Positions 1-64,000 of a DNA stretch of 64,000 nt are shown here, one piece after another. The notes under the pieces are model-generated. The model was not told the origin of the DNA and ran no database searches. It saw nothing but the letters and a program-made list of their open reading frames with translations. The stretch comes from Hormiphora californensis (taxonomy: Eukaryota > Animalia > Ctenophora). The position numbers and the translations under genes were made by a program. The stretch spans positions 2,480,001 through 2,544,000 of the forward strand of contig CM035357.1 of assembly GCA_020137815.1 (NCBI GenBank), given 5' to 3'. The stretch's first letter is position 1. Every line of letters starts with the position of its first letter.

Positions 1-43
1 GAAGGTCGCCCGGCGACAGAGTGTGAGGTGTCTTCGATACCAA
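1..43. mobile_element. End of an internally deleted member of the TTGGT...ACCAA TIR element family
   Basis: The reverse complement of 1-43 joins the left end (8310-8336) and a right subterminal segment (8956-8972) of the element at 8310-9005 without its ~620-bp interior. Confidence 0.7.
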
Positions 44-135
44 GCACAGGCTTGTGTAACAAAAAGGGGCGTTTTTATAGCTTATTGTTCATCATAACCT
101 GAAATAAATAATTTTCATTACTTTCACAAAGGCTC

Positions 136-1105
136 AAAGTTTGAATATCAAATTTGCCAAAATTGTGCAGGGGCCACCCCAAAATTAATCTCTAAGTAAT
201 TATTTAATTAATTTTGACTATTCCCACTTTCTGTAGATTATATTATATGTTTTATGCATGAAGAACATTCCTAGAAAGTTTCAAGTCGATATTTTAAGCA
301 GAACGGAAAATATAATTTAGTGCATGGGCAAACAAAATGGTGCAAGGGCACATGTTCAGGGGAAATTTGCACAAATTGTGCAAGGGCAAATTTTAATTAA
401 TTTGCCTATAATTAATTACCTAATTGATATATTAATCATACGGCTCTTCTAGTACTCGTAGTTATGCTACTAGAACATGCATAGAAAGTTTCGTGTCAAA
501 ATATTAAACGGTGTGGACACAGTTCGATCATAAAATTGGTGCAAGGGCTGCCCTTGCACCATTTGCCCTTGCACATTGCCTGCCCTTGCACCAAATTCCA
601 TTTTTTGCACGGCTCTAACTAACTAATTAATTAATTTTGACTATTCCCACTTTTCGAACATCATCTTTTATGATTGAAGAACATTCCTACAAAGTTTCAA
701 GTTGATATTTTAAGCAGAACGGAAAATAGAATTTGGTGCAAGGGCGCGGTGCAAGGGACAGAACACGCAATGTGCAAGGGCACGGTGCCCTTGCACCATT
801 TTTAATTACCTATAATTAATTAATTAATTAAAAATTCAAAAATCCGCCAACGTCATGACACAAAGGAATACTACAAGAACATGCCTACAAAATTTCAAGT
901 CGATATCTCAAACGGTGTGGCCACAATCGTTGACATGTTTTTTGCCCCCCCCCCCCAAAAAAAAGACCTTTCTTTGTTCTTAATAGGGCCGGCATTTTTG
1001 GGTTTTTGTGCAAGGGCAAAAAATTTTTTTTCTTTTTTTCGTTTTTTGCTGTTTTCTTCGGGTCGGAGGTGCCTGCCGGCACCTAAATTTTCAAAAAATT
1101 TTGGC
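136..1105. repeat. Non-coding repeat built from ~200-bp subunits and TGCAAGGGC/GCCCTTGCA motifs (probable non-autonomous DNA element)
   Basis: Four related blocks GAACAT(T/G)C.TA.AAA.TTTC at ~263, 473, 678 and 877; many TGCAAGGGC motifs on both strands. Confidence 0.6.
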
Positions 1106-1189
1106 TGATCAATGTGCATCATGATGCATCATTTCCTTTTTCAGTGCATCAGTATTAAATACTCAAATACTCATGTTTCCGTCACTGGG

Positions 1190-1235
<46 letters not shown>

Positions 1236-1372
1236 GAGACAGAGAGAGAATCTTAAACAACAGTGATTGGATGCTTGATTGGAAATTTAAAGCATTCTGA
1301 AGAACGCTGTATCTTTTAGTAGTACAGATCCATCATGATATAGTGCAAGGTCTATTCTAGTATTCTAGTATT

Positions 1373-1576
1373 CTATTCCAGTCATTAGATACAGCTCCTA
1401 AGCAAATGTTATCACCAATTAGGGAATGAATATTATAGGAGTGCAGATCCATGAAACTGATCCATGCAACATTCGTGCAACTGCAAGCATTCAAACTTTG
1501 CCATCGGCAGAGATTCATTCCCTAATTGGTGATAACAGGACATTTGCTTAGGAGCTGTATCTAATGACTGGACTAG
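1373..1576. mobile_element. Small foldback/MITE
   Basis: 1377-1431 is an inverted copy of 1513-1572. Confidence 0.65.
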
Positions 1577-2700
1577 CAAAAGAGACATCAAGGAGAAAGA
1601 GCTATATATAGAGAACGAGAGACCCTATAGGTATACCGACATTTAGTTCGACGTCCACATACGGATACGAATATATATTGATAATTGTCCGACTGATAAA
1701 CACATTGGATTCGTCAATCCCAGAATAAAACTATTGACTTAACGATAAACTCGACTCGTAAGATCATTAAGCGGTTGCTTTCATTAACGATGAGTTACTG
1801 ATCGTTTAACGGTCCTGTCGATCACTAAATGATGGCAGCTCACCGAAGAATGCTTATACTGAATGATCGTTCAGTATTCAAAGCATTTTTCCTCTAATGT
1901 TTCCATTTCTTGTTCGTTGGATAATGCTTCCTTGTTGTTTTTGTTTCGAATATAATATTTTTGATTTCACTGCTCAAAGGTTGCCATTCCCAACCACCCA
2001 AAGCATTGTCAGATTACATAATACATATTATATATCTTCAACTTTAGTCCCATTACTGTTAGAGCAACACGCAAGGTGTTAAATGTTTGATGGTAATTGG
2101 ATTGCATGAATAGATCAGAACAAAATCAGAACTAATTAGTGGGCTTTGCGAAAAAGTGCTGCATTCTTTATTTTAGTCTCGATCAAAGATAAATTTAGTG
2201 GTATGAAATATTATTCAGCTTACTGCAGTCTTCTTCTACAGAAAATTCGTGCAGATTTTCACCTTCCTCAGTTTTTCTGTACAAAAGTACACAAAAATTC
2301 ACTCGTTCTATCCCTCTCTATCTCTCTGTCTTTCACTCTCTCAATCTCGCTCTCTCTATCCCAGCGTTTCTGAAAATTAAATAACGTACTTCACAGTTGT
2401 CTGAGTTTCATTACAATAACAAGGTCAAGAGAACAATGGAGAAGTCCAGATCACATCTTTTCTTGACTACATCAGCTGCTGTACAGGCGTGTTTTATAGC
2501 CCGACGGCTTCAAAGTTTGTTTCATAAAATAAATCTTTGATTTTTCGCTTCATGGACATTTTCTTCATAGAGGATGAAGAGGTGAGGAAGACATTTTAAT
2601 GTCTCCTAAAATTACTTCCTCACATGGTATCTAGGGGCATGTGTTTGAATATAGAGCCATGAAAATTTCATTTAATGTCAAATGCGATCAGTACATCCGG

Positions 2701-2775
2701 GTTTGGTAGCTTAGTGGTTTATAGCTTCCAGCATGTCTCTCTGAAGATCCTTTATGGTTCAATTCCCGTTCATTG
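2701..2775 (+). pseudogene. Degenerate tRNA-like head (tRNA pseudogene or SINE relic)
   Basis: A-box TAGCTTAGTGG (2707-2717) and B-box GGTTCAATTCC (2756-2766) at tRNA-like spacing; cloverleaf not intact. Confidence 0.45.
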
Positions 2776-5278
2776 GGCGTTCAACACTAGTATTTTTCTA
2801 TTGTCTTCCCTATAATAGTGATGCAGTACCTAGTACCAATCAAACTGTTGTTCTTCAAACCAGTAATAGGCCGTACAAGGCAGCCTGAATATTATTATAC
2901 TCTCTCATACTATTCTGAATGAGATGATCAGAGCAAGAATTTCACAAAGGCAAAAGCCATATATCAGCTTTTGATTTCGATTATATGAGCAAGAATTAAA
3001 TAGATTAAATAAATGGAGATACGGGATGTTATTATAGCGCTGTCAACTACTGCACCAAACGTCATTGATCTGATTTCATAAAATCATTCCATTAGTGAAT
3101 AACCAAGCAACTCATGACTTCTCTCTCTCTCTCTATCTCTCACTATACTAAAGCAATTAATTTATCCACGTACCATCTTATAAACCACGGTCCACTGACC
3201 GTTTCTCTCTAGTTGGTCTCCCCACTCACTGAGTCGTGTTAAAAGGATGACACAAACCACCACGCACACGCCATTGTTAGAAAGGCGTGCGTGATGGTTC
3301 TGTTTGTGGTGTGTAAAGAAGGCTTTATAACCAAATAGATCTCCGTCATCATTCCCTAATCCCTTTATATTATAGTCAGTGCCGATTTTTTAAACCAGAG
3401 AAGACTCTGGTAGTATTATGGTTTAATGTTTTTCAATATTCCATTCATCTTCGGCCTAGCTTTGCAAATGTATGTGAAAAGGAATTAGCTTTACAAATTG
3501 ATGATCGACATGGGTTCATCTGAAGGCTGATCTTGGATGGCACTGGTTTCAATTGTTTACCATGAGCTAACATAAGTGGCATTTAAGTGTACTACCTTTC
3601 TCATGAAATGGTTTTAGCAAACATTTCGCAATCAGAGGTCCATTAGAGCAGAAATGATACTGAAATGTTACTGGGCGCGGGAGATATTGTAGTAAACTGC
3701 AGCGGTTTATAAGGATCTCAGCTGGTAGATTTCCAAGTTTGATCCCCCCTCTGCAAGATCCCTACACCACTGTCAGGTAAGTGGTGTAGGTTCAAAACGT
3801 GTTTCAAAGCTTAAAAGCTTAATTAACGTTGGATCGAAGTTTAGAACCGGAACGTTAACCGTCTTCAAATCAATATCTTGGAATTTTTCCCCCGCCATGT
3901 ATTCAAAGTTGAAAATGGTTGCTTTTTTTGACAAGGTGGGCGAAAACAATTTTATAATACAACTAGCTTGAACTATCTCTTTTCCCAACTTGAACTACTG
4001 TATGGTTGGGCTTAACTATTATGCAGAAGACCTGTGAGTTAAGGAGGCCACCCACTAGGCACCGACTAAATAACTAACATTTGACCATGTTTCAGGATGC
4101 CTGCAGCTGCAGGCCTCCTAAAACATGCTAAGGTAAGTTAAATATTAGTTAGTTAGTTATCCCACCCCATCTACGGGCCCCATAGATGGGGTGGGGTAAT
4201 TTTTCATTGCAAGGGGCAATTAGGCCACGGGGCACTTGTCAGTGCAGTCATAAATGTACTCCACACGGGCCAAGCAACAAATCTAGCCGCTCTCCCTGCA
4301 CCTTATAATATCACAATAAGTGGGACAGCACCATTAGTACCATTATATCGTTGTATTATCACACTATTATAGTGTCCCCTAATAGCAGTAAACACAGCGT
4401 TATATTTGTACATATAAACGCAAAATATATTCTTTTAATAATCTCTTGACTGCATGGATCACGTGGCTTGCCTAGCTCGAACCCTTTTCGCGAGCTGCTC
4501 CCATACAAAATATGTAAAGGGAGGGTTAGAACACAAGGGTTAGAACATAGCAACGCGTGGCATGGTTTTGAAAAGAAATGTTGGTGGGGAGACATTGTAT
4601 GAAATATTGGCAGTTACCTTGTAACTTTGTCAGATCGTACCAAGTACAAGGATACTATGCATTGCACTATACTATGCAATGCACTATAATATGCAATGTA
4701 TCCATAGTGCAGTGTTTTCCTATAGCCTCCAACTTTATAATTGGTTCATGTGTTCTGACAACTTATAATTACGCATGAGCTAATGAGCTTGAGAACACTC
4801 ATGACATAACAGGTATTATATGCATTGAGACAGCTTTACACAAGTAGATGAGCTGTAATTAGCCTCGTTATGTGATGTTACAAGGAACTTTCACAGTGCT
4901 TTTGAAAACTAAACTTAGTAAATAGTTAGATAGCAGGAGACCGAGGGCGAAATTTCTGTGATAAATGGTCACATCATATTATGGTCATATCATATTATGA
5001 TAATATTTCATGAAACCAGTTAATTGGTTTGATGAAGGAGCAGTTGCTATAATCTCCTTGACGCATAATTTGTTCACATTTACGCCAAGCGAGTCACATA
5101 TTTAAATCCGAGATTTCTGAGCTCCTTTTACGGTACCAAACTTAAGATGGGATGGTGCATGTCAACAGTTCGAATGGTGATGTCAGTGTTCCCTAATCCA
5201 GCTACCATTTCCCCGAAATTCGCCCGTAGGGCGAATGGGTTGACAAGTTAATGATAATTAATATTAATTAATAGTTAC

Positions 5279-8200
5279 CTGGATTCCGGTTGTTCCCTTC
5301 GTTAGATTGTGTAGCAGAAGTTTCAAGTTCTCGAGACGGTCTCCCACAGTGCAATAATGAAGGGGCAATCGTCCCTGACGACATCGTACCTGCAGAGGGG
5401 AACAAAAAACTCATTATGTTATTGAAATATCTTGTTGAGTAAGGAGGAGAAATATCGCTAATTGTGAAGTATATCAGAAGTTCATCGAGCTACATGGTCT
5501 ATCTCTCCATCTGATTGAACTTGATTAGATTGCACCTAGATTCTAGATGGTAACTTCGATCAGTGTGTCTGCGTAAGCGAGGCTTTTTTCTCATCAATTA
5601 ATGAACATTTTCTCTTCAATTTTAATTTTCTCTTTAAAACAGTTAATACCAATTTTCCAAGACGATCAGGGGCACTCACATTCTCAAGACAACATCTAAT
5701 TCGATGTGTTTGCAAGCTGCGTAATTTAGCTCTGTGCTTGTGTGAACGGTCGAAGAGCTCATTCTCAATCTTTCATTTGATTTAAAATGCTCATCTCTTA
5801 TAGACCAACACAACATCTTGATCATGTTGATTATACCCCTCCTACCACTAGACTCCGTTCTAGAGCACTAGGTCACGCATTCAGTCAACCCTCTCATTGT
5901 TTCTCTCTCTGTTTATCTCTCTCTCTGTTTCTCTCTCTATCTTTCTCTATCTCTCTCTATCTCTCTACCTCGCCCCTTTGATGGAATCCACAATATGTGT
6001 CTTATTAATCTTCTTGATCTCATACATGATAATATGTTATTAAATTGGTGTGATATAGAGAGAGAGATTGCCGAATGATTCTGTTCTTTCTCCCACTCCC
6101 ACCATTACCACCTTGGGTGAAACTGAACATCAACGTGGGTAGACTATAATTCTACTGAACAATCTCTTTTTAATTTGGAGATGAGCTTCCGATAAGGAAC
6201 CAAGTCTGCACGAAGTTCGTCACCTTCCCAAATCAACTTTTTATTTATTTTTTATTATACAATATGTCCATAAAAAGTTGATCTGGCAAATGTATGTAAT
6301 TACTTGAGGTATAATGGGCTACGATCGGATACAGTAATTACATATAATACCTCTAGATTCCTGTAACATCTGCTTAGTGCTAGTAATATGTATTTTACAC
6401 TATTCTTATCTCACTTCCTTCCCAGCTCCCGCCTCCCTCCCAGCTCTTTCCCAGGCTCCCTCCCAGCTCTCTCCCTCTCACCTCTCTCTCAGCTCCCTCT
6501 CACCTCTCTCTCAGCTCTCTCTCTCTCTCACCTCTCTCACAGCTCTCTCTCTCAGCTCTCTCTCTCTCTCTCTCACCTCTCTCACAGCTCTCTCTCTCTC
6601 ACCTCTCTCTCAGCTCTCTCTTACAGCTCCCTTCCAGTTCTTTATCAATATTCGGGGGCCATAACGATAAATCATACGTTTACTTAATTACAGCTACTAT
6701 TGCAGGAAAAGGATGGTTAAGGAGGTGATAAAGACCTATTTATCACATCTTAAGGGATCAGATCAAGGTGTCTAGACTGATCCAATATCATTCCCCCTCA
6801 TTAACTCTTGCTATATACAAGGTGGCCCATAAATTATGATAGCGGGGGACGAGCCGTACCTCCGAAACGGTGATAGTTGTGCAAAAACAAACTACGGGAA
6901 CATGCTGGAACAATTCCTGGACGACTTTTTGCAAATTATGAAATTTTTATTCAAAAGTTCATTTTTCATTCATGAACTTTCTACACGTTCATTAATGAAT
7001 TAAGGACTCTAATTTACCGAGAGTTAGGCATTTTGTTTGGGTTGAATTTATCTTTCCAATGAGCACCATAAAAATCAAATTGAAGCACCAGGTCACATGG
7101 CAGTTGAGAAAATGCACATGCATGATTTTGGCTCTTCCTGCGACTTTCAATCGGCTGTATCACGGCTACCTTTTGTTCAATCTTTTTAAAAATTTGGGAG
7201 AACATCGGATAAGCAAAGATCTTTCCTCACAAGAAAAATCAAGGTCAAAACTCAAAGTTCATTTTTAAGTGTTGGTAGTTCATTCCACTCATTCAGGAAC
7301 AAACATCCCTAAAGTGATGAAAAGTGATGGTTTTTGTTTGGCCGATACCCTGCAATGATAGAGAGGTGATGATATCTGATACCTTTTCTGAGCCATAATT
7401 AAGGGATTTTCTCAAATGCAAGCATGTGATTTGAGTTTTCGCGATTGGTATCGTGCAGCAATGTTGAGAGATCTCATAGCACCTCAAAAATGATGATTAG
7501 TTCAATGAAAGGAGTTGATTTATGATTGAAAATTATCGTTTAGTTCATTTTGACGTCTGTTTTAATCTTTTCTATCATTAATCAACTCTTTTCATTGAAC
7601 TAATCATTATTTTTGAGGTACTATGAGATCTCTCAACATTGCTGCACGATACCAATCGCGAAAACTCAAATCACATGCTTGCATTTGAGAAAATCCCTTA
7701 ATTATGGCTCAGAAAAGGTGTCGTCCAGGAATTGTTCCAGCATGTTCCCGTAGTTTGTTTTTGCACAACTATCACCGTTTCGGAGGTACGGCTCGTCCCC
7801 CGCTATCATAATTTATGGGCCACCTTGTAGCTGTCAGCCACGAACCATTTGCATTTGGCATTTACTTCTTATCACGCATTACGTCCATTATCTGACCTCT
7901 GTTTTGCGTTTGCAGCTGAGACGCCTTCATACAGCTCTCTAAAGCAGATCAAATTTTACAGCTGTACTGCTGCACATCTAATAAAGTTGGTAAAACAAAA
8001 TCCGGTGCTATTTGTTTTATTTCCCTACCATCTGCAGTATAAACTGCAAATTGTAGGGGATTGTAGCAAATTGTAGACCTTTATCTTAAATTTCCCTGCC
8101 GGGTTATGAAAAAGCTGCAATGAGCAATGAGCTTTACGTCCTACCAGAATTTAGTTCGACGAAGCAAGCTTTTAGTCAAGCGATCGACAGTCGTTGAACT

Positions 8201-11200
8201 TGATCGTTTATCAATTGATCAAAGCGACTGTTTAACTAAATACTAACACCTTGCCAAAATATACGCAGCTGTGTCAAAGTTTGGTTACGATGTAAGCCAT
8301 ATTATAGGCTTGGTATCGAAGACACCTCACACTCTGTTTAGAGGTATCAGAACCGCTTACCCTGTTTTCATAACGCGCTCAAAACGTTATACTAAGGACT
8401 GAAAAGTTGTAGTCTACACTACATAGTTCTAGCATAGGGGTCTGAGCCGCGCACAGGTCGACACCGAGACCAAATCTTGTTACTTTCCTGATTTCTTTGA
8501 CACAAACAAGTATTACAGAGCGGTCAATAGAGCTGGCGGTTTCAAACTTCGTCCGTATTCGGATGGATAGATTAGCAGTTCAGTGTTTCAAACCAGGTTT
8601 AATTTGGCAAAGTAGAAGTTGAGTTACAACATATTTTGTACAAATGGTCCAACTTCAAGACCTTTTTAATTTTGATGGCCAGACCTTTGAAGATAGAAAC
8701 TTCAAACTTTGCCACGATCTTTAATATGATGTTAAGCATACCTGACCTACTTTTTCAAAAAAAAATTTCATCATTAACACCTAAAACTGATCTTAAAACC
8801 AAGGTTCCGGAGATAATTTTTCAAATATGAGTAAAGAATTGTAATTTTCAGACAATTTGGTGGGGAATACCAAAATTTGGTGCATTTTCATTGAGTGGTT
8901 GAGGAGCTATTAATTTTTGAAGTGAATCAAACCGCTTCTGTAACCCCTAGCTCAGGTCGCCGGGCGACCTTCGCGCGCGCTGGCAAGGGGTAACTTCGTA
9001 ACCAAATTATAGGCGTGAACTCGCGTTGATGGGTAATTTCATTACCAATGACAAAGCAGTAATATGTACCGGCACCAGCAGCTGGGAATTACCACCTTGA
9101 TTCCCTCGAGACGGAGGATTTGGAACATCCCACCCCAGTGGCTTTTTATAGCGAATGGGCGAATCCCATTCGCAGCGAGAAATTTGACTGACAGCAGAAA
9201 AATAGAGAGAAAAATCCCTGTTTTGCTTGCTAATGCTGCTCTCACACCTCATTAGTGCTCGATCTTATGTGATCGTTACATGTTTAGAGAGCCACAATTG
9301 CTAGAAACAGGCGCGGATTTCGATTAGAGATCCCAATTGTTAGCAGTTATTCCCGCCGCGCCAGCGGAATTACAGCGGAATGGGAGAAGAACGAGAGCAG
9401 AACGACTGCTGCCACAGCAGCAGCGACAGCGGAATGGGATCTAATCAGGTTCTGTGACATGCGATTCGCAGCGAGATTTTTCTAAAAAGCCACTGGGCAT
9501 CCCACCCCTTAAGGCACCAGTTAGAGATTCCCAGGCATCAGTTCCCAAGCTCAGCAGTTCCCAAGGTCGGCAAGCAAGTGAGTGCTGACGTGCGCGTTAG
9601 TACTACTTTCCATTCGATTTACGCAACGCGCAGCATTGTGCCATTGTCACATGGTTCCCACAGAACCATCTGCACATGATGGCCGGGCATGCAGGAACGC
9701 GCCGTGCCCTGATATCAGGGAGCGTCCCCCTGATATCAGGGGATCAATCTGTAACTTGTGCGTTATCATTTCTGTGCCCCACCCATAAGTTTACTTTTTG
9801 TGAGGCTCAGGGCTAGGTTTATTGTAATTGCAGGAGCCAGGAAGTCGTAATAACCTAGAGCGTTGAAAGAGTTTGCAGTTGAGACTTGAGGGATATAAAT
9901 TGCGCTGAAGTAATGCAAAGTAAAAATTTAATCTCAACCGAGCTGATATTGAATTCTCACGATATTGACAGCTGGGTGTTTAACGACTAGCATACCATTT
10001 ATAATGTAGAACAAAACATAAAAGTTCGCCGTCAATTAAACCTTTTACATGCAACTATCTTGCACCTCCCCTCTCTTTCTCTATTTATCTCTCTCTCTCT
10101 CTCACTCGCTCACTCTCCAAAACATATATCAGCTCCTTCTCCCCCCTACGCCATGCTGATCCTGACCATACTTTCTTCATCTTGCAATAATTAGCGTGAG
10201 GGATAACGCGGAACCCCCCATTCTTGCTGCGTTAGACGCAGGGGGGTTCTTTCTTAGTGGTTGATTCCCCTGATACCCACCTTCTTCTCCTCCTTAGCAA
10301 CTTTCTCATTGATTCTGACATCGCTACCGGTCTATTGTTTTTTCATTGTTTCCTATCACTAATGGCACACCACTCATCCAATATTGAAATTGTGTAGCTT
10401 CAGCAGTATGTGAAGAAGTAAGACGAGGGGTTAATAAAACACAACTAGTTTCATCAGTCAATCTGAATCCTCAGGTGTTTGCACGTGCAGACCAGGTTGG
10501 CTTCCCTGGCTTCAGCAGTATATTGAAATGTGTAGCTTCAGCCAAGCAGCTGCAGCAACTTATTAATTCAGATGTTCGTAAAAAACAGGGACTAATCATT
10601 GCAAGTTTGTTAATGGCATGGACTTCTTGCTAAATCCCCCTAATAGCTTTTCAATCAAACCATTATACCCCACGACTCATGACAGGGAAAACTCTGTACT
10701 ATAGTAGTATCAGAAAATACAGCAAGCTGTGGGGAAACTCTACTAAAATGGAGTTCCATTACCATGGCGCTCAAGAATCTCTACTCTACTGGACCTCCAG
10801 CAGTAAGAACGTACGACCAGTGCTCCGTGTCAGTCACCACACGTGGCACGTAAAAGCTTTGTAAAGTCCCTGTCACGAGAAGAATGAAGTAATATCACAA
10901 TATCAGGCTTTACGTAGCACACGGTGACAGACAAGTAGTCCTGTGGAGAGCCAGTAATGAATTCTAGTAGAGTTTCCCCACAGCTTGCTGTATTTTCTGA
11001 GATGATATTGATTTCAAGATTAATTGTGTGGACCACTTGCAAAGTTATGCGGGGGGGGGGGGGGGTCTGGGAAATTCGGACAGGCTCGGACAGAGGGGAA
11101 GGGAGGGGGATAAAAAACGGAACAAAAATCATGGACGTCCTTTTTGAATGGCCATTGTGCCAAAACTCTTGAATTTTTCATTCTATAAATAACTAAATTT

Positions 11201-14200
11201 TTCTGACACGCCTCAAGTCTCAATGACAGATACGCCATTTTCTGAATGACAAAGAATTAAAATTCACAAAAATTTTTACAACATACTCAACAGTTTTAGG
11301 TCTAGAATTAACAGTGAATTATATGTTGGGCATATATCCTTACTCGACCAATATAAAATTATCTCTATTCATTTTATTGTTGAATAATGAACTAAAATTC
11401 CATATATTTTATAGCTTGTGATTATTTGGATGGCAGACGCTAACTCGAGTACCTTCAACTATGCAACTGTGGGCCATCACGAGCCGGCCGATTACACTCT
11501 AGGATCCATCGCCATCTTCAGCTTCGTAATTGGTTAGTGACCTATAGATGTTTTGCAACAATGATCCTCGTTTTCTTCTTTTGATTTGCAAGTTCTAGCC
11601 CAAAAGTTTAGTGTTTTATACTTTTTTAGAAGTCAGCAAGGGACCATTCAAAAAGGACGTCCACGATTTTTACCACCCTCCCTCCCTCCCCTCTGTCCAA
11701 GCCTATCCAAATCTCTCAGACCCCCATCTTCCCCGTGTCAGAATTTTTGTTCTGCTCCTGATATATTGTCTATTTCTCTCACTCTGTCCAGCCCCTGTCT
11801 CTGTACTGTATCCCACTATCCCGTATAGACACGCTTTCGGGCTTTAACCAGTACATTATTTTCTTCAAAACCTGGGACAGTCCGAACTCCATCAACCCCA
11901 CCCCCTCTCTCCCCCCTCCCCGTCCAGAGATGTCCAAAATTAGCTACTTCTCCCACCACCTTTCCCTGGACGTCCTTTTTGAACGATCCCTTAGGAACTT
12001 GACAGCAGTCCATGTATCTCTCAACGCTCAAATTTTAATAAACCTAAGCCTATGAGATATTAACAGCTCATAGAGGGAAGCTGGGAAGAATTGTCAGACA
12101 GAAAATATAGTTAAATTTAATCGAACTTCGCTTTTGATTGGCTTCATTCCCACATATCTTAGATTGGCTCTGTCCTCACATAAGTTTCAAGTGAAAAGTC
12201 GTATTCAAATTTCGGTACTCGCGGGGTTCTCCATTTTCTAAAAAGCGCAAGGATTACGCAAGGATTACGCAAGGAAAACGCAAGGTATACGCAAGGATTA
12301 CGCAAGCATTACGCAAAGAATACGCAAGTAATACGCAAGGAATTCAACCAATGTAATATGACATGATTTGAATAACCAATCAAATGAAATTAGTTTCCGT
12401 GAGTGTTTACTAAATACTCACGGAAACTAATTTCATTTGATTGGTTATGGTATTTTGGCCCAACTAAACACTGTTTAGTCGGGCCAAAATACCGGTACCA
12501 TTATACATAATAATATAGCCCCGAAAGTAACAACTTTACTCCAGAACTACCACCTGAAACTAAAGCCTGTCCTAGAGCTATTTATATTCCTGCTTGCATA
12601 TAAATACAGTTCATTAAACTATTTCATTCCTTTTGACACATGCACAAGAATAAAGTTGTGCTAAAACCTCCTCTAGGTGCTAAAACCATTTTAGATCTGC
12701 AAGAGATGGTGAGAGAGTGTGAGTGAGGGAGACGAGAGTGAGAGATAGACATAGAGAATATAAAATAATCAACGAGTCTTCATTTGGGAACCGAATTCGG
12801 ACTTAAGCAGAGAGATCTTGAGCACAAGAGAACTTGCACTGAATGATAAATAAAATTTTAACCGTACGGCAAAGATGAATTACTGTTGCGAAACTTTTGT
12901 TCGTACGTTCAATTCCGTCAAAGAACGCCGTCATGTTTTTTCCGTGTCCGTGAAGAATAAACCAATATCTTTGCTACAGGTACCCCGGGGAGTTTGATGA
13001 CGTTTGGATATTTCCTGATACGAGAGCGAAGTATAAGTTCCCTTCAGTACATGTTCATCAGCATTGTGGATAGTCTCATCACGACATTACTCCTTCCCAA
13101 CGGTAAGTGTAAACCTCTATGAAAGGGTATCATAGCTCTCTATCAAAATTGTTAGATTCTTAGAATGGACTTGTCATTCTGTTTCTAAAATATCGACTAG
13201 ACTAACCACGAACTAGTTTATATAAGAAAGATATTTTATAGTTTTATCTTGATCTCTGGCACATATAGTTATATATTCATAGGAATCAAAATGAGAAATA
13301 CTTTCATGAGCAGCCGGTATGTTGAGAGATAAGGAAGGAGGGCTATGAATTGGAGAGAAATTTTGAATTTGAGAGAGTAATATAAACTTGTTCGCTACCT
13401 AGATCTAGCCGAAATTTATACCATTTACATAGTTTGAAAATACCACATTTTATGCAAAGAGTTTCTTATTAATTCCGGGAAAATCCCATCAGGCATCATA
13501 TATCGAAACATATTCAACTTTCTTCCCAATTTAAAAAAAATGTTTGCCAGACCAACATAAAATGATTTAAACCCGCACTGGGCAATTATACTATGCATAA
13601 TATTTCGTTGAGTGCTTATCAGTTTCAACAACGGTATATATTTTCTCACCAATAAGCTCCAGCCGGAAAATATGTCCATTAGGATACTTTAAGGCTTTCA
13701 GCAATTATATCTTAGGTTATGCCACCTTATGGCTAAGTGCATAAAACACCTTGAATGAATAGTACAGAATATTAGAGTATAGATAATAGTACCGTCTAAC
13801 AGAGAAAAATACGGCCATGATGATAATTTTTATCGATCTTCATCGAAGTTTTAATCAACATCAACCTAACGCATGTCTCTGTTCTCATCTAGGTATATAG
13901 AAGTTTTAATCAACATCAACCTAACAAATGTCTATATTCTCATCTAGGTATATCGGAGTTCAGCGACGGTGATCCACTTCTGTTCAAGTACAAGTGGTTT
14001 TGTGTGGGCTGGGCCTACGTCTGGCACACCTGCATCCGGCTCTCCATATTCCTCGTGGCTGTCCTGAGCATATCTCGAACCTACTCGATGGTGTACCCGT
14101 TTAAAAAAGTAAAAAAGTATATGGTCCTCATCCCCTCCTTCCTGTATCTGAGCCTCCTTCTGGGCCAACAACTCCTACCGATCCTTGCCGGGAATTCCTT

Positions 14201-17200
14201 CTGGTACGCCAGACGGCTCTCCCACTGTACATGGCTGCTCACCGACGTCGTCGGGGATCTCTACTCCTACCAGTTCCGGCTGCTCCACTTCATTTTTGTG
14301 ACCTTGGAGTATGTCGTTCCGGCCATACCAATAATATCGAGTGCGGTGATCAGCGTTGCAATCCTTCAAAAGCGCCGGGATAAATCTCTCAACAATGAGA
14401 GTGACAAGTCAACGAACAAGGGTTGCCGGAGAAAAGACCTAAAGGTTGAAGCCACGAAAACCATCCTATACCTCACCCTCGCGTACGTCTTATTCAACCT
14501 TCCACTGGTCATTTTCTGCGTGCTGGAATCTGTGACTTTGTGGAGTAACATGGAATTCCAAATAAATAACTTTATAGACCCCCAGGTGATTAGCTTTATT
14601 TACACCTTGATGGGGGTACACATGGTCGCACTAAACTCAGTCACCAATGTGCTCATCTACTTTTTCCGGAAGAAAGGACTCCGGGCGTTCTGGTATTCCG
14701 TGTTAACCGGTAGCCTGGAAGGTACACAAAACACTGGAGACTGGAGGATTTCCACGGCACGGAGGTTTTACAGCCCCCGCTACACAAAACGGAACATAGG
14801 ATGCACAATCATATCCTCGATAGCACTTCACGAAGTGGCAGCAACCGGAAACCTGTGACAGAATTTTAAAACTATGAAATTGCAGATAGGCCAATGAACC
14901 ATCACTGATGGTCCATCAGGTGTCTCAAATACCCAATATCAGAGAAACTTTAGGCACCAATAAAGAGGAATCCCTTACAAGATGGCTAGCGGAGAGACTT
15001 TTGATGTTAAACAATACCGTGTGATGGACTCAAATTAGGGATGAACCCCAGGTTAAATCAGGGACCACGATATGAGGGATAACCAATTCTCCCCATCCTG
15101 ATTTAAACCCAATTTGACTCTCGGTCAGTGAATATTTTTTGTGTATTTGTTTTAAAAGCTATATACAGTCGGACCCCGATTTACCGGGAGGATAAACTTC
15201 CCCCGATATTTAGGAAATTAACAGTATGTATTTGACCCCGATTTAACAGACAAAACTCTTTCCCCTGAGCATCCCGGTAAACCGTGGTCCGACTGTACAC
15301 GTGTGTGTTGGAGATGGTTGATATATATTTATCGGAAGACCAGCTGAGCTGCATAATAAATTAATTGTTAATATTTCATCATGTTGTTCCCATAACAAAC
15401 CGGAGCGAGTTTTATAATTCTTCAGATATCGGGGTTTGATTGGGTTGCGAAGCCACCTCTATTATTGCATATAACGTGCGAGCTTGTGCGGAGAGGTAAT
15501 TTCATTACTACGTGGGTTTGATTGGAAGATATTGAATTGGGTCGACTGTCGACATGTCACAATGCCGAAATAATGACTTACCGCAGTTACTTCCATTAAA
15601 CTCTGTTATTAAAAGATTTAATTAAACGCCACGTCAGCTGTAGTAATGTCACTTTTCTAAACGACATTTCTTTCTGAAGTGTGGCGGTAGGATATTGTGC
15701 GTATAAGGTGTCTTTAGCTGGTACGTGACTTTAGTTGCTCAGTAACTCGTGACCAGCTGCCTGTCGCTTTCTAAACTTTTACTTTCTAAATGCCGTACCC
15801 AACACTTCTCGTTCATTGGGGACACTTTGAACTGCTTGAGTTAATCGATATATGTCAGCCAGCAAAGTCGCTTGACACTTTAGTAATGAGACTGTCTGAA
15901 GTTCAATGGTGGTATGGCGTAGTCTCAATTGCGAAACAATAGGAGCTTTAAGTATTCTGTTTTAGCATACGCCGGGGTCATTTTGAGTTTTGGGGTTTGG
16001 TCCGGCTCTACGAGCCGAAATGATTGGAATCGTCACCTACTAAAGGTCGCATCCCGACGCCTTTGCCCTGTGGGCCCCGGGTTATCCAAACCAACTTTAT
16101 TGGTTTTTGGTACTACTAGTTGGAAGAGGGGCCCAAAATGTGGTCGACAGGTCACAATGCAGAAATAATAATCGTGCATGCGCCAGGGAGCATGCACGAT
16201 TGACACTTTAGTAATGAGACTGTCTGAAGTTTATTGGTGGTATGGCATAGTCTCGCCTGCGAAACAAATTCAAATTCAAATTCAAATTCATTTTGCGTAA
16301 CACAGAATATTCAAAAAGTAAACCTCCTAAAAAAGTTAATACTCAGCACACTTACAACACAGCGGCACAGTTGGTAATGAAATTACCCCTCCGCAAAAGC
16401 TCACGGATATAATAACAGGTGTGACTTCGTAACCAAGCGACACAGCTAACACGCATCATGAACACCATGCTATTATAGTATTGAGTTGCTGTTTGCTTGA
16501 GTAGGATAACCGCTGATGGAGGTGTATCCGGAATGGTAGAGAGGAAAATACCTAGCTGAGATTTGAACTGGTAAATAGTTGGGGCCTCCTTTACAGAGTG
16601 TAACTGATAAAGAGTTGGGGCCTCCTTTACAGAGTGTAACTGATAAAGAGTTGGGGCCTCCTTTACAGAGTGTAACTGATAAAGAGTTGGGGCCTCCTTT
16701 ACAGAGTGTAACTGATAAAGAGTTGGGGCCTCCTTTACAGAGTGTAACTGATAAAGAGTTGGGGCCTCCTTTACAGAGTGTAACTGATAAAGAGTTGGGG
16801 CCTCCTTTACAGAGTGTAACTGATAAAGAGTTGGGGCCTCCTTTACAGAGTGTAACTGATAAAGAGTTGGGGCCTCCTTTACAGAGTGTAACTGATAAAG
16901 AGTTGGGGCCTCCTTTACAGAGTGTAACTGATAAAGAGTTGGGGCCTCCTTTACAGAGTGTAACTGATAAAGAGTTGGGGCCTCCTTTACAGAGTGTAAC
17001 TGATAAAGAGTTGGGGCCTCCTTTACAGAGTGTAACTGATAAAGAGTTGGGGCCTCCTTTACAGAGTGTAACTGATAAAGAGTTGGGGCCTCCTTTACAG
17101 AGTGTAACTGATAAAGAGTTGGGGCCTCCTTTACAGAGTGTAACTGATAAAGAGTTGGGGCCTCCTTTACAGAGTGTAACTGATAAAGAGTTGGGGCCTC

Positions 17201-20200
17201 CTTTACAGAGTGTAACTGATAAAGAGTTGGGGCCTCCTTTACAGAGTGTAACTGATAAAGAGTTGGGGCCTCCTTTACAGAGTGTTCCACAACCTTGCCC
17301 TTGGTAATTATCCCTCCGCGTTATAATAGCTCACGGAGCTATATGGACATGATCATAAAGTCGGGACACTTTTGAGATTTTATTTTTTCAAAATTTCGAC
17401 CAAAATTTTTGAAAACTCAATTTAAGGCATTTATTTTCATCTTAGGTCCACAAAAATTCAGGAGCAGACATGAAAATGTTAAAACCTGACCGTTTGATAA
17501 GCAAAAACTTGATAACTCAACTTATGTGGATCACAGAACAACATTTATAAAATCTCTGCTGGAGAGCATACAGTTTGAAATTTTGGTTGGTTGTTACATG
17601 GATTCGACAGAGAAACGTATACTAAACTAGCGTAATCTTGGTTGAGTCGCGAATTACTCAACTGATGTGGATTGTTCGGTCGCCAAACTTAAAAGTCAGT
17701 AAAACACGGTAAAAATCGCACTATAACCCAACTTTTAGCTTTCATAATGTCCTGAAGGGGTATCTCCTACCATATTGACCCATTTTAGATGCTCAACCGA
17801 TGTGGATTTCCTTATTTTGACCCGAAATTTGACTTTTTTCAACAAAATTGGTTTGATCCACCTGGGTTGAGCTACAGCCACCGAATGGCATTGTATGGGC
17901 ACTGGTATCAGTAGGTTAGCCATAACAGGTGTTTTAGGATTAGTTTGAACTCATTTGTGGATCAATTTGACATCAAATACGTTCCTTTAATATTGACCTT
18001 AGGTCATTCAATTGAAAATCCACATGAGTTGAGTCATCCTAGAACTAAATTAGGGGGCTATCTATTACCAGAAGAATCTCCTCTTCCCTTCTAGACCAGA
18101 ATCGAAATTCAATAACTGAGTTTTCACCCGGTTGAGTCGTTATAAAGCACTAAAAAGGGTGTGATCCACATAGGTTGAGCAATTTTGTTCTAAATTTCAA
18201 GTAAGAATGTTTGGATGATAAAACTCTAATGAAATCCAAGACGGCAAGTGTTAAACTCTGTTCTGTTTCAGTTGAGGAGGCTGATCCACACAAATTGATC
18301 CACATCACTTTGACAAGCTGTATCTTCTAGACCTGTGGATCAAAAATGATCCACTTTTCATGAAAATATTCGTTGGACGATTTCGAATTAGTTAGTCTGG
18401 TGGATCAGAATCCATTATGTGGATCAGCATCCATTATGGCCAACTAACTGAACCTTGCAAAAGTGTCCCGACTTTATGATCATGTCCATATGCAATATGA
18501 TAACAGGGGTGACTTCGTAACCAAACCTTGCCCCCAGTACCGCAAATGATTGTTCATATACCAGGTTAGATCGTTGAGCCTCGTACGAGTATCGAGGGAC
18601 GACAGCTCTAGGGCCAGAGCGGGATGATAGGAGCTTTCTTCTGTCTTAGCAAACGCCGGGGCCCCCGCTCTTTGAGCCGAAATGATCGGAATCATCACCG
18701 TGGTAACGCGAAGTTACCCCTCCCTTGCCAGCGCACTAAGGTCGTGAAGCGACCTGCGGTAGGGGTAACAGAACCGATATTACAACACAAAGCAGGTTTT
18801 GGGACTGGTAAACGTTTCGAAAACCCATTAATCCATTAATTATGAACCACTTTGACTGAGTCAAAAAAAGTAATACCTCTTCAACCACTCAATGATGAAT
18901 GAAAATACACCAAATTCTCGTATTCCCTACAAAATTGTCTGAAAAATGTAATTCTGTACTCATATTTGAAAACCCATCTCCAGAACCTTAGTTTTGAGAA
19001 GTCTTTTTCTTGAAAAGTACGTCGAGTATTCTCAATATCATACAAGATCATGGGAAAGTCTAAAGTTTCTTCAAAGCTCTGGCCGTCAAGATTAGAAAGG
19101 TCTTTAAATGTTGACAAAATACCTAAAACTTTTCTTCTAAGAAAAGTTTTAGGTATCTTGTCAACCTTTTAAAAGTCGCACGATTCGTAGAAAACGTTTC
19201 TCAGCTTCTAAGGTTCCAAATTCAACCTGGTACATGAAACAATATACAACTCCAAATGTATCCCTTCGGAAATTGAAAACGCCAGCTTTATTGACCGCTC
19301 TGCAATATATAATACATGTTTGTGTCAAAGCGAAATTCAGTCTCGATATCGCCTCACTGCACGACTAAGACCCCTAGTAATTACGATTAGTGGCGTAGAC
19401 TAAAGTCGGATTTTTTGAAGTTTTCACCTCCAAAGTTTTCTTGATTCTGTCTCGGGAGAGAATAACCCCCTAGATTACTCATGGAACCACGAGAGAGATA
19501 TTCAAAATTTATTAATCTCTAGTCGAGGTCACACCTTACCGCAGTGATCATCACCTCCACTCTTTCAGTTTCAAGTTGCGCTATGAGATACTTTTGAAAT
19601 AGGATAGTTGCTATTCGGTTAACTAATAATCCTCCCTGGGTGGCAAATTACTATATATCTCTATCTCTCTTTCTTCCTCTCTTCTCTTTCTTCCTCTCTC
19701 CCTTATAAGCTGTAAACCAGATAATCAGCAATCAACCAGTAAGAACGGTTCCAGTCTGATAATATCAGAATTCAGAGACAGTTTATGAGAACTTCCAAAC
19801 CACATCGAGTTAGATCGTCTGAGTAGTGAGTAGAATGTCCATTTCGGGGTAATAAGTACCCGTTGAATGATTAAGAAGTGAGTTTAGTGGTCTTAAAGGT
19901 TTCTAGTGATGCGACTGGACAGTTAATTCACTGCTAAAATGCTAACCATAAATATACTGCTTCATCGCTTTTGGATTCTGTATATTTTCTGTATCTAATG
20001 GACAGCTTATCGGACTCTAATCCTAGGCCGAAATCTTAACACTAACAAGGCTGCTTGTAGTGGCAGGGTGGTGTAGTGGCCAGTGCACTCGCCTTCCACG
20101 CGCTAGGTCACAGGTTCGGGCCTGGACTAGCGCAATGCCACCTAGACCGCCAAGTTATGATTGGTAGAGGCTCTTTCGAGAGTTACGCAAAGACGGTGCA

Positions 20201-23200
20201 TATCTAACCAATAAGGTTGCCTGCTTGGGGTGGCGCTCGAGCTATGCTGCAGAGAAATCTGTACCAAAAATGGACCGTCGCTGAACGCTATTCGTAATAG
20301 GAGATCAGCACCACGGCATCGTTCCGACCTACTTTTTTTGTAGTGAGAAAACGGTATTCAGCAAACTGTTTCGATGAAATACGCAAACGGTGCAGTGCAT
20401 CTGCGTAAAAAATAGGGTAGTATGGTAGTTAAGGTCGAGACGGCAAGAGTTCAGCAAGGTTCCGGGAAGTAAGATGTGTCTCGTAATTATATTTTTCTCT
20501 GAACTTTAAGATAAAGTAGTTATTATAGTATTTGAACTTAAGATAAGTTATGCAAAAACGTCAAATGGTTCTGTTTTTCAGTGGTATGATATGAAACATC
20601 GGCTGCTCGAGAATCAGACGTCAAACGAGCAATTTATCAAATTCATATATTCATATATTCATATATTAAAAATATATGAAAAATGTCAAAGTAAAAAGGT
20701 ACGCAGTAAAGTATTTTAACTCTAGACTTGGTGGTCTGACAGATGTCATGATAAAAAATTATAACTTTGTTAGACAATATCTTATACAGACTTAGTTAAC
20801 CGAGTGTCTTTAAAATAATGACAAATGGAATCGATAGCTATTGTGACAGCTATTAACAGTTAAATTACCTGAAGGTCGACTCCCTTTTCTATCAGAGTTT
20901 TTAGAGTTCCGCTCCCTTCGTTGGAACTGGCTGCGTAGTGACAGCTTGTTCTACCTGGGTGGGCGGAACAACTTCAAACCTCGGTTAACCTCGATTTAAC
21001 AGGGTCACCAAGAGAGGTGGATATAAAAATACACGGTATGCCGATCAGGGTGCGTGGTAAATCGGGGTGCACGGTATGTCGATTGTCGAGGTGCACGGTA
21101 AATCGGGGTTTGATTATAACACATTTACGTTTTTGATGACAGCTGTTTATTATAATAGGGCAGCACACGACGTCAGAAACTTCATTGGGAAACAGGTTCC
21201 GAATTTTGCGATCTAACATTTAACTATGATAGTTAGAAGTTCAGTTGGTAATGAAATAACCTCTCGTCGCGGGCTGCGGGATATATTGCAGCGTAATATT
21301 AGGGATGACTTCGTAACCAAGAAGTTCAGACATCAACCCATGGGATGACACTTGTCACTTACCGTTGCCAGGGGGATAACTTCTACCGTTGCCAGGGGGG
21401 ATAACACCTACTGTTGCCAGGGGGATAACACCTACCGTTGCCAGGGGATAACAATTAACACCTACCGTTGCCAGGGGGATGACACCTACCGTTGCCAGGG
21501 GGATAACACCTACCATAGAGATCTGGCATGTTGACATCTGCACCAAAGTTGATGAGACACTGAACTGCGTGATTTTGGTTCATCATAGCAGCCAGGTGAA
21601 GAGGAGTCCTATGGTGTTCATCCCTGAAAGAAGTTGTGGACTAGTACCTTTCAGTCGAACCACATAGATGCCACTTTTTCCTTCCACCCTCACTGGACGT
21701 GTTTTTAACGTTTATGAGAAAGGGGTTTGTCTCCCCTTTTTCGAATGTTGAACTAGACGAAATTCTGAGAAAATGCTTGAAATGCTTGACAAATGACAAA
21801 TCAAATTTCTACGGTAAACATAAAGTTCTAGGTATCTTGTCAATCTTTAAGGTGGTTAAGGTACCAAAATTTCGGGGAAAGCATTCGACTACCAGACTAG
21901 ACCAATTACAGCTTGTTTAACAGCAAACCATTCTGATATGATAGTTGTGATTGCTTACTTTAAGGGTTGAGACATAACATATATCTTGCCTTGGCTAGAC
22001 CGAGACGCGTGGTATCAATGGTATCATCTGGGATTGACATGTTCCTTGTCTGTCAGCTCTCACACCGGGCCGAAGGCCCGGTGTGAGCTTACGCGAGCCC
22101 GAAGTGCCGACAGACAGACTGCGTAGCATGGCAAATCTGGGAGGGGTCCAGCCCTAAAAAAGCTAAGCCATCGGCCAAAGTTAGGGTACCGTTAGTTTTT
22201 TAATAGCTTTTTTAGTTTTTTTTAAATCTTTTTAGACTTTTTAGTTGCCTTTTTCAGGACATAAAAATAATTTTGATATTTCTAAAGAAAATGGTGCTAA
22301 AAAAGGCTATAAAAGCTAAGAAAGCTAAAAAAAGCTAAAAGAATGCCATCTACCGACAGCAGGGTACCGCGACAGTTAGCCTTTTTAGGGCTAGAACCCC
22401 CCCCCCAGTCTAGGCCATTATCAGTCTAGACCAGGATTATTATTCATTACCTTATAGTAAGATGTTCGGTGTGGGCACATAGCAGTCTGACGCACTCTCC
22501 CTCTCCATGGTAGGCTGCCAGGTGAAGGGCACTCTGACCCCGGCTATCCAGTATCTCTGTTCCGCCGTACTTCAACAACTCCTTAACTACTGACGTGTGA
22601 CCACCTAGAGGAATGAATAAAGATATATATCATTGCTGACTGCTGAGGTCAGAGAGGTGTCGACAGATCATCTTGAGCAATAACAATGTAATATGTACGA
22701 ATCTCTCGAATATATAATATTTTCATCAGAATTTTGGTTCTGATGGCACTGTAAAAATTAGAATTAATATGGCCCAAAATTAAGCTTTTCAGCATCCCAG
22801 CAGACATTTTTTAATTTTTGGTTATTGCTTGCTCTTCAATCTGACTTTATAGGTTGAACACCTAGAAAAGCAGTTACTTTCGCAGTTACTTCCGATTTGT
22901 TTCATTTAAGAGGTGCCAACAAATTATCTTGATAGATATATTATATTGCTCTTCCTCTCTGAGCTGGTTAAGCAGTCAATGCAGCCACTGGCAAAGTAGT
23001 GTTCAGCTGTCATGCCAATGACCTCCGACAGCTATTTCCTGGATCATCTAGAAAACGATACGTAATGTACGTATATAGTTTATGAATTGTTCATGGGGTG
23101 CTTAGCTGCAAGATCAATGCCATAATTCCAACTTAATATAATATCGTTTATCAAGAGGACAGATATAATCTCAAAGTTTCTTCACTATCAATTTACACCA

Positions 23201-23995
23201 AGTAGTTATTGACTCTACTACCAAGTACCATTCCAGTAGAAGATGGTTCTTTATTTCTTTTCATATTTTTCTTCATCTCAAAATATATTTGAGATGTCCT
23301 TTGAAGACCTACCTTTGCCACACATCATAGAAGCTGCTTCAAATTAAACCCAAAGTAAATCTAAACCGTATGACCAGCTTAGAATGCCCCACTTTGAGCT
23401 AAAAAGTTCAATTTCACAATTATGTAACCATAATAAAATATGTGCACAAAAAGAGGGACGAGGGTGAATTATAGTTAAAATATAGTTAAAAATAGACCAT
23501 ACCTTGACATGCATCATGCAATGCAATCCGGCCGGTGTGTGATGATGTGAGAGGGTTAAATCCGGCCCTTATCAGTTCTATGGTCGTGTCAAGGTGCCCA
23601 TATCCGGCGGCGTGGTGTAGGGCATTTCGTTCGGATGATGTGCACTTCTTTAACCCTGAATGATATGATGATATGAGACCAGTGTTTTGAAAACCAGTCC
23701 AAAAGGGTTTTAGGTTGGGCACGTCGCGGTCAATTGGAACGAAACCATTGGAAAAATATTATTTGTGATTTAACAAATTGTCTCACAAACTATCTATCGA
23801 ATTGTAGCTATCTAAGCTGAGCAAGGTTCCCAAATGGATCTGACTACTGTTGAACTGTCAGGCAACTGCTGCTGCCTGCTGCACCAGTTAATATTTCATT
23901 CTTATTCATATACATGTTTTACCTTCATTATTAAGAAGGAGCTGCTTAACTGCCTCAGTATCTCCCCTGTCAACATTTGCAAGAAAAATATCCAT
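5279..23995 (-). CDS. Ankyrin-repeat protein; exons 23995-23923, 23655-23503, 22604-22451, 21623-21514, 20954-20869, 5389-5279 (possible last exon 98-75, uncertain)
   Basis: GT-AG introns with matching phases give MDIFLANVDRGDTEAVKQLL..ERNALHHAAGYGH..GRIALHDACQGGH..GQSALHLAAYHG..HRTPLHLAA..GADVNMPDLYGRTSCHYAA..GVDLQVRCRQGRLPLHY, i.e. consecutive ankyrin repeats. Confidence 0.9.
6410..6630. repeat. CT-rich low-complexity/microsatellite tract
   Basis: Runs of ctctct with cagctc and cacctc variants. Confidence 0.9.
6818..7827. mobile_element. Non-autonomous Tc1/mariner-type element, ~107-bp TIRs, TA TSD
   Basis: TA|CAAGGTGGCCCATAAATTATG ... CATAATTTATGGGCCACCTTG|TA; also an internal ~150-bp inverted repeat (7380-7520 vs 7580-7720). 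Confidence 0.85.
8281..9048. mobile_element. Nested pair: ~70-bp TTGGT...ACCAA mini-element containing a 696-bp relative (8310-9005)
   Basis: Inner element flanked by a perfect 9-bp TSD ATTATAGGC (8301-8309, 9006-9014). Outer flanks TGTCAAAGT/TGACAAAGC (7/9). Confidence 0.8.
9134..9497. mobile_element. MITE with CCCAGTGGCTTTTTA TIRs and 8-bp TSD
   Basis: CATCCCAC flanks both ends (9126-9133, 9498-9505). Confidence 0.8.
10437..10480 (-). ncRNA. Minimal type I hammerhead ribozyme (Penelope-like/retrozyme type)
   Basis: Minus strand reads AAACAC-CUGAGGA-UUCAG AUUGA CUGAU-GAAA-CUAG-UU-GUGUUU: complete core, 6-bp stem I, 4-bp stem II, palindromic stem III AACUAGUU. Confidence 0.7.
11430..14858 (+). 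CDS. Rhodopsin-class (family A) orphan GPCR, ~378 aa; exons 11430-11532, 12980-13102, 13948-14858
   Basis: Phase-1 GT-AG introns join MADANSS..GSIAIFSFVIG|TPGS..ISIVD..LLPN|GISE..WFCVGW..LSISRT..YVLFNLP..LNSVTNVLIY; seven hydrophobic segments and an N-terminal NSS sequon. Confidence 0.9.
11640..11990. mobile_element. PIF/Harbinger-like MITE in GPCR intron 1
   Basis: TIRs GGGACCATTCAAAAAGGACGTCCA / TGGACGTCCTTTTTGAACGATCCC; a lone right TIR of the same family lies at 11132-11153. Confidence 0.7.
12214..12499. repeat. Short repeat with 11-bp subrepeats and two adjacent hairpins
   Basis: (AAGGATTACGC)-type array at 12246-12340; ~33-bp perfect stem at 12372-12449; second stem at 12450-12493. 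Confidence 0.6.
15166..15295. mobile_element. Tc1/mariner-type MITE (CAGTCGGACC family), TA TSD
   Basis: TA|CAGTCGGACCCCGATTTACCGGG ... GGTCCGACTG|TA; relatives at 25959-26106 and 38477-38648. Confidence 0.85.
16371..16436. mobile_element. 66-bp TIR mini-element, 9-bp TSD
   Basis: TTGGTAATGAAATTACCCCT...GTGACTTCGTAACCAA flanked by GCGGCACAG/GCGACACAG. Confidence 0.8.
16577..17285. repeat. Perfect 36-bp minisatellite, ~19.7 copies
   Basis: Unit AGTTGGGGCCTCCTTTACAGAGTGTAACTGATAAAG repeated head to tail, no spacers. Confidence 0.98.
17301..18524. mobile_element. TIR mini-element (TSD ACCTTGCCC) carrying a nested ~1.15-kb TA-flanked element (~17344-18488)
   Basis: Perfect 9-bp TSD on both sides; inner TIR TGGACATGATCATAAAGTCGGGACACTTTTG is inverted at the other end. 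Confidence 0.85.
18701..19403 (-). mobile_element. Diverged inverted copy of the 8310-9005 element
   Basis: Collinear reverse-complement similarity, e.g. 18880-18990 vs 8800-8902 and 19280-19305 vs 8510-8545. Confidence 0.75.
20063..20337 (+). mobile_element. tRNA-Gly-derived SINE
   Basis: Head GCAGGGTGGTGTAGTGG..CTCGCCTTCCACGCG..AGGTTCG resembles eukaryotic tRNA-Gly; T-rich end; 8-bp TSD TTGTAGTG (20055-20062, 20338-20345). Confidence 0.75.
21245..21320. mobile_element. 76-bp TIR mini-element, perfect 9-bp TSD GAAGTTCAG
   Basis: TTGGTAATGAAATAACC...GATGACTTCGTAACCAA with the same 9-mer on both sides. Confidence 0.85.
21359..21513. repeat. ~24-bp minisatellite at an ankyrin-gene 5' splice site
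   Basis: Unit GTTGCCAGGGGGATAACACCTACC; the minus strand repeats GTAGGT. Confidence 0.9.
22127..22418. mobile_element. Degenerate MITE
   Basis: CTGGGAGGGGTCCAGCCCTAAAAAAGCTAA is inverted as TTAGCCTTTTTAGGGCTAGAACCCCCCCCCAG. Confidence 0.6.
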
Positions 23996-24779
23996 CACAC
24001 TGGTCTCTAAGAAATAATTTCAATATAAGTCTGGCATATATCAGTTATAGTTTTCTAAGAAACAAAGGAGACCACATAAACCATATTTTATAGATTTATA
24101 GATTTATAGGTTTCTATGGGTTCTATGGTATGCAGGTATAGTTAGATTATATGATTCTTGGAAAGAGAAAAGGTCAAAAGGACTATAATCTCAGCGTGAC
24201 TAGTACAGCGCCGTGCAATATAATGGACGAATATTCAACAAGCAAGGATTATTAGTTGAGAAGTAGAGTCAGTCAGAGAAAGAGAGAGAGAGATTGAGAG
24301 AGAAAGAGAGAGAAAGAGAGAGACCCAGAGGAAAAATCCGAAAGCTGTGCAGTATATCGTGGTGTTAAGAAGCACGGAGGAGAAAATGATGAAATGAGAT
24401 GAAACAAGATGTGGCAATTCTCCAGCTTGTACATTTATATATTTTATGGACAGAATAGGTGACAATTGTGCACTGTATTTTTGTTTCCCTAACCTAAAAA
24501 TCATGACCTAGAAATCCTCAGGACACTGTCCTTAATCCATTCCAATCTTCAAATATGAAACTCGATCTTTACTATAAAAGTTACAAACAATTGGAAATCC
24601 TGAATACATGACCACAAAGCACAACTATAAAACTATAAAACTATAAAACTAAACTTCGAAATCTAAAAACCAAAAACACACTTTGTTAAGTAATAAATAT
24701 CATAAATGTTTGCTATCAGTCCGCAAAATATGTATCAGATTGTCTTAAACAAATAAAAACCCATTATTTTGAATCATCC

Positions 24780-27700
24780 CTATTCCTTTCCCTTCTTTTT
24801 CTTTTTTGAGTCCTTCACAACGGTCACAATGTACTCAGAACCGGCAATCATCTGAAATGAAGAGAATTGTTACTTGGGGTCAGCACACACCAAAGTTAAA
24901 ATTAAAATTTTGATTTTAACGCCGCACACACCAGCGGCCGTTAAAATTTCTCTCCCCCATTCTAAAAGTAACGATCTCGCGTGCCATGATATTTCACATT
25001 AAATGCACAATGTGCATTGCACATTCTGCAGGGTGTCCATTGCACCTTCTATTCCAACCTTTGATCTTCTTCATTTTCATCCAATCAATACTTCCCAGTT
25101 CCCACAATCCAAGAGAAAAACTATACAACACCTTGTGGAAAACTCTTGCATTTCAAGCTGCATTTCCTTCCAATCAATGTCACACCTTAGCTCAATTCCA
25201 TCCCATGTTCACACACACAGACACACACACAGACACACACCCACACACACACACACACACACGAGCAAACCTGTGGAACGCCAGCAAAGACGAGTTGTTC
25301 GTTGACAATGTTCGTCCATCGTTTGCCGGACACGGGGTTAGTTGGGGCGGGGTGAAGCAGAGGGTAGACATGGGGACCAACCTCCTGACTACAGAACAGT
25401 TTACCAACCTGAGATTATAATAAGACATTTTAAGAACTGGGATGGAATTGGTAATGAAATTACCCCTCTGTTATTATTGCTCACGTATGCAGCAATAAAA
25501 GGGGTGACTTCGTAACCAAGGATGGGAGGGGGATATTGGGGTAGATGAAGTTGATAAATGATAATATTCAATAAATATTGAGTTAAGTAAGTGGTTGTAT
25601 GAAGCGGACAGGTAACAATTTATATGCTGCATCTTTATCATAGGCAGTAAAGAGGAAGCAGTCGATAAAGATCTTGATTTATAATTGAGATAAAGATCTC
25701 ATCCACAGAAGAAGAATCACCACATTTGAGGACTTTCTGGAGACGTTAAAAAACGACAGTAGCAAAAATATGAATTCGACTATGATGAGATTTCCCTGCA
25801 CTAAAAAATTCTTCGGTGTACCCTTAAATATTATATAGTTAAAAGTATTAAGAAGCTACCAGAATCCAGACAAATAACTATCCAATATGAATTTATTTAT
25901 TTCAATTCATATTGGATAGTTATTTGTCTGGACTCTGGGCTCTGGACTATAACTACTGCAGTCGGACCCCGATTTAACGGCACCCTGGGGGAAGGGTTTT
26001 TTCCCGTTAAATCGGGGTTTCCGCTAGATCGGGGTCAAATACTGTTAACTTCCTATATCGGGGGAAGATTATCCTGCCGTCGGGGTGCCGTTAAATCGGG
26101 GTCCGATAAATTGGTCTTTTGAGAGCGGGAAAAAGACAAAAATGCTCGGAGAGCTATTCTCTCCTAAAGTCGGATTTTTTCAAGATGTCACCCCCAAATG
26201 CACACAATTTTGACACACACACTTTAACATGTGATGTGACACGCAAACGAAACGAGCGCACGAGAAGGGGGTGACAATTTCAAAAACCCGACTTTACCTA
26301 CAACAATCTTGTCCAATTCTGAATCGGTTCACTCTCACTATATAGTCGGTTTTTTAAAGCTTTCAAACTTCTTAAATGCCCGTAACTCCGGTTCCTGATA
26401 AGATAGAGACTTGAAATTTGAGGTTACAAATATTATGACAGGTTCTTCCGAACCTCCAAACTTTAAGTCTTTATCTTACCTGGAACCGGAGATTTTACTA
26501 ATTTTGTTATTTCAAACGACACTCATTTAAAATCCGACTATAAATGCCATTGCTCAACGGTATACGACTGAAAGCGTTTAAAGACGCTAAATAGCTGTTG
26601 AATGGTTTGAAGGGGACTTTAAATACCTGCTGAAACGCAAATCCCCCGATAGCCACCACGATCGCTGGCCGAAGAATCTCGACGATATCAATTATGTGGA
26701 GATCGCAGTGGGTGATTACTTGGTTCCGTAGCTCGTGTGGCAAGCACGCTGGTACCACCTGAGAGGGAGAGAGGAAGAGAGAGAGAGAGAGAGAGAGATC
26801 ATGCGTGGCACGTGTGGTTTTCTAGAAGGTAAGTTATAGGAATGCAAATGATTTACTAGTTACGAAGTAAATCCAAACTAGAGAATCAGATGACATACCT
26901 GCATACCAAATGTTAGCAGATACAAAATATACGCGACCTACCTCTTTTCCCCGCTCATCTACATACAAGGCAGGGCAGTATGTGGTAACGTAGCATTTTC
27001 TCGCGAATTCCTTCATGCTGTATCTGGTCTCAAAGAACCTCCAAAACCGTTCTCCTTCCGGGTCCGCCCTAAGAGTTTCCCATCCCGTGACAGGTAGTTT
27101 CTCGTGGGAGACTTTGGGGGAACTAAAAATATTAGATTCAGGACTTTATAAGGTAAAATAATTAGAGATCATAAATAATGGTATTGTTTTTTCATTTTGT
27201 CTTCTCCAAATATTCACCTGATTTCAAGAGGTGGGACGTTGAGATATTCCTTCACATGTTTAGTATTTCCGAAGGGAACACCATTCTGGGCCATGCCGTA
27301 GGGTGTAGCGCTCATCCCCACAAACAATATGGGCTTCTCGGCATTGCCGTACTTGCACACGTAGGCACAGTGCGGCTCACATGCATACACCAGGGGATTA
27401 TACATCCTGGGGAGCAGCCCGGTTAACTGGAAATTAGAATCGGACCTCGATTCACCGGGCCTCTACCCTAGTAAACACGACGGTAAGTTGCATTTTATCC
27501 GCTCGGTAAGTGTCGGTATACCGAAGCTTACCGAGCGGTAAATGCAACTTACCGACACGCGGCGCTACTTACCGACGGTTTACCGAGCCGGTAAATGCAA
27601 CTTTTTGTCACACGCAAATCTGAGATTTAATGTTTTGGTCCAAAAGTTAAAACTCGTCACAAACTTGTTTATATAACTTGTTTATATAACTTGCTTATAT

Positions 27701-28170
27701 CAATTCGCTACCGAAAAAATATACCTTATTTCAACTCTTCCAACTTTTTGGACCAAAACAATAAATCTCAGATTTGCGAGTGACAAAAAGTTGCATTTAC
27801 CGGCTCGGTAAACCGTCGGTAAGTAGCGCCGCGCGTCGGTAAGTTGCATTTACCGCTCGGTAAGCTTCGGTATACCGACACTTACCGAGCGGATAAATGC
27901 AACTTACCGACACGTCGTGTTAATTACTAGGGTATTTACCGGAACCCCTATTTACCGGGAGGATTAACTTCCCTCAAATATTTTGGCAAATTTCACTGAC
28001 AATTTCAGAATTTAGAATTTTCTAATAAACTTATACTGCTGTTACTGGCAGTATATTGTTTTCGAAACTTACGTTAGTTTCCCTTTATCATGTCGTTCCA
28101 GGTTGGCTATGAGCCTCGCTTCGGAAGCAAATATCTGATGGGCCACATGCGTATCGTCTAATCCAAGCAT
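24780..28170 (-). CDS. SMUG1: SMUG1-family uracil-DNA glycosylase-like protein, 269 aa; exons 28170-28073, 27406-27218, 27122-26942, 26758-26627, 25408-25271, 24851-24780
   Basis: The spliced frame (810 nt) gives YNPLVYACEPH..ILFVGMSATPYGMAQNGVPFG..GERFWRFF..CYVTTYCP..VVAIGGFA..LLHPAPTNP..W, collinear with SMUG1 (YNPVEYAWEPH, GMNPGPFGMAQTGVPFG, GARFWGFF, HNLCP, LLHPSPRNP); C-terminal KKKKK. Confidence 0.9.
25448..25519. mobile_element. 72-bp TIR mini-element
   Basis: TTGGTAATGAAATTACCCCT...GGGGTGACTTCGTAACCAA; imperfect flanking duplication GGATGG(A/G)A. Confidence 0.75.
27466..27932. mobile_element. 467-bp near-perfect foldback element, TA TSD
   Basis: TA|CCCTAGTAA...TTACTAGGG|TA; arms of ~200 bp are reverse complements. 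Confidence 0.9.
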
Positions 28171-29996
28171 TGCAGGTGCCAGCTAATTAATGAAATACAA
28201 TCATTTAAACAAACCATTCTCAAGTATACATTATTGGAGCACGGCGCACGCTATTATACGAACTCACACACATTCAAAATCCTGCTCCCAAGTCCCAACT
28301 GCCGACGCCTTCCTTTTCTCGATATATGATTTTGATCGCACGAAAAAGATTTGATTCCTGATGTGCTGATCTTAACCATTCAAGTCAAAACATCCAATCC
28401 ATTGACGATTGCCCATTTATACATAAAATTTTCCAATTTCCAATTCCTAGCCCTGGGAAATTCGGCCAGCGTTAAAATCTGGGTGTTTTGGGAGTGCTGA
28501 CAAACGTTTTTTTTTTAGGGTTAGGGCTAAAGTAGGGTTAGGGTTGGGGTTTGGGTCGGGTTATCATCATCATCATCACAAAATACTTAATATTCCGCTT
28601 TATAGCTTTTACTTGTCATTATTATTACAAGAACCGGAGAGAGATCGATTAGACATGTATGAGGTCAGTTGCCCGAAATAGGTCCATGATGACCAGATAG
28701 TCGAAGAGCGAGAGAGACAAGACCAGATAGTCGGAGAGCGAGAGAGACAAGTCGTTACTCAAACTAAGATAAGATGAATAAAAGCATATTGTTTACAATT
28801 AAAATCAGCTGAGCTATCAAGCATCCTAATGTTATAAAGCATTGAATAAGTGGCTAGTACAATGGTCTAACGTGAGTTTCGTTGCACAAATTAGAACAAT
28901 GGTTATGTTATGCTACAATAATTGTAGCATAACATAACCCTAATAGTCGTTCTAATTTGTAGTACAATTGTTTCATTACGGCCCTTTATACCCTAATCAC
29001 TGGAGACAATGAAAGATATGCCTGACATTTTACTTGAGACGTGTCTATAATGCACTTGTAACTCCTCCTTCCAACCCTGTTTTGAGAATGAAACAGAGAA
29101 TGAACAGAGAATGAAACAGAGAATGAACAGAAAATGAGAGAGAGAATGAGAGAGAGAATGAGAGAGAGAATGAACAGAAAATGAGAGAGAGAATGAGAGA
29201 GAGAATGAACACAAAGAGGGAGACGGTGCTTTTGAAACATTTCAACACTGTTATACTTAAAAGCAATGAATTTTACTAAAACCCGTTTGAGGAATTCCGC
29301 CGCCTTTCCCCTTTTGTTAATCTTTGTAACAGCCGAAAGAAGTGACATTTGCATTGTAACAGATCATAAGGAATTTATGTGTCACTGATTATACTTACTG
29401 TCCCAAAGTTTCTCCATTGGGTGCGCCTCAAGTAAGGGCTTTTTTATAACCCACCCGGCTTCGCCGGGTGGTTCTTTTCGCCCCTTTCAACGTCAATAAC
29501 ACGGTTGCCATGGCAACTGAATTGGTAACTATGGGGACTGGCATGTCAAAAGTCATTTGAAAATATTAACAAACTTCCACTGGAAGTTCCAAAAGTGTGA
29601 ATGACAGCTTTACAGCTTTGGGCCCATGAAGTGTTTTATGAAGGAGCAGTCTGTCGCTTAGATACCGCTGAACGAACGACCACTTCGACGCGACATCTCC
29701 AAATTATAATAGAGATTATTAAATCTGTTTACAATAATTTGACACTGTCAATATTGCCCTCCTATTTGCGAGGAAAATGGAACTCTCTAGGTCTCTTTCA
29801 CACTTTCTCAGCTGTCAGATCATACAAAAAAATATAAAATGTCGATTAAAATACTGATTAGATAATGATTAAAATATATTGTAAATTGATTAAATAAGTT
29901 AGTTAAAAATTCACTCCGTGGAGTGCGATTCGTACACAGTGTGTACGTCTCGGGCTGGTCAGTTATACATTTACAATTAATTAGAATATAAACCCA

Positions 29997-32900
29997 TTAC
30001 ACAAGCAGTTGATCCCCAAATAAAGATTGTTCTATTACAGCTCTTACTAGCTTTCTAAAGTTCGATTTTACCTGCTTGTCTTTGGAGAAAATTAGTGGAA
30101 GATGGAAGTTCATTTCATAAGAAGATATCACCCTTAGTTCCTCACGGGGCCCTTCCACATCTTTTATCGCAGAACATTCAAACAACTTGTGGAATGTTGA
30201 ATCTGGGAGTTGGCCACATTCAAGACAATTGGGAACTGTAAGTGATCGCTCGTATCTCAGGTAACTGAAGCTGAAGTCTTGAAAACGTAAGGATCTGCCA
30301 TGTACAAAGTCTAAGACCTGAGATGAGTTCTGTCGGGACATGTTTCTTGGAATTATGGGGAAATCCAAAGTGGCCTCTGAGTTGATAAGGTTGGCGAGTT
30401 CTTCTTGAGAGTGAATAGGAAGTATGCTGAAAGGGTCATCTCGAGTCAAATGGTTAATCGATGATTTGAGTGACCGGTCCCATAAACTACATGTGTACTG
30501 TCTCATTTCCTCTTTTGAGTACAGGAAAGTGTCTGGCTCTAAACTTCCCAAGTTAATAGTTCTGATTGAATCTCTGTTAGAATCCTGGATCTGGACACCG
30601 TCTAGTTGAGTCGACTTCCAAACCAAATATCTTTTGGTAGCAGCAATCTGCCAGAAGAACACATGATTTTGTTCCGCTTCAATTTGTAGTAGTTTAGCTG
30701 ATATATTATCTTTAGCTGCAAGGCCTTTTAGGACAAATTTGGTTACCACTGTTTCCACAAGAACGTCAATAGGAGGCACGCATGCTAGGAGTTCTGACAG
30801 AGGTTTGGCTATGTGAACTTGTCCCCCTGTTATCTTCAGCCGTGCTCGGGAAAGAAGATCTCCGAAGAAGTCCGTTCGCTGTCTTAACCAAACTGGTGCT
30901 GCATAAAGGATCTTTGTCAAGATTACTGTTCTGAATAGTAGCGAAAGCCCCGAACTGTTAATCCCTGTCAGTCGACCAGTCATTGAGGTTAATGTGTTCC
31001 AGTTAAACCAGCATCTTTTCAGTACATCAGCAGCATGAGTCATGAAATTTAGGTTACTATCAATGTAAACCCCAAGGACTTTACTATTCTTGGCAAAAGT
31101 GACAACTTTATTTCCAATCTTCAGTTGCTGAGGTGATGCACTATCATCTGATGAACCCCTTGGTCTGATGATGACAATCTCTGTTTTATTTCTATCACAG
31201 TTCACCGCTAGTCTCCACTTCCGACACCAGTTGTGAATGTAGTCCAAAACTATTGCCATAGTTCTCTCGCATTGAGTCTGGTCTCCAAAAACCAACACAG
31301 ATCCGTCGTCGGCGAACTTGAATGCTTCAGTCCTACATCTCACCTCCTCCGGCAGATTTTTGGTGCAGAGTAAGTCAGAGATGTAGAGAATGAATAGGAT
31401 TGGAGAGAGGACTGCCCCCTGGGGAAGGCCTACTCTTCCACACCTACGGAGTGGGCCAAGAACTCCATTGATCTTCAAACGAACACTTCTTTGTGAAAGC
31501 ATGTTGTCGATAAGGTTCAACAGCATTCCATTGATTCCAAGTTTATGGAGCTTCACAATCAAACATTCATGGGGAACTGAGTCAAAAGCTTTTTGGAAAT
31601 CTATACACAACAGAAAGGCTGTCAGCTTTCTTCTGCGTGTTTCATGAACGGTCGATAGCAGCTTGAAGAGATAGCGAGTGGTGTTTCGTGCCGGTAGGAA
31701 GCCCTCTTGTTCCTCATCTGGTATTGATTCCATGGCGCAAAGATCTTTAATTCTTTTGTCCATAACCCTTTCAAGCATCTTTCCGATGTACGATGATATT
31801 GTGATGGGTCGGAAGGAACCTGGTTTTACATAGGACGACTTTCCAGGTTTCTGGATGAATGTAACGTAGGAAGAGTTCCACAGCCATCGACCCAGCTTTA
31901 GGCATCTCGAAAACATATCGGCTAAGTACTGCACAGTTCTGTGGCGAAGGTGTTTCAGCATGGTTGGGTGGATACCATCTCCGTCCCAGGCTTTACCACT
32001 CGCTTTCATAGAGCTGATGGCTGCTGATACTTCGTCGGCGGCTACTGGGCGATTGAGTTGATCCTCCGGGTCGTGATGATCGTCATCCTCTATCTCGTTC
32101 TTCAAACGAGCATAATCCTCAGTTATTCCGTCGAGGTGAACATCGTCAAAATCCTCACCTTGTAGGTGTTTACCAGTAAAGTAGGCATCAAAGAGGATGA
32201 GATCTTTTTCAGAGTCAAGGTGCAGAAGATCTCCGTTTTGGTTTTCTAAACATCCAATAGTATTCTCCTCTTTGGCAAGGAACATTCTGCGATATTGCTC
32301 CCAGAATTCACTGCATTCTTGGACATTGAGACCGTTTAGTCGCTGGTGAATCCACTCGTTTTTCTTCTTAATCAGCGCCTCCTTGAAAATATCTTTGGCT
32401 TGCTCCACTGCTTCTTTGTTGATATTAGTTCTTCTATAGCGCAGCCTTTTCTGAGCATCTCTGAGTTTTACAGACAACTCTGACAATTCAGGAGTCCAAA
32501 ATGGCCGGGAATGTTTGCAAATGGTCTTTGTTGGGATGTGGCTCTCGTTGGAAGATTTTAAACAGTCTAAAAAGTTGTGAAGCATACTGTCAGGAGATTC
32601 AGTAACAGATGGAGGATGTTCACAAAGTACACTCTCAACTTCAAGGGACCAGAGCTTCCAGTCAGTTCTGGCGAGATCAGGTACCTCTCTTTTTGAGGCT
32701 CTTGAGTTCTGGAAATTCATTTCTGTAAAAACTGGGGCGTGACCACGCGATGGGAACCCTGTAAAAAGGGTGTAGGCCGCCTCTTCGTCAACCCAAGGGT
32801 GCTGCTGGATGCCAGCATTCCCGAACATAAGTCCTATGTCAATCACACTTCCCCCGTTGTTACAAAGAAATGTATTTCTACCGGGCGAAAGGGCTACACA

Positions 32901-33389
32901 CTTTTCCGTGTCACAAAATTCCAGCAGCTGTTTTCCCTCCTTATTAGTTTGCCTGTCACCTAGGGGAATGCATCGTGCATTTAGATCTCCAAGAACAAGT
33001 AAAGAACGGATGCCAGAGGATTTACAGAGCGCCCAAGCATTTCTGATAACATCGAGAAGTGGAGATAAACTGTTGCTGGGGGAACGGTAGACAGATCCTA
33101 CCATCAATGGCTTGTTGTCGATCTGGATGGTTGCGAAGACAGCACCAAATAGGGCGGATTCAAGTTTGTGGATGCGCTGTGGCTTTAAATCAGGGTTTAT
33201 GGAGAGTGATACTCCCCGGTCGGCAGAAACTCCAAAGGTCTTCATATTAGTGAATGTGTTACCAGCAGGTGAGGTTCCCACCTCCTGCAAGGCGAGTATG
33301 CTAATACGTCTTGTATAACATAAACGATCTACTGCAATTGCAGATTGGGGACTAAGACCGCTCACGTTTAATTGACACAAACTAACCAT
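29997..33389 (-). CDS. LINE ORF2: APE endonuclease + reverse transcriptase + C-terminal CCHC
   Basis: LNVSGL, LALQE, VYRSP, GDLNA, IDI (APE); FRPITI, QEGF, IDFQKAFDSV, GLPQGAVLSP, FADD, LGV (RT); CLEC..H...C. Confidence 0.97.
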   Translation of the reverse strand: MVSLCQLNVSGLSPQSAIAVDRLCYTRRISILALQEVGTSPAGNTFTNMKTFGVSADRGVSLSINPDLKPQRIHKLESALFGAVFATIQIDNKPLMVGSVYRSPSNSLSPLLDVIRNAWALCKSSGIRSLLVLGDLNARCIPLGDRQTNKEGKQLLEFCDTEKCVALSPGRNTFLCNNGGSVIDIGLMFGNAGIQQHPWVDEEAAYTLFTGFPSRGHAPVFTEMNFQNSRASKREVPDLARTDWKLWSLEVESVLCEHPPSVTESPDSMLHNFLDCLKSSNESHIPTKTICKHSRPFWTPELSELSVKLRDAQKRLRYRRTNINKEAVEQAKDIFKEALIKKKNEWIHQRLNGLNVQECSEFWEQYRRMFLAKEENTIGCLENQNGDLLHLDSEKDLILFDAYFTGKHLQGEDFDDVHLDGITEDYARLKNEIEDDDHHDPEDQLNRPVAADEVSAAISSMKASGKAWDGDGIHPTMLKHLRHRTVQYLADMFSRCLKLGRWLWNSSYVTFIQKPGKSSYVKPGSFRPITISSYIGKMLERVMDKRIKDLCAMESIPDEEQEGFLPARNTTRYLFKLLSTVHETRRRKLTAFLLCIDFQKAFDSVPHECLIVKLHKLGINGMLLNLIDNMLSQRSVRLKINGVLGPLRRCGRVGLPQGAVLSPILFILYISDLLCTKNLPEEVRCRTEAFKFADDGSVLVFGDQTQCERTMAIVLDYIHNWCRKWRLAVNCDRNKTEIVIIRPRGSSDDSASPQQLKIGNKVVTFAKNSKVLGVYIDSNLNFMTHAADVLKRCWFNWNTLTSMTGRLTGINSSGLSLLFRTVILTKILYAAPVWLRQRTDFFGDLLSRARLKITGGQVHIAKPLSELLACVPPIDVLVETVVTKFVLKGLAAKDNISAKLLQIEAEQNHVFFWQIAATKRYLVWKSTQLDGVQIQDSNRDSIRTINLGSLEPDTFLYSKEEMRQYTCSLWDRSLKSSINHLTRDDPFSILPIHSQEELANLINSEATLDFPIIPRNMSRQNSSQVLDFVHGRSLRFQDFSFSYLRYERSLTVPNCLECGQLPDSTFHKLFECSAIKDVEGPREELRVISSYEMNFHLPLIFSKDKQVKSNFRKLVRAVIEQSLFGDQLLV

Positions 33390-34773
33390 AGTGCATTTTT
33401 GAGAGAATAGGGCAGTTCATTGATGTGGCGGAATGGTTGCGGTCCCTACTGTTAACACAGTTTGAGCACTTTAGACGAGATGAATCCCCAGTTGATACAA
33501 CAGGACAATCCACAGGTTTGTGATCCTCAGAGCAATGAGGACAACAACGTTTCTGTCTACACCAACAGGCTGGGTGACCAAACTGGAAGCAGTTATAGCA
33601 CTGGTTGCTTTTCGGAGATCTCGTATCAACGTATTGCCTTATCCGACATGATTGGTACTCTAATCGGAGTCCAGAACTTATAGCAGCATCTCGTCCTTGT
33701 TCAGTTTCAAAGATTATCATTACTGAAGATGTAGGTGTGCGACTTCTACCGAGCATTCTCCGTACATGGGTGGGCTTGACACCCAGTTTGACCTCCAGAC
33801 TTTCTGAGATTTCAGCTTCCAAAACTGAAGGGTCCACATTCTCAGCTACGCACTTGTGACCTCCCTCAGACAGAATGGATGCACGTGTTGATTTATCATC
33901 GCTAGCAAAGAAGTTAGGCTTCCAATCACGAACGACAGTTTCTGCATCTTCACTTGAAGTCATCTCCAATAGAAGATAACCCCGCCTTGTCGGCTTGACC
34001 TGGGAGATTACAATGTTAGGGTAGTATTTGTGAAATTCTTTCGAAGTTAAATATCCCTGCTTAATGAACTTTTCATAATCTGTGACTCCTCTTACTATAA
34101 CTGTTCTCTTAGCATCACACAAATTAGATCGGTTTGCACCATGAGAAGAGTTCTTAAAACTGTTATTTGTGCCCTTAAAAACTTCTCTCTGAACATTTGC
34201 AACTCTCTGTGAATCACCACACTCATCAACACTTGGTTTGGCCCTGACAATAGCTTGTGAACCGAGAGCTGTTGCGTAGCTCTGGTTAATGGATTTACTC
34301 ATCTCCTCCAAGAAAGACGATACTTTAGTGTCTATCGCATGTTCAAAATTGTCTAAGCGGTCTTCTAGTACCCTCTGAGTAAGTACAGACGGTTCGTTGC
34401 TCATACTCTTAATAGTACAGTTCAGTTCATCGTCCCTACAGCTGGGACAAAACCATGCTAAACCCTCGTATTCGTTTATCAGCAAACAGGTTTTATCATC
34501 ATCTAGAACGGCAGAACAGTCACTATTTCGGCATGTTACAGTATACTCTCCATTGATGGTTGACGGGGCATTAGATGCCTGCTCATGTAGATCGTCCAAA
34601 AGTTCAAGCGTGAGACAGTACGCACTCCTTAATAACTGTAGTATATCAGTACGGCTGGGCTTGGAAGAAGGGGGATTTGGTGATCCCTTGGTGACATAAG
34701 TCATTAACCCTTTCTGTTCAACTGCGGCTTTCAACGCAAGAAATCCATCGTGGGTGTCTCGAACAGTTTTCAT
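33382..34773 (-). CDS. LINE ORF1 (gag-like, three zinc knuckles, N-terminal Cys cluster)
   Basis: CYNCFQFGHPACWC, CPHCSEDHKPVDC, CSNC..H..C; WFCPSC; stop codon overlaps the ORF2 ATG by 8 nt. Confidence 0.93.
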   Translation of the reverse strand: MKTVRDTHDGFLALKAAVEQKGLMTYVTKGSPNPPSSKPSRTDILQLLRSAYCLTLELLDDLHEQASNAPSTINGEYTVTCRNSDCSAVLDDDKTCLLINEYEGLAWFCPSCRDDELNCTIKSMSNEPSVLTQRVLEDRLDNFEHAIDTKVSSFLEEMSKSINQSYATALGSQAIVRAKPSVDECGDSQRVANVQREVFKGTNNSFKNSSHGANRSNLCDAKRTVIVRGVTDYEKFIKQGYLTSKEFHKYYPNIVISQVKPTRRGYLLLEMTSSEDAETVVRDWKPNFFASDDKSTRASILSEGGHKCVAENVDPSVLEAEISESLEVKLGVKPTHVRRMLGRSRTPTSSVMIIFETEQGRDAAISSGLRLEYQSCRIRQYVDTRSPKSNQCYNCFQFGHPACWCRQKRCCPHCSEDHKPVDCPVVSTGDSSRLKCSNCVNSRDRNHSATSMNCPILSKMHYG

Positions 34774-35565
34774 ATCGGGGTTATCCTCCCCGTTCTTCTT
34801 TTCGTTTTAGTCATGGTTTCTGCCCTTAGGGGCGGCTAGTGGGTCGCCATCCTAAAACTCAAATTAATTTGTTTTTTTTTTTACTTGTCAGAAAAGTTCT
34901 TACATATGCTAGAAAACACACAGACTAAACTAACGGCTTTCAAAAGCGGTGGAGCCTACTTCGAATCGCCCGAGATCACACACAAATTGTGTATGGGTCC
35001 AAGCCATTCGAAGGAGGCTCCAATACCTACAACTCAAGAAACTACTATAGCCGTTAGGCCTTGACATTCCCTACCATATAAACTTTGAATCAGCCAAAAC
35101 GGTTGAGTGGTTTGGCGGTTAGAGCCATTTTAGTGAATCAACTTTTTTGGCAGTGCGCACCTGTAAACAGGCCTCCAAACACCCAGATCGTAAAAAACGG
35201 CGCCCGGGAAATTCCGAATTCGCGCCAAATTTCTGAACTGGAAAATTTCAAGATTTTGATATTTCTGCAAGACCGCGCGCCGCAATTTATGGAAAAAACG
35301 CGCGGCGCGTTAAATATTTGCGCGGCTCATTTTTTTTACTTTGAGGATCTGGCTGTTTCAATTTACAAAGTTGAGACTGTGCTTCGATAAAAGCCTGATG
35401 TTTTCAGGACACGGTAGCAAATTAATGTTAGATCATGACAGTGACATTACATTCACATTTACAAGGCTAAAAAACTAAAATAGGAGCTACCACTATAATA
35501 TAAACTCAAAGTCAAACGATTGCAATTAACTGTTTAACGCCACGGGTAGTGGGTACGATCGTGAT

Positions 35566-37301
35566 GGGGGGGGGGGGGGGGGCCCGCGTATTAAAATGTC
35601 CTTTAATGTCCCTCGATTTTTGGGACATTAAATTGTCCGTTATTATTTAGGACATTAAAAGACATTAAAGGACATTATAAGACATTAAAAGACATTAAAT
35701 TATAACTTCCAAAAACCATTCCAAAATGTGTTACCAAACATGTTTACCACCAATGTACTACTAAAGGTCCCATCTTTCGATTCCAATGAATGTCATAAAT
35801 GTTCACTGGTGATTAGGCTTACTTTTGTGTGGGGCGTGGGTGCGGTACCTATTTTACATACATGCATATTTCTAGCCTAGACGATATCTCAAAATCATCT
35901 TATGAAACGAGTAGAAAAGACACCGAAGGCTTTAGAGTGAGAGAGAACAGCCCCGATTTTGATGAAACTTGGTCAGAATAGTGTTTGGTGTCAAAAAAAT
36001 TTAGTGCTCAACTCCTAAATTGGGGGGGGTGCAGCCCCAAAAAAATTCAAACTTTTTCCGAAACCCAGGGTATGGTTGGTTTTTTTTGGTCGTTTTTGGT
36101 CGTTTTTGGTTGAAATTTCTTTGATTTTTTTTGGTCGTTTTTGATTTTTTTTGGTCGTTTTTGATTTTTTTTTATCGTTTTTGATTTTTTTGATCGTTTT
36201 TGATTTTTTTTGAATTTTTTTGATCGTTTTTGAATTTTTTTTGATCGTTTTTGATTTTTTTTGATTGTTTAATGTTGAACAAAAAGTTCAAAAAAATCAA
36301 AAACGATCAAATAAAATCAAAAACGATCAAAAAAATTCAAAAAAATCAAAAACGATCAAAAAAAATCAAAAAAGATCAAAAAAAATCAAAAAAGATCAAA
36401 AAAAATCAAAAAAGATCAAAAAAAATCAAAAAAGATCAAAAAAAAATCAAAAAAAATCAAAAACGACCAAAAAAAATCAACACTTTTGAAAATCCAGGGT
36501 ATGGTTGGTTTTTTTTTGGGCTGCACCCCCCCCCTAAATTTACGATTTTTAGGTTTTTTAGGTTTTTTGGTTTTTATGGGTTTCAGGAACGTCCTAGAAC
36601 AAAATGAATAGAACCATCCTTCTCAGCGTGAAATTCTGTATCGATTTTAGTGGCTATAAACCTTTCTATGACGTAGAGTTATCCCAAACGGGTACATGTT
36701 ATAGGGGCGGGTACATGTTTTAGGCTAACGGGCAAACCTCTTGTCAGAACACCATGTTATAGGTACTCAATCGACGTGTATTGGTGAGGAAATCATTTTA
36801 GTGAAAACCATTTTGATCTGCGATGTCTGTGTAACGAATAAAACCTAAAAAACCTTACCACATGAAGCATACCCGTTTGGTTTTTTGGGATAACTACGTC
36901 ATAGAAAGGTTTATAGCCACTATGATCGATGCAGAATTTCACGCCGAGAAAGATGATTCTATTTATTTTGTTCTAGGACGTTCCTGAAACCTTGACATTT
37001 AGTCCAAAACTTCAAAATTTCCGGGGTTCGCTTAGAGGTACAGGGCCACCCTAAAATGAGGCTTAATCACCCCCAACATCTATGGTATTGGTTGGAATCG
37101 ATAGAGGGGACATTAGAAGTAAATATTAAGTGGTTGAAAACACCATTTTAGTTTAATAATAGCTGAAAATTCATGTTTTAATTGAATGTCCTTTAATGTC
37201 TTTTAATGTCTTTTAATGTCCTTTAATGTCCCAGGGACATTAAAGTCAGACGCGTTTATTTAGGACATGGATATTAAATTCACGCGGCCCCCCCCCCCCC
37301 C
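35566..37301. mobile_element. 1.74-kb non-autonomous TIR element with poly-G/poly-C termini, 8-bp TSD
   Basis: ATCGTGAT|G-run CCCGCG ... CGCGG C-run|ATCGTGAT; empty site at 40599-40606; subterminal GACATTAAA repeats; internal inverted repeats. Confidence 0.88.
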
Positions 37302-37586
37302 ATCGTGATATAGATAAAAACCTTACAGCTATAATACTCTCACAATCACATATAAAATGTAGTTCATGCAAAATAACTATAATCTAATTCATAACTGTGA
37401 TTTAAAACCCCAAATCTTTCCCTGAAAAAAATTTTAATTTGATTAAAAAAGAATTTCCCGAATAATTTTAACCATCATAAAACCGAATTTTAACTTTTTT
37501 GAAATTTAAAAACGACTATTTAAACGCTAAATCCCTTGAAGGTTTGGGGATAAAACTTTTTAAAACGCTAAATGCTGTTGGAATTT

Positions 37587-38785
37587 TCGCTGGCCGAAGA
37601 ATCTCGACGATATCAATTATGTGGAGATCGCAGTGGGTGATTACTTGGTTCCGTAGCTCGTGTGGCAAGCACGCTGGTACCACCTGAGAGGGAGAGAGGA
37701 AGAGAGAGAGAGAGAGAGAGATCATGCGTGGCACGTGTGGTTTTCTAGAAGGTAAGTTATAGGAATGCAAATGATTTACTAGTTACGAAGTAAATCCAAA
37801 CTAGAGAATCAGATGACATACCTGCATACCAAATGTTAGCAGATACAAAATATACGCGACCTACCTCTTTTCCCCGCTCATCTACATACAAGGCAGGGCA
37901 ATATGTGGTAACGTAGCATTTTCTCGCGAATTCCTTCATGCTGTATCTGGTCTCAAAGAACCTCCAAAACCGTTCTCCTTCCGGGTCCGCCCTAAGAGTT
38001 TCCCATCCCGTGACAGGTAGTTTCTCGTGGGAGACTTTGGGGGAACTAAAAATATTAGATTCAGGACTTTATAAGGTAAAATAATTAGAGATCATAAATA
38101 ATGGTATTGTTTTTTCATTTTGTCTTCTCCAAATATTCACCTGATTTCAAGAGGTGGGACGTTGAGATATTCCTTCACATGTTTAGTATTTCCGAAGGGA
38201 ACACCATTCTGGGCCATGCCGTAGGGTGTAGCGCTCATCCCCACAAACAATATGGGCTTCTCGGCATTGCCGTACTTGCACACGTAGGCACAGTGCGGCT
38301 CACATGCATACACCAGGGGATTATACATCCTGGGGATCAGCCCGGTTAACTGGAAATTAGAATCGGACCTCGATTTACCGGGCCTCTACCCTAGTAAACA
38401 CTCTTTAACTTCCCTCAAATATTTTGGCAAATTTCACTGACAATTTCAGAATTTAGAATTTTCTAATAAACTTATACAGTCGGACCCCGATTTAGGGACA
38501 CCCTCGGGGGAAAGGCTCTTGTCCACTAAATCGGGGTGTCCACTAAATCGGGGTCAAATTAGGTTAGTTTCCTATAACGGGGGAAAAAAATCCTGTCCCT
38601 AAATCGGGGTGCCACTAAATCGGGGGCCCCTAAATCGGGGTCCGACTGTACTGCTGTTACTGGCAGTATATTGTTTTCGAAACTTACGTTAGTTTCCCTT
38701 TATCATGTCGTTCCAGGTTGGCTATGAGCCTCGCTTCGGAAGCAAATATCTGATGGGCCACATGAGTATCGTCTAATCCAAGCAT
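37587..38785 (-). pseudogene. Truncated second copy of the SMUG1-like gene (exons 38785-38688, 38329-38141, 38045-37865, part of exon 4); may be an uncollapsed allele
   Basis: Nearly identical to 26662-28170; similarity stops inside exon 4, so the HPAP-motif exon is missing. Confidence 0.8.
38477..38648. mobile_element. 172-bp Tc1/mariner-type MITE, TA TSD
   Basis: TA|CAGTCGGACCCCGATTTAGGG...TAAATCGGGGTCCGACTG|TA; absent at the paralogous site 28030-28040. Confidence 0.92.
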
Positions 38786-39044
38786 TGCAGGTGCCAGCTA
38801 ATTAATGAAATACAATCATTTAAACAAACCATTCTCAAGTATACATTATTGGAGCACGCTATTATACGAACTCACACACATTCAAAATCCTGCTCCCAAG
38901 TCCCAACTGCCGACGCTCTCGTTTTCTCGATATATTATTTTGGTCGCACGAAAACGATTTGATTCCTGATGTGCTGATCTTAACCATTCAAGTCAAAACA
39001 TCCAATCCATTGCCCATTTATACATAAAATTTTCCGATTTCCAA

Positions 39045-40231
39045 ACCAGACCGCCCGTAGGGGCAGGCAGAAGTTATGACGGAGAAACTCAAGACCTCTG
39101 ATGCAGATGCTGATCCACTGGAATGTGTTGATCTCTCGGTGGTGGAACTACTTCGTTATGCAATAAGAGACGTTTTGTTAATCAGGAATGGAACCAAACC
39201 GAGTCACCATCTCGTGGATGAAGAGCTGCGAATGTTATTCTTGGATTCCCGTCGATCACTGCCAGTAGACTACGCTCCAAGAAATTATAACGGAGATCAA
39301 TTCATGGCTTTCACCAAGAACCTCTGCCGTCATATTCTTCTGATAGCGAGGGAAGCGGGACAATGTATGAAATATAAAGATGAAGCTGTCCGTATGAAAG
39401 AACGTCGGGAACTAGAGGAGTGTAATCGGAAACTCAAGGAGGTACAGAAAGAGCTTGGCTTATTCAAGGAAGAAGTCGATAAACACCGAGTAGCAAGGAT
39501 TGAATTACAAGAGAAGCTGATTGAAGCACAAAAAAGTTTGATTGAAGTACAAGATCGGAAACTCAATTCGGTGTCGGAGTCTGTTCAGAAGCAACTGCAG
39601 GGCTACTCAAAAGTCCTTGTACAAAACTGCTCAGCGGCTATTGCACCATCCCGCCTACAAGCAGCATGGAAGAAAGCGACAGTGCCTCTTCCTAAAAGTA
39701 GTACAACGGAAGAAGCAACTCCTGATCGAAAGCTGAATTTGGTTTTGTTTGGGCTACCAGAAACTACTGCAAGAACTACTGAGCATGAAGTTCGAGATAT
39801 TTTTACAGAGCTGAATGAAAAACCAGTCGTGTCTTCCACAAAGCGTGTTGGCGAAAAGACTGAAAACCGTCCAAGACCAGTAATCGTAACGCTTGAAAGG
39901 AGGGAAACCTTGTTGCAGCTTCTCAGGAAAGCAAAGCAGCTCCGGGATTCAGAGAAATTTTCCTCGGCGTTTCTTTCCCCCGACCTAACACCGGAGGAAC
40001 AGCGAGAACGGAAAACTCTCGTTGATACAGTGAAAGGACTGAGGCGAGACAATCCGAATGGACGATACTGGGTTAGCAGGGGGGTAATTAAATGTGGCTG
40101 ATTTCTAATCAGTGACATGTGCACTGAAGAGACTTCTAATGGGACTTATTAATGACTATCCGTTTCGCCCACAAAAAGGGGCAGTATATGTAATGTATAC
40201 ATTTTAGAGTTAATAATAATAATAATAATAA
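39045..40231 (+). mobile_element. ORF1-only non-LTR retroelement (1.19 kb)
   Basis: 12-bp TSD TCCGATTTCCAA (39033-39044, 40232-40243); (TAA)7 tail; empty site at ~28432-28443. Confidence 0.92.
39076..40101 (+). CDS. LINE ORF1-type protein (coiled coil + RRM + CTD, L1/CR1 ORF1 type), 341 aa
   Basis: Long E/K/Q-rich coiled coil followed by NLVLFGLPE, RVG, RPRPVIV, LLRKAKQLR, FLSPDLTPEEQRER motifs. Confidence 0.88.
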   Translation: MTEKLKTSDADADPLECVDLSVVELLRYAIRDVLLIRNGTKPSHHLVDEELRMLFLDSRRSLPVDYAPRNYNGDQFMAFTKNLCRHILLIAREAGQCMKYKDEAVRMKERRELEECNRKLKEVQKELGLFKEEVDKHRVARIELQEKLIEAQKSLIEVQDRKLNSVSESVQKQLQGYSKVLVQNCSAAIAPSRLQAAWKKATVPLPKSSTTEEATPDRKLNLVLFGLPETTARTTEHEVRDIFTELNEKPVVSSTKRVGEKTENRPRPVIVTLERRETLLQLLRKAKQLRDSEKFSSAFLSPDLTPEEQRERKTLVDTVKGLRRDNPNGRYWVSRGVIKCG

Positions 40232-40830
40232 TCCGATTTCCAATTCCCAGACCTGGGAAATTCCGAATTCGCGCCGGATTTCTGCACTGGAAAATTTCAA
40301 GATTTTGATATTTCTGCAAGACCGCAATTTATGGAAAAAACGCGCGGCGCGTTAAATATTTGCGCGGCTCATTTTTTTACATTGAGGATCTGGCTGTTTC
40401 AATTTACAAAGTTGAGACTGTGCTTCGATAAAAGCCTGATGTTTTCAGGACACGGTAGCAAATTAATGTTAGATCATGACAGTGACATTACATTCACATT
40501 TACAAGGCTAAAAAACTAAAATAGGAGCTACCACTATAATATAAACTCAAAGTCAAACGATTGCAATTAACTGTTTAACGCCACGGGTAGTGGGTACGAT
40601 CGTGATATAGATAAAAACCTTACAGCTATACTCTCACAATAACATATAAAATGTAGTTCATGCAAAATAACTATAATCTTAGTCTCAAATTCATAACTGT
40701 GATACTGAAACACTGTCAGTAAGCTAAATTTGAAAACTTGAAAATAAAACTACCAGTAGTATAATAACAGTCACAATTTGTGTAGCAGACTTTCAGTATA
40801 AAGTCAATTTCGAGAGTGTTTCTGAGGAAT

Positions 40831-43800
40831 TTAAATACACGCATCAGCAGATGTGATTTCATTTTCAATTTCATGTGACAGGGGGGTGCAGCTGTGGTCC
40901 CCATTATTGGTGATCTTTGCCCCGTCAATGATCGATGATCGGCCCCGGAGGTTCCTCAATTCAGCATAAGAATGGGGCAGGTTAACCTGCCGTGTCAGAC
41001 AAGTGTTTAAAAAGGCCAGACCGACTGACAGGAAAAGAAGGCCCCCTCCAACAACCAGACGGAGATTTTCCTTGGTTTCCCCGTCCTGACAATACGGCTT
41101 TCTCTCGTTTGTCTTGTCCAGGCAGTACGATTCAGTTAGGATGTGGAACAGCATCCCGAGCATGTAGGAAGCGTTTACACCTGAAGTAGGGGTTGTCATG
41201 TTACATTATAGGGGGACTGTGACGAGGGGGGTTATGTTATGGGACTGAGACTTGTTACAAACATGGGCCATGGCCATGGGGGCGTGGGGCAGCAAAAAAC
41301 GTTTTTATGCTTTCAGTTTCAATTACTGTCCCACATCTTATTATTTTTCTTCTGCAGAGGAGCTAATTTTGAACGACAACTATATTTGTGGCAGTCTGCC
41401 ATTGCAACACTATGGCTGTACTAAATACGGTCTTCCATTCAATTAGAACACATCAAAAGAGATATATTTCACTTTCAGTTCACACAAACTAGTGCTATAA
41501 TTTCGGCCAAATTACTTCCGGATTATCTCATAAAATAACTCAAGAACGGAAGACTAATTCCATCTTATCTGTCAGTGTCAAGCAGCTAGGAAATTTCGCC
41601 TAGCTAGACTATGTTTCGGGCGCCCCGAAATGTTAAGGAGGGTTAGAACATAACAAAGGAAATTAAACTGTTTGGTGAAACGTGAATCAGAAAGGATTAT
41701 GCTCACAATCAACACACACTTCACACTGAGGCGCCTAATAAGCGTGTTCGGTGTGACATCTACTACTTTCGGGCAGGTCATCCTGTCATCCAATCACCAA
41801 CAAACCCTGTCAAAGCATTGGCACAAACCTGTAATGTAGAGGCCACGGTTTAGTGTTGGGACCTGTTTGACTGTTGTAAAGGTCAGTGCAATGGAGGTAC
41901 TACACAGGAGTAGGGCACCCGTGGTAAACACTCTGAAGTGGGAGGGGGAGGGGTAGTTATCAATTAGCCAATTATAATATGATGAACTCATGCGAGAACT
42001 AAGAAAAAAAGTTACTAAATCCCAAGACTGACCTGATAAGGACCCAGTGTAGAATACTGATGCTCTCTTTTCGGAGCGTGTTCGTCTCGGCATTGCGCGT
42101 CGCGGGTGATGGAGCTAGCCCGGGTGAGCGAGCTAACAATAGTGAACTTCCATGCGATATAGTACATCGCGCGCATGTAATTGCACTATTGTTAGCTTGT
42201 TCGCCCGGGTTTGGTACAGTCTGCGGCGCGCAGTGTTGAGACGAACACGTTCCGAAAATGCAGGATAAGACTCACCTGGTAAGGGTCCATGGTTGGTTAT
42301 CCAGGAAGTCCACAGAGCTGGTAGTACTGCTAACCATCAGCAGCACCCCCGCTACCAAAACGCAAAACACGTTCACCACATAGAATAACATTGGCAGGAA
42401 TGTGAGACAGACAGCGAGGAAGCTCCCCACCAGAATAGTAGTTTGGATGACCATTGTTCTTTCAAATACGGTGCTGGAATGGTTCTGATCAGTAATTAGG
42501 ACCAGGAGTAACCGTTGGACGAAGCCCAGGGTGAGTAGGAACACCGCGTTAACGGCATACAGACGGTTCGTCTGGGGTTTAATAAGACAATCCTTCGCCC
42601 TCGGTCTCCTCACCGCACCATGGACCAACTTAACCCCACAATCGGCCGGCAGTGACTTTGTCTTCCCCTTGGCAACGAGATATCTCACTGACTCGGGGAC
42701 GATAAACAACCCCGCGGAGATGACACCCCCAGCAACAGCTAGAATGAGAGCCGCAAACCGCCATTGTTGTGTCATGTAGGTCACCCCAACCGTTACCATG
42801 GTTCCCAGAGTTGAGCATGTGAGGTAGAGTGCTGCCACAGCGCTACAGCACGGTAGGGTCGACATTTCCACTGCCCAAATAAGGACCGCCATACAGGCAG
42901 CACTGTTGAAGATCCCCTTAATAAACTCTTGGTAGGTGTACATGATCATATTACTGGATATGTAGTAGCTCATGGCGGTTAGGAAGGAGAAGAAGGTACA
43001 AATTAGAGTGACATTCTTCCGTCCCAGGGTATCGATGAAAATACCACCGATCAGAGAGCCGACAACAAGGCCTAGGTAATTGACCATGGTAGGTTCTACA
43101 GTTCGTTGTAGGGGGCAGTAGGAGTTGTATTCTAGGATGGGGGAGGAGGTGAATGTGTAGTTCCATTCGAAGTCAGAGTCAAGGTCCATCGAGCATAACC
43201 CACTTCGTCTGTCTCGGTTTCTCTGCAAATAAAGGAGGGGTTTCTAGGAGTTTGAAATTCAAATGAAACATGATTTGTCTTTCTCGGGGCGACCAGACTA
43301 CCTTACTCTCGTTTTTTAAGAAACGCTTTAGTAAGAAACTTTTTTATAAGAAACTTTTAAAATGTAAATTACACAATTCAGGGACGCCACAACAAAATAG
43401 AACACCCCTAACTTGTTTAGTTTCTTGATAAAGGAGAAATTCTTTTTGTTTTTGGATTGCTAACACCTGTAGTTTCCTAGAAAAAAAGTTTCTTATTTAA
43501 AAGTTTCTTGAAATATGCGAGCTTAATTAACGAGAGTAAGGTATTTAGTTGTTGACTAGTTAGTTGTTATAAATTCAGATTATACTCTTTAAATGGTATT
43601 ATTTAAAACAATTTGTTTTCATTTGACAAATTACAACTACACATTGAATTCTTTATAGTGTGCTCACAAAAGGGAAGCACTATTAATAATAGTATTATAA
43701 TAGTGCATGCACTATCCTTTCGAGGAATGCTCTTAAGAGGGGGAAAAGGATACATTGGTATTTTCTACTGCCCTATAATGAACTTCTTATACCAACAGCG

Positions 43801-44465
43801 TTCCCTATGGTGGGCGAACTCTAGTGCTAACGGACTCTATTATACCTCAAAGTGTTTACAGAGGGCGGTTATTCCGGTATGTTCCTCCACTGCACACCTC
43901 CATTTTGTCACCGATTCAGGAGTAAAGACAAGGTGGGTACTGGAGATAAATGAGATACCGGATATGGTCGACATCAGGACGAAAACCTGAAATGAGATCT
44001 TGGGTTATTTACAGAGTGGTACAGAAATAAATACAGCTGAACACCTGTAACGTAGGTTTTATAATTAGGGTTGGGATTGAAAATAGGGTGTCCCAGAAAC
44101 AGAGTTAGGGTTGAAAATAGGGTGTCCCAGAAACAGAGTTAGGGTTGAAAATAGGATGTCCTAGAAACAGAGTTACTGTTAGGGTTGAAAATAGGATGTC
44201 CCAGAAAGAGAGTTAGGGTTGAAATTAGGATGTCCCAGAAACAGGTTTAGGAATAGCCGATATAAGAGGAGCTGGGGTCTTCAAAAGAGCTTGGCAAGTA
44301 ATACAGCTGAATATAACCTACCAGGAATGATCTCCATGCCAGAATTCCTGGCCATTTTGAGCCAGTGTTGCTCTCCATCCACTCTCGCCACTGTGTGGGT
44401 CTCTGGTCACATTGTACGGGCCGGTATCGGATGTTGTCAAGCCATCGAGATACCCATCGAGACAT
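40831..44465 (-). CDS. SLC22-like / MFS organic ion transporter; exons 44465-44322, 43986-43846, 43222-42276, 41932-~41800, ~41180-40831 (last junction uncertain)
   Basis: TM1 followed by a Cys-containing loop (WRC..C..EWNY..SPILEYNSYC); MFS motif GIFIDTLGRK; WAVEM; QWR; VPESVRYL. Confidence 0.85.
42068..42258 (+). repeat. 190-bp intronic inverted repeat (long hairpin)
   Basis: Arms 42068-42143 and 42184-42258 are complementary if G-U pairs are allowed. Confidence 0.85.
43301..43541. mobile_element. TA-flanked MITE
   Basis: TA|CCTTACTCTCGTT ... AACGAGAGTAAGG|TA. Confidence 0.7.
44066..44250. repeat. ~34-bp intronic minisatellite
   Basis: Unit AGGGTTGAAAATAGG(G/A)TGTCCCAGAAACAGAGTT, about 5 copies. 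Confidence 0.9.
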
Positions 44466-44491
44466 GGTAATAGCGGGGCTGCAGCTGGCGG

Positions 44492-44800
44492 CTAGAGAGA
44501 GGTGGATAGTTTTGTTAGGTGGGGGTGCTAGGGTGGGGCTAGAGAGAGGTGGATTGTTTTGTTAGGTGGGGGTGCTAGGGTGGGGCTAGAGAGAGGTGAA
44601 TAGTTTTGTTAGGTGGGGGTGCTAGGGTGGGGCTAGAGAGGTGGATTGTTTTGTTAGGTGGGGGTGCTAGGGTGGGGCTAGAGAGGTAGATAGTTTTGTT
44701 AGGTGGGGGTGCTAGGGTGGGGCTAGGCCCTAGCCCCTAACAAAACTATTCACCTCTCCCTAGCCCGGCTAGGGAGAGGTGAATAGTTTTGTTAGGTGAA
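44492..44800. repeat. 45-47-bp minisatellite upstream of the SLC22-like start codon
   Basis: Unit CTAGAGAGAGGTGGATAGTTTTGTTAGGTGGGGGTGCTAGGGTGGGG x5, ending in an inverted copy. Confidence 0.9.
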
Positions 44801-45715
44801 GTAGCAATAGGGGCTAGGACTTTACACTCAAAGTTACAAGCACTCTCATAATAGTTCTGCAAAACCAACAGATAATGTGTTGCAAAAACGAATCTAAATT
44901 GTGTAGGCCATATATCTGAAATATCTCAAAGGATCTGGATATCAAGGAAAGGTAAACAGAAAATCAAATCTTTCATCGCTTTGATATATGGGATTATTTA
45001 TCTATCAGGGTGAAATCACTTTATCAAGGTATACGGACACAAAATCACATACACGAAGTATACACAGTATAACTAGGAGCTTGCTTAACCGCCTGAAAAC
45101 ATGTATTCACCCAGACATTATGACCAACTTGATAGGTATAACAGTAACCGACAGCTAGAGAAATATATGTAGTATATGCTGTCAGAGCATTGGCCTGACA
45201 GTAATCGAAAGAAGACACGTAGGTGAAAAAAGGGGGATTTTATATCCTTCTAGATGACCTATGTGGATAGATCAAGGACGGGATATTTAGAAAGAAAAAG
45301 AACTGATCTCTCGTGAGAGTATGAAAATTAAATTTATCTGTGCCTTTTATCCATAGAGAGGGGGACAGCTCCCATACCAGAAGAATGTGTAAAATCAAAT
45401 ATATATTATGTGGATAGCTGCTCTAGCCCCAACTAGTCGCCAGCTATTGTCACTCCACATGAGTCTAATTGAATTATCCAAAGGACAGACATCTCTAACT
45501 CGTCCAACGTCCACTGCAGGAAAGTCCATAGGCACAGCTAGCGCTGGAGACAAATCGATATAGTTATATTTTCCACCCTTCCACTCTAAATCGGGATCCG
45601 AATGTAGTTATTTTCCACCCTTGAATTTCTCCCAGCCACCCTTCCCCAGTTTCCTCATTATGCTGTTGAGAAATTTGTCTTGGTACTCAAAATAGAGTCA
45701 CGCCTAAGCGGCTCT

Positions 45716-45779
45716 TGGTTATGAAATTACCCCTCCGCAAAAGCCCACAATATAATAACAGGGGTGACTTCGTAACCAA
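45716..45779. mobile_element. 64-bp TIR mini-element
   Basis: Close match to 16371-16436; flanks AAGCGGCTC/GAGCGGCTT. Confidence 0.8.
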
Positions 45780-46072
45780 GAGCGGCTTACTGACTGATAA
45801 AACGAGCCTCTCCCTCTAATTTTATTCCCAAGGTTGTCAGAAGAAAGTCTCTTCTTCCAACCAACAACTTCTGGCTAGCATACTACTAAACTATTAGACT
45901 AGAAGGGGGGAGGAGATTGTTATGTTCTAACCATCCCTAAATGCTCACGAAAAGAGGTCGAGCTAAGCAAGAGAGAAAGAGACAGAGTATAATTATATCA
46001 TCCTAGTATGATCATCGGTTTTCAGGCTGTAAAAACTGAACCGCGGTCAAGATGAAGAAAAGCATCGACACA

Positions 46073-46084
46073 AGAGAGATAGAT

Positions 46085-46139
<55 letters not shown>

Positions 46140-46248
46140 CAGAGAGAGAGACAGAGACAGAGACAGAGACAGAGACAGAGACAGAGACAGAGACAGAGAC
46201 AGAGGCAGAGACAGAGACAGAGACAGAGACAGAGACAGAGACAGAGAG
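46073..46248. repeat. (AG)n/(AGAGAC)n microsatellite
   Basis: Read directly from the sequence; a (TC)n tract also lies at 46895-46990. Confidence 0.97.
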
Positions 46249-46669
46249 GTATATTAGCAGAGCTGAGAAAGATCAGAAAAAATAGTTTGGAATGATTTAA
46301 TGAAACAAATTAGTCCCAGATGATTAGTACACGTGCATATGCAATATACTGATAGAATTCAATTACAATCGTAAATATATTACGTATAATGAATAATGAG
46401 AATAAAAACATCTATTTGCCTGACCTTACCGCTATGTCAAAAAAGATATTGATTTCGAAATACATATTGGACAGGCTTGCATGCTTGGAATTTTTAAAAC
46501 CCCATTATGAAAGAGATAATTAATATTTTCTTCTTGAAGAAGTTCTTCCACAGAAGTTGTTACTCGGACGACTATTTGTCACCAACTTCAAGTTTAACAT
46601 GGGCTTTACTTGTAACACTCTGGAAAAAAAGGCGGGTCCATTTATATCGTGTTCGTTCACATATTGGGC

Positions 46670-46711
46670 TTGGTAACATAGACACCTGGTGCCAGGTGTC
46701 TATGTTACCAA
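46670..46711. mobile_element. 42-bp palindromic TIR-only element, perfect 9-bp TSD ATATTGGGC
   Basis: TTGGTAACATAGACACCTGG-TG-CCAGGTGTCTATGTTACCAA between two ATATTGGGC. Confidence 0.85.
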
Positions 46712-46891
46712 ATATTGGGCAAAGCAAAGGACGACTGATAAGCCTAATGAAAGATTTTGAATTGACCCCCCCCCCTCCCCTCCCCCCAGCCCCTTCAAGC
46801 AAATATGTAATTGTTATACTCAGTCTATCACAAAATATAAACAGAACATACTGCTACAGCATCGCCTCTCAGTCTTTCACCCTCATACATA

Positions 46892-46992
<101 letters not shown>

Positions 46993-47168
46993 GATCATTC
47001 TGTATGTCTCTCTCTTTCACACGTTCATTCTGTCTCCCTACTCTTGTTAGACCGACTATGTTATTCTTAGCACTGTGATAAGTAGACGGAGTTAGACGGA
47101 GTATAATAATAATAATATATACTGAAGTATGAAGTGAACTATGCAGCTCGGAAGTTGAATATATGATT

Positions 47169-47346
47169 CAGGAACAGACCGAAACAAGTAAACAACCAAT
47201 CAGAACTCGTTATTTAGGTCACGTGGCTGGTTTGGGCACGTAGCGCCCCCTGTCTTCGCGCACGGAGCCAAGTGGCTGGTTATCAGCCAAGTGGCTGGTT
47301 ATCAGCCAACATGGGGACCAGTATTTCCTGATTCGGTCGGTTCCTG
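47169..47346. mobile_element. Short dispersed repeat (CAGGAAC...GTTCCTG MITE); second copy inverted at ~58195-58298
   Basis: Terminal inverted CAGGAAC(A/C)GACCGAA; shared AACCAATCAGAAC..TTATTTAGGTCACGTG core. Confidence 0.75.
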
Positions 47347-49299
47347 TATATCACAAAGGTAGTAGTTCAACTCCTCGAGGGTCAGCAAGTCAAAATGTGT
47401 TTCAAACATATTTTACAAACATTGTTTGTGGATTTATTCCCAATCTAATTCATCCCAACTGACTGCACGGAATTCATTCCCAGAACTAATTGCAGGCGTT
47501 CCTTCCTGATTTCGATTTTAAATAGCACGAAACTGTAATTATATGTTAATTAAAAGTCAATTAGCACTTCAGTCACGTTCGCATCGACAGTCAACACACT
47601 GTCAAAATTATGATCTGAATCTGAAGAAAGAGAAACAGACCGGGGAAGGACGGATCTATCTCCCTTCATCGCCCACTCCAGACCTGTAATTAAGTGGAAA
47701 AGAAAGAAAACGAGGTGTAAAGATTGAGAAGCCTTTACGAGCCTGTCAGGCCAATGCTCTGTCCACAGTTCTCGCGTGCTTATTTGAGAGAAATGAGAAT
47801 AGGGTCAGGCCAATGCTCTGACAGTTACGAGCTGTAAGAGAGAGATGGTTGAACAAGGCAATGAGACACCTTCAAAGGGGCTGATAGAATAAAAAGAACA
47901 ACGGAGCTGGAATTAATTGAACTGAAAAATGGTGTGTAATAATAGACTAATTGAACACTCGCACACAGCTCTGCGTTGTATCATTATATGTGGTCTAAGG
48001 TCTGCCAGAAGTCATCTATTCTTCATAGGTTGCGAACACAGAACTACATAAATTATAGTTATAGTGAATGTGTTTCATTGAATTTTAAAACGTAGTCAGG
48101 AAGTCTGGTATAACAGTATCGGAAATAATTGTTAATAATGTGTGCTAATTTATCAGTCGTGACTAAGAGACATGTGGAGTTGGTGCAATAGTACAACATA
48201 TAGTGTCAATGCACAGTGCAAGGCCGAACGTCGACAGCACCAGCTGCATCGATATGTATCATTCTCCGTTCTCTCTCTCTCTCTCTCTCTGCCCTCCCAT
48301 TTTTAGCACAAGCTCTGCCCCCACACCACCGCAGTACATTACACACCAGTCACGGGCTGGTGCACCGCGGAGTTTCAGGAAATTGAAAAATAATATTATC
48401 TGACGAAACAAATCGATCGACTGGAATGAAAATTTAGAGCTGCTGAAATGATTTAAACTGAATCAACAAACTAAAATGAGATAATTGGTACAACAAATTT
48501 ACTAAATTTAGGATGACACATAAAAGATTGCCCTGACCCTGTTTCCCCGCGCCCGCCATTAAAATAAAATGGGTTTGAACAAAACAAAGAAAGGGTACAT
48601 CATAATTCTTTGACGTCTAATGCCAATGCTTTGGAACCCATGTCTATGAGAAGGTAATAAAAATAAACAATGAGGAAGTGAAAATAAAACAACGCGCTCA
48701 TTCCATGTCGCTTTGTCCCGCTTCCTCTCTTTCTCCCTCTCTCTCTCACTTTACTTTCTTTATGTGTCTGTCGGTCTGTCTGTCTCCCTCTCTCTGTCGA
48801 TGTCTATGTCTGCTGTCTCTCTCAACTTCAAACCGTTCGTCAAATGAAGCATACCAGACAGTGGAATGCGAATAAAAGGTGAACCGGACCGTTTGAATGG
48901 TAACAATACAGTGTAAAAACATCAAACATGTGAACAAACTTATAAACTGGTTGACTATAATTATAGGTTATGAACAGTGGCTAATCCATTGTTTTAAACC
49001 ACCACTGCACAGAGTCTGCTCTATTCTACTACTAACAACTATTGCTAAAAAGTCTAACTCATTGTTCCTCATGAAAACAGTACAAACAGCAGCAGTAGGA
49101 TAGACATTTCAGTGAGCATTTTGAAGTCTGTTCCTATAGTCCTACAAATAGATAATACGTCATTTGATGTGTTAAAATTGAGTGTCAAAATCACGAAAAA
49201 GAAATAAATAATTGAACGATATAACAACAGCTCTTGTGATTGTCAGTGTAAAATAATGTAGTTCTCATCACTCATGTCGCTTCTTTTCTTGTCAGTTTG

Positions 49300-52200
49300 T
49301 CAGTCAACACTTGTTTCTCGTAATCTCGCTGTCTGCCACATATTTTCAGGCGGAATGATACGACCACTCTTGAAGAAACCACGCTAAAATAAAATCGGAG
49401 GGTTGCTAGGGAATTGAGAGAGGGTTGCTAGGGAATTGAGGGAGCGTTGCATATAAGGGAATTGAGGGAGGGTTGCTAAGGAGTTGAGGGAGGGATCAGT
49501 TGATTGACAGGAGGCATTGCTATAGAAAATCACTAAAGGCAAGCCCAAATAATTGGACGAACTACATGATAGAAAGATATATGTGACCCACACGTTTTAT
49601 ACGAGAGGGCGGCTAGTTGTTACTCGATTTAGTTCAGGACTGATCCGAATATATTATTTGATGACGTGTCATCATGTTATATTTGGGGCATGTAAGACGT
49701 CATGGAACCCCCTGATAGAGCTAAACTAGCCTGCACATTAGTGGCCATAATCAACTCAACTGCTGCATGCTGCAGAGGGCTACTACTGCAGAGGAGGACT
49801 GAGGATTACGTATGATCTAATTCACATACATTTTCTAGTTCTAAATTCCACTCATCACTCGTTATTATATTATTACTAGTAGAATAGAATAGAAAACAGA
49901 AACAGAAATTGAAGCCGAAATAACCGACTGTAGCCTTCTGTGTCCAAATAAGAAGAGACCCAAAAAACAAAGATCGTACATGTGACCACCGGGCAAGCAT
50001 CGTACACACATCGCGAAACCCAGGGATTTGCGAGCATGCACGTAACCGGCCCCCTGTAGGGTGGTCATATGTACGGTCAAGACCCACACACACGCCCTCA
50101 AACGGAAGTTCATAGTTTTATATTGAGTGATTAATCTGATACCCATGAATCTCTCAGAAGTTTGCAGTTCTTGAGGAATCGGTTAACGTGGCTGCAGTGG
50201 TGTTTAGAAAATACTGTGGAGAAGTCCTTTTCTGCGATGGCGGATCTTAGTGATTCAGGGAGGGTGTCTCGGATGTGGGAGTATGCCGGACATGTAGTGA
50301 TGACGTGTTCCTCGTTTTCAAGTATTGTTTCAGGGAACGGGAGGTGGTCAAGTAGCCGTCGGTTCAGGTCATCACAGCAAAATCTACAGAATTTAGGCTG
50401 GTTAGATTGTGAGTATCTCGAGGTCTCGATTCTGAGATCGTGGGCACTGACTCGGATTTTGCTAACCTCCTTTCTGTCGGCTCTTTTTATGTTCAGATAA
50501 TCCTCGAAGCCGTAGCCTAATTTAACCGAATTGTAGAAGCGCATTTTTGACTGGTTCTGGCGATGTGATTCCCAGTGGGTAACCATCTGGTGTTCCATGG
50601 TTTGCCTTACAGGGTCCGTATCACTATGGAGTTTGTTCCAGAAGGTGTACCAGTCTAGCTGCAAGGTTTTCTGCTCCTTCGCTGCGAGTCCTAGGAGTGA
50701 TTCGTCCTCGCCACACTTAGACATGACCCTGGCGAAGTAATGGAGGCATTGGTTCAGAACAGTGATGGAAATTGGTGCTCTCCCAGTCTCACCATAGCAA
50801 GCGGTATTTGTGCTTTTTTTATGCACCCCAAGTACCCATTTGATGAATTTGAGTTGCACTTTTTCGAAAGGGTCCGCGGTTATCCGCTTCATGTATGTTT
50901 CACCGTTAGTTGACGTACAGTGGAGAACCTTTGCAGATTCTGAGTACGGAAGCCATATTGGACAACCGTATGTGATGATGGGGGTTATCAGAGCGTCGAA
51001 GAGCTTAAAGGCTGCCCAAGCGGAGAGGGCGTCACCGTTCACCGTTTTCCTCAGAAGAAATACTGCTTTACTCCCTTTGGTGGAGAGGTTAGTAATTGCC
51101 GCCTTCATACTTCCGCTGGCAGAGAATACAATTCCCAGATAGGTGTACTCTTTTACCGAATCAAGTGATTTGCCGAGTAGCTGGAAGCCATGGCTATCTT
51201 TCAGAACTCTGCCGGAGGGATTGAAGACTAGGATCTTAGTCTTTTCTGTATTTATACTGGCGAAGAACCCACCACATATACCCATATGATCTAGCTTCTT
51301 GAGTAAGGCGATCCTACAGACCGAGTCAAAGGCTTTGCGGTAGTCGACGAAGCAAGCAAAAACTCGCTGTTTCTTCTTCTTCAAGTATTTCTCCAGGATC
51401 GTTTTCAGTACCAGTGTATGATCATTTGTTTGTCCACCTTTCGCGAATCCCTGTTGGTTTGGGGTATCGGGACATACTTTAGCCCGGAACAAAGTAAGCC
51501 TGTTCAGGAGAATACTGCTATAAAGCTTTCCAATGCAGCTTCCCAGGGTTATCGCCCGGTAATTGTCAGGGTTAGCTGTTGATCCCTTTTTGTGAATTAC
51601 TGTTGTCAGGGACGTGTTCCACGGGTAGCACCCGATAGTGAGGCATCCGTTAAACAGTTTAAGTAACAACTGTTTAAGATCAAAAGATGAGGATCGTAGC
51701 ATTTCATTGGCTACTTGATCTAGGGATGGACTTTTCCCGTTCTTGAGGTCTTTGATAGTGTCAGATAGCTCATCCATGGAGATTGGATGAGAGAGCTCGT
51801 CGGCGATTGACTTTTCCGGGATGTACGGTGCTGTACTAGTATATTAATAGTAGTAAGTAATCAGTTGATTATGCACTAACAACTAGATAGTCAGGGCATA
51901 TGATGTCAATTTCATGGTGATTTTCGGCATAATTGTTATAAAGCTAATTCCACTTCTAGGAGGTCCTATTGGGTCCCTAGAACCACCAAAAAAAAATGTT
52001 CGCGATTTGGTGGATGAAGAAGCCATGTGGCTATAGCCATGTTAGGAAAGGAGTAGAGACAAAACCGAGGGCACTAAAGTGTTCAGCGTCCTCGAATTAG
52101 TGGGGGTAGGTGCTGGAATTAAGTCTCTATCTCATCTGGTTAATTAGATAATTGGATAATTAGGTCTGGGCATAGCCATTTTTGGCCATATGGCTATAGC

Positions 52201-55200
52201 CACTTAGGAATGGTTTATCGACTTTTCATTGGTGCCATTTTGTTCAGAAAAAAATTTCAATCTAAGAGTTGTGGAAAAATTTAGAGCCTATCTCTTACCG
52301 TTTTGGCGTTATTTGCGGTCAAAGTAGGCCAATTAACTAATTTTTTGGCATTTTCGGCTGATTTGGCATACTTTGACCGCAAATAACGCCAAAACGGTAA
52401 GAGATAGGCTCTAAATTTTTCCACAACTCTTAGATTGAAATTTTTTTCTGAACAAAATGGCACCAATGAAAAGTCGATAAACCATTCCTAAGTGGCTATA
52501 GCCATATGGCCAAAAATGGCTATGCCCAGACCTAATTATCCAATTATCTAATTAACCAGATGAGATAGAGACTTAATTCCAGCACCTACCCCCACTAATT
52601 CGAGGACGCTGAACACTTTAGTGCCCTCGGTTTTGTCTCTACTCCTTTCCTAACATGGCTATAGCCACATGGCCGAAAACGGCTATGCGCAGAGCTAATT
52701 ATCCAATTATCTAATTAACCAGATGAGATAGAGACTTAATTCCAGCACCTACCCCCACTAATGCGAGGACGCTGAACACTCTAGTGCCCTTGATTTTGTC
52801 CCTACTGCTACCCTAAGCACAGTTTTGGCGTTTTTAAGCCTTAGGCTTAAAAGTTAGTAGAAGGGCGTGGCCCGGAAACCCAACTTCTTCATCCACCAAA
52901 TCGCGAACATTTTTTTTGGTGGTTCTAGGTACCCAATAGGACCTCCTAGAAGTGGAATTAGCTTTATAACAATTATGCCGAAAATCTAACATCATATGCC
53001 CTGACTAAGATATCTCACCTTCCAAAGTATATAGACGATGAGAAGTAGGATAAGCAGACCAACAATCACTGACGACAGGATTATCCAGAGACTTACTTTG
53101 ATTTTCCTTCCAGGGATTCCAAGCTGAAACACGGCTAAATCAGTATTATATCGGGTGTGTATTTGTGTCATTTCTGAGGATTTTCTCAGAAAGAAAGGCA
53201 TCTAGATGCCTTTTTTCTGAGAAAATTGGGATTTTTTTGCCGGGCCGGCCTCATAATTTATGGACCACTCTGTATGTGAGCCCTGTAATAATCCAACCCA
53301 GGTTATCCCACTTACATTAGAAGTTATAGAGTGAGAATATGTGATGAGGGGTAGGTCCCGATCCCCTCCTATTGCACTTAGGTACATTGGAGGTGATAGA
53401 GTGAGATGTTATGAGGGGTAGGACCAGGTCCCGATCCCCTCCTATTGCACTTACATTGGAGGTGATAGAGTGAGATGTTATGAGGGGTAGGACCAGGTCC
53501 CGATCCCCTCCTATTGCACTTACATTGGAGGTGATAGAGTGAGATGCTATGAGGGGTAGGACCAGGTCCCGATCCCCTCCTATTGCACTTACATTAGAGG
53601 TGATAGAGTGAGATGCTATGAGGGGTAGGACCAGGTCCCGATCCCCTCCTATTGCACTTACATTGGAGGTGATAGAGTGAGATGTGATAAGGGGTAGGAC
53701 CAGATCCCGATCCCCTCCTATTGCACTTACATTGGAGGTGATAGAGTGAGATGTTATGAGGGGTAGGACCAGGTCCCCTCCTACTGATTTCACCTCTGCT
53801 GTTGAGGTCAGAGTGACTTTTGTGTAGGGACCTAACGATCTTTCCCATAGTCTGAACTTTAGCTGCAAAGGATTATTGAGTTGATTATCGATGTACAAGA
53901 GCCCTGTCTCAGTCTGGCGACGACTCACGACTGACCCCTTTTAGTCTTTTTGAGAGTGCACTATCAGATCTAGTTTGGGTCTGCAATTGCACTGCCAAAG
54001 AGGCACCAGTTACCTGGACAGTGGCAGTGGAAAGAGAATGGATGCCCCGGTGCAGAACAGTAATCTTGCACCTCATTCTCACACACCCAGGGTCTGCAGC
54101 TCCATTACGACACCCTATAACCAGGGCTGCTGCACCGTCTGATGATGTTATGGGATCTGTATTGGATCCGGCACCACCATCATCAGACATCACGTGACTT
54201 GACGATCCTGGAAGTGGTGGTTTTGCGGTTATTTATCTGGTTTTTGTATGGGACGTGATCATTCGAGATCATTCGAGGTTTGTGGTAGTTAAATTCGAGA
54301 TCGTTCGAGATTTGTGGTATTTTAATGTACGGTAATACCAAAAAATACCTAGATCACTGGGGGTGATCTAAATATAACGACATAACGACTACCACTCGGG
54401 ATTAACTGCTAGTTAAAAGTTTGGGAACCGGAATGTTAATATGGTAGTTTAGTGTTTATAATTTTAATTGAATAGATCGACACGATATGTCATATGAGAC
54501 AGGTGTTCTAGAGACAAATTCTGGAATTGCAATCATCATGCCATCCTTTTTTACAAGCTAACTCGAACAAATTAAATCTAATTATAGTTGTATTAAGACT
54601 GGTTAAACTTGATTACTATTTTAACAATTTAACGATAAAATTTGATAGGGTAGGCGGGGGTAATTCGGGTCACCTTTTTGATTAAAGTGGTATTCCCTTG
54701 GTTGTGGCAGAATGTCTGCACATAAAATCTATTCAATTTATCCAATGTGACACTTGTTAAGATATTTGGACTGTTGAAGTTTTCAAATCCAACCTTTTTC
54801 ACACATAAAAAAGCCCACGATATCGTTAGTTTGCGTATTGTTGGTAATTCGGGTCAGTGGCTAAATCGGGCCACGCGCGTATTCAGCCAATCACAGCCCT
54901 CGCAAACAAACACGTGACCAAATGACCCGAATTACCAACACAGCGTGTTGCCGCTGAAATCATGCGGTTAATTCGGGTCAAGTGTTTGTAATTCGGGCCA
55001 GCTGTTGGTTGGCTGTTTTAGGGGCCTCTAGGGGGCCTCTAGGGGCCTCTAGGGGCCTCTAGGGGCCTCTAGAGGCCCCCAGAGGCCCCTTGCGACCCCT
55101 TGAGACCCCCTAGAGGCCCCTAGAAGCCCCTAGAGGACCCTAGAGGCCCCCTAGAGGCCCCTAGAGGACCCTAGAGTCCCCCTAGAGGCCCCTAGATGCC

Positions 55201-58200
55201 CCCTAGAGGCCCCTAGAGGCCCCCTAGAGGCCCCTAGAGGCCCCCTAGAGACCCCTTGAGACCCCTAAAGGCCCCTCAAGGCCCCCAGAAGCCCCTAGAG
55301 GCCCCTTGAGACCCCTAAAGGCCCCCTAGAGGCCCCTAGAAGCCCCTAGAGAAGCCCCCAGAGGCCCCTAGAGGACCCTAGAGGCCCCCTAGAGGCCCCC
55401 AGAGGCCCCCTAGAGGCCCCCTAGAGACCCCTAGAGGCCCCTAAAGGCCCCCTAGAGGCCCCAAGAGGCCCCTAAAGGCCCCAGAGGCCCCAAATCGAGA
55501 AGAAAACATAAAATATGGCAGAAATCACTCAAACTTACTGATTTATCGCAAAAATAAGGTGACCCGAATTAGCCGCTTTGCCTGTGACCCGAATTACAAA
55601 CATGACCCGAATTAGACACACTGTTTTATGACGTCATTTTGGTAAATCAATAATGACGTAATTCCTTCAAAAACTTAGCCAATAAGTGCTGAATTATCCC
55701 ATTGGATAAAATCATATGTTTTCTTCTCGAAAAAATTCCGCAAATTCACGGGAATACCAATTGAATCCAAAATCGGGAAATGAACGATATTCCGTATTTC
55801 AAATTTTCCCGCCAAATCTTGTTACATTAGAATGGCCCGAATTACAATCAAGTGACCCGAATTACCAACTGACCCGAATTACCCCCTCCTACCCTAGTCT
55901 CCTATCGTATCTCCTACTAAAATATGGGGGTTCAATTGAGAGAGGTTCAGAGTTGGTAACTGAATTCCATATCAAATTTAAATTTCTTCAACGGCGGCCA
56001 CTATTCCACTACCACCAATGGGATCACCAATTAGATTACCACTTAGATTACCAACTATATTACCACTCACCTAAATTTAGACGGTCAACTAATCCATCAG
56101 TTTCACAAGTCACCACCCCCTCCTCAGGCCTCATTTCCACTGCGACAAGATAGAGAAGAGGCCTATCTGACAAGCTGATATCATCTTGGTTGTAAGGCTG
56201 CCTCATAACCTGGACCTGGTCTGGTGAGGGTGATGTTGGTATGAAGGCAGGCCAGTGGATATCCAGGGAGATGTTGCGGACCTCCACGACAGATATTCGT
56301 TCTCCCAATCGTACCTTGAACTCGTATTTTATCTGTAATGTATAAGAGAGATAGCAAAGTTATCAATGAAACACGGTTTGCGTACCACGTCCCCACTTCC
56401 TGCCCCCTTGCCTGGCTAGACAGTGTTTCGGGCGCCCCGAAATGTAAAGGGAGGGTTAGAACATAACAACTGCCCCCATACACGGCCCATATAAAGTCGC
56501 CTAAACCGATTGACAGGGTTACTTCGTAACCAATGTCATCTCTACTAACCTCAGGTCCTATTTCCGATAAGGTACTTGGCGGTAGAAGTGTGTACCGGTG
56601 GGAGAACACCCTCCTGTCTTGAAGGGCGCCCCCAATAACGGATAGATCAGCAAGGTGTCGAGGTGTAATAGAGTGTTGGGTAGTTAGAAATAACTCTGGG
56701 TTCTCACCGGAGAAGGTGATATTGAAACCTGTGTGGAGATCATGAGTTAACTTAGTTATCTTAGTATAAACCCCGATAGCTGTATCTTAGTTTGTCATAA
56801 ACTTTGTGAGAGGAAACTTAGAGAAAACTTAGTTTGTGAGAGGAAACTTAGTGTGAGTGAGTTTGGTAAACTTTACACTTCATTCATGTTCATAATAAAT
56901 GGAGAAACATCAAGTAATTTCACAGTACAATGATTGCTAGAACCACTGTCAGTGTCAGAACATTGGCCTGACAGCAGAACCACATATTCCAATATTACAA
57001 AAAGCATATCAACTTACCGAGGGGTTTATCTGCTGACAACTTGTTTTGATCTCTGACACCCAGGGCAAAGGAGAATCCAATATGCCCAGGATACCACCTC
57101 CCCTCGTATACACAAGACACCAAGGATACCACAGGATTACCTGAAAAATGACGTAATGTATAGCTGGTAGCTAGCTGTCATAACTAGAACCTCGGAAATT
57201 CGCAAACAAACCATGCCCAGAAATTCGTCAGCTATCTAAATCTTTCATTACAAAACTGAAATACTCACCCTCTGATGTCTCGATCTCATTACATACGACT
57301 GCAGACTGGGATGTAGAATATGAGGTGAAGGAAAGCTCGGAAGGAATAGTAACATTCATAGCACCTCCATCCACCATATCTGGACCCCTGTTTCATAAGA
57401 AGACATGATATGGGGGGGGGGGGGCATAAATTTACCGGGCTGCTCGAGGGAAGGGAAAAGCCCGGTATCCGGTTATCGGGGTAAAATGTATGGTAAATCG
57501 TACTCGAACGTTACCTGTTTGTGATGGAGAACTCGAGGTTAACCTTCTTGACATGGTTGATAACAAGATAGGGAAATGGGGAGGGGGAATAGGAGACCGA
57601 TACCGGTGAAATCACCACCTCTGCAATACAACCTTTCACCTGATAAAATATTGAAACTATAGATAGGTAAGTAGAGCTTCGATACTCAATTTGGTGGATC
57701 AATTAAACGGTGGGATTATAATATGGATCATAGCTTGTATTTCTGGGACAATATATAATGAACTGCACTTTTGATTTAGATAAAAGCGGTTGCCATGGCG
57801 GTGAACACGTGACCCTATGCACGAGAGCCAATCACTTTGATGAACTTCACTTACGGGACTACAAGATGTAGCTACAGGTAGCTCCGTCTGTGCAGCCCTC
57901 CATAGTTCATACTTGAGGGCCCACTTAGAGGAGAAGAGATGAGGATCTGTCAGAGCGGATATCGTAGCCACAACTCCTACTGAGATTCTCAGGAGGTTCT
58001 TGTTCGGGGCATTAGTCTTCAGGAGGATATCAACTTGCTCGGGTAGGGTCGTCACCTATACAGAAGGGAGTACAACATGGTCATAGCTATAAATGTTGGT
58101 CATCGGGCAAACATGGGTTCCGTAAATCGTGAATAATCCAAAACAAAAGGGGTGTGGGATTTATATCAGCGCACCCGCCTAACGTGATGACGTCACGAAC

Positions 58201-61200
58201 CGTATCAGGAAATACTGGTCCCTGATTGGCTGATAGCCAGTCACGTGACCTAAATAACCAGTTCTGATTGGTTGTTTACTTGTTTCGGTCGGTTCCTGGT
58301 TAAAACGAACCGTATCAGGCTGTAGAATGGTGGTCGATGTATAGTTATACTGGTACCCTGTGGTGCCACCTGACCCGCTAACATAGATCCTCTTCATTAT
58401 GGGGTCTGATACCCCCGCGTCAAGTAGCAACGTCCATGTTAGCTGGAGACGACCTGAATTGTATCTGTATTGAAAACACATATACATCGATGTGTCACAG
58501 GATCTGTATCTACTCAGTGAATCAATTATCTCACGTTCTTACCAGTAGGAAATATGACATTATTGGCGTTCAACTCCAATTGCAGTGTGTTACCTGCTAC
58601 TTTCTGTCCAGTACTTGGGTCAATGTACTTGGGATCCTGGGGAATTGGACCAGTTGAAACACTTACAATATGTATGTTAGCATAGTTAGCAGATACGGTC
58701 AGACCCTGATTTAGCGGGATGCTTGGGTGGCAATGGGTTTTGCAAGGGATCAGGAAGGCCCACAAATAGTTGAATACTTTATACATTACGTACAATGAGA
58801 TCGAGTTGTGTGTGTTTTAGGATAATTCTTGGTTTTATCTTCAGCCCAGGTTCTGATCTCAACAATACTACTGTATCTGAACTGAAACAGGTGAGTGGTA
58901 ACAATTACAGAAGAAAGTAGTAACATACTAGCATCCGAATAGGATTACTGTTGTAGTAAGTATTGAGTAGGGCAAGCTGACTGGGTCTGACAATTATATA
59001 ATGCCAACTAGTTTCGACCCTTTGTGGGTTAGAAAATAACAAATGACGGTTTCACAACTCACAGAGCAGACCCGATAAGGAGATCATCACCACCCACCCG
59101 ATCCACGTTCTCACCAGACTTTACTGACCACCCAAACCCCCTCATGTTGGCCAGTCCAATTGTTGAGGGAGTAATCTCCTGGACAGTAAAATAATAACTG
59201 CCTCGCTCTCTCCGAGCAAAACAAAGTAATAACCATGATAAAACGAGTTCGATTTCTCACTATTTGAGAGGGAAATTCATCCGTCCAGTATAAAAGCGGA
59301 GGCCGGTAATAGAATTCGGCGAGGTACCTGAGAATGAAGGACATCAAAGAACCCATCACCACCATTAAACACAAACACTGCCCCCTTGTCTCCATTCTGG
59401 TATGGGGCACCCACCACCAGATCCACTATCCCATCAGAGTTAAGATCTCCCTCGACGGAGAGGGACGCCCCAAAATGACCTGATGATGAGCTTCTACCTG
59501 GAGTGAGATTGTTACTTTAACTAAGGAGAGAGCAGAGTGAGATTTTTACTTAAACTAAGGAGAGAGCAGGCTCATACCGGTGAGAATGGTGGGGGTAGTT
59601 GAGAAGGTCGGGTAAGGGTAGGTTGAGGAATTTCGAGGTTTTCCAAAGAAGACAGACACCTTCCCATGGTCGATATTACCATTAAACTGATGGGGTAGAG
59701 ACTCATGAAGCAGGAGGTGAAAGAGAGAAAGAGTCAGAGTGAGAGAAAGAGAGAAAACAGAGAGTAATTAGTGATTAGTTATTAGAGTAAATTATAAGTC
59801 AAAAGATAGGTACTTTAGTGCAAGTGGTCTCACCCAACAGCCGCCCAAACTTACAAAATCCGAGCTATAAGGAGACCCCACGACCAGGTCATCTATCCCA
59901 TCATTATTTAGATCCCCACAAGCCAGAGAATGCCCAAAATGCTCTCCCATCTGGGTTCCCATGGGAACCACACATGAATCCCCCGCTGGACATAATATAC
60001 CCAGGTTGGTAAAATTGGGAGAGTCGCTGTCACCGCTCTTCCAAGCCCCATCTGGTTTATCTTTTAGTTTGGAGATTTCTTCATCCGTTGGTTCACGTCC
60101 TGATTTTTAAAAGAAAAATCCAGTCAGCGGATGTGGTACGACATGGAATGGAATTCAGGGAGTGCTCAATACTCGAGATCCGGGATTCATAAAAAGAGAG
60201 GAAAACTTTGCAGCTTGGAAGTCCTTATACCCAAGTGTATATAACTCTAAAGGAAATGGGTGAATGCATGTGTCGTGTGCATATGATCGAGCATAGATTG
60301 GTCTTGCCCAATGATCACCACGTATCCATGTGTGAGTATGCGATATAGTCCCTAATTGTGGGCTTGGCGTTGGCAGGCACTCTATAAAAATTGTTTTTAA
60401 CGTACCCATGTGTACTCTGACGGAACCACGGTAGCCATATGCCCGGGGCATGCCCAGAATAACCTCCCTCTCCCCATCTCCATTAACGTCACAATACACT
60501 GTCGAGTAACCGGCGTAGTCCGAGTATCGGGATGTCGTTCCCTGAGAGAGGGAGATGTTTTAGAGTTTCAGGTTTTTAGATCTAAATTAGTCGAATTTTT
60601 AGCTATCTAATCTCAGACTCGTGACAACTTCAAAAAATCCTACTTTAACCCCATACGAAAAAAACACGATACGATAGTTACTATACGATAGTTACTATCG
60701 TACCGCAGAAACAGGGAGCGGCTAGTACTATACTAGCCGCTCCCTGTTTCCGGCTTCCGCGGAAAGGGATCAAACTCTCTGTATGACGATAATGTCATTT
60801 GCCAAAAATCGTCTAATACTTCGATCTCAGTGCACTAAATCTTACTCTCGTTAGGGGGACCACATACAGCACTGTACTGAAATTCGCACCGCCGTATGTG
60901 GTGCCTCTAACTTCAGTTCTCACTAGCACATACAACACTTTCGGTGCAAACTCCAGTACGCACTGCTGTATGTGGTGCCTCTTACTGATAAATATCGGTG
61001 GGACTATCAGTACACAATCTCACGTGAGCTTAGCTCAGAAAAGATCAGTACGGTGCTGTATGTGCTCTTCGCACTGAAGTGAAAGGTCACGTGGGGGTCA
61101 CGTGCGTGCACTAGCCAATGACAGACCTGCATCGCACAATACACACACACACCCACACCACAGCAACCAATAAGAGGCGCACGCACTCTCACTACGACAG

Positions 61201-63802
61201 AAAGGGCCACACCTAGAACAAATGGGTCACCACACACCAAAGTTAAAATTAAAATTAAAATTTGACGTTTTTGGTCATAACTCTCCCATTTCTTGGCAAA
61301 ATTGCTTCATTTTGTGCTTTTTGGAAAGAGGGCATCGAGCCCGTTCTAAAGAGCTCAAGAAACTTAAAATCGGCGCAAAGTGCGCGGCGTTAAGGCGCAT
61401 AATGTGCGTGTTAAAATTTTAAAATTTTAACGCACACATTTTGCACTGTAACGCCGCGCACTTTGTGCGGATTTCAAGTTTCTTGAGCTGTTCAGAACGG
61501 GCTCGATGCCCTCTTTCCAACAAGCCCAAAATGAAGCAATTTTGCCAAGAAATGGGAGAGTTATGACCAAAAACGTCAAATTTTAATTTTAATTTTAACT
61601 TTGGTGTGTGGTGACCCTATCGAGAAAATATGTGCTGTAATCGGGAAAGATAAGAGAGAGATAAGTGGAGATAAACATAACAAGATAGAGAAAAGGAGGT
61701 AGAGAGAGTTCGGTATTAGTGAGAGGAAGATATTTCACAAAAAATTACGTGTTTTTAGCTTGTTTTGAAGGTTTTTTATTGATTGTTCAGTAAGAGGCAC
61801 CACATACACTCACTGTACTGAAGTTTCCACCGACAGTATGTGGTGCGACGTTCTGGAGTTCGCACCGGTGCTGTATGTGGTCCCCCTGAGCTAAGCTCAC
61901 GTGAGATTGTGTACTGATAGTTCCACCGATATTTATCAGTAAGAGGCACCACATACGGCAGTGCGTACTGGAGTTTGCACCGAAAGTGTTGTATGTGCTA
62001 GTGAGAACTGAAGTTAGAGGCACCACATACGGCGGTGCGAATTTCAGTACAGTGCTGTGTGTGGTCTCCCTAAGGAATACTGGTGTATTTAGCACGGCAC
62101 CTACCTATATTATAAAACAATGGTATTTAGCATTTTAGCAAGGTCTCCCACTTGTATTATAAAACACTGGTATTTAGCAAGGTAGCTCCCACCTATATTA
62201 TAAAACACTGGTATTTAGCAAGGTAGCTCCCGTACCTGTGTTTTAGTGCCACTCCAAGTTGAGGTAGTCAGCTCCAATGTAGGATCTCCCTTGGTAATGT
62301 TCTGGTAAAGGAACGCCTCCCCATCACCATACAGACTGTTAGGTGTGGAGACAACCACCTTATCTGAGGAGGGGGAGGATCTAACGAATTTATAAGATAG
62401 GAATTTTAGAGGCTGATGAGTGCACTACACAAACGGTACGTCTGCGTACCGTGTTCGAACATCGTTTCTCCACTACAAGCGGCCTTATAATTGACCGTAC
62501 CACAGAACAACCGCCCCTAGCTACCATAGTTACCGGTATTTGAAGCAATACTGAAACCAGCGAGACAGTACCCAAAAGCGTAGTTAGTACCTGTGCTGTG
62601 ACAGGGAGACAGGTACTTTACATGAGTCGAGAGGTCACGTGATATGACGCTACATCTCCCTATTGGTAACCTGTATGCCTGGAATGTACAGTGCATTGAG
62701 TCACTTATCAAGGAACACAGTGTGAAAGTAACAAGAAGATTTGAGGGGACTCGGAGTAATTTAGGTGGTATTTCAGTATGCTGGTTTTACTAAACACTGT
62801 TACTATAATCAGCAACGTGTCGGGAGGGATTGGTGAGGGAGGGAAACTTACAAACTGTTTTGCTTTATAATGATCAGTGTATAGATATCCACATGCCACA
62901 ACTGAGTCAGGGGTGGAGGTGAGTGTCGCCCCTAGAAACTGGTTGTCTTTCGTCTCAGTTATGAAGGAGTAAACCTATAATGGTAGTTAAGGTGTGTCAC
63001 GTGATGCCCATATATGGAGGTGAGTGTCGCCCCTAGAAACTGGTTGTCTTTCGTCTCAGTTATGAAGGAGTAAACCTATAATGGTAGTTAAGGGGTGTCA
63101 CGTGATGCCCATATGCATATGTATTGGGTGATAGCTGAACCAAGTGGACGTGGTTATAAAGTTTTTGTTCCAAAATCTAAAGAGATATCGAATCACGCTT
63201 TATCTTTTTTGAGGGGTGGAAATTGGGAAAGATCAGGTAGTCGAACACCCAGCGATACCCCTCGATCTTATCTAAAACATAGTTAGTTAGTTTTGAAGTT
63301 AAGAGGTTTCATGACGCTCCATCCTTCCCCGGTTCTGACAGCTAAAAGTAAAAGTAATTCTACTTTTAGTAGTCAGGGCTTCTTAAATGAAACCTCTTAA
63401 CTTCGAAACTCTAATAACCAATGGTGTTTTACTAAAAGTTTTAGTAAAACACCATTGGTTATTAGACGATGCAAGCAGCTGCAGAGATTATCTCTTTACT
63501 GTTGAAGAAGCTGTCAGTGTCAGCTGCGTCGCACTGACCACTCACATGCGGATCGAGAACAGGGGGGCTTTATAACCAACTAACCATGCTGTGGTTACCT
63601 GCTGCACTATCAGGCTAATGCTCTGGCAGTACCTGCTGCACACTGCACAGGAACAAAATATTCAGTTGTTGAAAGATCTCTCAATCAATATACCTTATCT
63701 CCACTGTCGAAGGAGTAAACATTGTTATCTGACTTATCAAACATCTCAACCCATTCACTACACTCTACCTCCTTCTTCACCTCGCTCAAGTCCAATGAAC
63801 AC
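49300..63802 (-). CDS. Integrin alpha chain (5' end outside the window); multi-exon, e.g. 63802-63697, ~62975-62852, ~60100-59835, 59497-59327, 54207-54014, 53862-53731, 53123-53019, 49383-49300
   Basis: FG-GAP/Ca-binding repeats GEHFGHSLACGDLNNDGIDDLVVGSP and GHFGASLSVEGDLNSDGIVDLVVGAPY; KDNQFLGATL..VVACG; TM LWIILSSVIVGLLILLLIVYILWK spliced to RGFFKS. Confidence 0.92.
49882..51833 (-). mobile_element. 5'-truncated LINE with internal RT deletion; ORF 51777-50131
   Basis: GKSPSLD, NYRAITL, QQGF, FVDYRKAFDSV, YLG and C-terminal CRFC..EHVITTC; (TTCTA)n tail; 8-bp TSD TACTAGTA (49874-49881, 51834-51841). Confidence 0.88.
51888..53007. mobile_element. 1.12-kb foldback element with TAG...CTA termini and 3-bp TSD (Academ-like)
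   Basis: AGA|TAGTCAGGGCATATGATG...CATCATATGCCCTGACTA|AGA; central ~320-bp-arm palindrome at 52022-52673. Confidence 0.8.
53308..53781. repeat. 69-bp minisatellite spanning an integrin exon/intron junction, ~7 copies
   Basis: ACTTAC (minus-strand GTAAGT) recurs ending at 53454, 53523, 53592, 53661 and 53730. Confidence 0.95.
54648..55894. mobile_element. TA-flanked TIR element with an internal AGGGGCCTCT/AGAGGCCCCT satellite
   Basis: TA|GGGTAGG.GGGGGTAATTCGGGTCA ... TGACCCGAATTACCCCCTCCTACCC|TA; repeated AATTCGGGTCA subterminal motifs. Confidence 0.85.
60854..62070. mobile_element. Harbinger-like element with ~200-bp TIRs containing a palindromic MITE (61224-61617)
   Basis: TTA|GGGGGACCACATACAGCACTG ... 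CAGTGCTGTGTGTGGTCTCCC|TAA; inner GGGTCACCACACACCAAAG...CTTTGGTGTGTGGTGACCC. Confidence 0.8.
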
Positions 63803-64000
63803 CTGAAGTAGTTAGCAGGATTTAGGGTGGAGTCAGGAGTGGGATGTAGAGAATTCATGTAATCTCTGAATGAGAATCGAGCAGACAGGTCTATGAAAGT
63901 TTTAAAAGTGACTTGATTCTCTCAAAAATGAATAAATCGAAGTTATACGAGGGTCGGGTACAAGCCAGACAAAGACTTCAAGTTCAATTAGTTAATTACC

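What the first reader, a model, noticed from the sequence alone, without database searches (positions are those of the whole stretch)
24780..28170. Intact SMUG1 homolog with a rewired active site: candidate pseudo-glycosylase or modified-base reader
Seen: a full, cleanly spliced 269-aa ORF in which motif 1 is GMSATPYGM, the HNLCP region is TTYCP and motif 2 is HPAPTN. Established (human numbering, from memory): SMUG1 has GMNPGPFGM with catalytic N85 and C5-pocket G87/M91, uracil-contacting N163, and HPSPRN with H239 and wedge R243. The implied changes are N85S, P86A, G87T, N163T, S241A and R243T, while F98, M91 and H239 are kept. Inference: loss of ordinary uracil excision with the fold retained points to a different substrate or a non-catalytic binding role.
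Basis: partly seen in the sequence, partly recalled or inferred. Interest (0 to 1): 0.7.

Follow-up and report, generated by a model that had tools for sequence, protein, structure and literature searches.

The report
Comb-jelly SMUG1 with dismantled DNA-repair site
This intact, spliced gene encodes a comb-jelly version of the DNA-repair enzyme SMUG1 in which the catalytic asparagine, the uracil-reading asparagine and most DNA-gripping residues are replaced in the same way in three named comb-jelly genera, so it likely no longer removes uracil from DNA and has likely been repurposed, perhaps as a protein-binding module.

Summary
Observation confirmed. Six GT-AG exons on the minus strand give 269 aa with GMSATPYGM, TTYCP and HPAPTN. 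One oligo-dT RNA contig splices exons 3-4-5 exactly. The gene is not a decaying one-off: four other full-length proteins (Bolinopsis, Mnemiopsis, two unnamed; 61-72% identical to it) and a Pleurobrachia bachei fragment share the rewiring. Of sites at least 90% conserved in 47 canonical SMUG1s, 7 of 11 functional ones changed and 0 of 26 others. The most invariant segment (residues 199-214) is variable in canonical SMUG1 and maps to the region where human SMUG1 binds dyskerin. Best reading (0.5): a pseudo-glycosylase that has let go of DNA and binds proteins. Rivals: an enzyme or binder for a phosphate-free ligand (0.25), or a modified-base reader on DNA (0.17). R243T is not diagnostic. A truncated, near-identical second copy lies 11 kb away. 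Activity, partners and the presence of a canonical paralog are untested. Our literature searches and earlier scan notes showed no description of it.

The parts
28073..28170 (-). Coding exon 1 (aa 1-33), start ATG at 28170
   Evidence: same start Met in the Bolinopsis and Mnemiopsis proteins; P0001 has 28 extra N-terminal residues not found in the window
27218..27406 (-). Coding exon 2 (aa 33-96) with motif 1 GMSATPYGM (S65=N85, A66=P86, T67=G87, M71=M91) and F78=F98
26942..27122 (-). Coding exon 3 (aa 96-156): L105=R124, D116=E135, E118=S137, T143=N163 (TTYCP), E156=N176
   Evidence: 26940-27079 covered by the spliced RNA contig of X7
26627..26758 (-). Coding exon 4 (aa 157-200): V158=T178, R167=R187 (kept), G195=R215
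   Evidence: in the X7 spliced contig
25271..25408 (-). Coding exon 5 (aa 201-246): most of the newly invariant segment QVGKLFCSxEVGP and motif 2 HPAPTN (H219=H239 kept, A221=S241, T223=R243, N224=N244 kept)
   Evidence: 25337-25406 in the X7 spliced contig
24780..24851 (-). Coding exon 6 (aa 247-269 and stop) with a poly-lysine tail, likely a nuclear localisation signal (inferred)
   Evidence: poly-lysine tail in all 5 full-length proteins; junction not seen in RNA
37587..39044 (-). Truncated second copy: upstream flank, exons 1-3 and the first 97 nt of exon 4, then unrelated sequence with a stop 23 codons later; lacks motif 2
   Evidence: 2 synonymous differences in 565 coding nt; the copies differ by intron-1 insertions

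Best explanation
The gene is an intact, spliced comb-jelly SMUG1 homolog whose catalytic Asn, uracil-reading Asn and most DNA-contacting residues are replaced in all five full-length proteins examined, so it likely neither grips DNA nor excises uracil and likely acts as a non-catalytic protein-binding module. Shown: the gene, one spliced RNA contig, the shared substitutions and their concentration at functional sites. Predicted: the SMUG1 fold. Inferred, step by step: (1) on the ctenophore stem the enzyme site was dismantled in a burst of change; (2) glutamates at two phosphate/sugar-binding positions and loss of R124 and R215 disfavour DNA binding; (3) selection moved to a surface helix and loop (residues 199-214, human 219-234) that human SMUG1 uses for dyskerin; (4) the basic tail takes the protein to the nucleus or nucleolus, where it binds a partner, possibly keeping SMUG1's RNA-processing side role. 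The partner is unknown.
For: Five full-length proteins, 61-83% identical, share S at N85, T at N163, D at E135, E at S137, E at N176, G at R215 and a non-Arg at R124. N85 is N in 47 of 47 canonical rows, P86 in 47 of 47, N163 in 44 of 46, N176 in 44 of 46, S137 in 42 of 47 and S241 in 40 of 42. At the 90% conservation cut, 7 of 11 functional sites and 0 of 26 other sites changed (Fisher p 3e-5); at 80%, 8 of 13 against 6 of 43 (p 0.0015). Each of the five has 8-10 changes at 13 conserved functional sites; no canonical row has more than 4. PMC13230825 (passages and section 11): S137 and S241 bind the 5' phosphate, N176 the abasic sugar; R124A lowers kcat/Km 60-fold and R215A 25-fold; N85A is called inactive. 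Tree: stem 2.14 changes per site, tips 0.05-0.25, support 100/100. Residues 200-213 are invariant at 12 of 14 positions, against 21% mean identity in canonical rows; PMC7826747 section 5.1 places dyskerin binding at human 25-35 and 220-233. Listed coding differences are mostly silent: 10 of 10 in X8, 9 of 11 codons in X10.
Against: H239, N244, R187 and M91 are invariant in all five, and the replacement residues S65, D116, E118, T143 and E156 are also invariant, as a working site would be; background invariance is 131 of 269, so this does not discriminate. SMUG1 tolerates single pocket mutations: N85A 3-7%, G87V 22-58%, N163D 11-32%, R243A 94% of wild type (PMC1919486 tables). Family 4 UDGa works without a polar residue at the motif-1 catalytic position (PMC5387724). 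The other dyskerin-binding region (human 25-35) is invariant at only 4 of 11 positions. Net core charge is 0 to +6, overlapping canonical 0 to +9. R215 is Arg in only 17 of 46 canonical rows and Gly in up to 3. The confident model depends on canonical homologs in its alignment.
Confidence: 0.5

Rival explanations
1. A rewired N-glycosidase or binder for a phosphate-free or non-DNA ligand (free nucleoside, nucleotide or RNA end). H219 and F78 would still hold and activate a base, while E118 and E156 would replace the phosphate contacts with sugar-hydroxyl or metal contacts. E156 sits where N176 touches the abasic sugar and could act as general base or nucleophile.
For: H219, N224, E118, E156, D116, S65 and T143 are invariant in 5 of 5. 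In family 4 UDGa a motif-3 Asn (N89) positions the water and His does most of the catalysis (PMC5387724). N176 hydrogen-bonds the abasic sugar (PMC13230825). That N89 and N176 are equivalent is my inference from motif order and was not tested.
Against: The base-stacking Phe is Leu in P0193, P0002 and P0178, and M84/G87 vary in P0181, whereas F98 is 47 of 47 in canonical rows. No base-edge-reading amide remains. No model coordinates were available to check the geometry.
Confidence: 0.25
2. One reading: the protein still binds DNA or RNA and reads or excises a base other than uracil, or shields abasic sites without cutting.
For: H239, N244, R187, P240 and P242 are kept, and position 140 stays Arg or Lys. 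Human N85A still binds uracil-DNA like wild type. The poly-lysine tail could add nucleic-acid affinity.
Against: S137E, N176E, R124L/M, T178V/P, R215G and S241A/N all fall on DNA contacts named in PMC13230825. R215A alone abolishes detectable binding to unmodified DNA, and R124A weakens uracil-DNA binding from 7 to 2455 nM.
Confidence: 0.17
3. An ordinary, if slow, uracil/5hmU glycosylase that has drifted on a long ctenophore branch with compensating changes.
For: RefSeq names the Bolinopsis protein SMUG1-like. Single pocket mutants keep some activity. Long stems are common in ctenophore genes (recalled).
Against: Changes are concentrated at functional sites while the other highly conserved sites are untouched. 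Named animal SMUG1 cores are 42-53% identical to bacterial-type ones but only 34-41% to this group.
Confidence: 0.06
4. A pseudogene or annotation artefact.
For: A truncated copy lies nearby among transposon fragments. RNA support for this allele is a single low-depth contig.
Against: Intact frame, spliced RNA, mostly silent differences, and intact orthologs in Bolinopsis and Mnemiopsis at 72% identity.
Confidence: 0.02

Closest known systems
SMUG1, UDG family 3 (human 9ggs/9gm2/9gk0, Xenopus 1oe4, Geobacter 5h93)
   Same: Homologous over the full domain (Bolinopsis ortholog vs human E 3e-41). Model of the ortholog matches at Z 36-37, rmsd 1.3-1.5 A over 240-244 residues. M84, M91, H239, R187 and N244 kept; F98 kept in 4 of 5.
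   Different: About 33-34% identity. N85S, P86A/S, G87T/S, R124L/M, E135D, S137E, N163T, N176E, T178V/P, R215G and S241A/N in all five. New invariant segment at 199-214, four new invariant cysteines (C46, C50, C161, C206) and a poly-lysine tail.
UDG family 4 (UDGa) and family 5 (UDGb)
   Same: Same superfamily fold (Z 13-14, rmsd about 3 A). Active without a polar motif-1 catalytic residue, using His in motif 2 and a motif-3 Asn (PMC5387724 passages).
   Different: Far more distant than SMUG1. They keep the uracil-reading Asn (N80 in family 4), which is Thr here; the presumed motif-3 Asn position is Glu here.
SMUG2 (Pedobacter heparinus, 5h0j/5h0k)
   Same: SMUG-like fold, Z 20, rmsd 3.1 A over 220 residues.
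   Different: 14% identity; a separate bacterial branch. Its motifs were not compared here.
Non-catalytic glycosylase homologs such as fission-yeast Mag2
   Same: A glycosylase fold kept without excision activity (recalled; I saw only the title of Dalhus et al. 2013 in a reference list, and review passages that do not state inactivity).
   Different: Different fold (HhH/AlkA, recalled). Mag2 still binds abasic DNA, whereas the DNA contacts here are dismantled.

Membership tests
SMUG1 (UDG family 3) | Sequence homology and UDG domain | tested here: met
   Exons 2, 3 and 5 each hit SMUG1 chains first; 4 of 4 full-length orthologs pass the Pfam UDG cut-off of 24.3 bits with 27-36 bits
SMUG1 (UDG family 3) | SMUG1 fold | tested here: met
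   Model of Bolinopsis P0152, pLDDT 91.7; Foldseek TM 0.86 and Z 36-37 to SMUG1. The window's own spliced protein was not folded, and the model leans on canonical rows
SMUG1 (UDG family 3) | Motif 1 GMNPG with catalytic Asn85 | tested here: not met
   GMSAT/GMSSS in 5 of 5; Asn in 47 of 47 canonical rows
SMUG1 (UDG family 3) | Uracil-reading Asn163 and stacking Phe98 | tested here: not met
   Thr at 163 in 5 of 5; Phe98 in 4 of 5
SMUG1 (UDG family 3) | Motif 2 HPS with His239 and Ser241 | tested here: not met
   His kept in 5 of 5, Ser replaced by Ala or Asn in 5 of 5; Ser in 40 of 42 canonical rows
SMUG1 (UDG family 3) | DNA-backbone and abasic-sugar contacts (R124, S137, N176, T178, R187, R215, S241, N244) | tested here: not met
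   6 of 8 replaced in all five; R187 and N244 kept
SMUG1 (UDG family 3) | Excision of uracil and 5hmU from DNA | not testable with these tools
   Needs an enzyme assay
SMUG1 (UDG family 3) | Orthology to animal SMUG1 (single copy or derived paralog) | tested here: inconclusive
   The group sits on a long branch with no supported sister; no ctenophore genome could be searched
UDG family 4/5 | Motif-3 catalytic Asn and uracil-reading Asn | tested here: inconclusive
   Thr143 and Glu156 stand at the presumed positions, but the equivalence was not aligned directly; NCBIfam type-4 model gives 12 bits against a cut-off of 250
Pseudo-glycosylase (non-catalytic homolog) | No base-excision activity with a retained biological function | not testable with these tools
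   Inferred from substitutions and conservation only

The most novel reading that the evidence does not exclude
Comb jellies converted SMUG1 from a DNA-repair glycosylase into an enzyme for a phosphate-free substrate, such as a free modified nucleoside or an RNA end, by swapping the DNA-phosphate clamp for glutamates and placing a new catalytic carboxylate (E156) at the sugar. This would be a UDG-fold enzyme with a new substrate class and catalytic machinery, shared across the phylum.
Probability: 0.2. Interest if true: 0.8.

Novelty: new variant of a known kind. Interest (0 to 1): 0.6.

Why it matters
SMUG1's active site is nearly unchanged from bacteria to humans. A version shared by cydippid and lobate comb jellies that has dropped the catalytic and DNA-binding residues, yet is now strongly conserved, is a natural separation-of-function experiment. 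If it is non-catalytic it would show what SMUG1 does apart from repair, for instance its dyskerin-linked RNA role, in an early-branching animal lineage that has a laboratory model (Mnemiopsis; both points recalled). If it is catalytic, it extends UDG-fold chemistry. It also means the database label 'SMUG1-like glycosylase' is probably misleading for these proteins, and that comb jellies may lack 5hmU repair unless a canonical paralog exists.

Tried and rejected
No whole genome is held for this window, so a canonical SMUG1 or UNG paralog could not be sought genome-wide; within the 64 kb window tblastn finds only the two copies. No named canonical ctenophore SMUG1 turned up, but only 22 of about 190 proteins were submitted for source look-up, so absence is not shown. 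Complex prediction (a homodimer was planned) was not available, so self-association and partners are untested. A fold from the four orthologs alone was uninformative (pLDDT 31.5). Pfam on single exons gave only a weak UDG hit for exon 4 (E 0.24; 1 of 6 exons). Scans for this type in prokaryote genomes (0 of 39 pattern matches confirmed) and viral contigs (0 of 121) found nothing; the metagenome scan gave 4 loci at 46-49% identity that I did not analyse. Rfam found no family in 23000-41000. ESM Atlas returned only UDG clusters. No AATAAA/ATTAAA within 880 nt after the stop. A farnesylation-like tail (Cys near the C-terminus after poly-lysine in four orthologs) was considered and set aside because the window protein lacks the Cys. 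Fusion to the downstream ankyrin gene was set aside because the orthologs end at the same tail; proteins longer than 471 aa were searched only with exon 2. Literature: SMUG1+ctenophore 0 papers; SMUG1+Mnemiopsis 1, a mite genome paper; SMUG1+pseudoenzyme 0; ctenophor+DNA glycosylase 11, none on this by title or abstract start; one search gave 0; two searches gave nothing relevant. The library lacks most subscription papers. Earlier scan notes: none by sequence or in this genome, and none of the 8 shown of 15 word matches concerns this protein.

Full report
Gene. Six minus-strand exons (28073-28170, 27218-27406, 26942-27122, 26627-26758, 25271-25408, 24780-24851) join through GT-AG introns of 666, 95, 183, 1218 and 419 nt into 269 codons plus stop. 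GMSATPYGM begins at residue 63, TTYCP at 142 and HPAPTN at 219. Exons 2, 3 and 5 each hit SMUG1 chains first in the PDB.

Expression and constraint. Four of ten listed runs were laid. In X7, an oligo-dT metatranscriptome, one 362-nt contig (depth 4.45) lies on 25337-25406, 26625-26756 and 26940-27079 in unbroken record order with 2 differing letters. The skips equal introns 4 and 3, so the codons for D116, E118, T143, E156, G195, A221 and T223 are present in spliced RNA. A contig in X10 (RNA status is a guess) is about 85% identical and reads as a spliced relative across exons 1-2-3. Of the differences the tool listed (209 rows were cut), all 10 coding ones in X8 and 9 of 11 codons in X10 are synonymous. 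This is a subset, not a dN/dS estimate.

Relatives. Exon 2 finds a Pleurobrachia bachei model, P0001, identical at 82 of 84 aligned residues, so the window is most likely from a Pleurobrachia-like comb jelly (inferred). Cluster look-ups gave full-length proteins from Bolinopsis microptera (P0152, XP_063685638.1) and Mnemiopsis leidyi (P0195, KAL5267524.1), plus two unnamed ones (P0167, P0193). That the unnamed two are ctenophores is inferred from the tree and from genomic fragments that break at the same exon edges. The five are 61-83% identical, with 131 of 269 positions invariant. All 18 stored proteins matched by my rewired-motif pattern carry Ser at the N85 position by construction; the informative count is that among the 151 proteins then held, 148 motif-1 matches were found, 145 with Asn and 3 with Ser, all 3 in this group.

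Extent of the rewiring. I took the 19 residues named as base, sugar or backbone contacts in passages of PMC13230825. The list came from the paper but was drawn up after I had seen a first alignment. The comparison set was 47 canonical-type proteins: those of 197 held that aligned over at least 180 residues to P0017, with 7 near-duplicates dropped. Replaced in all five: N85S, P86A/S, G87T/S, R124L/M, E135D, S137E, N163T, N176E, T178V/P, R215G, S241A/N and R243T/S. Kept: M84, M91, R187, H239, N244, and F98 in four of five. At sites at least 90% conserved in the canonical set, 7 of 11 functional and 0 of 26 other sites changed (p 3e-5); at 80% it is 8 of 13 against 6 of 43, and at 70% 10 of 15 against 13 of 62 (both p about 0.001). 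R243, R215 and N244 vary widely in canonical SMUG1, so R243T says nothing. The tree shows a 2.14 stem and short tips, with no supported sister group.

What the changes should do. PMC13230825 (abstract, passages, section 11) reports that S137 and S241 bind the 5' phosphate, N176 the abasic sugar and T178 the 3' side; R124A and R215A cut kcat/Km 60- and 25-fold and weaken binding; N85A is inactive but still binds. PMC1919486 (passages with tables 1-2) is the caution: N85A keeps 3-7%, N163D 11-32%, G87V 22-58% and R243A 94%. Any single change is survivable. Twelve together, two of them placing glutamate where phosphate or sugar binds, make ordinary uracil excision from DNA unlikely (about 0.9, inferred).

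What is newly conserved. The most invariant 14-residue windows start at 199-201 (12 of 14), where canonical rows average 21-22% identity. This maps to human 219-234. PMC7826747 (passages and section 5.1) says human SMUG1 binds dyskerin through residues 25-35 and 220-233, which are not needed for catalysis. The 25-35 equivalent is invariant at only 4 of 11, so dyskerin is a lead and no more. All five proteins end in a poly-lysine tail. Four cysteines rare in canonical SMUG1 (C46, C50, C161, C206) are invariant, unexplained.

Structure. The Bolinopsis ortholog, folded with a 42-row alignment, gives pLDDT 91.7 and matches SMUG1 at Z 36-37, rmsd 1.3-1.5 A; SMUG2 follows at Z 20 and family 4 at Z 13-14. 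With the four orthologs alone the model failed, so the fold claim rests on homology.

Mechanism. The best reading (0.5) is a pseudo-glycosylase that has let go of DNA and works through the newly constrained surface as a nuclear protein-binding module. The main rival (0.25) keeps a working pocket for a phosphate-free ligand. H219 is invariant, and PMC5387724 (abstract, passages, table 1) shows family 4 UDGa cuts with His plus a motif-3 Asn and no polar motif-1 residue; the presumed equivalent here is an invariant Glu156. Leu for F98 in three stored sequences argues against strict base stacking. A modified-base or abasic-site reader on DNA gets 0.17, an ordinary glycosylase 0.06 and a pseudogene 0.02.

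Second copy. 37587-39044 repeats the upstream flank, exons 1-3 and 97 nt of exon 4 with 2 synonymous differences in 565 coding nt, then runs into unrelated sequence and stops 23 codons later. It lacks motif 2 and carries the same rewiring, so it is not the canonical paralog. A retrotransposon ORF lies between the copies.

Novelty. The searches listed under Tried and rejected found no description. Sequence databases hold the orthologs under 'SMUG1-like' or 'hypothetical' names. Supplements of ctenophore genome papers were not searched and might list the gene. I file it as a new variant of a known kind: SMUG1-derived, failing the family's catalytic-motif tests, with function inferred and untested. 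Whether comb jellies also keep a canonical SMUG1 is open.

Noticed in passing
window 37587-39044: Truncated near-identical second copy of the gene. In DNA run X5, contigs over exons 2-4 have depths of 303-570 against 63 over exon 6, while X8 is flat at about 30-60; this hints at more partial copies in some individuals, though contig depth is no copy number.
   Followed up: partly
window 21458-23758 (- strand): Exons of an ankyrin-repeat gene about 1 kb downstream on the same strand.
   Followed up: partly
window 29997-34806 (- strand): Long open frames of a LINE-like retrotransposon: 474-aa frame with a zinc-knuckle-like end, and a 1139-aa endonuclease/reverse transcriptase frame.
   Followed up: partly
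window 16566-17285: Tandem array with a 72-nt period at over 99% identity (the ORF text suggests a 36-nt unit), open in several frames.
   Followed up: no
window 27479-27963 and 38478-38651: Different intron-1 insertions in the two gene copies; both look like high-copy palindromic elements.
   Followed up: no
P0152, P0195, P0193, P0167 C-termini: Poly-lysine followed by a Cys four or five residues from the end, reminiscent of a prenylation tail; the window protein has no such Cys.
   Followed up: no
P0004 (761 aa, unnamed): Protein with three tandem SMUG1-like domains, the first two degenerate and the third near-canonical.
   Followed up: no
window 13893-14858 (+), 42272-43243 (-), 60155-60559 (-): A rhodopsin-family GPCR frame, an MFS/sugar-transporter frame and an FG-GAP (integrin-like) exon.
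   Followed up: no

Follow-up and report, generated by a model that had tools for sequence, protein, structure and literature searches.

A ctenophore LINE that begins with a spliced-leader remnant and was probably copied from trans-spliced RNA

LINEs copy only RNA, and the upkeep of their 5′ end is a general problem that is solved by internal promoters or by ribozymes. One LINE in a 64,000-nucleotide stretch of the ctenophore Hormiphora californensis (contig CM035357.1, positions 2,480,001 to 2,544,000, forward strand; here called the window) begins with the end of the host's spliced leader (SL), which raises the question of how its 5′ end is made. Renewal of the 5′ end by host trans-splicing would be a third solution. 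It is hinted at in flatworm surveys, without junction-level tests in the portions of those surveys available. The family is young and multi-copy, and both chromosome-scale genomes and full-length cDNA have been published for its host, so the idea is directly testable. Published work is cited by PMC number, in each case for the part of its text that was accessible.

The element is a 6.26-kb LINE with two ORFs and an APE-RT architecture. It extends from 34878 to 28619 on the minus strand and is flanked by a 12-bp target-site duplication (Table 1). These limits are drawn from the 12-mer at 34890-34879 and 28618-28607 together with the (TAA)3 tail, and they are confirmed by an empty site, a single duplication copy joined to 28606-28587, in all three organism-A (same-species) runs examined. 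The exact boundary between duplication and leader remnant is ambiguous because of an A-run there. As in autonomous APE-type LINEs, a duplication and a simple-repeat 3′ tail are present and LTRs are absent, and ORF2 has Pfam matches to PF14529/PF03372 at 6-202 and to PF00078 at 512-754. A search of ORF2 for RNase H or a restriction-like endonuclease gave no match. The 3′ region is either a long 3′ UTR or a 3′ transduction; a stable GC hairpin (z -3.35) lies within it at 29430-29480 on the minus strand.

Table 1. Features of the LINE and its insertion site, with window positions
Feature	Position	Strand	Remark
Host MITE-like element, right part	34891..35202		multicopy in public run contigs
Target-site duplication, 5′ copy, 12 bp	34879..34890	-	longest match between 5′ flank and region behind ORF2
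Four extra A at duplication/leader remnant boundary	34875..34878	-	presumed slippage, untemplated addition or assembly run-length
SL remnant, last 17 nt of ctenophore SL exon	34858..34874	-	ends in AG
Putative second acceptor TTTTAG, pyrimidine-rich AG	34852..34857	-	6 nt behind leader junction; judged from sequence
Upstream ORF, 4 codons	34836..34850	-	
GC-rich palindromic motif, 16 nt, candidate internal cis-element	34820..34835	-	14/16 with 5′ end of an unrelated element at 39051-39066
ORF1, PHD-like Cys cluster, C-terminal CCHC knuckles	33382..34814	-	frame broken near 34798 in window copy
ORF2, 1130 aa, APE endonuclease and reverse transcriptase, C-terminal Cys/His motif	29997..33389	-	8-nt overlap with ORF1
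3′ region, ~1.37 kb behind ORF2	28628..29996	-	without AATAAA/ATTAAA
(TAA)3 tail	28619..28627	-	
Target-site duplication, 3′ copy	28607..28618	-	directly after (TAA)3 tail
Host MITE-like element, left part	28464..28606		

An earlier note on this DNA, made from its letters alone, had called the target site a MITE, which is a fair description. This target element is 467 bp long, its terminal inverted repeats are imperfect, and it has a duplication of its own; the repeat in which it sits has a paralogue at 38649-40606 that is free of the MITE. An 8-nt match, seen by eye, between the MITE just upstream of the LINE and the 5′ half of the leader is target DNA, since it belongs to the empty site. The LINE body differs from public runs by about 0.5% (6 in 1122 nt in record 9 of run X4), and the family is therefore young. 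Contig depth is 260-330 over the LINE body and 45-75 over the long flank contigs (X2/X4), which hints at several copies, depth not being a copy number.

Alignment to the published SL agrees with the earlier note's central observation that the LINE begins with the end of a ctenophore leader. Positions 34874-34858 (minus strand) are identical, 17/17, to the end of the 44-nt Hormiphora californensis leader, and the remnant starts at the element boundary. This leader is found on 56% of full-length cDNA (Iso-Seq) reads of the species (PMC8527503). The remnant ends at the last base of the SL exon and, as the note had read from the letters, no GT intron start follows, which is the form of a retrocopy of SL-trans-spliced RNA. 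The 17-mer is AT-rich and might resemble a leader by chance in AT-rich DNA, but it occurs only once in the window, where 4e-5 to 1e-4 exact matches are expected under base composition and Markov models of orders 1-4, a figure computed before requiring a position at an element's 5′ end. With an expectation of that size or less, and with a leader match that extends to 27/28 in another species, coincidence is extremely improbable.

Leader sequence beside a non-LTR element recalls CRE/SLACS/CZAR and NeSL, which have a single ORF and a restriction-like endonuclease and insert into SL genes (PMC3636483, PMC4640811). If the ctenophore LINE were such an element, its leader piece would be target DNA. 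The two-ORF ctenophore element is neither inserted in an SL RNA gene nor built as a single ORF with a C-terminal restriction-like endonuclease; its ORF2 instead carries an N-terminal APE domain. Both the duplication and the empty site of the window copy consist of MITE sequence, no SL intron stands at the 3′ flank, and the flank of a second insertion in run X2 is not leader sequence, so that SL-gene targeting is contradicted for two copies. One contig from organism B ends while still within the leader, and for that copy insertion into an SL gene is possible. Taken as an account of the family, SL-gene targeting is highly improbable, and the earlier note was right to set the locus apart from CRE/SLACS and NeSL on account of its MITE target.

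Other copies were sought by comparing 33300-35020 with contigs of four sequencing runs, three from organism A and one from organism B (X8, a related species). These belong to 22 runs found, of which 6 contained half or more of the sequence words. The comparison covers the 24 of 66 loose ends, 12 of 17 indels and 32 of 126 pieces that were listed. No RNA run holding the LINE is among the 22 listed, and all junction evidence comes from DNA contigs.

The leader end recurs in these contigs. Record 4 of X2 covers 34379-34874 and then continues for 29 nt into another flank, which marks it as a second insertion, its remnant being close to the same 17 nt. A loose end in X4 keeps only the last 5 leader nucleotides, while one in X8 adds 13 further nucleotides that continue the published leader, giving at least 28 nt in total at 27/28 by hand comparison; the 5-nt and 28-nt ends are probably parts of full elements, judging by depth at 34852. 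Record 10 of X4, from a sister family (14 differences in 520 nt), and record 30 of X8 (56 differences in 660 nt, organism B being about 91% identical up to there) both reach 34862, inside the leader. Remnant lengths among the ends listed, a small sample, are therefore 5, 17, 17 and at least 28 nt with a constant 3′ junction, as in retrocopies of trans-spliced RNA. The earlier note had predicted such variable remnants ending at one junction, and had held that a longer, non-SL 5′ UTR in other copies would speak against its reading; none is present among the 24 loose ends listed.

Several further contigs were observed in these runs. The sister family, seen in X4 and X5, has 34343-34862 in common with the LINE at 97% and then differs downstream, and its contigs are several times deeper than those of the main family in X5. 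An X8 contig matches only at 34817 and upstream (the first ~40 nt), after which it diverges over at least 255 nt; by its sequence it seems to be a different element, non-autonomous or sister, with the same first 40 nt.

U6-L1 chimeras are products of template switching, and the leader here might likewise have been gained when the reverse transcriptase jumped to SL RNA or to an mRNA capped with the leader. LINE reverse transcriptases do jump between templates (PMC2881922), and leader-capped RNAs are abundant in this species, given their share of Iso-Seq reads. After such a jump, bases of the SL intron or of a foreign mRNA should separate the leader from the element, and the junctions should vary; in several lineages the observed junctions instead coincide exactly with the end of the exon and with AG acceptors. 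Template switching is accordingly a very unlikely source of the leader.

The reading preferred here, to which a probability of roughly 70% is assigned, is that RNA of this LINE has repeatedly been SL-trans-spliced and reverse-transcribed into the leader, recurrently in the family rather than once. Copying from leader-spliced RNA is likely because parts of the leader stand at the start of the LINE and of related copies. If trans-splicing is followed by target-primed reverse transcription, junctions should lie at the leader's last base and at AG acceptors, the 5′ extent should vary, and targets should be dispersed, which is the pattern seen. This part of the earlier note's proposal stands, with a real SL remnant and with leader pieces ending at the same junction in other copies; the promoter-free cycle that the note attached to it does not share that support.

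In the proposed mechanism, a precursor would start upstream of the junction, by host read-through or from an upstream-directed start, and carry an unpaired acceptor. The acceptor would be the terminal AG of the copied leader or the TTTTAG that follows 6 nt later, and the spliceosome would join a fresh capped leader to the LINE RNA. After ORF1 and ORF2 are made, target-primed reverse transcription would begin at the (TAA)n tail, and the cDNA would end within the leader, in this copy at the AAA run, where it could pair with the A-rich end of the target. Because the cDNA stops inside the leader, each copy would hold a variable remnant and a usable acceptor. The stop at the AAA run beside an A-ending target fits microhomology-guided 5′ joining, a general mechanism of 5′ attachment (PMC2881922).

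The earlier note had also claimed that each new copy carries its own acceptor. In an X5 contig of depth 192, precisely the 6 nt of the second acceptor (34852-34857) are missing, and the contig is therefore read as a leader joined at the second AG, as the note's model predicts; this form is seen in a single contig from one of four runs, and a 6-bp slip from one AG to the other would give the same sequence. If it is not a slip, at least two splicing events are implied, one for leader/TTTTAG and one for the shorter form. A GAG is generally a weak acceptor, and the leader/TTTTAG form is dominant in both species. Re-splicing in every cycle is hard to square with these data, unless the first AG wins. 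An outron that began at the remnant might be too short to splice, as nematode work suggests, so the RNA that is spliced probably starts further upstream.

The sequence between the leader and ORF1 bears on whether the element needs trans-splicing at all. The earlier note recorded an ATG right after the second AG and counted only about 105 nt before ORF1; that ATG opens just the four-codon upstream ORF. In the window copy, ORF1 is open from an ATG over 34773-33382 (463 aa). All four runs (4/4) have one base more near 34798, and the ORF1 homologues P0002 and P0003 extend N-terminally. Together these put the usual start of ORF1 at 34814, further upstream than in the note, with 43 nt between it and the leader junction. 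ORF1 of the window copy has either a frameshift near 34798 or an assembly slip there. For this reason the note's statement that both ORFs are intact is only nearly right.

A short 5′ UTR had further been taken to leave little room for an internal promoter. Such a length is still compatible with one, since about 47 nt contain the internal promoter of Penelope, which is similar to the promoters of I, jockey, F, G and Doc (PMC2377424). The 16-nt motif recurs at the leaderless start of an unrelated LINE derivative and is a candidate internal promoter element, which hints against a promoter-free cycle, although palindromes can converge. Its 14/16 match, a pair found by eye, was reached by 1 of 5000 shuffles and by 0 of ~4980 random window 31-mers. 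Folding of the 43-nt 5′ UTR is no better than that of shuffles (z -0.85), and the 105-nt 5′ end reached a z of -2.4 in one of five folds tried, a value given no weight here. An Rfam search of the window returned 0 matches.

The motif would suit a frozen relic, in which an ancestor acquired the leader on one or two occasions and the leader has since become ordinary 5′ UTR, with an internal promoter, no new trans-splicing, and remnants that only shrink. Drosophila-type internal LINE promoters fit under 50 nt (PMC2377424), the motif stands in an unrelated element with no leader before it, and the leader/TTTTAG form is kept in two species. The window and X2 copies, two organism-A insertions, also stop at the same leader position, which is compatible with a fixed start and counts against recurrent splicing. 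That stop, at position -17, is equally explained by A-run microhomology with the target, the remnants vary in length, and the second-acceptor junction would require further splicing or a lucky deletion. A frozen relic of this kind is judged unlikely, though it is the most probable of the alternatives.

Recurrent trans-splicing could also extend to a more radical cycle. The lineage may have no promoter of its own; the leader AG and its back-up acceptor would allow SL trans-splicing to cut copies out of passing host transcripts and re-cap them, after which they would be translated and retrotransposed. Such a cycle is a tentative suggestion and would more probably prove wrong than right. If it were true, the host trans-splicing machinery would define and renew the 5′ end of a LINE, and such copies might form part of the hundreds of unexplained ctenophore leader matches. 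Genomic leader matches number 718 in Hormiphora and 491 in Mnemiopsis (PMC8527503), and SL-ended LINEs are one possible source of them. Genomic leader matches are thus not all to be taken as SL RNA genes.

SL remnants beside LINEs have already been noted in flatworms, and the ctenophore case adds junction-level support in a new phylum. In 24 flatworm species, 597 loci have partial leaders beside LTR or LINE elements (PMC12582326), and six SL-bearing transposable elements are described in Schistosoma mansoni (PMC5832876). Like the ctenophore LINE, these loci place a partial leader at a retroelement without SL-RNA gene features, and they are read as integrated trans-spliced element RNA. They differ in that the leader lies within 500 bp of the element, chimeric assembly is possible in Schistosoma, and element boundaries, duplications and junction analysis are absent from the accessible text. 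The ctenophore LINE, by contrast, begins precisely with the leader, within a duplication that has been verified, and the leader recurs in sister families and two species and with a second-acceptor form, in another phylum with its own SL.

Dinoflagellate SL-relic retrogenes are likewise leader-tagged copies made by reverse transcription, and the copied leader can be trans-spliced again (PMC12014239). Their cargo is host mRNA and re-splicing inside the leader yields tandem relics, whereas the ctenophore cargo is an autonomous element in which a new splice at the AG that closes the leader would restore an identical end. In Cer1 of C. elegans, a subgenomic RNA is trans-spliced while the genomic RNA is unspliced (PMC3315495). 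The 5′ ribozymes of R2 and L1Tc offer a parallel, since there too processing rather than transcription start could set the RNA 5′ end (PMC2881922, PMC3185411); the agent is self-cleaving RNA in those elements and would be the host spliceosome in the ctenophore LINE.

By architecture the element resembles I-group-like LINEs (I, jockey, F, Doc and kin), with two ORFs, CCHC knuckles in ORF1, an APE-RT-Cys/His ORF2, a (TAA)n tail and a variable duplication. It differs from them in having no RNase H match and in having a leader, not a known promoter, as its 5′ end. A quick tree of 37 rows covering the RT region, drawn from 42 proteins including ORF2, places ORF2 in a fully supported 12-member branch among unnamed proteins only, with identities down to 31%, and the nearest relatives outside that branch carry RNase H.

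In the openly accessible literature searched, no ctenophore LINE that ends in a leader was found described, and the accessible parts of PMC7986045, PMC4558846 and PMC2566580 add nothing on the subject. Among candidate relatives of ORF1, 0 of 7 viral and 0 of 63 genome-contig sequences were confirmed; among those of ORF2 in viral sequences, 0 of 5; and the leader pattern was found in 0 viral sequences. Pattern matches in 2 metagenome, 28 genome and 2 viral sequences were set aside as chance, 1/32 loci having a weak 41-nt match around the pattern and 0/32 a translated match.

The remainder of the window holds other genes and repeats. A three-exon MFS transporter gene at 42275-44465 (minus strand) ends at 42275, which rules out that the LINE lies inside it. 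Its product matches a protein of Pleurobrachia bachei at 95-98% identity, which points to a pleurobrachiid ctenophore as the likely host and supports the Hormiphora leader as the relevant one for comparison. The unrelated element that has the 16-nt motif is an ORF1-only LINE derivative at 39045-40231 (plus strand). Its 341-aa ORF (39076-40101) is unrelated to ORF1 of the LINE and has no Pfam match. The derivative has a (TAA)n tail and a 12-bp duplication (39033, 40232), and it lies, without a leader remnant, in a paralogue of the LINE's host repeat. A 5′-truncated LINE of another family, internally deleted and with an AT-rich tail, occupies ~49880-51840 (minus strand) and retains an RT fragment ORF at 51777-50131. 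A near-perfect palindromic element of 470 bp at 27464-27934, 84% self-complementary, is absent from the paralogous region at 38401-38405. Foldback-like elements at 36040-37000 include inverted arrays of a 10-bp unit (36094-36456) and 98-bp inverted arms (36579-36991).
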